Shown one piece after another: positions 1 through 64,000 of a stretch of DNA of 64,000 bases. Numbering within the stretch: position 1 is the stretch's first letter; every line of letters starts with the position of its first letter. A program made the translations under genes and the position numbers. The DNA comes from Pristiophorus japonicus. Lineage: Eukaryota. Location: NCBI RefSeq assembly GCF_044704955.1, contig NC_091999.1:16120001-16184000 (forward strand), in the 5' to 3' direction. The notes under the pieces were generated by a model. The model was not told where the DNA came from and ran no database searches. It saw nothing but the letters and a program-made list of their open reading frames with translations.

Positions 1-335
1 ACCCCCTCCAAAGCCAGTATATCCTTCCTTAAATAAGGCGACCAAAACTGCACGCAGTACTCCAGGTGCGGCCTCACCAATACCCTATACAGTTGCAGAA
101 GGACCTCCCTGCTTTTGTACTCCATCCCTCTCGCAATGAAGGCCAACATTCCATTCGCCTTCCTGATTACCTGCTGCACCTGCAAACTAACTTTTTGGGA
201 TTCATGCACAAGGACCCCCAGGTCCCTCTGCACCGCAGCATGTTGTAATTTCTCCCCATTCAAATAATATTCCCAATTTTTGTTTTTTTTCCCCAAGTGT
301 GGATGACCTCACACTTTCCGACATTGTATTCCATC
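1..335 (-). mobile_element. CR1 LINE ORF2 (RT C-terminal) fragment
   Basis: Minus strand reads the CR1 motif LYRVLVRPHLEYCVQFWSPY; sequence differs from the adjacent CR1, so probably another subfamily. Confidence 0.8.
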
Positions 336-3300
336 ATGGCTGAACATGCAACTTCAGTACCTCATTCCTACTTTCTCGCCATACCCCTTGATCCCCCTAG
401 CAGTAAGAACTACATCTAACTCCTTTTTGAATATATTGAGTGAATTGGCCTCAACAACTTTCTGTGGTGGAGAATTCCATAGTTTCGCCACTCTGAGTGA
501 AGAAGTTTCTCCTCATCTCTGTCGTAAGTGGCTTACCCCTTATCCTTAGACTGTGATCCCTGGTTCTGGACTTCCCCAACATTTTTGAACATTCTTCCTG
601 CATCTAACCTGTCTAAACCCGTCAGAATTTTAAACGTTTCTATGAGATCCCCTCTCATTCTTCTGAACTCCAGTGAATAGAAGCCCAGTTGATCCAATCT
701 TTCTTGATATGTCAGTCTCGCCATCCCGGGAATCAGTCTGGTGAACCTTCGCTGCACTCCATCAATAGCAAGAATGTCCTTCCTCAAGTTAGGAGACCAA
801 ACTGTACACAATACTCCAGTGTGGCCTCACCAAGGCCCTGTACACTGTAGTAACACATCCCTGCCCAGTACTCAAATCCCCCAGCTATGAAGGCTAACAT
901 GCCAGTAGCTTTCTTAACCGCCTGCTGTATCTGCATGCCAACCTTCAATGACTGATGTACCATGACACTCAGGACTCGTTGCACCTCCCCTTTTCCTAAT
1001 CTGTCACCATTCAGATAATTGTCTGTCTCTCTGTTTTTACCACCAAAGTGGATAACCTCACATTTATCCACATTATATTTCATCTGCCATGCATTTGCCC
1101 ACTCACCTAACCTATCCAAGTCACTCTGCAGCCTCATAGCATCCTCCTCGCAGCTCACACTGCCACCCAACTTAGTGTCATCCGCAAATGTGGAGATACT
1201 ACATTTAATCCCCTCGTCTAAATCATTAATGTACAATGTAAACAGATGGGGCCCCAGCACAGAACCTTGCGGTACCCCACTAGTCACTGCCTGCCATTCT
1301 GAAAAATATCCATTTACTCCTACTCTTTGCTTACTGTCTGCCAACCAGTTCTCAATCCACGTCAGCACACTATCGCCAATCCCATGTGCTTTAACTTTGT
1401 ACATTAATCTCTTGTGTGGGACCTTGTCGAAAGGCTTCTGAAAGTTCAAATACACCACATCAACTAGTTCTCCCTTGTCCACTCTACTGGAAACATCCCC
1501 AAAGAATTCCAGAAGATTTGTCAAGCATGATTTCCCTTTCACAAATCCATGCTGACTTGGACCTATCATGTCACCTCTTTCCAAATGCGCTGCTATGAAA
1601 TCCTTAATAATTGATTCCATCATTTTACCCACTATCGATGTCAGACTGACGGTTCGATAATTCCCTGTTCTCCCTCCCTCATTTTTTAAAAAGTGGGGTT
1701 ACGTTGGCTACCATCCACTCCTTAGGAACTGATCCAGAGTCTATGGAATGTTGGAAAATGACTGTCAATGCATCCGCTATTTCCAAGGCAACCTCCTTAC
1801 ATACTCTGGGATGCAATCCATCAGGCACTGGGGATTTATCGGCCTTCAATCCAATCAATGTGCCCAACCCAATTTCCCAACTAATAAGAATTTCCCTCAG
1901 TTCGTCCTTCTTACTAGACCCTCTGACCCCTTTGATATCCGGAAGGTTGTTTGTGTCCTCCTTAGTGAATACCGAACCAAAGTACTCGTTCAATTGTTCT
2001 GCGATTTCTTTGTTTCCCGTTATGACTACCCCTGATTCTGAGTGCAGGGGACCAACGTTTGCCTTTACTAATCTTTTTCTCATTACATATCGATAGAAGC
2101 TTTTGCAGTGCGTTTTAATGTTCCCTGCAAGCTTCTTCTCGTACTCTATTTTCCCTGCCCGAATCAAACCTTTTGTCCTCCTCTGCTGAGTGCTAAATTT
2201 AGCCCAGTCCCTGTGTTCGCTGCTATTTCTGGCCAATTTGCATGCCACTTCCTTGGCTTTAATACTGTCCCTGATTTCCCTTGATAGCCACGGTTGAGCC
2301 ACCTTCCCTTTTTATTTTTATGCCAGTCAGGGATGTACAATTGTTGTAGTTCATCGATGCAGTCTCTAAATGTCTGCCATTGCCCATCCACTGTCAACCC
2401 CTTAAGTATCATTCGCCAATCTATCCTAGCCAATTCACGCCTCATACCTTCAAAGTTACCCTTCTTTAAGTTCTGGACCATGGTCTCTGAATTAACTGTT
2501 TCATTCTCCATCCTAATGTCGAATTCCACCATATTATGGTCACTCTTCCCCAAGGGGCCTCACATTACACATTCCTCGCTCATTACACAACACCCAGTCT
2601 AAGATGGCCTCCCCCCTAGTTGGTTCCTCGACATATTGGTCCAGAAAACCATCCCTTATGCACTCCAGGAAATCCTCCTCCACCGTATTGTTTCCAGTTT
2701 GGTTAGCCCAATCTATATGCATATTAAAGTCACCCATGATAACTGCTGCACCTTAATTGCATGCACCCCTAATTTCCTGTTTGATGCCCTCCCCAACATC
2801 ACTACTATTGTTTGGAGGTCTGTACACAACTCCCACTAACGTTTTTTGCCATTTGGTGTTCTGCAGCTCTACCCATATAGATTCCACATCATCCAAGCTA
2901 ATGTCCTTCCTAACTATTGCATTAATCTCCTCTTTAACCAGCAATGCTACCCCACCTCCTTTTCCTTTTATTCTATCCTTCCTGAATGTTGAATACCCGT
3001 GGATGTTGAGTTCCCAGCCCTGATCATCCTGGAGCCACGTCTCTGTAATCCCAATCACACCATATCCGTTAACATCTATTTGCACAGTTAATTCATCCAT
3101 CTTTTTACGGATACTCCTTGCATTAAGACACAGAGCCTTCAGCTTTGTCTTTTTAACACACATTGTCCCTTTATAATTTTGCTGTAATGTGGCCCTTGGG
3201 ATTCTCTGCCCTCCACTTTTACTATTCTCCTTTCTCTCTTTTGCCTCTGTCTCCCTTTTATTTCCCTCTGCCTCCCTACATAGGTTCCCATCCCCCTGCC
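336..3300 (-). mobile_element. CR1 LINE, near full-length degraded ORF2 (endonuclease plus RT)
   Basis: Minus ORFs carry LNARSI, GITETWL, VYRPP and GDFN (APE endonuclease) and QHGF, SGVPQGSVLGP and FADDTK (RT); several frameshifts. Confidence 0.95.
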
Positions 3301-3680
3301 ATCTGAATTTGAAATTGAATCATGCTACTGATTCCAAGGGGATCTTTTACTTGGAGATTGTTTATTAATCCTGTCTCATTACACAGGACCAGATCTAAGA
3401 TAGCTTGCCCCCTGGTTGGTTCCGTTATATACTGTTCAAGGAACCCATCCCTTATGCACTCGATGAACTCTTCCTCAAGGCTACCTGACCAATTTGATTT
3501 GTCCAATCAATATGGAGATTAAAATTACCCATGATTATTGCTGTTCCCTTTTTACTAGCCCCCACTATTTCGTGGTTTATATTCTGACCAACAGAGTTGC
3601 TGCTGTTCGGGGGCCTATAGAATACACCCACCAAGTGACTTTTTCCCTTTATTATTCCTTATCTCCACCCAAACTGTTTC
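3301..3680 (-). mobile_element. Second CR1 endonuclease fragment
   Basis: ORFs 3276-3506 and 3452-3634 contain VFYRPPNS, MGNFN and PTRGQAILDLVLCN. Confidence 0.85.
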
Positions 3681-3864
3681 AGCACACAGCCGATTTAATC
3701 AACTGGTTCTCCTTAGATAATAAAGATCACATATATTTAATTGCAGTTCCAAACCTACAACAATACCAAAGATTTCTTAAAGAAAATAAAGTCACATATC
3801 CACCAGCCAATCACTTACCTGCTTGGCTGTGACGTCACACTTCGATTTCGATTTTTTTTCACTT

Positions 3865-4490
3865 TATGTTCCTGCTGCAGCTGGCCTCCTCCTGACTGCT
3901 GCCCTTTGTACTCCTGCGTCCGCACAGGTCTCGCGATGCTGGCCTCCTCCTCACTGCCGCCCTTTGTACTCCCGCGTCCGCACAGGTCTCGCGATGCTGG
4001 CCTCCTCCTGACTGCCGCTCTTTGTACTCCCGCGTCCGCACAGGTCTCGCGATGATGGCCTCCTCCTGACTGCCGCCCTTTGTACTCCCGCGTCCGCTCA
4101 GGTCTCGCGATGCTGGCCTCCTCCTGACTGCTGCCCTTTGTACTCCCGCGTCCGCTCAGGTCTCGCGATGCTGGCCTCCTCCTGACTGCTGCCCTTTTTA
4201 CTCCCGCGTCCGCTCAGGTCTCGCGATGCTGGCCTCCTGACTGCTGCCCTTTGTACTCCCGCGTCCGCTCAGGTCTCGCGATGCTGGCCTCCTCCTGACT
4301 GCTGCCCTTTGTACTCCCGCGTCCGCTCAGGTCTCGCGATGCTGGCCTCCTGACTGCTGCCCTTTGTACTCCCGCATCCAATCAAGTCTCGCGATGCTGG
4401 CCTCCTCCTGACTGCCGCTGCTCCAAGCTGCCACTACCCTTTGTACTCCCACGTTCGCTCAGGTCTCGCAATGCTGGTCTCCTCCCGACT
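3865..4490. repeat. About 58-bp CpG-rich minisatellite (about 10 units), possibly CR1 5' UTR repeats
   Basis: Unit gctggcctcctcctgactgctgccctttgtactcccgcgtccgctcaggtctcgcgat repeated in tandem, with 55-bp variants. Confidence 0.9.
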
Positions 4491-4614
4491 ATTCCACAGA
4501 AGCACGGGGTTTGTCTGCTTTTATTCATGAATTTAACAAGTCTATATTAAAAGGATGAATTTTAAAAATCTGCATTAAAATATGAGCCAGTGGGTTGTGA
4601 GCCCCAGAGCCTTG

Positions 4615-4966
4615 TGTCCACGGCAAACGAACCAAATGTGGGCAGCAGAAATGTTACAAGGACACCCTCACAGCTTCCCTGATAAAGTGCGACATCACCA
4701 CTGACACCTGGCAGTCCCTGGCCAAAGACTGCCCTGGATGGAGAAAGTGCATCCAGGAGGGCATTGAGTACTTTGAGTCTCAATGCCGAGAGCATGAAGA
4801 GGTCAAGTTCAGGCACGGAAGGAGTGTGCAGCAAACCTGTCCCGCCCACCAGTGACACAGTCTGTGGTTCTCGTATTGGACTGTTTAGCCACCAAATAAC
4901 TCACTTCAGGAGTGGAAGCAAGTCTTCCTCGATTCCGAAGGACTGCCTATGATGATGATGATGATG
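4615..4966 (+). mobile_element. RTE-clade (BovB-like) LINE 3' end
   Basis: Reads G.QKCYKDTLTASLIKCDI..DTWQSLAKD, the RTE ORF C-terminus, and ends in an (ATG)n tail. Confidence 0.75.
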
Positions 4967-5029
4967 TGTCCAAAAGGGCGCACAATAAAGGCCCATAGCC
5001 TCCCCTGGCCCCAGGCCCTGAACAAGGGA

Positions 5030-5595
5030 TTGCACAAGGTCGCGCCCTGTGGCTCAGACAATCAGTGGCACAAATCCCGCCCCTCGGGCTCCCCAATTGG
5101 TTGGAGGACCTGTCGCTGGCTCGTTCCTCCAACCCCGACCCGCTCGCTCCGCATTGGTTGGAAGCTCCCGTCAATCAGGCCCGGTCACATGTCCCTCGAG
5201 CTGCTCCGCCAAACTGGTGAAAACTGGTCTCGGGGACCCGGATGGGCGGCTCTCGGGTTTGGATTTCCCTTTATTCTCTCCCTATCCCCCCCGCTCCCCC
5301 GCGCAAGTCTCTACCCAATCGGAGTGGAGGAAAGTCGCTTTGCATCACCGCTCGAGGCACTTTAACGGACACAAACGCCTTTCCCCAGAAGGCGCCGCGC
5401 CGACTCCACACCACAGGATCCGAGTGCACAGGCGCAGCTCCGAGTGTGGGGGGGAGGAGGCGGTTGGTGTCCCCTGGGCATGCGCGACTATTACCGATGG
5501 CGATCGCGAGGGGGGCGCTGTGCCGGACGCTTTTCCCGGTGTGCATGCGCAGACTCTCGGCTGTCAATCACCAATCAGGCAGCTCAGCTGCTGGT
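5030..5595 (+). promoter_or_regulatory. CpG-island promoter and probable first exon of the zinc-finger gene
   Basis: CpG-dense; ATTGG/CCAAT boxes near 5096, 5153, 5315 and 5571; NRF1-type TGCATGCGCA near 5542; candidate donor ctg|gtgaga near 5593. Confidence 0.55.
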
Positions 5596-5744
5596 GAGAC
5601 CTGTGACATCATCGAATCCCTGACATTGACAGCACAGAAGGAGGCCATTCAGCCCACCGTGTCCCTGCCGGCTGGCACATAGCTCTGCAGCCTAATCCCA
5701 CTGTACAGCTCTTGGTCTGTAGCTCTGTAGGTTACGGCACAATA

Positions 5745-6170
5745 AAGAAAGCCGTACATTTATATAGCGCCTTTCACGAACACCGGACGTCACAAAGCTA
5801 TTCACAGAGAATGAAGTACTTTTGGAGTGTAGTCACTGTTGTAATGTGGGAAAGGCGGCAGCTAATTTGTGACCAGCAAACTCCCACAGACAGAAATGTG
5901 ATAAAGACCAGATAAACTGTTTTTGTTATTTTGATTAAAGGACAAATATTGGCCATGACGCCGGGGGTAGCTTCCCTCCTCTTTTTCGAAATAGTGCCAT
6001 GAGATCTTTTACGTCCACCAGAGAGAGAGTTGACCAGGCTTCGGTTTAAAGCCTCATCCGAAAGATGGCTCCTCCGACAGTGCAGTGACACTGGAGTGTC
6101 AGCGTAGATTTTTTGTGCTCAAGTCTCTGGAGTGGGACTTGAACCCACAACCTTCTGACTCACTGAGCCA
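5745..6170 (-). mobile_element. DeuSINE (SacSINE1/AmnSINE-like)
   Basis: tRNA-like head ggttgtgggttcaagtcccactccagagacttgagc, Deu core cactgtcggagg..ctttcggatgagg, tail aggcgctatataaatg. Confidence 0.75.
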
Positions 6171-6174
6171 CTCT

Positions 6175-6607
6175 ATCTAGGCCCGTCAAGTGCATATCCA
6201 AGTACTTTTAAATGTTATGAGGTTTTCTGCCGCTACCATCCTTTCAGGCAGTCAGTTCCAGACTCCCACCATCCTCTCGGTGAAAAGATTTCTCAAATCC
6301 CATCTAAACATTTCACCAATTACTTTAAATCTATGCACCCCCAGCGATTGACCCTCTGCTAAGGGAAATAGATCCTTCCTATCTACTCTATCTAGGCCCC
6401 TCATAATTTTATACACCTCAATGAGGTCTCCCCTCAGCGTCCTCTTTTCCTAAACAAACAACCCCAGTCTATCCAATCTGTCCTCATAGCTAAAATTCTC
6501 AAGTCCAGGCAACATCCTCGTAAATCTTTGTACCCTGAGTGGTGCAATCACATCTTTCTTGTAATGTGGTGACCAGAACTGCACACAGTACTCTAGCTGT
6601 GGCCTAA
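6175..6607 (-). mobile_element. CR1 3' fragment
   Basis: LVRPQLEYCVQFWSP motif at about 6570-6607 on the minus strand, followed by CR1 3' sequence. Confidence 0.75.
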
Positions 6608-6611
6608 CTAG

Positions 6612-6880
6612 AACCTAGCCAGAGTCAGCACCTTCAGGGGAGGGGAACCAGTGAGTGTAGAAATGAAACCAGCCAGAGTCAGCACCTTCAGGGAAGGAGA
6701 GGGAGGGGAACCATTGAGTGTAGAACTGAATCCAACCAGTGTCAGCACCTTCAGGAGAGGAGAGGGAGAGGAACCATTGAGTGTAGAACTGAATCCAACC
6801 AGTGTCAGCACCTTCAGGGGAGGAGAGGGAGAGGACCCAGTGAATGTAGAACTGAACCCAGCCAGAGTCAATACCTTCAG
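6612..6880. repeat. 54-63-bp tandem repeat ccagtgagtgtagaactgaacccagccagagtcagcaccttcaggggagg
   Basis: About 5 units; same family as 11715-12090. Confidence 0.9.
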
Positions 6881-6967
6881 CAAGAAGGAAAAAATATTGG
6901 CAATGATGTAATGGGTTTGGATTTCAACATGGGGAGTAGGGATGACTTTTGTAAACTCCTTTTTCAG

Positions 6968-8116
6968 GGGATTAGAAGGGGAAGATTTGCAGATGGGAAA
7001 CTGGAACCAAACATCACCAAGATCTCACAGAGTCACTTGATCCACCGCAACATGAATATCATTGGCCTTTGAATGTGGAAGGAGAAATGTTTGTCTCTTC
7101 TGCCTGCAGGCAAATATTCCAAACATCAGTGTGACTGCAAAAGCACTGAGACACACACAGCCGAGTGAGAGTGTTCCATGGCACTGCCTTTGGAAAGAGC
7201 TTTAACCAGTTACACAGCCTGAAAAAACATCGCACCATTCACAGCGCAGAGAATTTGTAAACGTATTGTGTGTGGGCGAGGCTTCAACTGATCATCCAAT
7301 CTGGAGAGATACCAGCAGCATGGAGAAACCGTGGGAATGTGGAGACTGTGGGAAGGGATTCAGTTACCCGTTCTGAGCTGGAAATTCACAAGCGCATTCA
7401 CACTGGGGAGAGGCTGTTCACCTGTTCAGAGTATGGGAAAGGATTCACTCAGCCATCCCACCTGCTGAGACACCAGCGAATACATACCGGGGAGAGGCCG
7501 TTCATCTGCTCCATGTGTGGGAAGGGATTCAGTGATTCATCCAGCCTACTGGCACACCAGCCAGTTCACACTGGGGAGTGGCCATTCACCTGTGTCCGTG
7601 TGTGGGAAGGGATTCACTTGTTCATCCAACCTACTGGCACACCAACTTGTTCACACCAATAAGAAACCGTTTAAATGTTCTGACTGTGAGAAGAGCTTTA
7701 AAACCAGAAATGATCTGAGGAAACACCAATGCACTCACACTGGGGAGAGGCCGTTCACCTGCTCCGTCTGTGGGAAGCGATTTACTGCTCCATACAACCT
7801 GCTGACACACCAGCGAGTTCACATTGGGGAGAGGCCGTTCACTTGCTCAGAGTGTGGGAAGCGATTCACTCAGAAATCCAACCTGCTGACACACCAGCGG
7901 GTTCGCACTGAGGAGAGGCCATTCACATGTTCCATCTGTTGGAAGGGATTCACTGCCCCATACAACCTGCTGAGACACCTGCGAGTTCACAAGTGACTGC
8001 AGGGTTGGATTCTGCTGTGAATCACATCAGGACTGAATCGTGTTCATTCTGACAGTCGGGCTGTGTTTCCCCTGTAACTGGGCTGGATTTAATGTTCTGG
8101 ATATCTGACAAATAAA
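6968..8116 (+). pseudogene. Tandem C2H2 zinc-finger gene, last exon, frameshifted
   Basis: Acceptor ttttcag at 6967; ATG at 7320 ([14 protein letters not shown]) hits TGA after a +1 insertion near 7371; second frameshift near 7593; about 8 fingers with TGERP linkers to stop 7996; C>Y and H>R ligand losses; three decayed fingers upstream; AATAAA at 8111. Confidence 0.88.
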
Positions 8117-8249
8117 TCAGCTTTGGTTCCAACACACAGTGTGTCGATTCCTTGAATTCTCCAATATAAGAAGAGACTAATTGTTGTACTGTTACTAACT
8201 GTTCCTTTTTTGGAACTTTTCTCCTTCATTTAACAAAGACCTGTCCTTA

Positions 8250-8485
8250 TGCAGCACCTCACATGACCTCAAAGTGCTTTACAGCCAATGAAGTGCAACA
8301 ACACCAAAGTACATTTGAAGTGCATTCACTGTTGTAGTATAGGAAATGCAGCAGATGATTTGCACACAGCAAGCTGCCATGAACAGCAATGGCCAGAGAA
8401 TCTGTTTGAGTGATATTGGTTGAGAGCTGATGGGGCCTCGGTTGAACGACTCATCTGAAAGATGGCAACACTGACAGTGCAGCAA
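8250..8485 (-). mobile_element. DeuSINE fragment
   Basis: Homologous to 5745-6100. Confidence 0.6.
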
Positions 8486-8489
8486 TCCT

Positions 8490-8780
8490 GTGCAGTACCT
8501 GTCCTGGGAGTGTTTGATGGGACAGTGTAGAGGGAGCTTTACTCTGTATCTAACCCGTTCTGTACCTGCCCTGGGAGTGTTTGATGGGACAGTGTAGAGG
8601 TAGCTTTACACTGTATCTAACCAGTACTGTACCTGCCCTGGGCGTTTTGATGATACCGTGTAGAGAGAGCTTTACTCTGTATCTAACCCGTGCTGTACCT
8701 GCCCTGGGAGTGTTTGTTGGGAAAGTGTAGAGAGACCTTTACTCTGTATCTAACCCCGTGCTTTACCTGCCCTGGAAGTG
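8490..8780. repeat. 67-bp satellite (ctgtacctgccctgggagtgtttgatgggacagtgtagagggagctttactctgtatctaacccgtg)
   Basis: 4-5 tandem units; the same family recurs at 23905, 35220, 46540 and 54905. Confidence 0.9.
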
Positions 8781-10064
8781 CTTTAGGCAGACACAAGGTG
8801 CTCAGAATGACCCATTCCCAAACACTGACATCCATCACATCGATGAGAACATCATTTAACCCAAAGATAAGGAAAACCCATCGGTTCCTCCCCTGGACAC
8901 AGATCCGGAGGGACAGTGAGTCTCCCGAACATTGTTGTACAGTGTGTTCGATAGCTCACCCCTGGGTCTGAGCCTTTTAGTGATGATTTGAATTTGATGC
9001 CCTCGAGTTGCTGACTCACCGACTGGTATAAATAGTTTTTCCTCACTTACCGATCAAACTTTGAACACCTCCCTCAGATCTCCAATGACCCTTTGGTATA
9101 ATGAAAAGAGTTCCAGTTTCTCCAATCTGCCCTGATAACTAAAGCCTCTCTTCCCTGGTATCATCTCAGTGAATCTCTCTGCACCCTCTCCATGGCCTCG
9201 ATATCCTTACTGGTGTAAGATCCCCAAAACCTGACACAATACTCGAACTGCAGCCTAACCAATGATTTGTGCACGTTTACATGACCTCTGCCCTTTTGTA
9301 CTACACAGCCCTATTTATAAACCATAGGACCCTTTGTGCTTCTTTAACCACGTTATCAACATAAAATGGCTAAAATACATTGACTTTGACTTAAATGTGC
9401 ATCATGGGAAAGATAAGTTTAGTCTGAGTTAGAAACTCAAACAATCGATTCACTGCAGACAGGTCACCATGGCAACACTGATAAGACATTCCATTCACTG
9501 AATCCACAGTTGCAATCTGTAATCAGATCAGGGAAAAGAACAGGGTTTGTCTGTGAGTAACCAGAATGTAAGCTTAAACCAGAGTGAGTAACACAATAGA
9601 TTAGAATATAACGCGTGATGCTTATACCTATAATTGTGAAACTATAAGAACTAACAACTAACAGCAGGCAGGGGAGTTTAGGGATAATGAGAAAATTATT
9701 GAAGAAAAGTAACTGCTGGGAACCAGGGAAAGTGTCCTTGTAAATCACGGATTAGAGACGTTCTAGCTGTCTTTTCCTCGTATCCTGCCCAAACCCAGCA
9801 GACAAGTCAAAGAAGAGTCCAGTGCCAGAGATGGACCAGTGCAGGGCATAAAAGTGAGGGGTGACTGATGTACGAGGGCAGTGGGGACTAGAGACACCGG
9901 AGATCAAGCTCAGGGCACCCGAGGTACCATCCAGCGGGCTGACCTGGTGTCAGTTACTGTGGACACGCGGGACTTGCATCTTTACTCTGATGTGGTAGAG
10001 CACAGAGAATCTGCTCAAATTACAGTTCTTAAAATCTTAATGTTTCTAATAATAATCATTGAAT

Positions 10065-10785
10065 ATATTTAAGGTGGAGATAGACATATTTTTGAGCGAT
10101 CAGGGAGTGAAGGGTTATGGGCAGCGGGCAAGGAAGTTGATTAGAGGCCAGGATCAGATCAGCCATGATCTTATTGAATGACGGAGCAGACTCGAGGAGC
10201 CAGATGGCCTACTCCTGCTCCTATTTCTTATGTTCTTGTGTTCTAACACTCGTCTCTCGATCCTCAATAAGACATGGAATTAGCTGGAATCCTACAATCC
10301 TAAATCTCTCTGATCCTCTACTCCATTGAAAGTTTTACCATTTAATATACATTTCCTCCCTTTTTTCTTCCTCCCGAAATCTATCGCAGCACATTTCTCT
10401 GCATTAACTTTCATTTCACATCTACCTGCCCAATTATTAACCTGTGTATTGACAATGAAGGCACTTAAAGTCCTCTTCACAGTTAGCCATGGACCCTTTT
10501 TGGTGTTCCCTGGAGATTTTGATTGTGTGCCCCATATACCCAAGCCCAGATCATTTCTCTATATTGAGCAGAGCAATGGTTCCAACACTGACTCTGGGCT
10601 CACCACTGTTTACATCCCCCCAGTCTGAAGAACCTCCATTAACCGCCACTCTCTGTTTTCTGCCCTTGACCCAACTTCCTCTCCACGCTGCCACACTCCC
10701 TTTAATACTGCGAGCATTAATTTGGTCAACAAGCCTCCTGTCCGGCATCTTATCAAACACCTTTTGACAATCCATCTACACAACA
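10065..10785. mobile_element. CR1 fragments (plus-strand 3' end 10065-10240; minus-strand RT fragment 10270-10785)
   Basis: 3' tail ggcctactcctgctcctatttcttatgttctt; minus-strand D.QKVFDKMP and RKQRV motifs. Confidence 0.7.
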
Positions 10786-11044
10786 TTTATTTCCTTTCTC
10801 ACTGCACTGTGTGATTTTCTGAAACCCTGCTGCCTGTCCTGAATGAATCCATTTCACTAACAGATGATGCAATGTTTACTCCACCCCACAGGGTTCAATC
10901 TGTTTAAGCCACAACACAAAATCCCGATTCCTCCTGGAGCTTAAGAGACAACACGCCGCATTATCTGCTGCACCACAACCACCCGCCAGTTTCAGACACA
11001 GACTCTGGGACCAGCAGGAAGTGCTGGGAAATCCCCAACGAGTT

Positions 11045-11520
11045 AGAGAGTGTCTATAATGGAGGAGAAATGGGGAGTGGTCAGGGAGTGTCTGTAAATG
11101 GAGGAGAAATAGCAACTGGTCAGGGAGCGTCCGTAAATGGAGAAATGGGGACTGGTCAGGGAGCATCTGTAAATGGAGGAGGTATGGGGACTGATCAGGG
11201 AGTGTCTGTAAATGGAGGAGAAATGAGGACCGGTCAGGGAGTGTCTGTAAATGGAGGAGAAATGAGGACCGGTCAGGGAGTGTCTTTAAATGGAGGAGAA
11301 ATGAGGACCGGTCATGGAGTGTCTGTTAATGGAGAAATGGGGACCTGTTAGGGAGCGTCTGTAAATGGAGGAGAAATGGGGACTGGTCTGGAAGCATCTG
11401 TAAATTTGGGAGAAATGGGGACTGGACAGGGAGTGTCCGTAAATGGAGAAATGGGTACCGATCAGGGAGCGTTTGCAAATGGAGGGAAAATGGGAATTGT
11501 TCAGGGAGCGTCTGTAAATT
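11045..11520. repeat. About 39-bp tandem repeat (gggagtgtctgtaaatggaggagaaatggggactggtca)
   Basis: About 12 units, with 36-bp variants. Confidence 0.9.
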
Positions 11521-11714
11521 AAGTAGAAATTACTATTTTTAGTGAACAAATGTATAATTTCCCGTGTCCCAGCTCCTGTAAATACTGGCCGTAAAGGGAT
11601 CGAATCCTCAGGAGGCTCAACACTGCTGGCTGTTCATGAGTCAGTGATCTAGCATCACATTCATGGGCTTCTGCTGTGTATATTTAATAAAGTGTCAGGA
11701 GCATTTCACAAACA

Positions 11715-12090
11715 GTGAGGAACCAGTGAGTGTAGAACTGAACCCAGCCAGAGTCAGTACCTTCAGCGGAGGGGAACCAGTGAGTGTAGAACTCAACCCA
11801 GCTAGAGTCAGCACTTCAGTAGAGGGGTACCAGTGAGTGTAGAACTGAACCCAGCCAGAGTCAGTACCTTCAGGGGAAGGGAACTAGTGAGAGTAGAACT
11901 GAACCCAGCCAGAGTCAGTACCTTCAGGGGAAGGGAACCAGTGAGTGTAGAACTGAACCCAGCCAGAGTCAGTACATTCAGGGGAGGGGAGCCAGTGACT
12001 GTAAAACTGAACCCAGCCAGAGTCAGCACCTTCAGGGGAAGGGAACGAGTGAGAGTAGAACTGAACCCAGCCAGAGTCAGTACCTTCAGG
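11715..12090. repeat. 54-bp tandem repeat, same family as 6612-6880
   Basis: About 7 units. Confidence 0.9.
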
Positions 12091-12912
12091 TGGGAGGGGG
12101 CGAGCCCGAGTTGGGGTAGGGGGAGAGACGGGCCTGGGGGAGCCGTAGTTGGTGGAGAGGGGAAGGGAGAAAGAACGAGTTGGGGGAGAGGGGTGGAGAG
12201 GGAGAGCCTGAGTTGGGGGAGGGGGGATGGGGAGAGCACAAGTTGGGGGAGAGGGGGAGGGGAAGAGCACGAGTTGGGGTAGAGGGTTAGAGCCCGATTG
12301 AGGGGGAGGGGGGATCCCGGGTTGCGGGGGAGGGGGATGAGGAAAGCTCGTGTTGGGGGAGAGAGGGAGGGGGAGCCCGAGTTTGGGGAGAGGGGGAGGG
12401 GGAGCCCGAGTTGAGGGAGAGGTGGAGGGGGAGAGCCCGAGTTGGGGGAGAGAGGGAGGGGGAGAGCCCGTGTTGGGGGAGAGGGTGAGGGAGGGGGAGA
12501 GCCCGAGTTGGGGGAGTGGGGGAGGGGGGAGCCCAAGTTATTTGGGGAGAGGGGGAAGGGGAGGAGCCTGAGTTGTGGGGAGGAGAGGAGCCCGAGTTGG
12601 GGGGTGGGGAGGAACCCCAGTTGGGGGAGGTGAGAAGCCCCAGTTGTGGGGGAGAGGAGTAGCCTGAGTTGCGGGGGGGGGGGGTGTGGTGATAGCTCGA
12701 GTCGGGGGGGAGGGGAGGATGTAGGAGCCCGAGTCGGTAGGAGATGGGAGAGTGAAGGAGCCCAAGTTGGGAGGGGAGGGAGCCCGAGCCAGAGTGTGGT
12801 GGGTGGGAGGGGAGGGAGCCCGAGTTGTGGGGGGAGGGTAGGGAGCCCGAGTTGAGCTGGGAGAGAGCCCGAGTTGGGGAGAGGAGGGGTGGGAGCCCGA
12901 GTTGGGGGAGGG
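12091..12912 (+). repeat. G-rich degenerate tandem repeat (ggagcccgagttgggggagagggaggg)
   Basis: Roughly 30 units of 25-30 bp with an extreme G strand bias. Confidence 0.9.
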
Positions 12913-12913
12913 G

Positions 12914-13127
12914 TGTGTTCTGTATCTGTAAAGCATGCACTCCCATGTTCTGCCAACAGGTATCACATCCCCTGAAGTCCCAAGGGATCCCAGCATCCCT
13001 TGGGAGCACTGTATATAAGCCGGCCCCTAAGGCATGTTCCTCATTCTGGAGTGCCTTAATAAAGACTGAGGTCACTGTTACTTTAACCTCCCTGTTTGCA
13101 GTCTCATCTCTGTTAGGAACACAATAA
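12914..13127 (+). mobile_element. 5' LTR of a Ty3/gypsy retrotransposon
   Basis: Begins TG; TATATAA near 13012; AATAAA near 13058; followed by TGGCG (degenerate PBS) and gag. Confidence 0.7.
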
Positions 13128-15415
13128 CTGGCGTAGACTATGCAAATCCAATGGAAAGATGCAGCAAACTGTGGGCGTCCTGGAGAAGGTCTTGGAGGAT
13201 GGGGACTAGGAAGCCTATGTCGAACGGCTAAACCAGTACTTTGTAGCCAATGAGCTGGATGGAGAAGGAGGTGCTGCGAAAAGGAGAGCAGTCCTCCTCA
13301 CGGTTTGCGGGGCACCGACCTACAGCCTCATGAAGAATCTTCTGGCTTCAGTGAAACTCACAGATAAGTCGTATGAGGAGCTGTGTGCACTGGTTCGGGA
13401 GCATCTTAACCCGAGGGAGAGCGTGCTGATGGCGTGGTATCGGTTCTACATGTGCCAGCGATCTGAAGGTCAGGAAGTGGCGAGCTACATCGCCGAGCTA
13501 AGGCGACCTGCAGGACAATGTGAATATGATGGCTACCTGGAGCAGCTGCTCGGAGACTTTTTTGTACTGGGCATTGGCCACGAGACCATCTGACGAAAAC
13601 TTTTGACTGAAGAGACACCGACCCTCAGTCAGTCCATTGAAATAGCATAGGCGTTTATGTCCGTCAGTGATAACACCAAACAAATCTCTCAGCACACAAG
13701 TGCTTGCAATGTTCACAAATTAATTGGAACTGTGTTTGTGAGCAGAAATGTACAGGGCAGAAACCACGAGTTTGCAACAGCCAGAAGGCCTCAGGTGACC
13801 AGATGACTCAGAGTCCGCAACAAAGGATGAATGCAAGGTAATTCACACCTTGTTGGCGTTGTGCAGGCTTCCATTCAGCCTATTCATGCCGCTCCAAAGG
13901 GTATGTTTGCAACAGCTGTGGAACAATGGGGTTCCTCCAACGAGCTTGCAACCTGCTGACCACCACGTGGCAGAGGAAGATCGGTCCATGGTGGATAAAA
14001 GCAATTTCGAGCCTCAGAGAGAGGAGGCAGATGCTGAAGTAGACGGGCTGTACACATTTTCGACAAAATGTCCACCTATAATGCTAAATGTTAAATTGAA
14101 TGGCTTACCCGTAGCCATGGAACTGGACACTAGCGCTTGCCAATCCATCATGGGTAAAAAGATGTTTGAGAGACTGTGGTGCAACAAGACTCTCATACCA
14201 GCCCTGAGCCCCATGCACACGAAACTGAGAACGTACACCAAAGAGCTCATCACTGTTCTGCGCAGCGCCATGGTCAAGGTCACCTACGAGGGCACGGTGC
14301 ATGAACTGCCACTCTGGATTGTCCCGGGCGATGGCCACACACTGCTTGGAAGGAGTTGGCTGGGCAAAATCCGCTGGAACTGGGATGACATCCGAGCGCT
14401 ATCACATGTCGATGAGGCCTCATGTACCCAGGTTCTTAAAAATATCCTTCCCTTTTTGAGCCAGGCATTAGACATTTTTACCGGGGCGAAGGTGCTCATC
14501 CACTTGGTCCCAGAGGTACGGCCCATTCACCACAAGGTGCGAGCGGTACCTCACATGATGAGGGAGAGAGTGGAAATCGAGTTGGACAGGCTGCAACGCG
14601 AGGACATCATCTCCCCAGTGGAATTCAGTAAGTGGGCCAGCCCGATTGTTCCTAAGTGATGGCACAGTCAGGATTTGCGGCGATTATAAAGTAACTATTA
14701 ATTATTTCTCGCTACAGGACCAATACCCACTACCTAAGGCAGACTACGTATTTGAGATGCTGACAGGAGGCAAGACGTTCACCAAGCTCGACTAAACTTC
14801 GGCCTACATGACGCAGGAGCTGGAGGAGACTTCGAAGGGCCTCACCTGCATCAACACGCACAAGGGACTGTTCATCTCCAACAGATGCCCGTTTGGATTT
14901 CGGTTGGCTGCAGCGATCTTCCAGAGAAACATGGAGAGCCTACTCAAGTCGGTACCATGCACAGTGGTCTTTCAGGACGACATATTGGTCATGGGTCGGG
15001 ACACTGTGGAGCACCTACAAACCTAGAGGGGGTCCTCCAGCGAATGGATCGCGTAGGGCTGCGGCTGAAGAGGTCGAAATACGTTTTCATGGCAATCGAA
15101 GTGGAGTTTTTGGGGAGAAAGATTGCGGCGGACGGCATTCGGCCCACATACGCCAAGACAGAGCCTATCAGGAACGCGCCCAGGCCACAGAACATCATGG
15201 AGCTGCGGTCGTTCCTGGGACTTCTCAACTATTTTGGCAAATTTCTACCGGGGTTAAGCACCCTCTTAGAGCCCTTACATGTGTTATTGCGTAAAGGTGA
15301 GAACTGGGTATGGGGGAAAAAAACAAGTAATTGCTTTTGAGAAAGCTAGAAACATTTTATGCTCCAACAAGCTGCTTGTATTGTATAAGCTGTGTAAAAG
15401 ACTTGTGCGAGCATG
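13128..15415 (+). mobile_element. Ty3/gypsy gag-pol, degraded and 3'-truncated by the ERV
   Basis: Gag W.AYVERLNQYF..N; Zn knuckles CWRCAGFH..C and CNSCG near 13850; protease MELDTSA; RT WASPIV, PFG..A.AIFQ and FQDD; LRSFLGLLNYF; ends at the start of RNase H. Confidence 0.92.
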
Positions 15416-15943
15416 TGTTTTGGATCGATAATAATAGATCCAGATTCGGGATCTGGATGAATGTTAAATAAGAGACAAGACAAATAAAGTAAAGATAAAA
15501 CACCATTTACTGAGAGAAAGGAAACATCATACAGTTTACGAAGAAAAGGGAAGTATGATAAGATGCAACAAAGCTCACAGCCTTCGACCCGTCGGGAACT
15601 CCGCAACGACGGCTGGTCTGGAGCCTTAGGGGTCCTGGCACCACTCGCGAATCACGGTCTAAGGTGAAATTCAAAGAGCTACTGGACAGTTCCGTTCCTT
15701 TATACTGTTGAATAAACATAGGTGCATGTGGCGTATGGACAACTCCTAATCTGTAAGGCCCCAGATGGTCTTCCACAAAGCATGAGGCCTCGAGGCGCTG
15801 ATCGTCCCACAAACAAGATGGTGTGCGCATCAAGGTCTCTCTCTCTCTGGATCAACAACATTCCACGAGGCATGAAGCAGAATACACACTGTAAGTGTCG
15901 GAATATCATAATTAACCCTATGTGATTAACCCTATACAATACA
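15416..15943 (-). mobile_element. ERV 3' LTR
   Basis: Direct repeat of 21245-21779; TG...CA ends on the minus strand. Confidence 0.9.
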
Positions 15944-16040
15944 ATCCAATCTTGATATTTAGACATTCTAAGTAATATAATCGAGTTGAAAGCGTAATGC
16001 ATCAGTTACATATTGTGTATGTGCGAACAACGCCCACAAT

Positions 16041-16467
16041 CTACATCAAAGAATACATAAATATCAGTAATAACGCGATGAGTAAAACAACGATAGGATG
16101 TAGTAACAGCTTCAAAGCGGCAGATGTCTTTGGGAACCATTCGTAAAAGATGTCCCACCAATGGTGTACAGTAAGGTCATTGACCGTTGTCGCAACTCTG
16201 ACCAAGGCGCCTTCACTGTAACTCATAGCAACTTGCAGAGTATGAAGAGTACGCCCTCGATTGCTCAATTCGTCAGTGACCTTTTGATTATCTTTTAGAA
16301 ATTGAGCTTAACGAGTTAGGTCTACAGTGTGGAGGAAGGTTAGTAATTGTCTTGCATACGATCAGTGTTAGCTATCCGCCACCCCATGCTGTGTTTGAGG
16401 ATGGAAGTAGCACAGTCACAGATAACGAGACACAGAGGCTGGCCAGCACGAGTTGGTAAGTCGCCAT
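16041..16467 (-). pseudogene. env: env remnant (signal peptide plus TM C-terminus only)
   Basis: Acceptor ctcccacag at 16482; ATG at 16467 gives MATYQLVLASLCVSLSVTVLL; later HHWWDIFYEWFPKTSAALKLLLHPIVVLLIALLLIF. Confidence 0.7.
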
Positions 16468-16509
16468 TTTGGGCTGAATTCCTGTGGGAGGAATCATAAT
16501 TATATTAAT

Positions 16510-19500
16510 TCAGCCCCGTTTAGTCAATTTACCCTTGTCAACAGAGGGAGGAACATTTTGACCGGTCAGGAGCACCCAATAAGTGTTTTGTTCTCCTTTC
16601 ACTAACTTTCCCCCTGCTTGCAAGCGTTTCTGGGGGTACTGCACCCACACTTTTCCTCCTTCACAAACTGTGTCCTGAGTCTGATTTTCTTTTTCAATAG
16701 TTGGGACACTAACTTTGCCTAACATGTGGCTTGTGGGAGTTTCCCCCCCACAATGGTCGGTGATTCAGATTGCGCACTGCTTGTGGGAAAATCTTTAACC
16801 ACCCTTGCAATGTGTTAGTGGGAGTTAATATTTTAATCTGTTGTTTAAGTAATCCATTCATGCGTTCCATTAAACCTGCAGCTTGCGGATAGTAAGGTAT
16901 GTGAAACATCCAATAGATCTCGTTATCTACCGCCCACTGTTGCACTGTTTGACCTGTGAAGTGCGACCCATTATCGGACTGCACTTCTGCTGGTTCACCG
17001 TAGTATGTGATTAAATTCTCCAGTCCTTTAATCGTACTTGGTTGATTCGCTTTAGTCACTGGATAAGCGATCAAAAGTATAGAATAGGTATCAACAACAG
17101 TGAGCAAATATTGGAACTGTTGTTGCAATGGTAAACGTCCTACATCATCAACTTGCCATGTTTCTGCTGGTTGAGTCCCTCTCTTAATTGTCGTTGTAGG
17201 GGGAAATGCTTCACCTTTTGACAAATTTCACAGGTGTTTATGATCTGATTAACACCGTCCGTAGTCAAATGTAACCCCCCATTTCGTGCCCACTGTATCG
17301 TACCCTGAATGCCCAAATGTCCAGATTTGTGGTGGGCCCACTTGCCTATGCCATATTCTTCCTCTTCCGCCTCTTTGACAGCCCATACCCGGGCTATATT
17401 ATCAACTGTGTTATTATATTCAGAGGTCTTTGAAGTGTTTTTCATGTGAGTGTCCACATGATATACAGTTATTTTCATCTTCTGGGCTTTGGAACATATT
17501 TGTTCCCATAGGTACTTTCCCCACAAGTCTTTCCCAGTTATTTGCCAGTTATGTTCATGCCAGTTTCGCATTCAGCCCGCCATGCCATTGGCTACTGCCC
17601 ATGAGTCAGTATATATGTGTATTTGTTGCTGTTCCTCTTCTAGCGCAGGGACTACAGCTGCTAGTTCTGCTAGCTGGCTGGAGCCTCCCACGCCCTCATC
17701 ATGCACAATTGTCTGGTTTTTTGGATTGAAGGCAGCGGCTCGCCATCACTGAAGGCCATTTCGCCAGACCGCTGAGCCACCTGTGAACCAGGCATGGCTA
17801 CGTTCTTCGGGTGTTAACTGTTCAAAAGACACATCCCAGGAGATCGGTGACTCTTTGGTTAAACTGACAGACGACTGCGTAAGTTCACTCTCAGTTGTTT
17901 GTGGGTATCCAGCCACATGCTCATGTAGTCGGGTGATTCCTTCTTTCCCTTTACTTGCTCTGTCTGCGATATACCATTTCGAGCGCACTATGCACTCGCC
18001 CGACCTTGTGTGTCTCATTTTCTGAGAGAACCCAGGATAATATGGGTAGGTCTTGTCTTAAACTGACTTTGTCGTCCCCTGTCTGTCCTTCTGTTTCTGT
18101 TAGGGCCCAATAACATGCTAATAATTGTTTCTCAAATGGAGTGTAACGAGCAGCAGCATCTGTCAATGTTCTAGACCATAACCCTAACGATATACGAGTG
18201 CCATGTTGAGCCTGCCACAAACTTCATACTGCAGTATCATTGATAACGGATACCTGGAGCTCAAAAGGCTGTCCAGGCACTCGTGGGGCTAGGGGTAAAG
18301 CTTGAGCTACGGCTTCTTTGGCTGCATCAAAAGCCACCTGTTGTTCCTTTCCCCACTCGAAGTGGGCCTTTTTTCGAGTTGCGGCATACAACGATTTTAA
18401 TAGCAACGTGAGTTGAGGTATGTGTCTCCTCCAGTAACCCAATAGTCCCACGAACCGTTGTGTCTCAGTTTTATTCGTGGAGGTGGCCATTTCTTTAATT
18501 TTATTCCTCACAGGCTCGGGTATGATGCGCTCACCGCGAGACCATTGGATCCCCAGAAACTGGACAAACTGGCTAGGGCCCTGCACCTTCTTCGGATTTA
18601 TCTCCAAGCCCAGATCTCGCATGTGTTGGACTAAAGTAGCTAGGGCTTCTGACACCACAGCCTCGGTGGGACCCCTTATTCGTACATCATCGATATAGTG
18701 TGCCAGTGAGATATTAGGAGCCAACGTGCACATGTCCAGGTCCCGGGCCACCAATCCATGGCATAGGGTAGGGCTATGTAGGTAACCTTGAGGTAGGCGT
18801 TTAAACGTGTATTGCCTCCCTTCCCAAGTGAGTGCAAACTGGTGCTGTGATTCTTCCGCTATTAGAATGGCGAAACTGGCATTGGCCAGGTCGGTTACCG
18901 CATACCACTCCGCACCTTCTTCAGACAGCCGCTCTGTTATAGTTACTACATTGGGACAGCGGTTGCCAGGAGAGGGGCACATTTGTTCAGTTGTCGGTAA
19001 TCCACAGTCATCCTCCAACTTTTGTCGGGTTTCTGCACACGCCAAACAGGGCTTTTGTAGGGGACACCACATGTCTAATGATTCCCGCCTCCAAGAGACC
19101 TTGTATGGTTTCCCCTATTTCTTTGTGTCCCCCAGGTATTTGGTACTGTTTCATAGTCACTATACGCAATGGCCGTGGTATTACCACTGGTTCCCACTTT
19201 GCTTCCTCTGCAATCTCAATGATCGCCCATATCCCGAATGAGAATCGCCCGAACGAGATGTTGTGTGTGGTTCCCTTTAAAAGGTCCATCCCAATAATAT
19301 GTTCCTTTACTGCCGATATTAAGACCGTTACGCAGCGCGGAGGCCCATTTCCCAACGCCATTCTGATAGTTGTTCGGACAGCGGGCGTTTCTGCCCCCCA
19401 CCCCCGAACCCATTAATCATCATACAGGTCCCTGTGTGTTTCCTAGGGTTTCCATGGATAATAGTAACTTCTGCCCCTGTGTCTAGTAAAGCAACATCTC

Positions 19501-19520
19501 TTTGTATGTTCGCCCCCACC
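16510..19520 (-). pseudogene. pol: ERV pro-pol (protease, RT, RNase H, integrase)
   Basis: LLDTGAEVTII; DLANA, LPQGYLHSP and HYIDD; WFTGGSA; WAHHKSGH..CEIC; WQVD, VDTYS, SDNGSHF and ERMNGLLK; many frameshifts. Confidence 0.93.
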
Positions 19521-19633
19521 CCGCCAATGTATCGTAATCGGAATGTGTGGCCTCAGATCCCGGGAGCTTGGGTTGATGTGGTTCTAATGGGGAGTACTCC
19601 CGGATCCCGGCCACACCCCAGTCGAGGGGATTA

Positions 19634-21233
19634 CTAGCCTTCCACAGCTCTTCGACGCTGGGATATAGGCTAGTGGGAGATGGTTTCTCCGCATCCGCAG
19701 ACTTGACGTTATCCGACTAAGTCTCCCTTACCTCCCTCCTTTTACCCTTCCCTGTTCCCGGGACGCAGTGTTGCTTCCACATAGAATACATTGCTCCTGT
19801 TGGGATTGCATCAATTTTTTTTCCTTGGGGACCCCTGCTTTCAATAAAGCCGCGTACATGTCCCTCTGCGCAATTCTTTTTTTTTGTCTTTCCTGACCCT
19901 ATATCTTTCCCAGAGGTCGAACCTTGTCGCTGGTCCCGATCCCCCTCTACATTAGCCGTTCTCGACTCTCGCACACTATCTTCTACATCGTCTAACTGTC
20001 CTAACAACAGGAGAGCGTCCCCTACCCGCTGCTCTTGGGCTGGTCCCAATAATGCACGTAGCGCACCCCTCATCATAGGAGGGCCACTCTTCATCAGCCT
20101 GCTCTGCATTCCTGCCGTAAAGAGCTCCTGATCTGGCCCCCCATATTGTTGGTGATATATTCCTCCCTGTGTTTCCATGTTGTGCAATTGTATCGCACCC
20201 TCCACCACAGTACTCCAAGGTTTTAACTCCCCTTTCCAATCAACGGCAGAGGGATATTTTTCCTGGACCCCTATAGTAACCATGTCCCATAGCGAACTTG
20301 TGCCCTGGACATTTCGTAGCACTGCTGTGATATGGTGGTCCGTAATCATAGTCCTCATTTTTATTAACTCTTCAGGGTTAAGTATTACGCCTGATGCTCC
20401 CTGATCCCAAATCCGGGTTAGCCATTCTGACAATGATTCCTCGGGTTTTTTGCGAAATCGAGACCCTATTTCTTGTAACTCACAAGTGGTGAAGTCACGC
20501 ACCCCTCTAGTGGTTACTGGCTGTTCCCCATCTTGCTGTTTCACCTTATTTGTCATAAGGGGTCTAGCTTTCTTGCTCGGAGCGTATGGGGGAGGGTTTT
20601 TAGTTTCCTCCCGTTCCCCCCTCTCCATCTGACCATTCATATTCTGAGTCAGAGGAGTACCAGATGTCTCCTTCCCAATGAGCCGGATCCCAAGTGGGTC
20701 CAGCTACCAATGCACGTACCTTTGACCGATCTATCTGTAATTTCCGTCGTCTGGATTTTTAATAATGTTGTACTGTCACCAGATGGCATATTAAAGTTTC
20801 TGATTGTTCATTGAGCTTGTCCACCCGTTATTGTGCAGTGTGGACCGCTTCAGTCAGAGTCGAGTTTTGACTTTCGAAAAACCTTAACAGCTGTTTTTAA
20901 CTCTAGGTTTTCTGCCTCACTTTCCTTAAGTTGTTTACACATCGTCTTTAATGCTGTCAACAAAATTCATCCCATTTGTGAGGGATTACTTTTCTCCTGT
21001 GGGAAGCCCGCTTCCTCCAGGAGAGACAGTACCGCGTGGGGTACGGGTCTATCTTTGCTCTGTTCCAATAACTGCATATCCCAATGTTGTGGGGATGCAA
21101 ACTGGGCTAGCACATTGGCAAGAGAGCCAAAACCCTCATCCCTTGTGCTCTACCCTGGTATTCTATACTTCTCTCCCGCAGGAGGAGACTGCTCCTTGTC
21201 TTTTCTCTTAAACATTTTACCAGATCCTGTTCG
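19634..21233 (-). pseudogene. gag: ERV gag (ERV-L/S, Fv1-related type)
   Basis: ORF 19717-20640 contains the PPPY late motif and FRKKPEESLSEWLTRIWDQGASGVILNPEE. Confidence 0.8.
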
Positions 21234-21241
21234 TGATGCCA
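21224..21241 (-). promoter_or_regulatory. Primer-binding site, tRNA-Ser
   Basis: TGGCATCACGAACAGGAT lies 3 nt inside the 5' LTR; one mismatch from the complement of the vertebrate tRNA-Ser(CGA) 3' end ATCCTGTTCGTGACGCCA (recalled). Confidence 0.75.
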
Positions 21242-21244
21242 ACA

Positions 21245-21779
21245 TTTTTTGGATCGATAATAATAGACCCAGGTTCGGGATCTGGATGAATGTTAAATAA
21301 GAGACAAGACAAATGAAGTAAAGATAAAACACCGTTTACTGAGGGAAAAGAAACATAATACAGTTTATGAAGAAAAGAGAAGTATGATAAGATGCAACAA
21401 AGCTCAAAGCCTTCGGCCCGTCGGGAACTCCGCAACGATGGCTAGTCTGGAGCCTTGGGGGTCCCGGCACCGCTCGCGAATCATGGTCCAAGGTGAAGTT
21501 AAAAGAGCTACTGGACAGTTCCATTCCTTTATACTATTGAACAAACATGGGTGCATATGGCTTATGGCCAACTCCTAATCAGTAAGGCCCCAGCTGTTCT
21601 TTCACAAAGCATGAGACCTCGAGGCGCCGACTGTCCCATAAACAAGATGGTGTGCGCATCAAGGTCCCTCTCTCTCTCTCTCTCTGCATCAACAACATTC
21701 CACGAGGCATGAAGCAGAAACACACTGTAAATGTCGAAATATCATAATTAACCCTATGTGATTAACCCTATACAATACA
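21245..21779 (-). mobile_element. ERV 5' LTR
   Basis: Repeat of 15416-15943; TATAAAA near 21530 and AGTAAA near 21337 on the minus strand. Confidence 0.9.
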
Positions 21780-21784
21780 GCAAG

Positions 21785-22010
21785 CCGCACCCCTTGCACA
21801 CGCCGATTGGTTGGAAGACTAACCGCCCACCCAGACCACCAGCTCCACAACTGCTCTCCCTATTGGTCGGGAGCTGCCGTCAATCAGCCAGGCAGTGTGA
21901 ACTGAGCATGCGCGGTGGGTGAGACAGGGGGTCAGAGATGGGTGGAGGGAGGGAGCGATTTAATAAAGGACGTGCTTATTTGTACTGCAAAAATGGCCGC
22001 CATGCTCCAA
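21785..22010 (+). promoter_or_regulatory. Promoter-like element paralogous to 5085-5180
   Basis: attggttggaagac...attggtcgggagctgccgtcaatca with the same spacing as the 5.1 kb copy; GCATGCGC; YY1-like aaaatggccgccat. Confidence 0.5.
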
Positions 22011-22184
22011 CCTTTTTCCATGATTGGATCCTTTGGAGGATAAGCCACAGCCTGAGGTTTCACTCGAATGTATAACTGAAACCACCCATCCCAACGTCTC
22101 ACTGACTTTGCAAATTGTAACTTGATCCACTTTGACTTCCTGAAACAACAGAGGCAGAACTCCCAGAAGACAGCGACTGGAAGC

Positions 22185-22990
22185 CAAAGTGCCTTGCTCC
22201 AGTCGCAGTGCATCCCTCCCCAGCGGAAGTGCCTTACTCCAGTCCTAGTAAATGCCTCCCCAGCCAAAGTGCCTTAACCCGATCCAGTGCATGCATCCCA
22301 GTGCCAAAGTGCCTTACCACAGACCCAGTGCATGCCTCCCCCAGCAAAAGTGCCTTACCCCAGTCCCAGTATATGCCTCCCAGAGGCGAAGTGCCTTACC
22401 CCAGTATATGCCTCCCCCAGCCAAAGTGCCTTACCCCAGTCGCAGTACACGCCTCCCCCAGCCAACGTGCCTTACCCCAGTCCCAGTGGAAGTCTCCTCC
22501 AGCCGAAGTGCCTTACCCCACTCTGAGTGCATGCCTCCACCAGACGAAGTGACTTATCCCAGTCCCAGTGCAGGCTTCCCCCAGCTGGAGTGCTTTATAC
22601 CAGTCCCAGTGCATGCCTCCCCCAGCCGAAGTGCCTTACCCCAGTCCCAGTATATGCATCCCCCAGCCAAAGTGCCTTACCCCAATCCCAGTGCATGCAT
22701 CTCCCAGCCGAAGTGCCTTACCTCATTCCAAGTGCATGCCCCCACCCCAGCTAAAGTGCCTTACCCCAGTCCCAGTGCATGCCTCCCCCAGCCCAAGTCC
22801 CTTACCCCAGTCCCAGTGCACGCCTCCCCCAGCTGAAGTGCCTTAGCCAGTCCAAGTGTATGCCTCCCCCAGCCGAAGTGCCTTACCCTAGTTCCAGTGC
22901 AAGCCTCCCCCATCCAAAGTGCATTACTGCAGTCCGACTGCCTTACCCCAGTCCCAGTGCACGCCTCCCCCAGCCCAAGTGCCTTAACCG
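22185..22990. repeat. 41-bp tandem repeat (ccgaagtgccttaccccagtcccagtgcatgcctcccccag)
   Basis: About 19 units. Confidence 0.92.
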
Positions 22991-23029
22991 AGTTTTATTT
23001 CTCTGCACCACATGCATGGAATGATTCGT

Positions 23030-23340
23030 GCCCGGATGGGGCGGGGCTTGTCGCCTGTCAGTCACAAAGTGCAGAATCAATCGATTCCTGCGTTAATAAA
23101 CCCCAGGCGGGACACGCAGCCCGAGTGCGAGCCCAGGCCCGAGAGGCAACACACCGCACCATCTGCTTTACACACACCCGGGCTCGTCCCCAAGAACCGA
23201 ATCACAGCCCGGTTCCAGGCCCAGTCAGTGAGCTTCCCAGGGGAGCGGGCTCAGTGGCCGCCATCTTGGTCAGGGCGGGTACGGCGGTGTTTGCGCGGCC
23301 CTTTGGGCAGGGATAATGGATGGGCGGGGCTTCAGCGTGT
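23030..23340. promoter_or_regulatory. CpG-rich promoter-like segment
   Basis: GGGGCGGGGC near 23037, GGGCGGGGC near 23322 and YY1-type GCCGCCATCTTG near 23257. Confidence 0.45.
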
Positions 23341-23427
23341 CTGACAGTTAGATTGGACACATGTTTGTGCCCAGGTCAGTGGCCCCTGACAGGGAGCCTT
23401 GTTGTGCTGAATGTTGTCTGGTGACCC

Positions 23428-23862
23428 TGGGCCAGCCCGGCTCATCCTATTGGGCCAGCCCGGGCTCGCCCTATTGGGCCAGCCTGAGCTCACCATATTG
23501 GGCCAGCACTGGCTCATCCTATTGGGCCAGCATGGGCTCACCCGATTGGGCCTGCCTGGGCTCATCCTATTGGGCTAGCACAGGCACACCCTATTGGGCC
23601 AGCCTGGGCTCACCCGATTGAGCCAGCCTGGGCTCGCCCTATTGGATCAACCCGGCTCACCCTATTGGGCCAGCATGGGCTCACCCTATTGGGCCAGCAT
23701 GGGCTCACGCTATTGGGCTAGCCCGGGCTCACACTATTATGCCAGCTCGGGCTCACCCTATTGGGCCAGCATGGGCTCACCCTATTGGGCCAGCCTGGCT
23801 CATCCTATTGGGCCAGCACAGGCTCACCCTATTGCGCCAGCACAGGCTCACCCTATTGGGGG
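23428..23862. repeat. 24-bp tandem repeat (gggctcaccctattgggccagcat)
   Basis: About 18 units, most containing ATTGG. Confidence 0.92.
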
Positions 23863-24439
23863 CCATTCTCCGGTGTTGTGCTACCTTGGGCGTTTGTGTC
23901 AGATTTCTAACCCGTGCTGTACCTGCCCTGGGAGAGTTTGATGGGACAGTGAAAGGGAGACTTACTATGCCGTGTACTGAACTGTGAAAATCTGTGACGA
24001 GACAGAGACCTGTTTTTTCACAGAACCTGCCATGTGACTGTGACAGATCATAATATTAGAGGAGACTGCATGGTGCACCTGGTGGTTGTGCCGCAATTCC
24101 GCCTCTGGGACCAGATACATCAAGGCTGCGGTAGAGATGTCTTTTCTCCGATGGGACACTGGGTGGCGCCATGGGTCCTTCACCAATGGAACTTGGGTTC
24201 AATCACAACCCAGATAGGACGGGTGAAACATACCTGTCAGGCAAATAAAACACAGTGTGACAGGGAAAATGGAGAAGTGTACAGGAGCCGTGGAGAAAGG
24301 AATACAGCAAAGTCCAAGTTACTTCATTTGTCATTCGAGATTTATTAACAATTTCACAGAAAACAATTTACAGGGAAGTGTAAAAAAGTGAACATAAAGT
24401 GAATATAACTGAGCAATACTTTGAGAACCGAATACAGGC

Positions 24440-24860
24440 GGATTGGGCCTGTACTCTCTGGAGTTTAGAATAATGAGACGTGATCTGATTGAAACATAAG
24501 ATTCTGAGGGCGCTTGACAAGTTAAATGCTGAAGGTTTGTTTTCCCCGGCTGGACACTCGAGAACTAGGGAGCACTCTCTCCGGATAAAGGATCGGCCAT
24601 TTAAGACGGAGATGAGGAGGAATTTCTTCACTCAGAGGGTTGTGAATGTTTGGAATTCCCTGCCCCAGACGGCTGTGGATGCTGAGTCTCTAAATAAATT
24701 CAAAGGCTCAAATAGTTAGATTTTTGGACTCTAGGAGAAGCAACGGATATGCTATCGGGCGGGAAAGTGGAGTTGAGGTCGATAATGAGCCCGGATCTTA
24801 TTGAATGGCGGAGTAGACTCGAGGGTCCGTCGGGCCTACTCCTTCTCCTATTTCTCATGT
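24440..24860 (+). mobile_element. CR1 3' end
   Basis: Reads FKTEMRRNFFTQRVVNVWNSLP, followed by the CR1 3' UTR. Confidence 0.85.
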
Positions 24861-25212
24861 CAGAGCTGCCGCTATCTGTACAGTTGTGACAGACATCAGA
24901 GCGAGTGAACAGGGGCTCAGCATAAAGGGAAGGGAACACTTGTGAATAAGAATGAGAAAAGTTATTTATTTACACATGAAATGTACAAGGCACGGTGAAA
25001 CTCTGAGATGCAGTTACATTACAGCCACAATTATCGCACACATTTCAAACAGAAAGATGGAAATCCCAGTTATATATTTCTCAGCCACTGATTCGGATCT
25101 AGTAAATGAAGGCATTTTACTCTGAGAATCACCAAGAGGACATATTTTATTTTTAGTGACACAGAAATAATAAACAGATGAGGAACATTCACGGCGGCCG
25201 AAATTCAGATCA

Positions 25213-25221
25213 TCACTTGAG
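25213..25221 (-). CDS. IGHM: IgM TM2 exon coding part (LK-stop)
   Basis: cacttttgcag|ctc aag tga; AATAAA downstream at 25146-25151 and 24965-24970 (minus strand). Confidence 0.85.
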   Translation of the reverse strand, partial: LK

Positions 25222-25361
25222 CTGCAAAAGTGGGATAAAATAATTAAGCGGAAGTTTAGTGGTCTGGGGCATTTATCTCAGGGTTTTTATTAATGAAACA
25301 TCCAGAGATTTGTCAAACGGCTTCAGTCAGATAGAAGTGTGAGCGGATTGAATCTTCCCAC

Positions 25362-25489
25362 CTTCACCAGAGTGACGGCAGTGCTGTAGGAAATGCTCAG
25401 GAAGAACAGGATGATGAATGTGGAAGCGGTTGTCCAGATGTTGCCGCTCTCGTCCTCATAGTCTTCATTCCAGATGTGGTCTGAGGAAT
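25362..25489 (-). CDS. IGHM: IgM TM1 exon
   Basis: cgtag|(D)SSDHIWNEDYEDESGNIWTTASTFIILFFLSISYSTAVTLVK|gtggga; conserved antigen-receptor TM (CART) residues; absent from the ORF track. Confidence 0.95.
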
Positions 25490-26174
25490 CTACGGGGATG
25501 TAGGGAGGAAATATATTCAGATCGTTTATTAATCCCGGGTATCATGCTATTATTTTATATTCTCTTTTTTCCCTTAAGGTATTAGTTTGTTCTTTAATTG
25601 GACTTTCAATGTATATTTTGTGTTAAGTTAATCACTCTCAACAATCTCTCACTGTTCCTCACTCCACTGCCGCTCTTCCTTTACGATCCCTCTGTCGTCC
25701 GTTTTGGAAAATATGATAGTTTTTCTTCCATGTCAGAGGCTAATTGATTTTGGATGACTTTGCAACGATCTATCATTCGGAAATAATACGATGAAACATC
25801 GAGGAAGGTTTACAGCAGGATATCGATTATTTTTCCGCTAGGTTAAGGTAGTTACTTAGTTGGAGGCTGCCAAGGAGGCTAGGTAAGAGATCAGTCGTGA
25901 GTTATAACCTTGTTTTTTTATTTGTTACGGCAATGCTCTGAACATAAATAACGTGTCAGTTTGCAACAACTACATTGATCCAGTGTATGTGTAAGACCAG
26001 AATAGTGAATTGTGAGATATTATGGTATCAGGAATTATTTATTCAGGCCAAGCGTTGGATACATTGTCCGTCATAAAAATGCATCTTAGTTCTACATTCT
26101 TCTAAAGCCTGACGTTTTTGTTTGTGCTCTTTAATGTCTATATCACTGTATGACTATCTCTTGTTCTGGATTAG

Positions 26175-26401
26175 TCAGTGTTTGTGTTTCCCTGTGAGGG
26201 TGTTGATCTGTGAGGTTGTGCGTGTGTGTATTTGTAAGATTGTGTATGTGTGTGTAAATCTTTGTTTATGTTTTGTTTAAGAATGCATGTAAGTGTGTGT
26301 TTTTATATTTAATTGCGAGTGTGCGATTTGGTGTAGGTGAGTGTGTGTACTTTTATGTGTAAGCATCTTCATATCTAAGGGTTTGTGTGTGTCTGTGTGT
26401 G

Positions 26402-26435
<34 letters not shown>

Positions 26436-27235
26436 AAGTGTGTTCATGTGTGTGCTTATGTGTATGTGTATCCTTGTGTATATGTATGTTCATGTGTGTG
26501 TTTCCCTACAAGTGTATGTGTATGGTTATTTATAAGTGTTTGTTTTTGTTGAGGTGTAAGTGTGTGTGTGAGATTTCGTGTAACATTGTGTATACCGGTA
26601 AGTTTGTGTGTGTGTGTTTTGTGTTAGTTTGTGTTTGGATTTATATGCGTGTTCATGCTTGTGTAAGTCTGTTCAGTTGTGTGTTTTTCTGTAAGTGTAT
26701 GGCTATGTATCAGTGTTGTTCATGTTTAGGTTTAAGCGTGTGTGTGTTTATGTGTAACAATGGGTTTGCAGGTAAATTTGTGTGTGTGTGTTTTGTGAAA
26801 GTGTGTGTTTTGATTGATGTATGTGTCTAAGTGCAATAGTATGTTTGCATGTAAGTGTGTGTGTGTTTAGTTTAAATGTGTGTTTGGATTGATGCGTTTG
26901 TTTACGAGTGTGTGTGTGTTTTGTGTAAGTGTGTGTGTGGATTGATGTGTATTTATGTGTGTGTAAGTGTGTTTTGTGTAAGTGTGTGTGTGGATTGATG
27001 TATGCATTTATGTGTGTATAAGTGGTGTTTTGTAAGTGTATGTGTATGGATTGGTGCGTATGTCTATGTGTGTGAAAGTGTGTTTTGTGTAAGTGTGTGT
27101 GTGGATTGATGTATGTGTTTATGTGTGTGTAGGTGTGCTTTGTGTCAGTGTCTGTGTGGATTGATGTGTGTGTCTATGTGTGTGTAAGTGTGTGTAAGTA
27201 TCCGTTGTGTAAGTGTGCGTTTAGATTGACGTGTA
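26175..27235. repeat. TG-rich degenerate microsatellite in the CH4-TM1 intron
   Basis: (TG)n tracts with a 50-56-bp higher-order unit gtgtggattgatg at about 26880-27230. Confidence 0.9.
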
Positions 27236-28188
27236 TTATTGCTATTGTTAACATTTTCAGAGAGCATCAAGAACTGGATTTGACAATGATGGTTTTCATT
27301 ATATTCTAGTTACGTAAAATATTATGTGTCAGAGTGTTAATGTATGTCTTTATATGTAAGTCTATGTGTGTTTGTGTGCAATTGTGCACTTACACAAAAA
27401 CACACACACTTATAAAAAATCATCAACACACTTACATGTGAACACAGACAAACTCACTTTCACAAGTATTCTCCCTGCTCTGTGTAAATGTGTCCTGTGT
27501 GAGGCGCAATGTGACGTCAGCCGAAGGAATGCAACAATTCAACCGATGGGCCTCAGAAACATCAGGGACACAACTGTGAGAAACCCGCAGAGGATTAAAT
27601 CACCAGTTTAGATATGGCCCATTAGAATTCAGCATGTTAGTTTACAATTAACAGGGACTGTTGCACCCCCAACCCTATTTAAAAATATTACGTGGAATAA
27701 ACAGTTATTTCAGAATATAATACTCATGTGGCAAGTTTAAAATCTTTAGACCATGGGTTAGAATGTGACATTGTACTGATAACAACTTAGTGCATTTAAA
27801 AGAGAGTGGTTCACTTCCCATCTCCCTGCAGGAGGGGCAGTGGGGGGTTACGTGAATTACACATTTCCCATTCCCCTCTCGCTGGTGGTTGTGAGAGGTG
27901 CAGTGAATTAAAATTAGCCTTTACTCTCTCTCTGCTGAAGTTACTTTCAGGAATTCTGTAATGAGAGAACTTCACGCAGTCTCCAACCCATGGTGTATCT
28001 GAGCTGGGAGCGCTGGCTGTACAAGCCTTGGGACCGAGGCGCGCAAACACCCTACTTCAGATAAACAGCCCTCACATTGGCAAAAATAGGAAACATAGTT
28101 GATTGAGCGGCTGTGTGTTTAACTCACGATTGGAAAAAAAACCCTTTATTGTTTTTAATTTAAGAACGGAAATGCAATCGAGAGATTC

Positions 28189-28580
28189 TCATTGACAAGA
28201 ATTTACGGTGTCCATCAGAACAAGGGAAATGTTGACGAAACTGGGTTTACCGCTGGATTTATTGACGGTTCTGTTGGTGATCTTCAAGGGGATCGCTTCA
28301 TGTCCCACCACACAGGAGTAAGAAGCGCCGCTGGCCCACTCCTCGGCTGCAATGGATAGCAGGCTGTACAGGAAGAAGGATCTGCTGCCGTTCTCCGCCA
28401 TCACCTCGGTGTTCTTGTAGTTGCCCGAATCCACCGGCTTGTCATTGACGGTCCATTTGACGAAGATCTCTCGGGGGGAGAAACCTCTCACTAAGCAGGT
28501 GAGGCTGACCAACCCCTGAGCGGAGACTTCTTCTGCCGAGGGCAGGAGGACAGACACGGCTGGTTCCCGTGGATCTTTCG
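28189..28580 (-). CDS. IGHM: IgM CH4 plus secretory tailpiece
   Basis: gacag|(A)[62 protein letters not shown]-stop; internal donor G|GTAAAC at 28251 for the membrane form; AATAAA at 28145-28150. Confidence 0.97.
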
Positions 28581-29479
28581 CTGTCGAACAGTTACAATAA
28601 AGACCAATGAACTGGACAGTTCCAGAGACAATGGGGGAACTTTAAACGAATACAGCGGGCAGGTTTTGGGCGTGGAGGTATATAAATTGTTAAAAATTGT
28701 AATCCCGACATCAACTAGCCCACTCCCAGTTGTAATATTATATTTGAGTAATGTATTTAAATTAGGCTGGAATGCTCTTTTTTAACCACCATTTGGTGTT
28801 TATCTGTCGCTGGTCCGGTTGACACACTGTGTAAATCCCTGCAGTTACAGCGAGGCGGGGACTTCTGCAACCAGGTGATAATTGCCCTTACACATACTCC
28901 CTGGATCCAGGGTCCCTATCTAACCCACCCCCCGTGATCCGAGACCTCCTCACTCGGCTTACAATCCTCCCATTCTCCCGGGTGGCCTGTGAGACCACCG
29001 CCCACAACTCGCCTTCCTCATTAAAATTCAGCCAATTTCAGGTGGTTAGATGTGAAAGAAATGGACACTGCGTTGAATTTTAAAGCTTTTCCTTTTCCCC
29101 TCTGGGGCCCCTCTGGTTTTCCATCCCGCAGCAGAGGGAACACAACCTTTCACTCTGAAATCTTGAAGGATTGGTGTGGAAAATTACATACAATTTACAG
29201 CACATAACAAGGAGATTTGGCCAACTGGTCTATGCCGGTGTGAATGTTCCACACAAGCCTCCTCCTAGCTCACTTAATCTAACCCTAATAACATACCCTT
29301 TCTCACCCATGGACTTATCCAGTTTCCCCTAACATACACAACATCAGGTCCCAGAGTGCTGAGTTCGTGGAATTACCAAACTGAATGATCAGATTAGCCC
29401 ATTAAACACTTTAAATAATGAATTGGCCCTTGCACATGCAGCAGAAATAGTCACTTATTGCAACAATCTTCCCCCTCAC

Positions 29480-29788
29480 CCTTCTCCTTGTGGATGGATT
29501 CTCTGATCGGTGTCGGCATATCCTGATGGCTCACCACGCAGTAGAACTTATCCCCACTCAGCCAGTCTTGTGTCGAGATGTTTAAGTTGCTGATCACGCT
29601 GTTGGGATCCTCTCCCGGTTGGACGGCAATCTCTGATTTCAAAGCCTCCTTTTCTCGGGTCCAGGTCACAGTGAGCCCATAAGGAGCGTCTGACACGACG
29701 CAGGTTAAGGTCACCGTCGCCTCCAGTAAGATCTGTTCCAGTGATGGTGAGCGAAGAGTGATTTTTGAATCGCTGCATGGGACATCCA
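29480..29788 (-). CDS. IGHM: IgM CH3 exon
   Basis: tttgcag|(V)[56 protein letters not shown]|gtgag; phase 1 at both ends. Confidence 0.96.
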
Positions 29789-30494
29789 CTGCAAAACAGG
29801 AATGATAGTCAAGAAAAGCTGCAGCTTCAGAATCAGGATACCAATATTTAGCCTTTACTCTTTAAGGGGAATAAATCACTTTTAAGATATCAACCTCTTG
29901 CTGTTGCCTCAACACCAGCGTTATTGGAAGACAATGAATTGGCAACGATTCCGGTAGATCTGTAACATTTCCTGTGTATTTTCAGCCAGAGCCACCTGTA
30001 ATGGGCTGTGAAGCAAATACCCGGCGTAAAATGGGAATAGACTGGGGTGCAATTGTGTTCGGCTTTGAATAGCGCTCTTCCTGAAATCCCTTGCTCCTTT
30101 ACACCCGTCTATAGATCCTTGCACCCAAATGCATCTCCACTGGTTATAAAAGCTGAAGCCCGAATAGCCCGAAGTTCAAGAGGTCTACACCAGCATTATA
30201 CTCGTTCAAAACCAGTGTCAAATTAATTTCAGGATTTATAGGTCAACAGGAAACAAAGTTAAATTTCTGGTCTCTTGCTGCGTTTTTTGTTGCGGTGAAA
30301 ATGTGCAGGTACCAGTCACATCCCCCGTCAGAGGAGAAGTGCAATATCGGGAGAATGGAGTTCCAAGGAATCTTTGTGGTCGGGCGTCATTTGTAATGAT
30401 GTGAGGTAGTTTGTTAATATCTGTAATTACTGAACATTTATCATGTATGGTGAGAGAGATCCAGGGTGAAATATGACCTCAGGGCATTAATAGC

Positions 30495-30990
30495 AACATA
30501 GGAACAGGAGGAGGCCATTCAGCCCATCCATCCTGTCCTGCCATCCAGTTAGATCATCAACACCATCTTCACGCCTTGGTTATGTAACCCTTGATAATAT
30601 TGCCGAACAAAAATCTATCAATCTCACTTTTCTACTTTTCAATTGAAAGCAAGCGTCAGCACCTTTTGGGGAGGGAAATCCCGACTTGCACTATTCTTCC
30701 TGTGAGAAAATCCTTTCTGACATCACCTCTGCACGGCCTAGCTCTAATTTTAAGGTTCTGCTACTTGTTCTCGATTCTTTCATCAAACTAAATAATGTTT
30801 TCTATATCTACTCGATCAATTCCATTTATCAACTTAAACATGTCAATTTGATCATCTCTTAACGTTCTATATTCGTCTCCTGCTCATTTTATATTATTAG
30901 TCCCGGTATAATTCAGGTAAACATGCACTTTACCGCCTCCACGACCAGTATATCCTTCCTGAGGTGCGCAACCCAGAATTGGGCTCAGTG
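30495..30990 (-). mobile_element. Old CR1 3' fragment
   Basis: aacataggaacaggaggaggccattcagccc tail plus degraded ORF2 end. Confidence 0.65.
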
Positions 30991-31184
30991 CTCTGAATAG
31001 GGTAAATGTCCATTCTAGCAGTGGGTTCCTGGACAGTTAGCGGTAAAGGGTTCCAGACTCCTACTGCCACTCCGTATATGATCAGCCAACTCAGGATATA
31101 CCTGAGACTAAGGACACTTCACTCACTGCCTGAAGTTAGAGCAGGGAGAAATCTTCTTTGGCGAGGTTAATATATCCTGAACAA

Positions 31185-31620
31185 TGAGGAATCCTGAACC
31201 AGAAGATCGTGGGTTGAAGTCCCACTGCAGATACTTGATCACAAAATGTAAGCTGAGTCTCCCAGTGCAGTACTGGGGGCGTGGTGCACTATCGGAGGTT
31301 CCGGCTTTCAGATCAGGTGTTAAACCGAGGATCCGTCTGGCCTCTCAGGTGGACATAAACGTTCCCCTGGAAATATTTCAATGAAAAGCAGAGGAGTTCT
31401 CCCTGGTGGCCTGGAAATATTTATCCCTCAAGAAATATCACTAAACAAAAAAAATGGTCATTATCACATTGCTGTTTGTGGGAGCTTGCTGTGCACTAAA
31501 TGACTGCCGCACTTTGTACATTACAACTGTGACCACATTTCACAACTTAATTCATTGGCTGGCAAGCGCTTTGGTTCAGTCTGTGGTCGCTGAAGGCGCT
31601 GTATAAAGGCAAGTTTGTAT
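31185..31620 (+). mobile_element. DeuSINE
   Basis: gcactatcggagg..ctttcagatcagg..ttaaaccgagg core and aggcgctgtataaaggcaagt tail. Confidence 0.7.
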
Positions 31621-31749
31621 CACAAGAATACACAAACTGCATGATTGGAAATTAGGAATAGTTCTGTGCTTTTTACTAATTCCAATAAAAGTCTTGACTG
31701 AGATCAGCGCTCAGAATGGTCTGGAACCTCCCGGGATTGTACCTCTTAC

Positions 31750-32067
31750 CCTGAGATCTGCTGAAGTTATGGTTTTGCGTGACCCCTTGATGAGTGACCT
31801 GGCAGGTGTAGACCGAGCCGGTTAACCATTCCTCGGCGGGGACTGTCAGCCGACTGGCTGTCGAGAAGTTCCCGTTCACCTCAAAGACGGGAGAGGTGAG
31901 GAAGCCCGAATCCATGAGTTGTCCACTCTTCAGCCAATTCACAGTCAGTGACTTTGGCCTGAAATCGATGATTGAACACACGGCGCTTGCATATCTGCTG
32001 CTGGTGATTTGTTCAGTGGAACTCAGTGTGAGGAGAACAGTTGGAGGAACGATGTCCCGTTCAGGAT
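31750..32067 (-). CDS. IGHM: IgM CH2 exon
   Basis: cttgaag|(D)[67 protein letters not shown]|gtaag. Confidence 0.96.
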
Positions 32068-32204
32068 CTTCAAGAGAAGACATATTACTGACATTGCTTG
32101 CAAAATAAATGATTAAGAAATGCAAAGTGTCCTTATATTTTAACGGGTTCTTTGCTGTCAGACTAACACAAACCTGGCAGTTACAGAGAGCAGGACTGTG
32201 CACA

Positions 32205-32455
32205 GAATTCTCAGTGTAATATGCAGCCCGGAACTGTGCACAATATTCTAAGTGCGATATGGGGACCAGAACCATGCACAGTACTCTAAGTGTGATATGG
32301 AGACCAGAATTATGCATAATATTCTAAGTACGAGATGGAAACCAGAAATTTAAACAATATTCTAAATGTGATAAGGAGACTAGAACTGTGCACAGCATTA
32401 TAAGTATGTTACAGAGAGCAGAATTGCACACAGTACTCTAAGTGTTGTCTGATCA
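32205..32455. repeat. 38-bp tandem repeat derived from CR1 ORF2
   Basis: About 6 units of accagaactgtgcacaatattctaagtgtgatatggag, the reverse complement of the CR1 HLEYCVQFWSP motif. Confidence 0.7.
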
Positions 32456-32523
32456 AGTTCCGATGCAAGTTAAACATAATTTCTCATCTTATCACAATTT
32501 GCCCTGTATCCCACACCACTAAC

Positions 32524-32823
32524 CTGGCATTGTGATGGCCCAGACCGACACACCACGTCGAACCTCGCAGTTGATTGTGCTGCTCCCCACCTCTGACTCG
32601 GTGATGGTTAACTGGCTGCTCTGGGTGTAGATTCCCTTCTTGTTGAGCACTGGCGGGTAGGTCTTCAATCCAGTGGTGATCGGCTCTTTATCTTTCTTCC
32701 AGGAAAGGCTGGTGATGTCGGGGGAATAGTCCATTGCCAAACAGCCGTACGTGATGGAGCCATCGGTGCTGGGTTGTTCACAGGAGGAGAGCAGGGCGTA
32801 GAGGGTGGGGGGAGACGGTGTTA
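32524..32823 (-). CDS. IGHM: IgM CH1 exon
   Basis: ttcccag|(V)[71 protein letters not shown]|gttag; closely resembles shark Cmu1. Confidence 0.96.
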
Positions 32824-33594
32824 CTGGGAAGGAATGGCCCATTGAACAAGTTAGACTCTGTAATCCGTGCTTATAAAAGAAAGAAACAACTCGAAATTTT
32901 ACTGCAGAATAAACTAATTCCACCATTTCCCCATCAAAGACTACACGGGCATTTGAGCTTCTGTCAGTTCCATCATAAGCACCTGTCGATGCCCCTGTCA
33001 GGAACACACCTCTCTATCCCCGAGCTCTATCACATTACACAACAAGAACTTTTACATAACTCGTCAATAAAGAATCCTTCATTGGATCATACAATCGAAG
33101 AACAGAGACGTGTTCCTGCTTTTTCGGCCATCATTTATTTCTCAATCAGCACCATTTTTGGTCCTTTATTGCAGTTTGGGGAAATTTACTCTGTGCACAT
33201 TGCCTGCGGCGTATCCCTACAAAACAACAGTGACTGCATTTCAAAGTAACAGCGGAATTCCTGCCTCACGCGTCAGCAAAAAACCCTCTAAATTTGCCTG
33301 CCACATAATTCAACAGGAAGCATTTCCATAGTCTAGTTTCTAAGATTCAGTCTGTAGATGAATCGCGATTGAGTTGAATCTCTCTCTTTCTTTCTCAGTA
33401 TTTGAGGGAGAGCGATGTCCTTCAGCGCACTGTGATCTGGACTCTATCCCATCCTATTGAATGCATGTCTCTTGAGTTTCCTCCTCCCTGCCACTCAATT
33501 AATAATCCGAATAAAATACCATTCCAAATTCCGGTTAATTGGAAGTTTCTCCTTAAATGGCCCATTTCAATTCCCATTGTTGTTCTTGTTATGT

Positions 33595-34500
33595 AACAAT
33601 GACATGGACTTGGGTATAGGGAATGCAATTTCGAATTTAGAAGATAATGCAAAACCTGGCAACGTAGCCAATAGTGAACATGATAGCAGCAGACTCCATG
33701 AGGAGACAGATGGTCCAGTGAAATGGGCCGGAACATGGCAATTGCAATTTAATGCGAATCATTGAGAAGCGATACACATTGGATGGAAGATGGAGAGGCA
33801 GTATAATCTAAATAGTATTATTTTGAGGGGATGCATGAACAGAGATATCTAGATGTATATATTCACAAATCTTTGAAGGGGGCAGGGCAAACTGGTTAGA
33901 CTATTATGAAAGCGTATGGGATACTTGACTTTGTAAATGGGACATTGACTACAAAAACAAGGCGGTTATGCTAAACTTACAGATCACGTGTTAGACCTCA
34001 GCTGGAGTATTGTGCATAATTCTGGAACAACAATGTAGGAAGGATGTCAAGCCCTTGGGGAGTGTAGAGGGGAGGCTTTTACCAGGATGATGCCAGGGAT
34101 GGGATCTTCAGTTATGTGGAGAGATTGGAGAAGCTGGGATGTTCTCCTTAGAGCAGAGGTTAAGAGGAGACCTAAGAGAGATATTCAACATTATGACAGG
34201 TTTTGATAGAGCAAGTAGGGAGAAACAGCTTTCGCTGGAAAGAAGTTGCGTAACCAAAGGTCACAGATTTAAAATAATTGGCAGAAGATCGAAAGGGGAA
34301 ATTGGGGTAATTTTTTCACACAGAGGGTTGGTAATTTCAGGAATGCTCCAGGCAGTTCATCCTGTACGTCAGGAGGATTCATTTGCACGTTTACAATGAA
34401 AACCCTGGGGAGTTGGACTAAATTGGACAGCTCTTTCAGAGCCGGCACAGGCACGATGCCTGAATGGTCTTTTCAGTGTTGTGAGATGCTATCATTCTAT
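33595..34500 (+). mobile_element. Degraded CR1 3' half in the J-C intron
   Basis: VRPQLEYCA.FW and LRGDL.E.F motifs and a 3' tail. Confidence 0.8.
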
Positions 34501-35214
34501 ACGAGTCATGGGAATAGTTCTTCTAGATTTAATGGAAGGAAACGCTTCATATTTTGGACACCTCTACCAGATCTACTTTTATTGTTCATTAGAATGAAAG
34601 AGGATATTTCAGAAAAGGATCTTATAAATCTGACGCAAATTAGTCAATCGCATGCTGTTATAAAGGCTTAAAGTTCATTGTGAATGATGACGTATTGCAG
34701 GTTGACTCTATCTCTTTAAATGTTTCACAGAATTGCAGCTCAGTGACTGTGTGCCTTGTCTTGTGACCCAGGCCAATAGCTGCATCTCGTCATAGTTTGT
34801 CCCTGCCTTTAACCTTCTCAGGAAGAATTGAACAACATAATGTTTCTAAACATGAGGTCCTCATGACGGTCATTTGAAGCGGCAGTCCCGATATTCTCCA
34901 TTTAAATTGTGAAAATATCTTACAGCCTCCCAACAGATCAGAACAGGCGCTGCTTTCTGGAGCGTTATTCACTTCCTGAAACGGTTTGTTCTGAAAGTGA
35001 GCTGAGGATCAGGCCAATCGTGTTCAATAGTAATCTGATGCTCAAAATGTTCAAACATTAATAACTCATTAAAAATTGGGCATTTTTTTCAGAAAGAATA
35101 TAAACATCAATGAATGTGCGTTGTTTAATCTGGGCAATGGAACGATTCATTGTATATATCTGGCACGAGCAGTTTATCTGCTATCTGTTAGACGCAGATA
35201 ACGGTGCCTTGAAC

Positions 35215-35995
35215 ACTGCCTGACCAAGCACTCTCAGGTCAGATATAGCACGGATAAGAGAGCAAAGCTCCCGCTATGCTGCCGTGTGGGTCAGGACAGG
35301 TATAGCAAGGGTTGCACACAGAGTAATACGTTATCTGTGCTATCCCGTCAAACATTCCCAGCTGAAGTACTGCAGAGATGTGCTACGAAATGTCTTCCCT
35401 TAAAATGCGTTATCAAATTGACCGATTAGATTAAGCACAATTATCACAAGTACAAATAAAAGCTTCCGATACACTGATCCATTAAAGCGCACCAGCTCAC
35501 CTAGAGCTCTGATTAAATAGAAGATCAATCTATATTGAAGGACCCAATTAAGCTCCACGTCCTTGTAAATAAAAGGTTAAATACTGATTAAAGCTATCTC
35601 TGCAATGTCCCATCAAGCACTGCCATTTAAGGTAAAGCACGGGTTAGTTGCAGAGTAAAGCTCCCTCTTCACTGTCCCATCAAATACTCCCAAGACAGGT
35701 ACAGTGTAAAGCTCCCTCTACAGTGTCCCATTAAACATTCTCAGGGCAGGTACAACATGGGTCAAGATACAGAGTAAAGCTCCATCTACACTGTCCCATC
35801 AACACTCCTAGGGCACGTAGAGCATGGGCTAAATACAGAGTAACACTCCCTCTACACTGTCCCATCAAACACTCCCAGGGCACGTACAGCATGGGCTAGA
35901 TACAGAGTAAAGCTCCTTCTGCCCTGTCCCATCAAACACTCCCAGGGCAGGTACTACCGGGTTAGAAACTGATTAAAGCTCCTTCTACTGTCTCC
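35215..35995. repeat. 67-bp satellite in reverse orientation, in the J-C intron
   Basis: Units ctacactgtcccatcaaacactcccagggcaggtacagc, increasingly degenerate to the left. Confidence 0.85.
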
Positions 35996-38237
35996 CCATG
36001 GTGTTTCGGAACTGCTTCTTCTGGCTATCATAATCTGGATTAACGATCTCATTTCTGCGGAGACTCCACAACCTCAAAGTCAATCTTTCACGTTTCTCAC
36101 CTATGCCAGTTTCTTAAATAACTGAGTTAAATGACACTCCCCGCAATACAGGATCACAATCGAGAAGTTTTACAACCCGTCAGGAGGACTCCTGATTCTC
36201 ACACAGTGAGCAGGCGCACATAAACAGAACAGACACAAACGGTGCTCCAGGCAGAGAGACCAGTTCAATCTATTAATTTCAATGAAGTTGTTTGATTTCT
36301 AATTTATTTCTTGCCAATTTCCAACCACCGCAAGTCTGCAGATTCTTTGAAATTAAACTGATATTAATTTGAGAGAAACTTCAACATCCAGCCATTTTTC
36401 CATCTCTGTCAACTATCTTGTAAACCGTGTAAAAATTAACTTCCCTGAAAGTAAGTATCTGGAAATAATTCACATTCCACGGCAATTTGCTGCCCGTCAC
36501 ACGGGACTTGGTGACATATTCAGAATGTCACAATCCAGGGGACATCTACATTGAAACCTGATCACCCACTGATTTTATATATTTTCATCAGTAAATATAA
36601 CCTGTAAAATCATCGAGGCAAAACAAGAAGTTAATTCACTAAAATCTGCAGCGACACCTTATCAAACTCAGCACAGCCGGGTTATACATGCATTGTTTTG
36701 TAAATTAACTTATGAATTAATTAAACATTATCTGCAACCCTTGAGATTTTGCAATAATTGTAATACTGACCAGTATGCAACACAATTGTAATGGATCGTT
36801 TATGTTTAATGAATTAGCACTGATGTTACTGTCTAAGTTAATGTTCATGTTAGCTGATTATTGAAAATAATCTGAGTGCTTATCTGGCTCTTCCTGCTCA
36901 GAAGCACACGTACCTGGAACTTTTGAAATTAAATTAACGTTCTTGAATTTCTGCCTTACTAATGCAATTAATTAATAATAATATTAAAACCTTTTTCTGC
37001 CTGGTAACTTGTGATATATTAAGATTAACTTAACTTACAATAACAATTCATGAATATTAAAATATTAAGCAGCATATTAATACATACATTCTCAGAAAAA
37101 TACCTTATTTTTACTTATATCGAATCAAATTTGAATAATTGACAATAATCACGCAGTTCTACCACTGTCCCGCTCTCGACCGACATCTTTTTAAACTCTG
37201 CATGTTTCTGATATAGCAAAAACTGAGTCTATTCGCAGAGAACATTTCACATGATGGATTTAGGGGAGGACTATTTTAAATAGTTCTCTGTCCAGCCGAG
37301 GTCACAACTCCGATGGTTGTAAACCGCTTGTTTACTAATACTGGAATCTCGAGCTGAAATATTCTCCTCAATCTTAAACCCCAAAAATGGTTTTATTAAT
37401 TAAAACCCACCCGTGCAGCTTAAAGTCAATAGCAGAGCCTCCGCTGTTTAATAACACAGACAATCTTTTATAGTTCACTCCCGTTATTCACATAATGCCC
37501 GCAAATTAATGATTAAATATACTCTGCTACTTCTTGAAAATAGTTTCCAGAATGGTGAGTGTAAAACTGGAGGATAACAAATCATTCAGACCATATGCGA
37601 CACTGAAACTGAATGAGGTGAGACTTTGTTCATCAATTTAACATTCATAAGAATTAAACATAACTCTCAGATATTATCTGTGCTTTGTCTACCGTTCTAT
37701 TCCGCATACAGCAGCGTTTTGGGAGATAGGATTTTGTTTTAAATTCAAAAGAAGATGGACCTTTTGTAAGTAAATTAATCTGCTTGAATTTCAATGGATT
37801 ATTTGCCTGTCTCCATCCATACACAGTCGGAACCTGCCTTGAATTTAAATATAATTACATGAATAATTCTTTGACTGCCAGCGACGCCTGTCTCTCAGCT
37901 TTTGGTCTTGCAAAGTGTTCAAGATTAATTTAGTAATAATTCTATCAAACAACACACAATATTGATTCAATAACAATTTTCGGCTGCACAGTGAGAATGT
38001 CATACCCCAGCAGATATATTAAATTGACAAAATGCAATTTGCAACACGGCTTTAAGTTATAATTAATTGCACTCAGTCATTCATCTGTGTAAACAGGAGG
38101 TAGCAAGTAATTGAACTCCCGACTCAAACTGAACACAGCGGTGGAATCAGTATGTTATTAATGAAATAATTGCAGGCATAATTAATAACTGTATCCAGCC
38201 TCTAAAAGTTTCTGCTTCCTTTAATGGAGCCCAGTGT

Positions 38238-39500
38238 AGAGCAGGATTTTGGAAGGCGAATAATATTAAGTAAATTAACATTGGACTTATAGCATATTTT
38301 AATAACACTGGGAGATATTATCGCATTATAATCGGTTGGTTAATATTAATTTAATTCAACTACATCCTGAACACGTTAATTATTCAGATGGCAATTAGTT
38401 ACATTTCGCACAATAAAATATCAGCATCGTAAACATAAATTAATAGTTGAATATATAATTATCACTTGTATAATTGTTATATTAAAATACCTTTCAATGA
38501 TTTCTGATTTCTAAACCCGTCCTGTTCTCTGTCTATAAACTGTTTTCAAACAGTTTCAAACACATATCGTGTTTGCATTCGAGCAGAAACCTGCTGCTGC
38601 CCGCTGACACCCATATTGAACATTGTAGAAACGCCTAGATTCACAAATTCTAGGTATTCTGAGTAACACAGGCACATCTCTCCTCAGCAGATCAACACTA
38701 AATCACATCACTGAGGGGCGGAATCCCTCGACAGAACCTTTCATGGAGCAGATCCTTCATTTCATCAACCCTTTCAGCAGAATCAAATGTATCATTGCAA
38801 AAAATCTCATTACAAAATCACTGAACCCGCCTAACACTGAAATAACTAAAGATTGAATTCAACAGAAATATAAAATAATGAGAGCAGAATTGTGATTAGA
38901 CAGATCATGTTAAATACATTAATGTTGATATTATAGCATATTTAATAAAACGTGATGATATTGCTACATTATAATAATGTTAATAATATTAATTTAAGTG
39001 TGTCCCAGCGTGAAATATGTTAATTTTTCAGTACTTAATTACAGTAACAGCTCACGTATTGAATCTGAGAGTTCGGGAACATTCGGTCAGTAGATGACAA
39101 TCCAATTTTCATTAAAAAACTTAAAATTCCTTAAGATTATTTACTGGTCGCTAAGCTTTCTGTTTTGTGCCTACAATGTTCTTTTAAACACATTTAAACA
39201 CAATGTTTGCATTCGATCAGAAAAACTGCAGCAATTAGTGGTCACCAAAATTAAACATTGCAGAAACATCAAACAGTGTAAAAACCATAATGTATTTAGA
39301 GTAACCCAGGCACATGTCTCGTCAGCAAATAAACAGCAAATCACATGAACAACATTTTCTGTGGAGAAAAAGTTGAATTCTATAATCACTTTGCAGCAGA
39401 ATCACATTGAAAATTGCAAAAAATCTCAAAACAAAATCCACTGAACCTAAGTTTCAGTGAACGAAATAATTATTAAAATAAACAGAAATATAAAATAAAG
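38238..39500. repeat. Diverged tandem duplication of about 630 bp in the J-proximal intron
   Basis: Colinear shared blocks ttatagcatattt, gtttgcattcga, caggcacat.tc, gcagaatca, attgcaaaaaatctca and aacagaaatataaaataa in 38238-38880 and 38881-39500. Confidence 0.8.
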
Positions 39501-39541
39501 ACACAAATACAAGAGTTACTGAATGAGTGAATGTTCCTTAC

Positions 39542-39609
39542 CTGCAGTCACCGTTACCATGGTCCCTTGTCCCCAGTAGTCCTTGGCAATGTACCCACTC
39601 CCGCAGTCC
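39542..39609 (-). CDS. Germline-joined D(D)J segment
   Basis: g gac tgc ggg agt ggg tac att gcc aag gac tac tgg gga caa ggg acc atg gta acg gtg act gca g|gtaagg = DCGSGYIAKDYWGQGTMVTVTA; no RSS between the D-like part and J. Confidence 0.88.
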
Positions 39610-39637
39610 CACAGTGACAGGAACCCGCACACATACT
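39610..39637 (+). promoter_or_regulatory. 12-bp-spacer RSS at the 5' end of the D(D)J
   Basis: CACAGTG + acaggaacccgc (12) + ACACATACT. Confidence 0.85.
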
Positions 39638-40044
39638 GCACTCACTCTCTGCTCAGTACTGACTCTCAACATTCACGTCAAATAGACATTCACTTCAAAT
39701 ACTCATTCGCTTCTGATCAAGTTTAGAATTTAGCCAACAGTTTACATAGCACAATTGAAAGTGAACACAGTTCTAACCAGCTCCCTGCATGTACCAGGCA
39801 CAGTGAATCGAGCATCACCTCCAGCTCTGCAATTGCTGACACTGTTAACATTAAACAGGAGCATAATGAACACCTCCGTTCTGTACATGGGTTAGTGTGT
39901 TAGATTTTTACCATTGAATTCTCAGTGTGTTAGTTTTGTAAGAAGCGGTTTATGGTCTTGTTCTGTACATTGCCGGTAACATTGCATTTGACACAATTAA
40001 TGACCATCAGGTTATGATGTAAGTTGTTGAATTCCCCCTCGATC

Positions 40045-40083
40045 TGTTCTTGTACAGGTCCAGCCCTGGTTCCTCTCGCTGTG
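40045..40083 (-). promoter_or_regulatory. 23-bp-spacer RSS of VH
   Basis: CACAGCG + agaggaaccagggctggacctgt (23) + ACAAGAACA, immediately after YYCARY. Confidence 0.92.
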
Positions 40084-40388
40084 GTACCTTGCACAGTAAT
40101 AGATGGCGGCGTCTTCGCTCTTCAGATTCTTCATGTCCAGCGCGAAGATGTTGTTTGAAATGTCTTTGGACGCAGTAAATCGGCTCGCAATCCCTGCGGC
40201 GTAATACTTGTTCGATGGACTGTAATACTGAACCAGCCACTCCAGCCCCTGTCCGGGAATCTGGCGGATCCAGTACATGTAGCTGCCACCAAGATCGAAG
40301 CCGCTGGTTTTACAGGTCAGTCTCAGGGAGCTTCCGGGAAACCTGATCTCTGCCTCGGGCTGAGTCAACACCACATCCGACTGGACAC
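40084..40388 (-). CDS. IGHV: IgM VH exon, unrearranged and open
   Basis: tttacag|(R)[73 protein letters not shown]. Confidence 0.97.
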
Positions 40389-40515
40389 CTGTAAAAATAA
40401 TCAAAATACCCGAAGATTCAATCCTGGTGAAATGATTCCTGACTCTGTAACATTCCAGAGAGAGACTAACACTGAGACAGTAACAGTGAGACATTGGACA
40501 ATAAAAACTACTCAC

Positions 40516-40561
40516 GGGAAAAGAAAGCCAGCAACAGACTGAGAGAAATCGCCGACCTCAT
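40516..40561 (-). CDS. IGHV: VH leader exon
   Basis: [15 protein letters not shown] c|gtgagt; phase 1, joins the V exon in frame. Confidence 0.95.
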
Positions 40562-40644
40562 CCTCCTGGCAATGTGTGGTGAATGGTACCGGCAAGAACT
40601 CACTGAACAAACCCACTCCCAGACTGTTGTATTGCGGTCCCAGT

Positions 40645-40750
40645 GACAGCAGTTAAATACCCGGGAGCTGGGGGCGAGGTTACAGGCGCCGCCCATTGAT
40701 TCACTGATAGAGGCGGTTTCTGGATTCACATCACACCTTCCACATCACCA
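40645..40750 (-). promoter_or_regulatory. VH promoter
   Basis: TATTTAA about 95 bp upstream of the ATG; TGTGATGTGA (TCR-Vbeta-decamer/CRE-like) near 40730; no ATGCAAAT octamer seen, as reported for shark VH promoters. Confidence 0.6.
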
Positions 40751-42274
40751 ACAGAATGGACTCACATCTGGACTGTAAATTAAATCCCTTATTTCCTCAC
40801 TCCTTCAAAGGGGATGTGAATCTCTGAGATTGAATTACATAATCAGGGTCTAAAGATACTGCCAGTTTGTGTTTCTCCATCTCCCGCTATCTATCCATGC
40901 ATCTGTACCAATAAAGTATCCCCTATAATCTGAATTGTTATCACTCTATGTAACCGAGTGCGGGAGATGGGTAATGTGATTCTATTTACGGTGTACTTGG
41001 CTAAAGCTACACACTTTTGGTCTGGAGATGAGATCATACTCCTCACATTACACAATTGTCTCTCATTGCATTTCACTAACTGCCCCTGAGTCTGTGACCC
41101 GACGACAGCCGTTTGTAAAATTAGCTGTCAAATAAGTCCGCTTGACTGATGATTAAGGAGTGAGTTGACGGAGACACATAAGAAAGTGGGTCCCTCCCGC
41201 TTCAGACCTGCGTTTTATGAGAGAAGCTTGTGAATCAGAACCGATAATGTGATCAGCAAACCTCGATATCCAAATCCTTGCAGCTAACTTTAATAGCGAC
41301 CGACTGTGTAACAGACACGGGTAACAGGAACACGGTGTATCAGGACATAACGATATGTTACAGAATTTCACAGGAATAAATGCTTCATCTCCAGCAGCAA
41401 CAGATCACAATCTGGGCATTTCACCACCCAATGGTAGCCTGGCTATGAGAGGGGTTGTTCAGGAACCCAAATCAGATCAAATTATACCGCACACTGCGCG
41501 GCTACTAATCAGGAATAATGGAGACATGAGGTTAGACCTGGCTCTAAATTCTGTGATAATATTAAAGAAGTGCAGCTGGCACTTCTCTGTGAGAATATTC
41601 AAGGCAATTCAACCTGTTTTAGTTACTTTGCGAATCCCACTCATCTCATCATAGTGTGGGGTGAGGCCATTAAACCTCTCTCCAAAACTTCATCCTGTAC
41701 TGAATAAAGGGACTGAATGGTCCAGAATGGTATTTATTTGGAAATAGTTTTCATTAGATACCGTGTTGATCAATTCATTATTTTCCGATCCTATTTTTAA
41801 TATGGTGAGCAAGGAATTTACGGAAAATCATTCTTGTGATGTTATACCATGTAAAATGTTTCTTATTTTAAAAGTTCGACTGAATAATTTCATGTTCAAG
41901 TAGTTAAATACCATCTTTCTCCCATTCTTGTTCACGCTATTCTGACCGACACAATATTTGGCAGTAACCCAACCGACTGCCTTCAGCGAGCCTCGAACAC
42001 CAGTGTCATTTACAGGAAGCATTTGGGATTCTTTGCAGTCCATCAAAGGTCTGTTTTCTCACTGCTGACCGCATGCCTGGAAGCCAACTTCAAAACCTTT
42101 ACATTGTCAAAAGACCTATTAATATACACATCTACCCAGTAATGGTACTGGAGTTAAATTTAATTTTTTCGTTGTGTAAATGTGTGGAACTGTTCCCATA
42201 TCCCAGGAAAAGAATTATATCCAATGCCTCAGACACCATGTCAAAAGCAGCAGTCAGCTGGAGTATCAGTACCG

Positions 42275-42458
42275 NNNNNNNNNNNNNNNNNNNNNNNNNN
42301 NNNNNNNNNNNNNNNNNNNNNNNNNNNNNNNNNNNNNNNNNNNNNNNNNNNNNNNNNNNNNNNNNNNNNNNNNNNNNNNNNNNNNNNNNNNNNNNNNNNN
42401 NNNNNNNNNNNNNNNNNNNNNNNNNNNNNNNNNNNNNNNNNNNNNNNNNNNNNNNNNN
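42275..42458. other. Assembly gap
   Basis: Run of N. Confidence 1.
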
Positions 42459-44690
42459 GATCAGTGCTGGGTCCACTATTGTTCACAACTTATATTAACA
42501 TTTTAGATTTTGGAGTCAAAAACACAACTTCTAAATTTTCGAATGCACGTGGGGTGGGCGGGTCGGTGTGTAAATACTGAGGAACACTGCAACGAATTAC
42601 AAGAATGCATGAATTGACTAATTAGTTCCAACACAGACAAGCATGAGTTATTACATTTTGGTAAGAAAAATAAGGAGGTCACTTATCACGTTTAAAATAA
42701 GAATCTAAGTGGGATGGAGGAACAAAGGTCTCTGAGAATGCAAATACACACATCACTAAAAGTAGCGACGCAGGTTAATAATGCCATAAAAAGAATAAAA
42801 ACTGTACTCGGGTTTATTTCTAGAGGGATTGAATTGAAAAGTGCAAAAGTTATACGAAACTTGGTTAGACCACACTTGAAGTACTTTGTATAATTGACCC
42901 AACCCCCGCCCTTTCCCCGAAGCCCTGCATATGTTTTCATTCGGATATGTGGACAGTGCAGGGAAGTGGAATTCAGGTAGAAGATCAGCCATGATCCCGT
43001 TGAATGACGGAACAGGTTCGAGGAACCGTATGGCCTACTTCTGCTCCCAATTCTTATGTTCTTATCTTCTGATTTTCTCGTAAATATGGACATTAGATAC
43101 TCAATCTCTTCTCATAGGACAGCATCCCACCCACCCACCCCCCTGCGCACTCCCTCCCCGCCCCCCACACCGCCGCCTCGCAGGAATCAGATCAGTCTGA
43201 TGAACCTTAGATGCACTACCTCGAAGGCAAGTGTATCCTTCCTTAGGTAAGAGAACAAAACTGTATACAATACACCAGGTGTAGTCTCAGCAAGGCCCAA
43301 TAGAAGTGCATGAAGACTTCTTTGATCTAATACTCCAATCCCTTTGCAATAAAATGTTGCTTACCATTTGCTTTCCTAATTGCTCACTTTGGCTCTATTT
43401 TAGCTTTCTGTGATTCGTGTACAAGACCATCCAGGTCTTTCTGAATAACAACATTACCCAGTTTCTCAGCATTCAAAAAATAATCTGCGTTTCTATTTGT
43501 CCTACCAAAGTGCGTAACTTCACACTTCACCACATTATACTCAAGCTGTCATGTTCTTGCCCACTCACTTAACATTGCAGCCTTCTTCCTTCTTCCTCAC
43601 TGTTTACTGTCCCACATAACTTTGTATTGCATAGTACGCTCATTTAAGTCATCTTTCTATACACGTGTAGAAGCTCTAACAATCTGTTTTTATGTGTTTG
43701 ATAGCTTATTTAATTTTATATTTTCTCCCATATTATCAGTTGCGTGTGCATCTTTTGCAGAATTCTAAAATCTTCCCAATTGTCGGGCTTACTCCACTTT
43801 TTGTCAACATTCTAAGCCTGTTCATTTAATCTAATACTGTCTTTAACGTCCCTTGTTATCCACGGTTGCACCATTTTTCCTGTGAGGTTTTTATTCATTA
43901 TGGAAGTTTATCTAATCTGACGGCTCTGTGTGATGAGCTGAAGGTGAATTTGCAACAGTAATTTTGCTAATTCCGCCCTTGATACTTCCTGATCATCTGC
44001 ACCTCTTGTTGTTTGTTCTAAAAAAAATCCTCTGGGTAAACGTTCAAGCAAGTTATTGTGGTTGGAATTATGAATCATGTTTAAAGTAAGCTCTGGGGTT
44101 TGCAGTAGATGTCGTTTATCAGCAGGTGGCGACAGTGATCATATTGATACATGAGTCATGTGGAGACGAATGTTGCTGAGTATTTCAGTCACCGTCTGCA
44201 TTGTCAAAACAAGTAAAACAATATAATGAATGCTTCTCAGTCTATCAAATTTGAAGGAAGCATGTATCCTTAGAAATAATCTGAAGGGCCAATAAATTTA
44301 TTTCAATCCACATTTTAGGAAGAATTTTGGGCTCTTGCCGAGGATGCAGAGGAGATTGCTGCAAGGCATGAGGGAGTTAGTTATGTGGAGACGAAAGAGG
44401 ATGGGATTATTCTTATTATAGCAGGGAATGCTTAGGGGAGAATTAACAGATGTTTTCAAAATTGTGAAGGGGTTTCATAGAGTTGATAGGAAGGTAGGGT
44501 TTCCATCGGCAGGTCTATCGGTAACCAGAGGACAAAGATTAAGGTGATTGATAAAATAAATCCAGACGATGGAGATAAAGAGATTTTTTATGCAGAGAGT
44601 TTTAATAGCCTGGAATGTAGTGCCTGAAAGGGTGATGGCAGCAGATTCAATTATAACTTTCAAATAGGGAAATCAATATATTTTTGAAAA
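42459..44690. mobile_element. Cluster of degraded CR1 fragments in both orientations
   Basis: SVLGPLLF at 42461; LVRPHL at 42860; 3' tail near 43030; minus-strand fragment 43190-43880; plus-strand fragment 44300-44680. Confidence 0.7.
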
Positions 44691-44709
44691 GGAAAGATGA
44701 TCTGGTGAA

Positions 44710-45250
44710 ATAAAAAGAGAGACAGTGTCGAGGATAATATAAACAGAGACAGTGTCTGGCGTAATATAAACTGAGACAGGATCTACTGTAATATAAACAG
44801 AGACAGGGCCTAATGTAATATAAACAGGGATAGTGTCCGGAAGAATATAAAAAGAGACAGTGTCCAGTGTAATATAAACAGAGGCAGGGTCTTGTGTAAT
44901 ATAAACAGAGATAGGGTCTGGTTTAATATAAACAGAGAAAGGGTCCAGTGTGATATAAACAGAGACAGGGTCTAGTGTAATATAAATAGAGACAGGGTCC
45001 AGGGTGATATAAACAGAGACAGGGTCTAGTACAATATAAACAGAGACAGGGTCTAGTGTAATATAAATAGAGACAGGGTCCAGGGTGATATAAACAGAGA
45101 CAGGGTCTAGTACAATATAAACAGAGACAGGGTCTAGTCCAATATAAACAGAGACAGGGTCTAGTGTAATATAAACAGAGACAGGACCTGGTGTAATATA
45201 AACAGGTACAGGGTCTAGTGTAATATAAACAGAGGCAGGGTCTAGCATAA
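44710..45250 (-). repeat. 27-bp satellite, reverse orientation
   Basis: About 20 units of tgtaatataaacagagacagggtctag. Confidence 0.93.
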
Positions 45251-45454
45251 TATTAGATAGAAGTACAGATAGATGGACAGAAGTCCGAATCGAGTGACGG
45301 AAGTAACAGATGGACGGACCGATCGACCGAACAACAGACAGACAGACAGATAGACAGTCAGACAGACATGAAGATTTGCATGGCTGGAATGTTGCTTTCA
45401 AATTACTCTAGATATTCGATATGTTTAAATTACTCTAGACTCTGTATAATTATA

Positions 45455-46310
45455 ACTGCACTGGACCTTCTCTCTATTCATATTGCACAAGGCACTGTCT
45501 CAGTTATTACTGCACTCCATCGGGATCTATTTTATTACTGTAAATTCTGTCTCAGTTATACTGCACTAGAACCTGTCTCTGTTTATATTATGCTCAGCTC
45601 TGTATCAGTTATCACAGTACTCGACCCTCTGTTATAATACATTAGAACCTGTCTCAGTTACTATTGAACTAGACGCTGTCTCTGTTTATATTACCGTACA
45701 CCCTGTTTCTGTCAATATTTCCCTAGTCCCTGTCTCTCTTTATATTACACTAGACACTGTCTCAGTTTATATTGCACTAGGAAATGTCAATGTTTCTAAT
45801 ACAATAGATCATGTATTAGTTATTATTAGAGCACGATTTCCTTTGTTATATTATGTTGGACCCTGTTTATATTATACTATCCCCTGTCTCTTTATAATAG
45901 ATTGCTCCTGTCTCTATTTATATTACAGTAGACCCTGTCTCTATTTATATTACACTAGATCCTGTCTCTATTTATGTTACAGTAGACCCTGTATTTTTTA
46001 TATTACACTCGACAGTCTCTGTTTATGTTACACTAGACCCTGTATTTTCCATATTACACTAGACACTGTCTCTGTTTTTACTACACTAGACCCTGTATTT
46101 TCCATATTACACTAGACACTGTCTCTGTTTTTACTACACTAGACCCTGTCTCTGTTTATATGGCACTACACACTGTCTCTGTTTATATTACACTAGATGC
46201 TGTGTCTGTTTATTTTACACTAGACCCTGTAAATGTATATATTAAACTATATCCTCTCTATCTATGTTACAATTGGACATGTCTCGGTTATTACAGCACT
46301 GGACCCTGGG
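45455..46310 (+). repeat. 27-bp satellite, forward orientation, degenerate
   Basis: ctagaccctgtctctgtttatattaca variants. Confidence 0.88.
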
Positions 46311-46539
46311 GTATAGATGTGTCTATATCGGTCAAATCGAGCAATTTGTGTGGCTGAAGGTCAGAGGTCGCACTGATGTTGCTGTTGCGACCAAGTCAAG
46401 TTGATGATGCTGCATTGTTGTGAAAAATGACTTCACCCATTGTTTACGTGTTTATGACGTAATTATGTCAAAAAGGTAAAAAGGAAATGCAATATACAGG
46501 AAGTTGCACTGATAATAACATTTTTCTGGGAAAGAGATG

Positions 46540-46895
46540 TCACACTGTGCCATCAAACATTCCCAGGGCAGGTACAGCGCGGGTCTATGCAGGGAAAAGC
46601 TCCCTCGATGATGTCCCATTAAACACTCCCAGCTCAGGTACAGCACTATTCGAGAAACAGTAAAGCTCCCTCTACACCGTCACATCAAACACTCCCAGGG
46701 CAGGTACAGCACGGTTTAGATAGAGAGTAAAGCTTGCTCTACACCGTCCCATCAAACTCTCCCAGGGCAGGTACAGCAATGGTCTATGCAGACTAAAGCT
46801 CCCTCTACACCGTCACATATCACACTCCCAGGGCAGGTACAGCACGGGGTTAGAAGCAGAGTAAAGTTCCCTCTACAGAGTCCCATCAAACACCA
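46540..46895. repeat. 67-bp satellite
   Basis: About 5 units. Confidence 0.88.
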
Positions 46896-47744
46896 AAGAT
46901 CTTTGAGTTCACACGACATATTTTATTATAAAGCTGCCTCTCCGCACAACCACCAATTTGGTTTGAGGCCTGGAAATAGACCTTAGGGAACATTTTTGTT
47001 AGACATTGACTTCTTATTGCGAGGTAAAGATAATGAGGCATTCTTTAGAGGCAAGGCAGAAGGTGTGGATAGTACAGAGAGGCAGAGAGGGAGGGGATAC
47101 AGGAAATTGCCACTAATACATTGAGCTGTCACTATATACGGTGACTAGAATATTTCCCCATTCTGACCGCGGATAACATCGTTGATTTGCTCACCAATAA
47201 CTGAAAGAAATCTCCAAAACATCAATTGTTGCTGGAATCCGTTGAGACATTAGCATTTCTCTCTCTGTTTATTTCTATTCTGTATTGATGAAGAAACATT
47301 TACTGTGTTTCTGTCGTTCAATATTCTAATCTGGGACTTCTATTTCTGTGTTTATTTACATAAACACCTCACTGGTTTCCAGGAAGTGTTCATGGCAGCA
47401 AAAGCAGATCCACAAAGTTTTACTGATTAGTTTTAACTCACAGCACGGGTTTATTTTATGAATATTGTTAGCTGGTACAAATAAATGGAAATATCTCCAG
47501 CAGTGACATCGTTTTTTTTTGTTTAATCAGAAGAGATGTGATTTATATCAAAGGGAAAATATTAAAATGAAAAATTCATCTCTGAAAATTGCGATACTTA
47601 AGTCAGTGGAACGTCTCTGAACAGATCAGTGATTCACTGGATGTCCATTTTGAGTAAGATTCCTGCCATTTAAACTAAACAAGTTACAACAGCGAGCAGA
47701 GGAGTGACCCATTGCAACGTATATTTTAAATGTTGACATTTAGA

Positions 47745-48200
47745 AATAACTTTCACGACTTTCACGTCCTCGGAATGTCTAAAAGCGCTTTACAATGAAG
47801 TACGTTTGAAGTGTAGTCACTTTTGTAATGTAGGAAATGTGAAGTCAAATTGCGCACAGCAAGCTCCCACAAATGTATTGTGATAATAACCACAGAATCT
47901 GTTCTTTAGTGATGCTGGTTAATGGATAAATATGTGTAATGGACACCGGGGTGAAATCCCCTGCTGTTTAAAATAGTGCCATTCAATCTCTTACATCCAA
48001 CTGTGAGGGGAGACTCAGCAGATGTAACGTCTCATCAGAAAGACTGCACCACCGTCAATATAGCCCTCCCCCCCGCCCCCAACCCTTCCCCTTTGGTACT
48101 GGAACCGGGAGTGCCAGCCGAGCTTATGTGCTCATTCTCTGGAGAGGGGTTTGGACCCACAAACTTCTCACTCAGAGGCGAGAGTGATCCATTGTGCCGG
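47745..48200 (-). mobile_element. DeuSINE
   Basis: Homologous to 5745-6170. Confidence 0.7.
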
Positions 48201-48554
48201 GGCTTTAGCACACCACTGCTTTATTTTTTAGATGTTGTCATTTAGTTTAGAGTGTCCAAAGTTCAGTGCCTGAGACGAGTCTTACATGTCGGTTTAATTC
48301 CCGGGGATAATGCTCTTATCTTGCCTGGGATGATATTCTGACACTGTTGTAAAGTGGGATTTCCATATCAAATCTAGCGACTCCGCATCTGGATGTTCAT
48401 CAGGTGCATCAGTAGAGCAGCTGGAAACTACGACGATGCTCCTTAGATTAGAGAATGTTAAGGGCGATTTAATAGAGGCGATCAAAATTATGAGAAGTTT
48501 TAATCGAGTAAATAGTTAGAAATCTTTTCCACTGGTAGGACGTACAGTAACCAC

Positions 48555-51500
48555 TGCACTAGACCATTTCTCTGCTGAGATTACACGAGACCCTGTCCCT
48601 GCTTACATTATACTAGACCCTGTCTCTGTTTATATTACACTGGACCCTGTCCCTGCTTACATTACACTAGACCCTGTCTCTGTTTATATTACACGAGACC
48701 CTGTCCCTGTTTACATTACACTAGACCCTGTCTCTGTTTATATTACACGAGACCCTGTCTCTCTTTATATTACAATCGACGCTGTCTCTGTTTATATTAC
48801 ACTAGACCTAGTCACTGTTTACATTACATGCGACACTTCTCTGCACTAGACCCTATCTCTCTTTATTTTACACTAGACATTGTCTCTGTTTATAGTACAA
48901 CAGGCCCTGTTTCTGTTTATATTACACTAGAACCTGTCTCTGTTTATATTACCCTAGATAATGTCTCCGTTTATATTACACTAGACCCTGTCTCTGTTTA
49001 TATTACAATAGACCCTGTCTCAGTTTATAATACACTAGACCCTGTCTCTGCTTATATTACACTAGAGCCTCTCTCTGTTTATCTTGCACTTGACCCAGTC
49101 TCTATTTAAATCACTCTACGCGCTGGCTCAGTTATTAATGTATTGCAACTCATCTCTGCTTATATTAGGCCTTAGATCTCAGATGGAATATTATTGACAT
49201 TTTTGGGCACCACATTTCCATAACGATGTACAGACACTAGAAAGGCGACTGAAGAGGTTTAACGGGTTGTTACCAGGGATGAGGGGCTTCAATTAGAGAG
49301 TTCAAAAGTTATAACTGTTCTCCTTGTAACAGAGTAGTTTAATTAGCGAGCTAATAGATCTCTCCAACATGCCAGCTTGTTTTTATAATGTAGAGGAGAT
49401 ACGAGGGGACATGTCTTCACCGAGAGGGTGGTGGGGGTCTGAAACGCAATGCATGAAATATTGATAGAGGCTGGAATTCTCACCATATTTAAACGATACT
49501 TGGATGTTCAATTAACATGTCGTAACCTACAGGTGACAGAACACGAGCTGGAAAGTGGGATTAGGCAGGATAGCTCTTGGTCGGCTGACGCAGATACAAT
49601 GAACTGAAATGGCCTCCTTCAATGTTGTAAATTTCTAAGATTCTATGATATAGTGTGTCGGCTCTCACTAAGCAGAGGTCATAGATTTAAAAGCATTGGC
49701 AAAAGATCTAGAGCGGAGAAGAGCAGAATTTGTTTTCACTCAGATTCAGCAGATGTGCGATGGAACGAATGGCTTCCTTTATGCCGTAATTGTCTGTGAC
49801 ACTATGAAATCACAGCAGATTGTTTCTCAGTTATTACTCCACTACACCATGTCTCTGTTTATATTACACTAGACTCTGCCACTATTTATATTACATTAGA
49901 CCCTCTCTCTATTTATATTACGCTAGATCCTGTCTCAGTTTATATTACACTAGAGCCTGTCTCTGTTTATATCACACTCGACCCTGTCTCTGTTTATATT
50001 GCACTATACCCTGTCTATGTTTATATTACACTAGACCCTGTCTCTGCTTATGCTACACCAGATCCTCTCTCTGTATATAATATACTAGACCCTCAAAATA
50101 ACGGGCTGCCCATTTAACCTGAGATGAGGAGAAATTTCTTCTCTCAGAGGGCTGTAAATCTATGGAATTCTCTGCCACGGAGAGCTGTGGAGGCTAGGTC
50201 ATTGAATATATTGAAGGCGGAGATAGATCGATCTTTGAGCGATAAGGGAATAGATGGTATGGGGAGCGGGCAGGGAAGTGGGGCTGAGTCAATGATCAGG
50301 TCAGCAATGATCTTATCAAATGGCAGAGCAGGCTCGAAGGGACAGGCGGCCTACTCCTGTTTCTAGTTCTTATGTTTATATGTGCTTATTTTTATTACAC
50401 TATACCGTGTCTTTGTTTATATTACACAAGGTCCTGTCTCTCTTTAAATTATACTAGACCTTGTCCCTGAATTTATTACGTTAGGCCATCTCTGTTTATA
50501 ATAAACTCGACCCTCTCTCTGTTTATATTACACTAGACACTGTCTGTGTTTATATTGCACTAGGCCCTGTCTCTGTTTACATTACACTAGCCGCTGTCTC
50601 TGTTTCTACTACACGAGGACATGTCTCTGTTTATATTACGCTAGACTCTGTCGCTGTTTATATTACACGAGGCCCTGTCTCTGTTTATATTAAACTAGGC
50701 CCTGTCTCTTTTTATATTACACTAGACCCTGTCTCTGATTATATTACACTAGACCCTGTCCATGTTTATATTACCCTGGACCCTGTCTCTGTTTATATTT
50801 CACTAGATTATGTCCCTGTTTATTTTACCCTGGACCCTGTCTCTGTTTATATTACACTAGACCCTGTCCATGTTTATACTACACTAGACCGTGTCTCTGT
50901 TTATATTACACTAGACCCTGTCTCTGTTTATATTACACTAGACCCTGTCTCTGATTATATTACACTAGACCCTGTCCATGTTTATATTACACTAGACCGT
51001 GTCTCTGTTTATATCACACTAGACCCTGTCTCTGATTATATTACACTAGACCCTGTCCATGTTTATATTACACTAGACCACGTCTCTGTTTATATTACAC
51101 GAGACCCTGTCTCTGTTTATATTTCACTAGATTATGTCCCTGTTTATTTTACCCTGGACCCTGTCTCTGTTTATATTACACTAGACCCTGTCCATGTTTA
51201 TATTACACTAGACCGTGTCTCTGTTTATATTACAGTAGACCCTGTCTCTTTTTATATTACACTAGACCCTGTCTCTGATTATATTACACTAGACCCTGTC
51301 CATGTTTATATTACACTAGACCACGTCTCTGTTTATATTACACTAGACCCTGTCTCTCTTTATATTTCACTAGATTATGTCCCTGTTTATTTTACCCTGG
51401 ACCGTGTCTCTGTTTATATTACACTAGACCCTGTCCATGTTTATATTACACTAGACCGTGTCTCTGTTTATATTACACTAGATTATATCCCTGTTTATAT

Positions 51501-52025
51501 TACACTAGACCCTGTCTCTGTTTATATTACACTAGACCCTGTCTCTGTTTATATTACACTAGATTATGTCCCTGTTTATATTAGACTAGACCCTGTCTCT
51601 GTTTTTATTACACTAGGCCCTGTTGCTGTTTATATTACACTAGACCGTGTCTCTGTTTACATTACACTAGACCCTGCCTCAGTTTATAATACAATAGTCC
51701 CTGTCTCAGTTTATTTTACAGTAGACCCTGTCTCAGTTTATTTTACACTAGACCCTGTCCCTGTTTATGTTATGTTAGGCCTGTCTTTCTTTATATTACA
51801 CTACACCTTGTCTATTTTCGTATTACACTAGACCCTGTCTTTGTTTATATTACACTAGACACTGTCTCTGTTTAAACTACACAAGGCCCTGTCCCTGTTT
51901 ATATTACACGAGACCCTGCTGCTGTTTACATTACACTAGGCTCTGTCCCTGCTTATATTATACTATACCTTGTCTCTCTTTATATTGCACTAGACCCTGC
52001 CTATGTTATATTACACTAGACTCTG
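48555..52025 (+). repeat. 27-bp satellite arrays interrupted by CR1 3' fragments (49190-49640, 50095-50380)
   Basis: ctagaccctgtctctgtttatattaca; the most homogeneous block is 50500-51700. Confidence 0.93.
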
Positions 52026-53029
52026 TGAGGATGCAATACGTTTTTGGTTTGAAGTATATGTTTGTTTTGTTAACATCTAGCAAGAGCTATCTGAAATTTC
52101 TGCTTGATTTGGCATTGTTTCGTTAATATTTGTGTTGATAAGATGTGGTGACTTTTGTAACAATCTCCAAGAGATTGACTGGGATTGAGGAACAGGAGTG
52201 AAGGTGAGGAATAGTACACTGCACTTTGTACTACTTAGTGGCAATCTGTGTGTTAAAGGTTACTCATTCGCACGTGTGTTGTCCTGTGCCAATTCCTCCG
52301 AGTTCTTTAATGTTAAGGATTGTTTTTCCTGCAGTACTTGCTAGTTCGCTGTCACGTGACCCAATGATTATGTCAGGCAGAGCCTGGCAACTTGACCTCA
52401 CAGCACCGCCGGATGGGCGGCCGCGTGGTCCTAATATCCACCTGAAAAAATTCTCTCATCTCGTTAAGATGAACAGCTGAAAAGAGCACACACAAAGTTT
52501 TTGCTATATGTGTATGTGTATGTGCACGTGTGTGTGCACAAAACACATCATTCATTATGTGTGCATTCCACAAAGATAAATGGTTTGCTTCAACCATTAT
52601 TTTTCAGCATTTTATTATATTCAAAATGCAATTCCATGTCGTTTAATAACTTTAACATTTATTGATAACCCATTGTCCTGTATGCTCTTGTTTAGTAAGT
52701 GATGTCGCACTGACCATTCCGTTACCAAGGTGATCATATCTGTCGCTGTATTCAGTGGGAAAGGGGATTAAATCCCATTGAGGATAATGAGCAGCCCCCC
52801 GCTTTATTATCTAGTGATCACCTCACCGTCACACAGAAGTTCCTGAGATTTACCTCCACTGTGGATGATTAGTGTAAGTGTTCGTAAAAATGAAAATGCA
52901 CCTGTACCTGGCATGAGGTTAATACATTTGTAATTGTCTGATGTGTTGATTCTCTCGTTACACCAGACCCCGTCGCAGTTTTTACTGCACTAAACACAAT
53001 CTCAGTTTATATGGTTGATGTGTCTTGAT

Positions 53030-54155
53030 AATATCCTTGCTTCCAAAGTTGAAGCCCATAAAATAAAAAGAACAGTGGCAGCATGGATATGAAATTGGCT
53101 GAGTGACAGGAATCAGAGAGTAGTGTTCTTATTTATACTGTAGGAAGGTACACAGTGGTGTTCCGCTGTCTTTGGTAATAGGAACTCTGCTTATCTTGAT
53201 TTATATTCATGACGAAGATTTTGGTGTACGGGACACACTTTCAAAATGTTCATATCATTCAAAGCTTGGAGGCATAGTGAACAGTGAGGAGGATAGTGCT
53301 GACTGCAAGAGGACATAGCTATGCTGGTGGAATGTGTGGACACGTGGCAAATGAAACGGAGAACATATTGAAGTGATACATTTTTGTAGGAAGAACGCGG
53401 AGAGGGAAAATAAATGAAAGGGTACATTTCTAAAAGGCGTGATGAACAGAGAAACCTGGGGGTATGTTTGCACAAATTATCGAAGATGGCAGGACAGGTT
53501 GAGAAAGTGTTTTATAAAGCATGCGGAATCCTGGGCTTCATAAATAGAGGCCTAGAATACAAAAGCAAGGAAATTATGATGAACGTGTATAAAACACTGG
53601 TTAGGCCTCAACTGGAGTATTGTGTTCAATTCTGGGCACTGCACTTTAGGAAGGATGTGATGGTCTTAGAGAGGGGGCAGAAAAGATTTACGTGTTGTTC
53701 CGGGGATTAGACGCATCAGTTTTGTGGATAGACTGGAGAAGCTGGGATTGTTCTCCGTGGAGCAGAGAAGGTTGAGATCCGATTTGAGAGAGGTGTTCAG
53801 AATCATAAGGGGTGTAGACAGAATAGCTGGAGAGAAACTGTTCCCATTGCCGTAAGGGTCGAATACAGAGGACACAGATTTAAGGTGATTGGCAGAAGAA
53901 CCAAAGGCGACATGAGGAAAACGTTTTTACACAGCTAGTGGTTCGGATCTGGAATGCACTACCTGAAAGGGCGGTGGAGGCGGAGTCAATCATTGCATGA
54001 CAAAGGGAATTAGATAAGTACCTCAATGAATAAAATTCACAGGGCTATGGGAAAGGGCGGGGGAGTGGACTAGCTGAAATACTCTTGCAGAGAGCGGCAC
54101 GGGCTATATGGACCAAATGGCCCTCTTCTGTGCTATAACCATTCTATGATTCTAT
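53030..54155 (+). mobile_element. CR1 RT to 3' end, degraded
   Basis: WLSDR.QRV and YKTLVRPQLEYCVQFW motifs; (attctatg) tail. Confidence 0.88.
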
Positions 54156-54234
54156 AATATACAAGAACCTGTCTCAGTTATTACTATACTAGACCCTGTT
54201 GCTGTTTGTATTACCCCATCCACCACATTAAATA

Positions 54235-54630
54235 TTCACTACCTCCACCACCGGCGCACTATGTCTGCAGTGAGTATTATCTACAAGATGCATTGCAACA
54301 ACTCGTCAAGACTTATTCGACAGCACTTTCCAAACCTACGACCTCTTCCACCTGGATGGACAAGGGCAACGGGCTCATGGGAGCACCATCACCTCCACAT
54401 AACCCTCCAAATCACACACTATCTTAACTTGGAATTTATTGCCGATCCTTCATAATCGCTGGGTAAAATTCGTGGAACAGCCCCCCGTACACTGTGGGTG
54501 TACGTTCGCCACACGGGCTGCAGCGGTTCAAGGTGGCAGCTCACCACATGCTTTTCAAGGCAAATTAGGGAAGACAATCAATGTTGGCCTTGCCAGCGAC
54601 ACACACACCCACATGCCAGGAACCAATAAA
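54235..54630 (+). mobile_element. 3' end of another CR1-group LINE
   Basis: LHHRRT...IYKMHCNNSSRLIRQHFP-like ORF end followed by a 3' UTR ending in aataaa. Confidence 0.5.
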
Positions 54631-54904
54631 CTATGTCCCAGTATCAGTAATTACTGCACGAGCCAATACCTCAGTTATTACTGCACTAGAAACCCTAATA
54701 TTATACTAGGCCTTGTTTCAGATATTACTGGAGTATGCCATGCCATTGTTCCTAACTGAAGACCCTGTCTCTGCTTGCAGTAAATTAGACAATGACACTC
54801 TTTACATTACACTAGCTCCATTCTTTCATATTAATAAACTAGACCATGCCTCTGTTTATATTAGACTAGACCCTGTCTAAGATATTACTGCACTAATCTA
54901 TGTA

Positions 54905-55110
54905 AATCACAGGGCAGGTACAGCATGTGTCAGATACAGAGTAATGCTCCCTCTACAGCATTCCATCAATAAGTCCCAGGGCAGGTACAGCACGGGTTAG
55001 GTACAGAGCAAAGCTGTCTCTACACAGTCCCATTAAACACGCCCAGAGTTGGTAGAGCACGGGTTAGATACAGTGTAAAGATCCCTCTACATAGTCCCAT
55101 CAAAAACTGC
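54905..55110. repeat. 67-bp satellite, paralog of 46540-46895
   Basis: About 3 units. Confidence 0.85.
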
Positions 55111-55989
55111 CAGATCATTAAATGCACATATCACATTTTGGATTAAAGCTCCCTCTGCGCATTCTGATCAATTTGGTTCGAGGCATATCATTAGGGTTCA
55201 AGAAAAAGGTTTGTTAGATGTTGACATCAAGTTGTGGGGGAAAGCCAATTATCCATTCTTGAGAGACAAGACGGAAAGTGGAAATAGGAGAGAGAGAGGA
55301 TACGGGAAATCTCCACTGTCACATTTGTGATGCCACTATGTACGGTGATTAGAATCTTCCCCATTCTGTCCGTGGGGATCATCTTTACCTTATTCTCCTA
55401 TAATTTAGAGAAATGTACCAAAAAACAATTGTTGCTGGAATCTGTTGAGAGATTTGCATTTTTCTCTATCTTTATTTCTGTGCTGTGTTGGTGGGGAATC
55501 ATTTATTGTCTTTCTGTCGCTCAATACTCTAATCTGAGACTGCTATTTCCGTCCTTATTTACATAAACGTCTTACTGGTTCCCATGAAATGTTCATGGCA
55601 GCAAAATAAGATAAATAGACTCACTTATTGATTCTTTTCAACTCACAACAAGGGCTTATTTTAAGAATATTGACAGTTGGTACACAGATATATACATATC
55701 TCGAACAGTGACTTTGGCTTCAGTTTTTGTTCAATTAGAACAGGTGTGATTTATATCTAACGGAATAAATTTTAAAATTAATAATTCAGTTCTGAAAGTT
55801 CTGCTGCCATACTCAGTGTAACATCTCTGAACAGGCGGCTATTCCACTGGATCTCCATTTAGTGGAATATTTAATCCATTGAAACTTAATACGTTAAACC
55901 AGTGAGCAGAGGAGTGTCAGACAATCAGAGTAATATCTGAGTTTTTCACATATCACAAATTGTATTTTCCAATGTTGACATTTCGAAAC

Positions 55990-56320
55990 ACCTTGCATTT
56001 GTATAGCACCTTTCATGACCTCAAGTTGTCCCAAAGTCCTTAAAAGCCAATGAATTATTTCGGAAATGTGGTCACGGTTGTAATTTAGGAAACGTGGCAG
56101 CCAATTTGTGCACAGCAAGATCCCATAAACAGCAATGAAATAATGATCAGATAATCAATTTTTCAGATGTTGGTTGATGGATACATGTTTCCCTTGGAAA
56201 CTCTGGAGAACTCCTCTGCTCTTTAAGATAGTGCCATGAATCCTTTAAATCCACCTGAGTGGTAAAACGGGGCCTCAGTTTAATGTCTGCCCCAAAAGAC
56301 AGCACCTCTAATCGTGCAGC
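55990..56320 (-). mobile_element. DeuSINE 3' part (5' part at 59197-59315), split by a CR1 insertion
   Basis: The SINE core stops at gtgcagc and resumes at gcactgccacagtactg after the CR1. Confidence 0.75.
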
Positions 56321-59190
56321 ATAGAAAGATAGAAAGATAAAAGCATAGAAAATAGGTGCAGGAGTAGGCCATTCGGCCCTTCGAGCCTGCAACACCATTC
56401 AATGAGTTCATGGCTGAACATGCAACTACAGTACCCCATTCCTGCTTTCTCGCCATACCCCTTGATACCCCTAATAGTAAGGACTACATCTAACTCCTTT
56501 TTGAATATATTTACTGAATTGGCCTCAACAACTTTCTGTGGTAGAGAATTCCACAGGTTGACCACTCTCTGGGTGAAGAAGTTTCTCCTCATCTCGGTCC
56601 TAAATGGCTTACCCCTTATCTTTAGACTGTGACCCCTGGTTCTGGACTTTTCCAACATTGGGAACATTCTTCCTGCATCTAACCTGTCGAAACCCATCAG
56701 AATTTTAAAAGTTTCCATGAGATCCCCCCCTCATTCATCTGAACTCCAGTGAATACAAGCCCAGTTGATCCACTCTTTCTTGATAGGTCAGTCCCACCAT
56801 CCCAGGAATCAGTCTGGTGAACATTCGCTCCACTCCCTCAATAGCAAGAATGTCCTTCCTCAAGTTAGGAGACCAAAACTGTACACAATACTCCAGGTGT
56901 GGCCTCACCAAGGCCCTGTACAACTGTAGCAACTGCCCCAGTACTCAAATCCCCTCGCTATGAAGGCCAACATGCCATTTGCTTTCTTAACCGCCTGCTG
57001 TACCTGCATGCCAACCTTCAATGACTGATGTACCATGACACCCAGGTCTCGTTACACCTCCCCTTTTCCTAATCTGTCAACATTCAGATAATAGTCTGTC
57101 TCTCTGTTTTTACCACCAAAGTGGATAACCTCACATTTATCCATATTATACTTCATCTGCCATGTATTTGCCCACTCACCTAACCTATCCAAGTCCCTCT
57201 GCAGTCTCATGGCATCCTCCTCGCAACTCACACTGCCACCCAACTTAGTGACATCCGCAAATTTGGAGATACTTCATTTAATCCCCTCGTCCAAATCATT
57301 AATGTGCAATGTAAACAGCTGGGACCCCAGCACAGAACCTTGCGGTATCCCACTAGTCACTGCCTGCCATTCTGAAAAGTACCCATTTACTCCTACTCTT
57401 TGCTTCCTGTCTGACAAGCAGTTCTCAATCCATGTCAGCACACTACCCCCAATCCCATGTGCTTTAACTTTGCACATTAATCTCTTGTGTGGGACATTGT
57501 CGAAAGCCTTCTGAAAGTCGAAATATACCACATCAACTGGTTCTCCCTCGTCCACTCTACTGGAAACATCCTCAAAAAATTCGAGAAGATTTATCAAGCA
57601 TGATTTCCCTTTCATAAATCCATGCCAACTTGGACCTATCATGTCACCTATTTCCACATGCGCTGCTATGACATCCTAAATAATTTATTCCATCATTTTA
57701 CCCACTACTGTGGTCAGGCTGACCGGTCTATAATTCCCTGTTTTCTCTCTCCCTCCTTTTTTAAAAAGTGGGGTTACATTGGCTACACTCCACTCGATAG
57801 GAACTGATCCAGAGTCTATGGAATGTTGGTAAATGACTGTCAATGCATCCGCTATTTCCAAGGCCACCGTCGTAGGTCCTCTGGGATGCAGTCCATCAGG
57901 CCCTGGGATTTATCGGCCTTCAATCCCATCAATTTCCCCAACACAATTTCCCGACTAATAAGGATTTCCCTCGTTTCCTCCTTCTTACTAGACCCTCTGA
58001 CCCCTTTTATATCCGGAAGGTTGTTTGTGTCCTCCTTAGTGAATACCGAACCAAAGTACATATTCAATTGGTCTGCCATTTCTTTGTTCCCCGTTATGAC
58101 CTCCCCTGATTCTGACTGCAGGGGACCTACGTTTGTCTTTACTAATCTTTTTCTCTTTACATATCTATAGAAACTTTTGTAGTCCGTCATAATGTTCACT
58201 GCAAGCTTCCTTTCGTACTCTATTTTCCCTGCCCTAATCAAATCCTTTGTCCTCCTCTGCTGAGTTCTAAATTTCTCCCAGTCCCCAGGTTCACTGCTAT
58301 TTCTGGCCAATTTGTATGCCACTTCCTTGGCTTTAATATTATCCCTGATTTCCCTGATAGCCACGGTTCATCAACCTTCCCTTTTTTATTTTTACACCAG
58401 ACAGGGATGTACAATTGTCGTAGTTCATCCATGCGGTCTCTAAATGTCTGCCATTGCCCATCCACAGTCTACCCCTTAAGTATTATTCGCAAATCCATCC
58501 TAGCCAATTCACCCTCATATCTTCAAAGTTACCCTTCTTTAAGTCCTGGACCATGGACTCTGAATTAATTGTTTCATTCTCCATCCTAACGTAGAATTCC
58601 ATCATATTATGGTCACTCTTCCCCAAGGGGCTTCGCACAACGAGATTGCTAATTAATCCTCTCTCATTACATAAGACCCAGTCTAAGATGGCCTCCCCCC
58701 CTAGTTGGTTCCTCGACATATTGCTCTCGAAAACCATCCATTATGCACTCCAGGAAATCCTTCTCCACCGTATTGCTTCCAGTTTGGTTAGCCCAATCTA
58801 TATGCACATTAAAGTCACCCATGATAAATGCTGCACCTTTATTGCATGCACCCCTAATTTCCTGTTTGATGCGTTCCCCAACATCACTGCTACTGTTTGG
58901 AGGTCTGTACACAACTCGCACTAACGTTTTTTGCCCTTTGATGTTCTGCAGCTCTACCCATATATATTCCACATCATCCAAGCTGATGTCCTTCCTAACT
59001 ATTGCATTAATCTCCTCTTTAACCAGCAATGCTACCCCAGCTCCTTTTCCTTTTATTCTTTCCTTCCTGAATGTTGAATACCCATGGATGTTGAGTTCCC
59101 AGCCCTGATCATCCTGGAGCCACGTCTCCGTAATCACAATCATATCATATCCGTTAACATCTATTTGCACAGTTAATTCATCCACCTTAT
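56321..59190 (-). mobile_element. 5'-truncated CR1 (endonuclease-RT-3' tail)
   Basis: ORF2 motifs; (atagaaag)n tail; same subfamily as 336-3300. Confidence 0.95.
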
Positions 59191-60697
59191 TCATCCTGCA
59201 CTGCCACAGTACTGGCACCAGGCGTGTCGGTTTCGATTATCGGCTCAGCTCTCTCGAGCGGGGTTTAGTATCTGTGACCTTCTGAATCAGAGGCGAGAGT
59301 GATCCCACTGAGCCGAATCTTGAACATATCACAGCTTGTATTTTAAAATGCTGCCATTCAGCTCATCATGTCTGAAGTCCAGGGTCTGAGCCCAGTCTTA
59401 CACCGCTCCATTTATCATCAGGAGCGAGTTCTCTCATCTTGCCTGAGATATCATTACCACACTGTGATTTTCACTGTGTTCATATAAAAGTGTCAGTGAT
59501 TCCACAGGGAACATCTCGAAGTGCCCCAGGCAGAACGACTCACAGACTTAAGAGATTTATATTGTGTGAGCTGGATAATCAGAGCATCTGGAAGCTGGGA
59601 CTGTTCTCCTCAGAGCCGAGCAAGTTATGGGCCATTTAATAGAGGTATTCAAAATCAGGAAAAGTTTTGATCGGGTAAATTGGGAGATAATTCATCATTC
59701 CCTCTGACCACCCGCCTCTCCTTCTCTCCATTCCTTCATCACTCCATTTCTCTATCCCCCTCGCCCTCCATACCTGCCTCCATCAATCGCTCCCTCCTTG
59801 GACACACCTCTCCCTCCCTCCGTCCGCACTCCACCCATCCAATACACTACACCTCCCTTGCTCCACTCCTCCATTCCTCCATCGCTCCCTCCATCAATCG
59901 CTCACTCCGTGCACCCATCCCTACCTCCGTCTCAGTTTATATTAAACTCGACCATGTCTCTGTTTATATTACACTAGGCACTGCATCAGTTATTCCTGCC
60001 ATAGACCATGGCTGAAATATATTATATAAATGCCTGTCTCTCTTCATATTACATTAGATCTTGTCTAAACTATTAGTGCGCTGGACGCTGTCTGTATTTC
60101 TTATACTATCGACCCTGCTCAGTTATTTCAGCACTTGCACATGCGTCTGTTACATAGGCAGGAGATATACAGAGGGTTTGACAGATATTAATATAAATAA
60201 ATATGTATATATGTGTGGGTGTGAGGATGCAATACTTTTTTGTTTGGAAGTATATGCTTAGATTTGTTAACAGCTATCAGCACGTGTGTGCAATCTCTAA
60301 TTGATCTGTTATTATGACGGTAATAATTGTGTTGAAAGGATGAGTGAATCTTGTAACAATCTTCCAGTAATGGATTGGGATTGAGGGACAGGACGGAAGG
60401 TGAGCAATTCACTGCACTTTGAACTACTGGCAAAATCTGTGGGCTTGAGGTTACAAATTCACACTTGTGTTGTCCTGTGCCTATTTCTCCAAGTTCTTTA
60501 ACGTTAAGGATTGTTTTTCATCCAGTATTTGACGTGACCCACTGATTATGTAGGACAGAGCCTGGAACCGTGATCTCAGAGCACCGCCGGATGGGCGGCC
60601 ACAGTGTCCTAATATCGACCGGAAAATATGTTCTCACCTTGTGAAATGAACAACTGAAAAGAGAACACAAAAGTGTTTGGTATATGTTTATGTGTGT

Positions 60698-60830
60698 NNN
60701 NNNNNNNNNNNNNNNNNNNNNNNNNNNNNNNNNNNNNNNNNNNNNNNNNNNNNNNNNNNNNNNNNNNNNNNNNNNNNNNNNNNNNNNNNNNNNNNNNNNN
60801 NNNNNNNNNNNNNNNNNNNNNNNNNNNNNN
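60698..60830. other. Assembly gap
   Basis: Run of N at a TG-rich site. Confidence 1.
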
Positions 60831-60940
60831 AATGTCTGCAAGTGCACTCCACAAAGACAAATGATTAGCTTCAGCTAATATTTTTCAGCATTTTACTTCA
60901 TTCAAAATGCAATTGCAGGTCATTTAATAGCTTTAACATT

Positions 60941-63900
60941 TAAGATAGAAAGATAGAAGCATAGAAAATAGGTGCAGGAGTAGGCCATTCGGCCCTTCGA
61001 GTCTGCAACACCATTCAATGAGTTCATGGCTGAACATGCAACTACAGTACCCCATTCCTGCATTCTCGCCATACTCCTTGATACCCCTAATAGTAAGGAC
61101 TACATCTAACTCCTTTTTGAATATATTTACTGAATTGGCCTCAACAACTTTCTGTGGTAGAGAATTCCACAGGTTGACCACTCTCTGGGTGAAGAAGTTT
61201 CTCCTCATCTCGGTCCTAAATGGCTTACCCCTTATCCTTAGACTGTGAGCCCTGGTTCTGGACTTTTCCAACATTGGGAACATTCTTCCTGCATCTAACC
61301 TGTCGAAACCCATCAGAATTTTAAAAGTTTCCATGAGATCACCCCCTCATTCATCTGAACTCCAGTGAATACAAGCCCAGTTGATCCACTCTTTCTTGAT
61401 AGGTCAGTCCCACCATCCCAGGAATCAGTCTGGTGAACATTCGCTCCACTCCCTCAATAGCAAGAATGTCTTTCCTCAAGTTAGGAGACCAAAACTGTAC
61501 ACAATACTCCAGGTGTGGCCTCACCAAGGCCCTGTACAACTGTAGCAACTGCCCCAGTACTCAAATCCCCTCGCTATGAAGGCCAACATGCCATTTGCTT
61601 TCTTAACCGCCTGCTGTACCTGCATGTCAACCTTCAATGACTGTTGTACCATGACACCCAGGTCTCGTTACACCTCCCCTTTTCCTAATCTGTCAACATT
61701 CAGATAATAGTCTGTCTCTCTGTTTTTACCACCAAAGTGGATAACCTCACATTTATCCATATTATACTTCATCTGCCATGTATTTGCCCACTCACCTAAC
61801 CTATCCAAGTCCCTCTGCAGTCTCATAGCATCCTCCTCGCAACTCACACTGCCACCCAACTTAGTGACATCCGCAAATTTGGAGATACTTCATTTAATCC
61901 ACTCGTCCAAATCATTAATGTACAATGTAAACAGCTGGGACCGCTGCACAGAACCTTGCGGTACCCCACTAGTCACTGCCTGCCATTCTGAAAAGTACCC
62001 ATTTACTCCTACTCTTTGCTTCCTGTCTGACAACCAGTTCTCAATCCATGTCAGCACACTACCCCCAATCCCATGTGCTTTAACTTTGCACATTAATCTC
62101 TTGTGTGGGACCTTGTCGAAAGCCTTCTGAAAGTCGAAATATACCACATCAACTGGTTCTCCCTCGTCCACTCTACTGGAAACATCCTCAAAAAATTCGA
62201 GAAGATTTATCAAGCATGATTTCCCTTTCATAAATCCATGCCAACTTGGACCTATCATGTCACCTATTTCCACATGCGCTGCTATGACATCCTAAATAAT
62301 TTATTCCATCATTTTACCCACTACTGTGGTCAGGCTGACCGGTCTATAATTCCCTGTTTTCTCTCTCCCTCCTTTTTTAAAAAGTGGGGTTACATTGGCT
62401 ACACTCCACTCGATAGGAACTGATCCAGAGTCTATGGAATGTTGGTAAATGACTGTCAATGCATCCGCTATTTCCAAGGCCACCGTCGTAGGTCCTCTGG
62501 GATGCAGTCCATCAGGCCCTGGGATTTATCGGCCTTCAATCCCATCAATTTCCCCAACACAATTTCCCGACTAATAAGGATTTCCCTCGTTTCCTCCTTC
62601 TTACTAGACCCTCTGACCCCTTTTATATCCGGAAGGTTGTTTGTGTCCTCCTTAGTGAATACCGAACCAAAGTACATATTCAATTGGTCTGCCATTTCTT
62701 TGTTCCCCGTTATGACCTCCCCTGATTCTGACTGCAGGGGACCTACGTTTGTCTTTACTAATCTTTTTCTCTTTACATATCTATAGAAACTTTTGTAGTC
62801 CGTCATAATGTTCACTGCAAGCTTCCTTTCGTACTCTATTTTCCCTGCCCTAATCAAATCCTTTGTCCTCCTCTGCTGAGTTCTAAATTTCTCCCAGTCC
62901 CCAGGTTCACTGCTATTTCTGGCCAATTTGTATGCCACTTCCTTGGCTTTAATATTATCCCTGATTTCCCTGATAGCCACGGTTCATCAACCTTCCCTTT
63001 TTTATTTTTACACCAGACAGGGATGTACAATTGTCGTAGTTCATCCATGCGGTCTCTAAATGTCTGCCATTGCCCATCCACAGTCTACCCCTTAAGTATT
63101 ATTCGCAAATCCATCCTAGCCAATTCACCCTCATATCTTCAAAGTTACCCTTCTTTAAGTCCTGGACCATGGACTCTGAATTAATTGTTTCATTCTCCAT
63201 CCTAACGTAGAGTTCCATCATATTATGGTCACTCTTCCCCAAGGGGCTTCGCACAACGAGATTGCTAATTAATCCTCTCTCATTACATAAGACCCAGTCT
63301 AAGATGGCCTCCCCCCCTAGTTGGTTCCTCGACATATTGCTCTCGAAAACCATCCATTATGCACTCCAGGAAATCCTTCTCCACCGTATTGCTTCCAGTT
63401 TGGTTAGCCCAATCTATATGCACATTAAAGTCACCCATGATAAATGCTGCACCTTTATTGCATGCACCCCTAATTTCCTGTTTGATGCGTTCCCCAACAT
63501 CACTGCTACTGTTTGGAGGTCTGTACACAACTCGCACTAACGTTTTTTGCCCTTTGATGTTCTGCAGCTCTACCCATATATATTCCACATCATCCAAGCT
63601 GATGTCCTTCCTAACTATTGCATTAATCTCCTCTTTAACCAGCAATGCTACCCCAGCTCCTTTTCCTTTTATTCTTTCCTTCCTGAATGTTGAATACCCA
63701 TGGATGTTGAGTTCCCAGCCCTGATCATCCTGGAGCCACGTCTCCGTAATCACAATCATATCATATCCGTTAACATCTATTTGCACAGTTAATTCATCCA
63801 CCTTATTCATCCTGCACTGCCACAGTACTGGCACCAGGCGTGTCGGTTTCGATTATCGGCTCAGCTCTCTCGAGCGGGGTTTAGTATCTGTGACCTTCTG

Positions 63901-64000
63901 AATCAGAGGCGAGAGTGATCCCACTGAGCCGAATCTTGAACATATCACAGCTTGTATTTTAAAATGCTGCCATTCAGCTCATCATGTCTGAAGTCCAGGG
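60941..64000 (-). mobile_element. Near-identical second copy of the CR1 plus SINE head and flank (copy of about 56325-59385)
   Basis: Same ORF fragments, truncation point and flank at an offset of about 4616-4625 bp. Confidence 0.93.

What the first reader, a model, noticed from the sequence alone, without database searches (positions are those of the whole stretch)
15416..21779. Class III ERV-S-like retrovirus with a tRNA-Ser PBS in a cartilaginous fish
Seen: two LTRs; PBS TGGCATCACGAACAGGAT; gag W..RIWDQG; RT LPQGYLHSP and HYIDD; env TM HHWWDIF..W.P......LLLHPIVVLL; no room for a dUTPase after IN. Established: this combination matches ERV-S/ERV-L class III elements, best known from tetrapods. 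Inference: a shark member would either extend the lineage deep into jawed vertebrates or reflect cross-class transmission.
Basis: partly seen in the sequence, partly recalled or inferred. Interest (0 to 1): 0.7.

Follow-up and report, generated by a model that had tools for sequence, protein, structure and literature searches.

The report
Shark ERV-L retrovirus sharing F-type envelope
This is a dead copy of an abundant shark retrovirus from an ERV-L-related lineage already published for the whale shark, but its family's envelope is predicted to be built like a paramyxovirus fusion protein and is also carried by a distantly related retrovirus family in the same genome, so the two likely swapped it.

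Summary
The provirus is real: two LTRs, a tRNA-Ser(CGA) primer site, broken gag-pro-pol, no dUTPase, and env missing about 1.4 kb. It belongs to a family of at least 132 copies in a shark genome. Class III placement holds. "ERV-S-like, best known from tetrapods" does not: RT-RNase H groups with stingray elements inside the ERV-L/ERV-S clade, a clade with the S-like bird and mole elements is rejected (p-AU 4e-5), and Xu et al. 2018 already list a whale-shark element (Rh_ty_ERV3) beside HERV-L whose Gag matches this one. What I did not find in print is the envelope. Longer copies show a furin site and a ~360-residue cysteine-rich ectodomain without gamma-type motifs, which the ESM Atlas places with paramyxovirus/baculovirus F proteins (a lead; my own models failed). 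The same envelope, 46% identical, follows an epsilon-like class I polymerase that is only 28% identical, in the same genome: likely an envelope exchange across classes. This scan noted F-type envelopes before in other shark genomes, mostly read there as snakehead-clade elements. The window copy is probably a recombinant and was duplicated with 13 IgH clusters.

The parts
21245..21779 (-). 5' LTR (535 bp), TG start, terminal CA altered; TATA-like TATAAA at LTR position 247
21224..21241 (-). Primer-binding site for tRNA-Ser(CGA), 17 of 18 match
19645..21218 (-). gag, in several pieces; no Pfam or PDB hit; 31% identical to stingray ERV Gag over 249 aa; no CCHC knuckle seen
19050..19552 (-). Protease (DTG), broken
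17984..19062 (-). Reverse transcriptase (LPQGYLHSP, YIDD) and tether, broken
17191..17991 (-). Tether end, RNase H and integrase zinc-binding region, broken
16516..17200 (-). Integrase core and C-terminal part; no dUTPase between them
15950..16467 (-). env remnant: signal-peptide start joined to the membrane-proximal end; about 1.4 kb missing at 16345/16346
15944..15955 (-). Short, decayed polypurine tract
15416..15943 (-). 3' LTR (528 bp), TG...CA
12902..15415 (+). Flanking Ty3/gypsy-type element (label from motifs and recall), cut at the LTR edge and not continued beyond 21779
31676..40557 (-). Neighbouring immunoglobulin heavy-chain cluster (C-domain exon near 31676-32323 read from the translation; VH near 40012-40557), duplicated together with the provirus

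Best explanation
The window holds a dead, env-deleted provirus of a shark class III retrovirus family of the ERV-L/ERV-S clade, close to the published whale-shark Rh_ty_ERV3, whose envelope is predicted to be an F-type fusogen and was likely exchanged with an epsilon-like class I family in the same genome. Shown: tRNA-Ser primer sites, 5-bp target duplications, and many dispersed copies with and without env. Inferred: the virus first spread by infection using a cleaved SU-TM envelope of paramyxovirus/baculovirus-F design; an env-deleted subfamily kept copying, inside cells or with helper Env; template switching between co-packaged genomes moved env between class III and class I backbones, probably from class III to class I; the window copy then recombined with another copy's LTR and was multiplied passively with an IgH cluster.
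For: Family: 132 of 132 scored RT candidates match at 75-100% (lower bound). 13 of 19 independent two-LTR copies have exact 5-bp duplications, 2 more 4 of 5. Of 29 copies with a readable PBS, 24 fit Ser(CGA) and 5 fit Ser(AGA). Tree: family plus 2 stingray proteins 99/96, inside an 18-row clade (96/97) with the mouse ERV-L cluster. Published relative: (41 of 53 Gag core residues identical, counted by eye). Env: 9 of 40 copies hold a 1.34-1.43 kb segment, 86-92% alike, missing from the window. Furin site, ~360-aa ectodomain, 10 Cys, no CX6CC or immunosuppressive-domain motif. Atlas: features 0.93 to Baculo_F/Gypsy and Fusion_gly clusters; TM 0.52-0.56 to F0 and Baculo_F models against 0.26 or less for the other 7 rows. 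Sharing: the same env lies behind a class I-type pol in 8 of 8 loci fetched, at 45-48% identity; env 46% over 366 aa against RT-RNase H 28% over 359 aa; that pol scores 460 bits to MLV against 189 to foamy RT and matches clade Mu Rh_ty_ERV1. A lungfish class III Pol model carries a more distant homolog, E 5e-17.
Against: The F-type call rests on one source, the Atlas, run on a horn-shark homolog (57% identical), whose own model is poor (pTM 0.36) and whose structure scores are under the tool's bar for naming a family. My two AlphaFold models were unusable (pLDDT 36 and 42) and three fold searches gave nothing. Pfam and PDB sequence searches found no fusion-protein hit, nor did Baculo_F and Fusion_gly profiles in this genome (stricter first look). 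The tree lacks HERV-S, HERV-L, snakehead, foamy and gypsy rows, and the 18-row clade was not recovered in the smaller LG+G4 tree. Direction of the exchange rests on one lungfish gene model. The non-pairing of the window LTRs lies in a poorly resolved tree.
Confidence: 0.7

Rival explanations
1. One reading: an ERV-S member of a tetrapod lineage, new to sharks, showing deep extension or a cross-class jump.
For: Ser PBS, env present and no dUTPase match how PMC8278194 describes ERV-S (env sequences, no dUTPase).
Against: Closer to mouse ERV-L than to S-like proteins; S-like clade rejected; sister group is stingray; whale-shark relative published in 2018; XtERV-S shows a Ser PBS also occurs on an ERV-L-type backbone.
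Confidence: 0.08
2. The family is an ordinary known class III shark ERV and its env is a diverged retroviral envelope of no special fold; the Atlas hits reflect long helices plus beta strands.
For: No Pfam, PDB or fold-search support; shuffled proteins reach 0.9 in the Atlas 4-10 times in 100, and its figures were not measured for protein parts.
Against: The top structure rows and most top feature rows are F-type families; ectodomain length and cysteine content are unlike gamma-type TM (gamma-type length recalled); predicted order of fusion peptide, helices, beta-rich domain, helix fits F.
Confidence: 0.15
3. Both families inherited the F-type env vertically from the ancestor of class I and class III retroviruses; no exchange occurred.
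For: F-type envelopes occur in lokiretroviruses and foamy viruses, so the ancestral state may be F-type.
Against: Env, normally the fastest-changing gene (established knowledge), is 46% identical where RT-RNase H is 28%, with short DNA-level matches left; the shark class III env is closer to the shark class I env than to the lungfish class III env (24-27%).
Confidence: 0.07

Closest known systems
Rh_ty_ERV3, whale shark (Xu et al. 2018, PMC6001957, S2 Fig and S2 Data; clade Huo)
   Same: Listed beside No_fu_ERV1, HERVL, Murine_ERVL and HERV-S (tip order read from the figure's text, topology not visible); Gag core 41 of 53 identical by eye, with shared motifs along the visible ~350 residues.
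   Different: Other shark; its pol and env were cut from view, so they could not be compared. The main text has no hit for HERV, ERVL, whale or Rhincodon.
MuERV-L / HERV-L (ERV-L)
   Same: 48% RT-RNase H identity to the Mus cluster (MuERV-L label inferred from host, dUTPase and recalled motifs); YIDD; no CCHC Gag; stingray relatives' Gag named Fv1-like by NCBI.
   Different: ERV-L has a dUTPase after integrase and no env; this family has env and no dUTPase.
HERV-S and S-like bird and mammal ERVs
   Same: Env present, dUTPase absent; Ser PBS (recalled for HERV-S).
   Different: Clade with the S-like proteins rejected; HERV-S env could not be compared.
XtERV-S, Xenopus (PMC8278194)
   Same: ERV-L-type gag-pol, Ser PBS, env acquired by recombination.
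   Different: XtERV-S has a dUTPase and a short class I-like env (441 aa, CWIC, ISD); this env lacks those motifs and is predicted F-type.
Lokiretroviruses (PMC7947760) and foamy viruses (PMC11468914)
   Same: Env related to paramyxo/pneumovirus F.
   Different: Different pol lineages; here the predicted F-type env sits on ERV-L-clade and epsilon-like pol.
Rh_ty_ERV1, whale shark, clade Mu (PMC6001957)
   Same: Its RT motifs match the second, env-sharing family.
   Different: Class I pol; its env was not visible in the supplement text.

Membership tests
Class III ERV, ERV-L/ERV-S clade (clade Huo) | RT-RNase H groups with ERV-L/S-type proteins, apart from class I | tested here: met
   outgroup was 3 class I-type loci of this genome; no snakehead or foamy rows
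Class III ERV, ERV-L/ERV-S clade (clade Huo) | 5-bp target-site duplication (recalled for ERV-L) | tested here: met
   13 of 19 exact, 2 more 4 of 5; not met by the window copy itself
Class III ERV, ERV-L/ERV-S clade (clade Huo) | Gag without Cys-His zinc knuckle | tested here: met
   no Pfam hit on the 328-aa gag frame, no CCHC in the translations; the class I family has zf-CCHC
ERV-L sensu stricto | dUTPase after integrase | tested here: not met
   0 of 41 copies; control positive
ERV-L sensu stricto | No env | tested here: not met
   env segment in 9 of 40 copies; 115 env matches in the genome
ERV-S (HERV-S-like) | tRNA-Ser primer-binding site | tested here: met
ERV-S (HERV-S-like) | env present, dUTPase absent | tested here: met
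   definition from PMC8278194
ERV-S (HERV-S-like) | Pol forms a clade with S-like elements | tested here: not met
   p-AU 4.06e-05 against mole, chicken and pheasant proxies; proxy label inferred
ERV-S (HERV-S-like) | Env homologous to HERV-S env | not testable with these tools
   no HERV-S env returned by any search
F-type class I fusogen (paramyxo/pneumo/baculovirus F, loki, foamy) | Signal peptide, furin site, fusion peptide, long cysteine-rich ectodomain, C-terminal membrane anchor | tested here: met
   signal and fusion peptides judged by eye
F-type class I fusogen (paramyxo/pneumo/baculovirus F, loki, foamy) | Structural match over the beta-rich core | tested here: inconclusive
   Atlas TM 0.52-0.56 on a weak model; own models too poor
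Gamma-type Env | CX6CC and immunosuppressive-domain motif in TM | tested here: not met
   neither motif in either family's env; CX6CC pattern absent from all 16 copies scanned
Epsilon-like class I ERV | RT groups with class I | tested here: not met
   28% to the class I family; separate 100/100
Lokiretrovirus | RT sister to all other retroviruses | tested here: inconclusive
   no loki row in the tree; nesting among ERV-L-type proteins at ~48-50% identity argues against

The most novel reading that the evidence does not exclude
F-type (paramyxovirus-like) envelopes are a native envelope of aquatic ERV-L-clade retroviruses, from sharks to lungfish, and an epsilon-like class I retrovirus captured one in sharks. 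This would be the reverse of XtERV-S and would put the F fold on class I and class III backbones as well as on foamy viruses and lokiretroviruses, supporting F-type as the ancestral retroviral envelope.
Probability: 0.45. Interest if true: 0.65.

Novelty: new variant of a known kind. Interest (0 to 1): 0.45.

Why it matters
The flagged claim, a class III ERV-L/S element in a shark, adds little: it has been in print since 2018. The envelope matters more. Wang and Han (PMC7947760) left open four scenarios for how F-like and canonical retroviral envelopes relate, and Fernandez et al. (PMC11468914) set F-like foamy Env apart from orthoretroviral Env. A multi-copy F-type env on both an ERV-L-clade and an epsilon-like backbone in one genome would make that question testable with many sequences, and shows that env motifs cannot classify these elements. 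The provirus also marks a 13-member subfamily of shark IgH clusters.

Tried and rejected
No related locus in viral contigs. No foamy protease profile hit in the genome, with no positive control. Pfam and PDB gave no hit for gag or env. Baculo_F and Fusion_gly profiles found nothing in the genome. Both AlphaFold models were low-confidence and their fold searches uninformative. The window's gypsy RT was too distant or broken to enter the tree. An apparent 4-of-5 target duplication in the window was rejected: in 6 of 7 further paralogs the right flank begins with 7 more bases and does not match the left. Dating from the window's own LTRs was therefore rejected. The first protein-representative search added only unnamed or class I distant hits. 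PMC13343379, PMC8672886, PMC12193657, PMC12583693 and PMC12287698 passages did not bear on this element. Hayward et al. 2015 (PMC4299219) is not held. Dfam and Repbase could not be searched. No expression data were examined.

Full report
Observation. The element lies on the minus strand between LTRs at 21779-21245 and 15943-15416 (K2P 0.081). The PBS matches 17 of 18 bases of a host tRNA-Ser(CGA) gene plus CCA. gag, pro, RT, RNase H and integrase are recognisable but broken; pol lies in 7 pieces with 3 in-frame stops. No dUTPase is present here or in 40 other copies (control).

Host. The window holds a VH segment and a C-domain exon read from the translation. VH matches are dispersed as many near-identical copies, 44 of 150 scored, mostly on one contig, the cluster organisation known for cartilaginous fish (established knowledge). 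The closest RT and env relatives are from stingray, horn shark and sawshark records.

Family. All 132 scored RT candidates match at 75-100% (133,263 first-look candidates, so a lower bound). I fetched 40 of the 132; 5 are segmental duplicates of the window. Of 19 independent copies with two LTRs, 13 have exact 5-bp target duplications, 2 match at 4 of 5 and 4 could not be called or did not match. Their LTR distances are 0.027-0.087, median 0.051. At the rate assumed by Han 2015 (2.2e-10 per site per year) that is about 61-198 million years, median 116; the rate is an assumption and CpG decay inflates the figure. Of 29 readable PBS, 24 fit Ser(CGA) and 5 Ser(AGA). Env state in the 40: 9 hold a 1.34-1.43 kb segment absent from the window, 2 hold it with further inserts, 5 hold part, 9 share one larger deletion, 5 have the window's deletion, and 10 had other deletions or could not be called.

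The window copy. Its LTRs do not pair in an LTR tree whereas most other copies' LTRs do (weak backbone). The left flank is a gypsy-type element cut at 15415 that does not resume after 21779, and 6 of 7 further paralogs show flanks that do not match. It is therefore probably a recombinant or rearranged provirus, and its 8% LTR distance is not an age. The same junction occurs at 13 loci, each beside one of the 13 best VH matches.

Placement. Homologs come from rays, white shark, teleosts, bichir, lungfish, amphibians, a turtle, birds and mammals. The RT-RNase H is 48% identical to a Mus cluster with dUTPase (MuERV-L by inference) and 38-39% to chicken, pheasant and mole proteins (S-like by inference). 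The careful tree used 46 of 57 prepared rows; I left out 5 redundant or short outgroup loci, 4 redundant family copies and 2 short proteins. The family and two stingray proteins form a clade (99/96) in an unresolved three-way split with the mouse ERV-L row and an 11-row group containing the S-like proteins. In a 23-row tree that wider clade is unresolved, but holding the family with the S-like rows is rejected (p-AU 4.06e-05). HERV-S, snakehead, foamy and gypsy rows were not available. The stingray sister group and the horn-shark and whale-shark relatives fit long residence in elasmobranchs rather than a recent jump from tetrapods.

Already known. Xu et al. 2018 (PMC6001957; passages, S2 Fig text, searches in S1 and S2 Data) state that clade Huo, which includes class III, infects all major vertebrate lineages. 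Their figure lists Rh_ty_ERV3, No_fu_ERV1, HERVL, a frog element, Murine_ERVL and HERV-S in sequence. The visible Gag of rh_ty_ERV3 matches the window Gag (41 of 53 in a core stretch, by eye). PMC11089739 (passages) counts 2,843 clade III RT loci in 6 chondrichthyan genomes. Han 2015 (PMC4422223, part 1 of 2) found snakehead-like and epsilon-like lineages in elephant shark. PMC4977317 (passages) reviews the same.

The envelope. Longer copies show a CxxC motif in SU, a furin site, a fusion-peptide-like stretch and a long ectodomain with 10 cysteines, without CX6CC or an immunosuppressive-domain motif. Only 3 of 1,239 candidate proteins matched, all from sharks; a lungfish Pol model carries a distant homolog. 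For the horn-shark homolog the Atlas gives feature scores of 0.93 to Baculo_F/Gypsy and Fusion_gly clusters and TM 0.52-0.56 to F-type models (whole protein TM 0.42). This is a lead on a weak model: my own folds and all sequence-profile searches failed to confirm it.

Envelope sharing. A search with a related env found 122 of 122 scored loci of a second family. In 8 of 8 loci fetched, env follows a different pol with MLVIN_C and a CCHC Gag, scoring 460 bits to MLV and 189 to foamy RT and matching clade Mu Rh_ty_ERV1. Env is 46% identical between the families and RT-RNase H 28%. Apart from short env matches, no DNA is shared with the window provirus. Exchange after the class I/III split is the simplest reading; the lungfish homolog weakly favours class III as donor.

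Literature on this point. F-like Env is described for lokiretroviruses (PMC7947760, passages) and foamy viruses (PMC11468914, passages); PMC13524379 (passages) contrasts lokiretroviruses with canonical vertebrate retroviruses; XtERV-S is a class III backbone with a class I env (PMC8278194 and PMC10536682, passages); PMC13709493 (passages) includes HERV-S in an Env tree without mention of F. Searches returned no paper reporting F-type env on ERV-L-clade or epsilon-like pol; one listed preprint on retroviral SU structure (10.1101/2021.11.05.467493) was seen only as a listing, subscription journals are mostly missing, and long supplement sequences were cut. Four unreviewed notes of this scan report F-type envelopes on shark retroviruses in other genomes, with snakehead-clade elements named as closest; I saw them after reaching this reading and did not test them.

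Verdict. The family's predicted F-type envelope, shared with a class I family, is the part worth following. Novelty: new variant of a known kind. Interest 0.45.

Noticed in passing
L038, L039, L042, L047, L055, L059, L062, L063, L065: 9 of 40 copies share one larger env deletion whose junction holds a short copy of the polypurine tract plus LTR start, suggesting a double template switch followed by amplification of an env-less subfamily.
   Followed up: partly
L040, L041, L046, L054, L064: 5 of 29 readable PBS fit tRNA-Ser(AGA) instead of Ser(CGA): primer switching within one family. The exact AGA 3'-end pattern occurs 1,022 times in the genome, largely in ~1.95-kb tandem arrays on contig C23 among the listed places; the CGA pattern once.
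   Followed up: partly
window 31676-40557 and G000 C23, C4133, C3501: The 13 best VH matches (86-100%) lie beside the same 13 loci that carry the gypsy-provirus junction: the provirus marks one subfamily of duplicated IgH clusters.
   Followed up: partly
P0098, P0100 (white shark records): A second elasmobranch ERV-L-type lineage nests among killifish and mudskipper elements (100/98), a candidate teleost-shark transfer.
   Followed up: no
P0036, P0104 (owl records): Owl ERV-L-type proteins group with a frog element (97/92), a candidate amphibian-bird transfer.
   Followed up: no
P0196-P0202 (stingray records): Several stingray gene models from the related ERV cluster are named 'Friend virus susceptibility protein 1-like'; possible Gag co-option or automatic naming only.
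   Followed up: no
window 22180-22990 and 23380-23860: 41-bp and 24-bp tandem repeats next to the 5' LTR, present in the duplicated block.
   Followed up: no
window 57852-59236 and 62468-63852: Two identical LINE fragments 4,616 bp apart with an N run between them; recent duplication or assembly repeat.
   Followed up: no

Follow-up and report, generated by a model that had tools for sequence, protein, structure and literature searches.

The minus strand of the stretch studied here carries a complete shark-type IgM cluster in which the V segment is free and a D-like sequence and J are fused in the assembled DNA. The sequence is from Pristiophorus japonicus (GCF_044704955.1, NC_091999.1, positions 16,120,001-16,184,000); we refer to this whole 64 kb stretch as the window, and all coordinates are window positions (Table 1). 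Several features by which a cartilaginous-fish IgM cluster is recognised are present, among them a split leader, a V-set VH that ends in YYCAR and is followed by a 23-RSS, a JH with WGQGT and a splice donor, four C1-set exons several kb 3' of the JH, a mu-type secretory tail and a transmembrane exon. Across the 64 kb there is one V and one J only. In protein searches run one exon at a time, CH4 matches a Chiloscyllium punctatum sequence with 78% identity and is therefore shark IgM; a Logan protein matches it with 87% identity over part of the query.

Table 1. Features of the IgM cluster, listed in the order of transcription, and the N stretches of the window.
Feature	Position	Strand	Details
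Leader exon 1	40516..40561	minus	46 nt; donor GTGAGT
VH exon	40084..40388	minus	305 nt, open, end AIYYCARY; Pfam V-set E 1.6e-14
23-RSS of VH	40045..40083	minus	CACAGCG / 23-nt spacer / ACAAGAACA; directly 3' of V exon
V-to-DJ spacer	39638..40044	minus	407 nt
12-RSS	39610..39637	minus	AGTATGTGT / 12-nt spacer / CACTGTG; abuts DJ coding end
DJ unit	39542-39609	minus	68 nt continuous coding, DCGSGYIAKDYWGQGTMVTVTA in J frame, then donor GTAAGG
D-like 5' part	39582..39609	minus	28 nt before GACTACTGG; DCGSGYIAK in J frame
JH core	39542..39581	minus	DYWGQGTMVTVTA, to splice donor GTAAGG; contigs of the RNA-like run X6 splice from 39542 to a CH1
CH1 exon	32524..32823	minus	C1-set E 6.4e-11; AG/GT borders; 6,718 nt 3' of J
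CH2 exon	31750..32067	minus	C1-set E 2.2e-17; AG/GT borders
CH3 exon	29480..29788	minus	C1-set E 1.7e-9; AG/GT borders
CH4 exon	28189..28580	minus	C1-set E 3.1e-22; mu-type secretory tail and stop; internal GGTAAA donor for membrane form
TM1 exon	25362..25489	minus	..NIWTTASTFIILFFLSISYSTAVTLVK; open, AG/GT borders
N stretches	42275-42458, 60698-60830		outside the immunoglobulin finding

An initial annotation, made from the letters of the sequence, had called all constant and transmembrane exons intact. This holds for CH1 to CH4 and for TM1, all of them open with good borders; TM2 was not located with a simple pattern. Two G+C-rich arrays lie 3' of TM1, one with a 24-nt unit (18.2 copies, 23428-23860) and one with a 41-nt unit (18.6 copies, 22182-22935). 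They give long spurious Pro/Ser-rich open reading frames, and the usual place of TM2 is in or near that stretch. Open reading frame fragments at 24489-24719 and 34139-34399, both on the plus strand, carry a C-terminal motif of the LINE reverse-transcriptase ORF2 type (..FFTQRVVNVWNSLP.. and ..RLRGDLREIFNIMTGFD.., respectively), and retroelement debris is thus present within the cluster and within the J-CH1 intron.

The VH is closest to a V region of the Heterodontus francisci immunoglobulin heavy chain (73% identity), and the leaders of the two are almost identical. Positions 39500-40120 were scanned for heptamer-nonamer pairs with spacers of 11-13 or 21-24 nt. Besides the 23-RSS of the VH and the 12-RSS that abuts the DJ unit, the scan returned no other comparable pair, so the stretch between V and J holds no hidden D, and the two free Ds of a canonical cluster are absent from the 407-nt spacer. 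An isolated CACTGTG at 39805 was considered as the border of a cryptic D and rejected, as neither a nonamer at 12 or 23 nt nor a 3' signal accompanies it. The expectation by chance was obtained with thresholds equal to those met by the cluster's own 23-RSS and 12-RSS, applied to both strands of the 64 kb and to block shuffles. A 12-RSS of such quality occurs once, at the cluster site (shuffle mean 0.10), and so does a 23-RSS (shuffle mean 0.18). Anatomy and scan thus agree with the layout that the initial annotation had described, namely a V with a 23-RSS, about 400 bp of spacer, and a single 12-RSS on a 68-nt D-like plus J sequence, with no other D.

The nonamer of the 12-RSS is weak, with only 6 of 9 consensus positions. 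The V heptamer reads CACAGCG, and both heptamers keep CAC. Read through as protein, the V signal (40054-40083) gives HSERNQGWT, compared with HSERSQVWT behind a Chiloscyllium punctatum V; the 23-nt spacer is therefore conserved between distant sharks beyond the heptamer and nonamer. A TATA-like GTATTTAA lies ~95 nt 5' of the leader ATG, and the immunoglobulin octamer (ATGCAAAT or its complement, with at most one mismatch) was not found in the 340 bp 5' of that ATG (40562-40900).

In the J frame the DJ unit is open, and no heptamer lies inside it; its segments are contiguous without RSS or spacer. Taken as a J, its 68 nt would only slightly exceed the longest JH segments known (about 63 nt in human JH6). 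The fixed part of CDR3 includes a Cys codon, TGC, at 39605-39603 (minus strand), for which the V exon offers no partner beyond its two canonical cysteines. This codon would be lost if at least 5 letters were trimmed at the V-DJ join. An open reading frame resembling D-mu, starting from an ATG in the nonamer, was rejected when reading by eye showed that its frame stops within the J.

The sequencing data comprised four DNA-type runs from one sample and three small runs from other samples, all in the form of contigs. Runs from among these were mapped to positions 39000-40800. The DNA contigs of runs X1 and X3 (Logan) are 120-280 nt long, with many paralogues mixed, and no contig of run X5 was placed on this interval. 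Run X6, from another sample and another study, behaves as RNA, because the 127-nt leader intron is spliced out in one of its contigs (joint 40385/40513, cut +3, GT..AG on the minus strand) and the J is spliced to CH1. One X6 contig, record 18, represents a sterile transcript from a paralogous cluster. It reads ...AATGTAA CACTGTG ACGGCATG GACTACTGG..., so that a heptamer of its own precedes a plain 48-nt J, which is spliced to a CH1. Unrearranged IgM clusters are therefore transcribed in the X6 sample.

The J of record 18, the sole plain J that was compared, is a divergent one, with 4 of 41 letters different from the window J, and it has 8 nt before GACTACTGG. The 16 nt 5' of its heptamer are unlike those 5' of the DJ unit heptamer, and the 12-RSS of the window is therefore not the signal that belongs to the J of record 18. 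Relative to this J, the DJ unit has ~20 extra nt, which form Gly/Ser/Tyr-rich, D-like codons (GSGY-type) and are open in all three frames. From the J of this one paralogue and from the composition of the extra letters, we infer that ~20 nt of the DJ unit are D-derived. The initial annotation had taken the letters before the J core for trimming plus N or D2 bases. The paralogue has 8 letters at that place, and the 8-9 letters that directly precede GACTAC may belong to the 5' end of the J itself and not be N or D2 bases.

A second X6 contig, record 20 (396 nt, k-mer depth 6.4), runs from a leader (31/31 letters identical to the window) through a V exon (283/303) and three letters into 39608..39550 of the DJ unit (58/59). 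Its joint, 39608/40083, is exactly at both heptamer borders, with the V untrimmed, 3-4 letters added and the DJ unit short of one letter. The joint is out of frame by one letter, and the V is a paralogous one. The V variants of X6 at 40187, 40197, 40201 and 40260 recur in DNA contigs of X1 and X3; the V of record 20 is therefore a germline paralogue and not the window V after hypermutation. Record 20 thus places the D-J junction in another animal, on a sister V. Record 20 shows a DJ unit of this sequence joined to a V at its 12-RSS, and the RNA itself may stem from a sister cluster. It could also come from a fully germline-joined VDJ paralogue instead of a somatic join.

The same D-J junction on a different V in another animal would be hard to explain by a somatic event. 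A junction shared with a sister V is what an inherited join older than the duplication of the cluster would predict, while a one-off somatic join would not predict it. Reads covering the junction had been named in the initial annotation as a check. X6 RNA has the junction at 58/59 letters, on a paralogous V. Among the X1 and X3 DNA contigs listed, none crosses from the 12-RSS into the DJ unit, or from D into J, with at least 31 letters on each side, and the DNA runs therefore gave no read-level proof of germline status. The suggestion that a single 23/12 join completes the gene is supported, as the two signals are a compatible pair and a V-to-DJ joint is seen on the same DJ sequence in the X6 RNA.

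We consider it about 75% probable that the window contains an inherited (germline) IgM mini-locus in the V-D(D)J state, a reading based on the assembly and one RNA contig of depth ~6. The DJ fusion is probably inherited, common to paralogous clusters and used in V-to-DJ joining. RAG-type recombination in germ cells would have fused one or more D segments to the J, removing the intervening signals and spacers, and the fused unit would have retained the 12-RSS of the D's 5' side. Duplication of the cluster afterwards would then have left several paralogous clusters in the same state. In a lymphocyte, a single deletional recombination of the VH 23-RSS with the DJ 12-RSS would complete the gene. 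Only the V-DJ junction would vary, and the D frame and about two thirds of CDR3 ((D)CGSGYIAKDYW, with its unpaired Cys) would be fixed. The accepted explanation for joined immunoglobulin genes in sharks is joining by RAG in the germline (PMC2193156). For the present cluster, we infer the germ-cell RAG origin, and productive expression may occur.

One specific form of this reading is that the fused unit is D1-D2-J and that a canonical V-D1-D2-J cluster gave rise to it through two germline joins, one after the other. We hold this tentatively, as a possibility that falls somewhat short of an even chance. In a canonical shark cluster, about 400 bp separate the two Ds (PMC2435157), and the 847 nt that span V exon to J in the window equal in size a nurse shark cluster minus two intervals, which measures 809-832 bp from a leader-intron primer (PMC2435157). 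V-DDJ also occurs as an intermediate of somatic rearrangement, and prominently so in the Group 5 genes of nurse shark (PMC2435157), and two trimmed Ds could fit in the 28 nt before GACTAC. However, the 19-20 extra letters are fitted as well by one untrimmed D as by two trimmed ones, and the origin by two events that the initial annotation had proposed is not established. Its argument that a D1 with a 23-RSS cannot join a J with a 23-RSS presupposes that the J had the canonical RSS.

The layout might also be inherited and yet a silent relic, never productively rearranged or expressed, which we regard as rather unlikely. The missing octamer, the weak nonamer and the unpaired Cys in CDR3 all point this way, as does the fact that the sole transcript with the DJ unit is out of frame and on a paralogous V. 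Among the X6 contigs, which come from one small run, there are no in-frame transcripts of the window cluster, and germline-joined H genes were not found expressed in the adult horned shark (PMC2193156). Against it, all exons that were found are open and their splice sites are good, CAC is retained in the heptamers, the TATA-like box lies 5' of the ATG and the leader exon is identical over 31/31 letters in an expressed paralogue.

A different origin would be a D-less V-J cluster, in which a free D and its signals were deleted from a one-D cluster and the 68-nt unit is an ordinary (D2)J with a 12-RSS, without a join of its own. This is distinctly unlikely in our view. The letters just 5' of GACTAC could be J-derived, as such a cluster would have it, but the unit is ~20 nt longer than the plain J of record 18. 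In addition, a paralogue DNA contig (X1 record 3) agrees with the window in the spacer, in the 12-RSS and in the 5 coding letters that come first, after which it ends where the assembly graph branches. This would fit clusters that have a D-type 5' end in common and diverge beyond it. Least probable by far is a somatic V-DDJ intermediate from a lymphocyte, or an assembly artefact, in the reference: shark thymocytes and B cells often contain V-DDJ intermediates (PMC2435157) and no DNA contig among those listed bridges the junction, but the junction of a single clone would be a tiny share of the reads and would not win the assembly consensus, and the junction recurs at 58/59 letters in RNA of another sample on a different V.

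How does an inherited V-D(D)J cluster compare with known systems? The reviews name VD-J, VD-DJ and VDJ as germline forms (PMC5192425, PMC4279169, PMC3308330), and Lee et al. noted that VD joins, which are unusual in lymphocytes, are those seen in shark germlines (PMC2193156). With these germline-joined IgH genes of sharks, skates and chimaeras (VD-J, VD-DJ and VDJ, with IgM1gj of nurse shark among them) the present cluster shares the IgM type and, on this reading, one or more V(D)J joins in inherited DNA, of the kind attributed to RAG activity in germ cells with later duplication. In contrast, the partial forms in the reviews have the V joined to D, while here the V is free and the join or joins are at the J end, so the step that remains is V-to-DJ, by way of the D's 5' 12-RSS. 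In the literature within reach of our search, which covered few of the older subscription papers, we found no description of a germline V-DJ or V-DDJ cluster.

The geometry of the cluster can be set beside that of the nurse shark IgH mini-loci, in which segments are about 400 bp apart and 6.3-6.8 kb separate them from C-mu-1 (PMC2435157). With ~400 bp from V to DJ and 6.7 kb from J to CH1, the cluster matches that arrangement with two of its three intervals removed. A close likeness is the somatic V-DDJ intermediate of nurse shark, which also has a free V, a fused D1D2J and one interval of ~400 bp (Malecek et al. 2008, PMC2435157), and which demonstrates that a unit of this kind can be both formed and used by the recombinase of sharks (PMC2435157). 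That intermediate is somatic and arises in single cells, whereas the unit described here is part of the assembled sequence, and another sample carries its junction next to a paralogous V. The DJH intermediate of mammalian pro-B cells likewise combines a DJ that has a 5' 12-RSS with a VH that has a 23-RSS, and its last step is V-to-DJ. It is, however, made anew in each cell with D-J diversity, while here the D-J junction and the D frame would be inherited. In requiring a single completing step, the window cluster can be likened to the V-J join of light chains. IgNAR type III has germline-fused D1-D2, a free V and part of its CDR3 fixed; it differs in isotype, in having a D-D join only and in its free J.

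A J-side germline fusion with a free V extends the known pre-joining of shark genes and brings no new principle. It would mean that any pair of segments in a mini-locus can be fixed in the germline, in parallel with the unordered somatic rearrangement of nurse shark. Germline joining is a peculiarity of cartilaginous fish, and it is used to argue for RAG in germ cells as an agent that can reshape antigen-receptor loci over evolution. Comparative immunologists may find such clusters of interest mainly as a family, since in principle they are unsurprising. A natural heavy chain that needs the V-to-DJ step only would be well suited to asking what degree of junctional diversity is required by a shark B cell, and clusters of this kind would also suit the question of whether they are favoured early in development.

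It is a more speculative idea, and an improbable one at present, that the V-DJ clusters of this genome make up a selected, expressed subfamily that encodes an innate-like, semi-invariant IgM in which a single junction varies, the D frame is fixed and a hard-wired CDR3 contains an unpaired Cys. If so, the subfamily might serve early in life like IgM1gj of nurse shark, yet depend on RAG, and it would represent a third mode between heavy chains that rearrange fully and those that are fully pre-joined.

Two further repeat families lie in the window around the cluster. An array with a period of 84 nt at 7397-7991 encodes C2H2 zinc-finger repeats (similar to ..HTGERPFTCSVCGKGF..) and represents a KZNF-type gene or relic beside the immunoglobulin cluster. 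Several blocks of a large 27-nt minisatellite (unit TTTATATTACACTAGACCCTGTCTCTG) lie between 44701 and 52026; both orientations are represented, and the copy number reaches 61 at 50389-52026.
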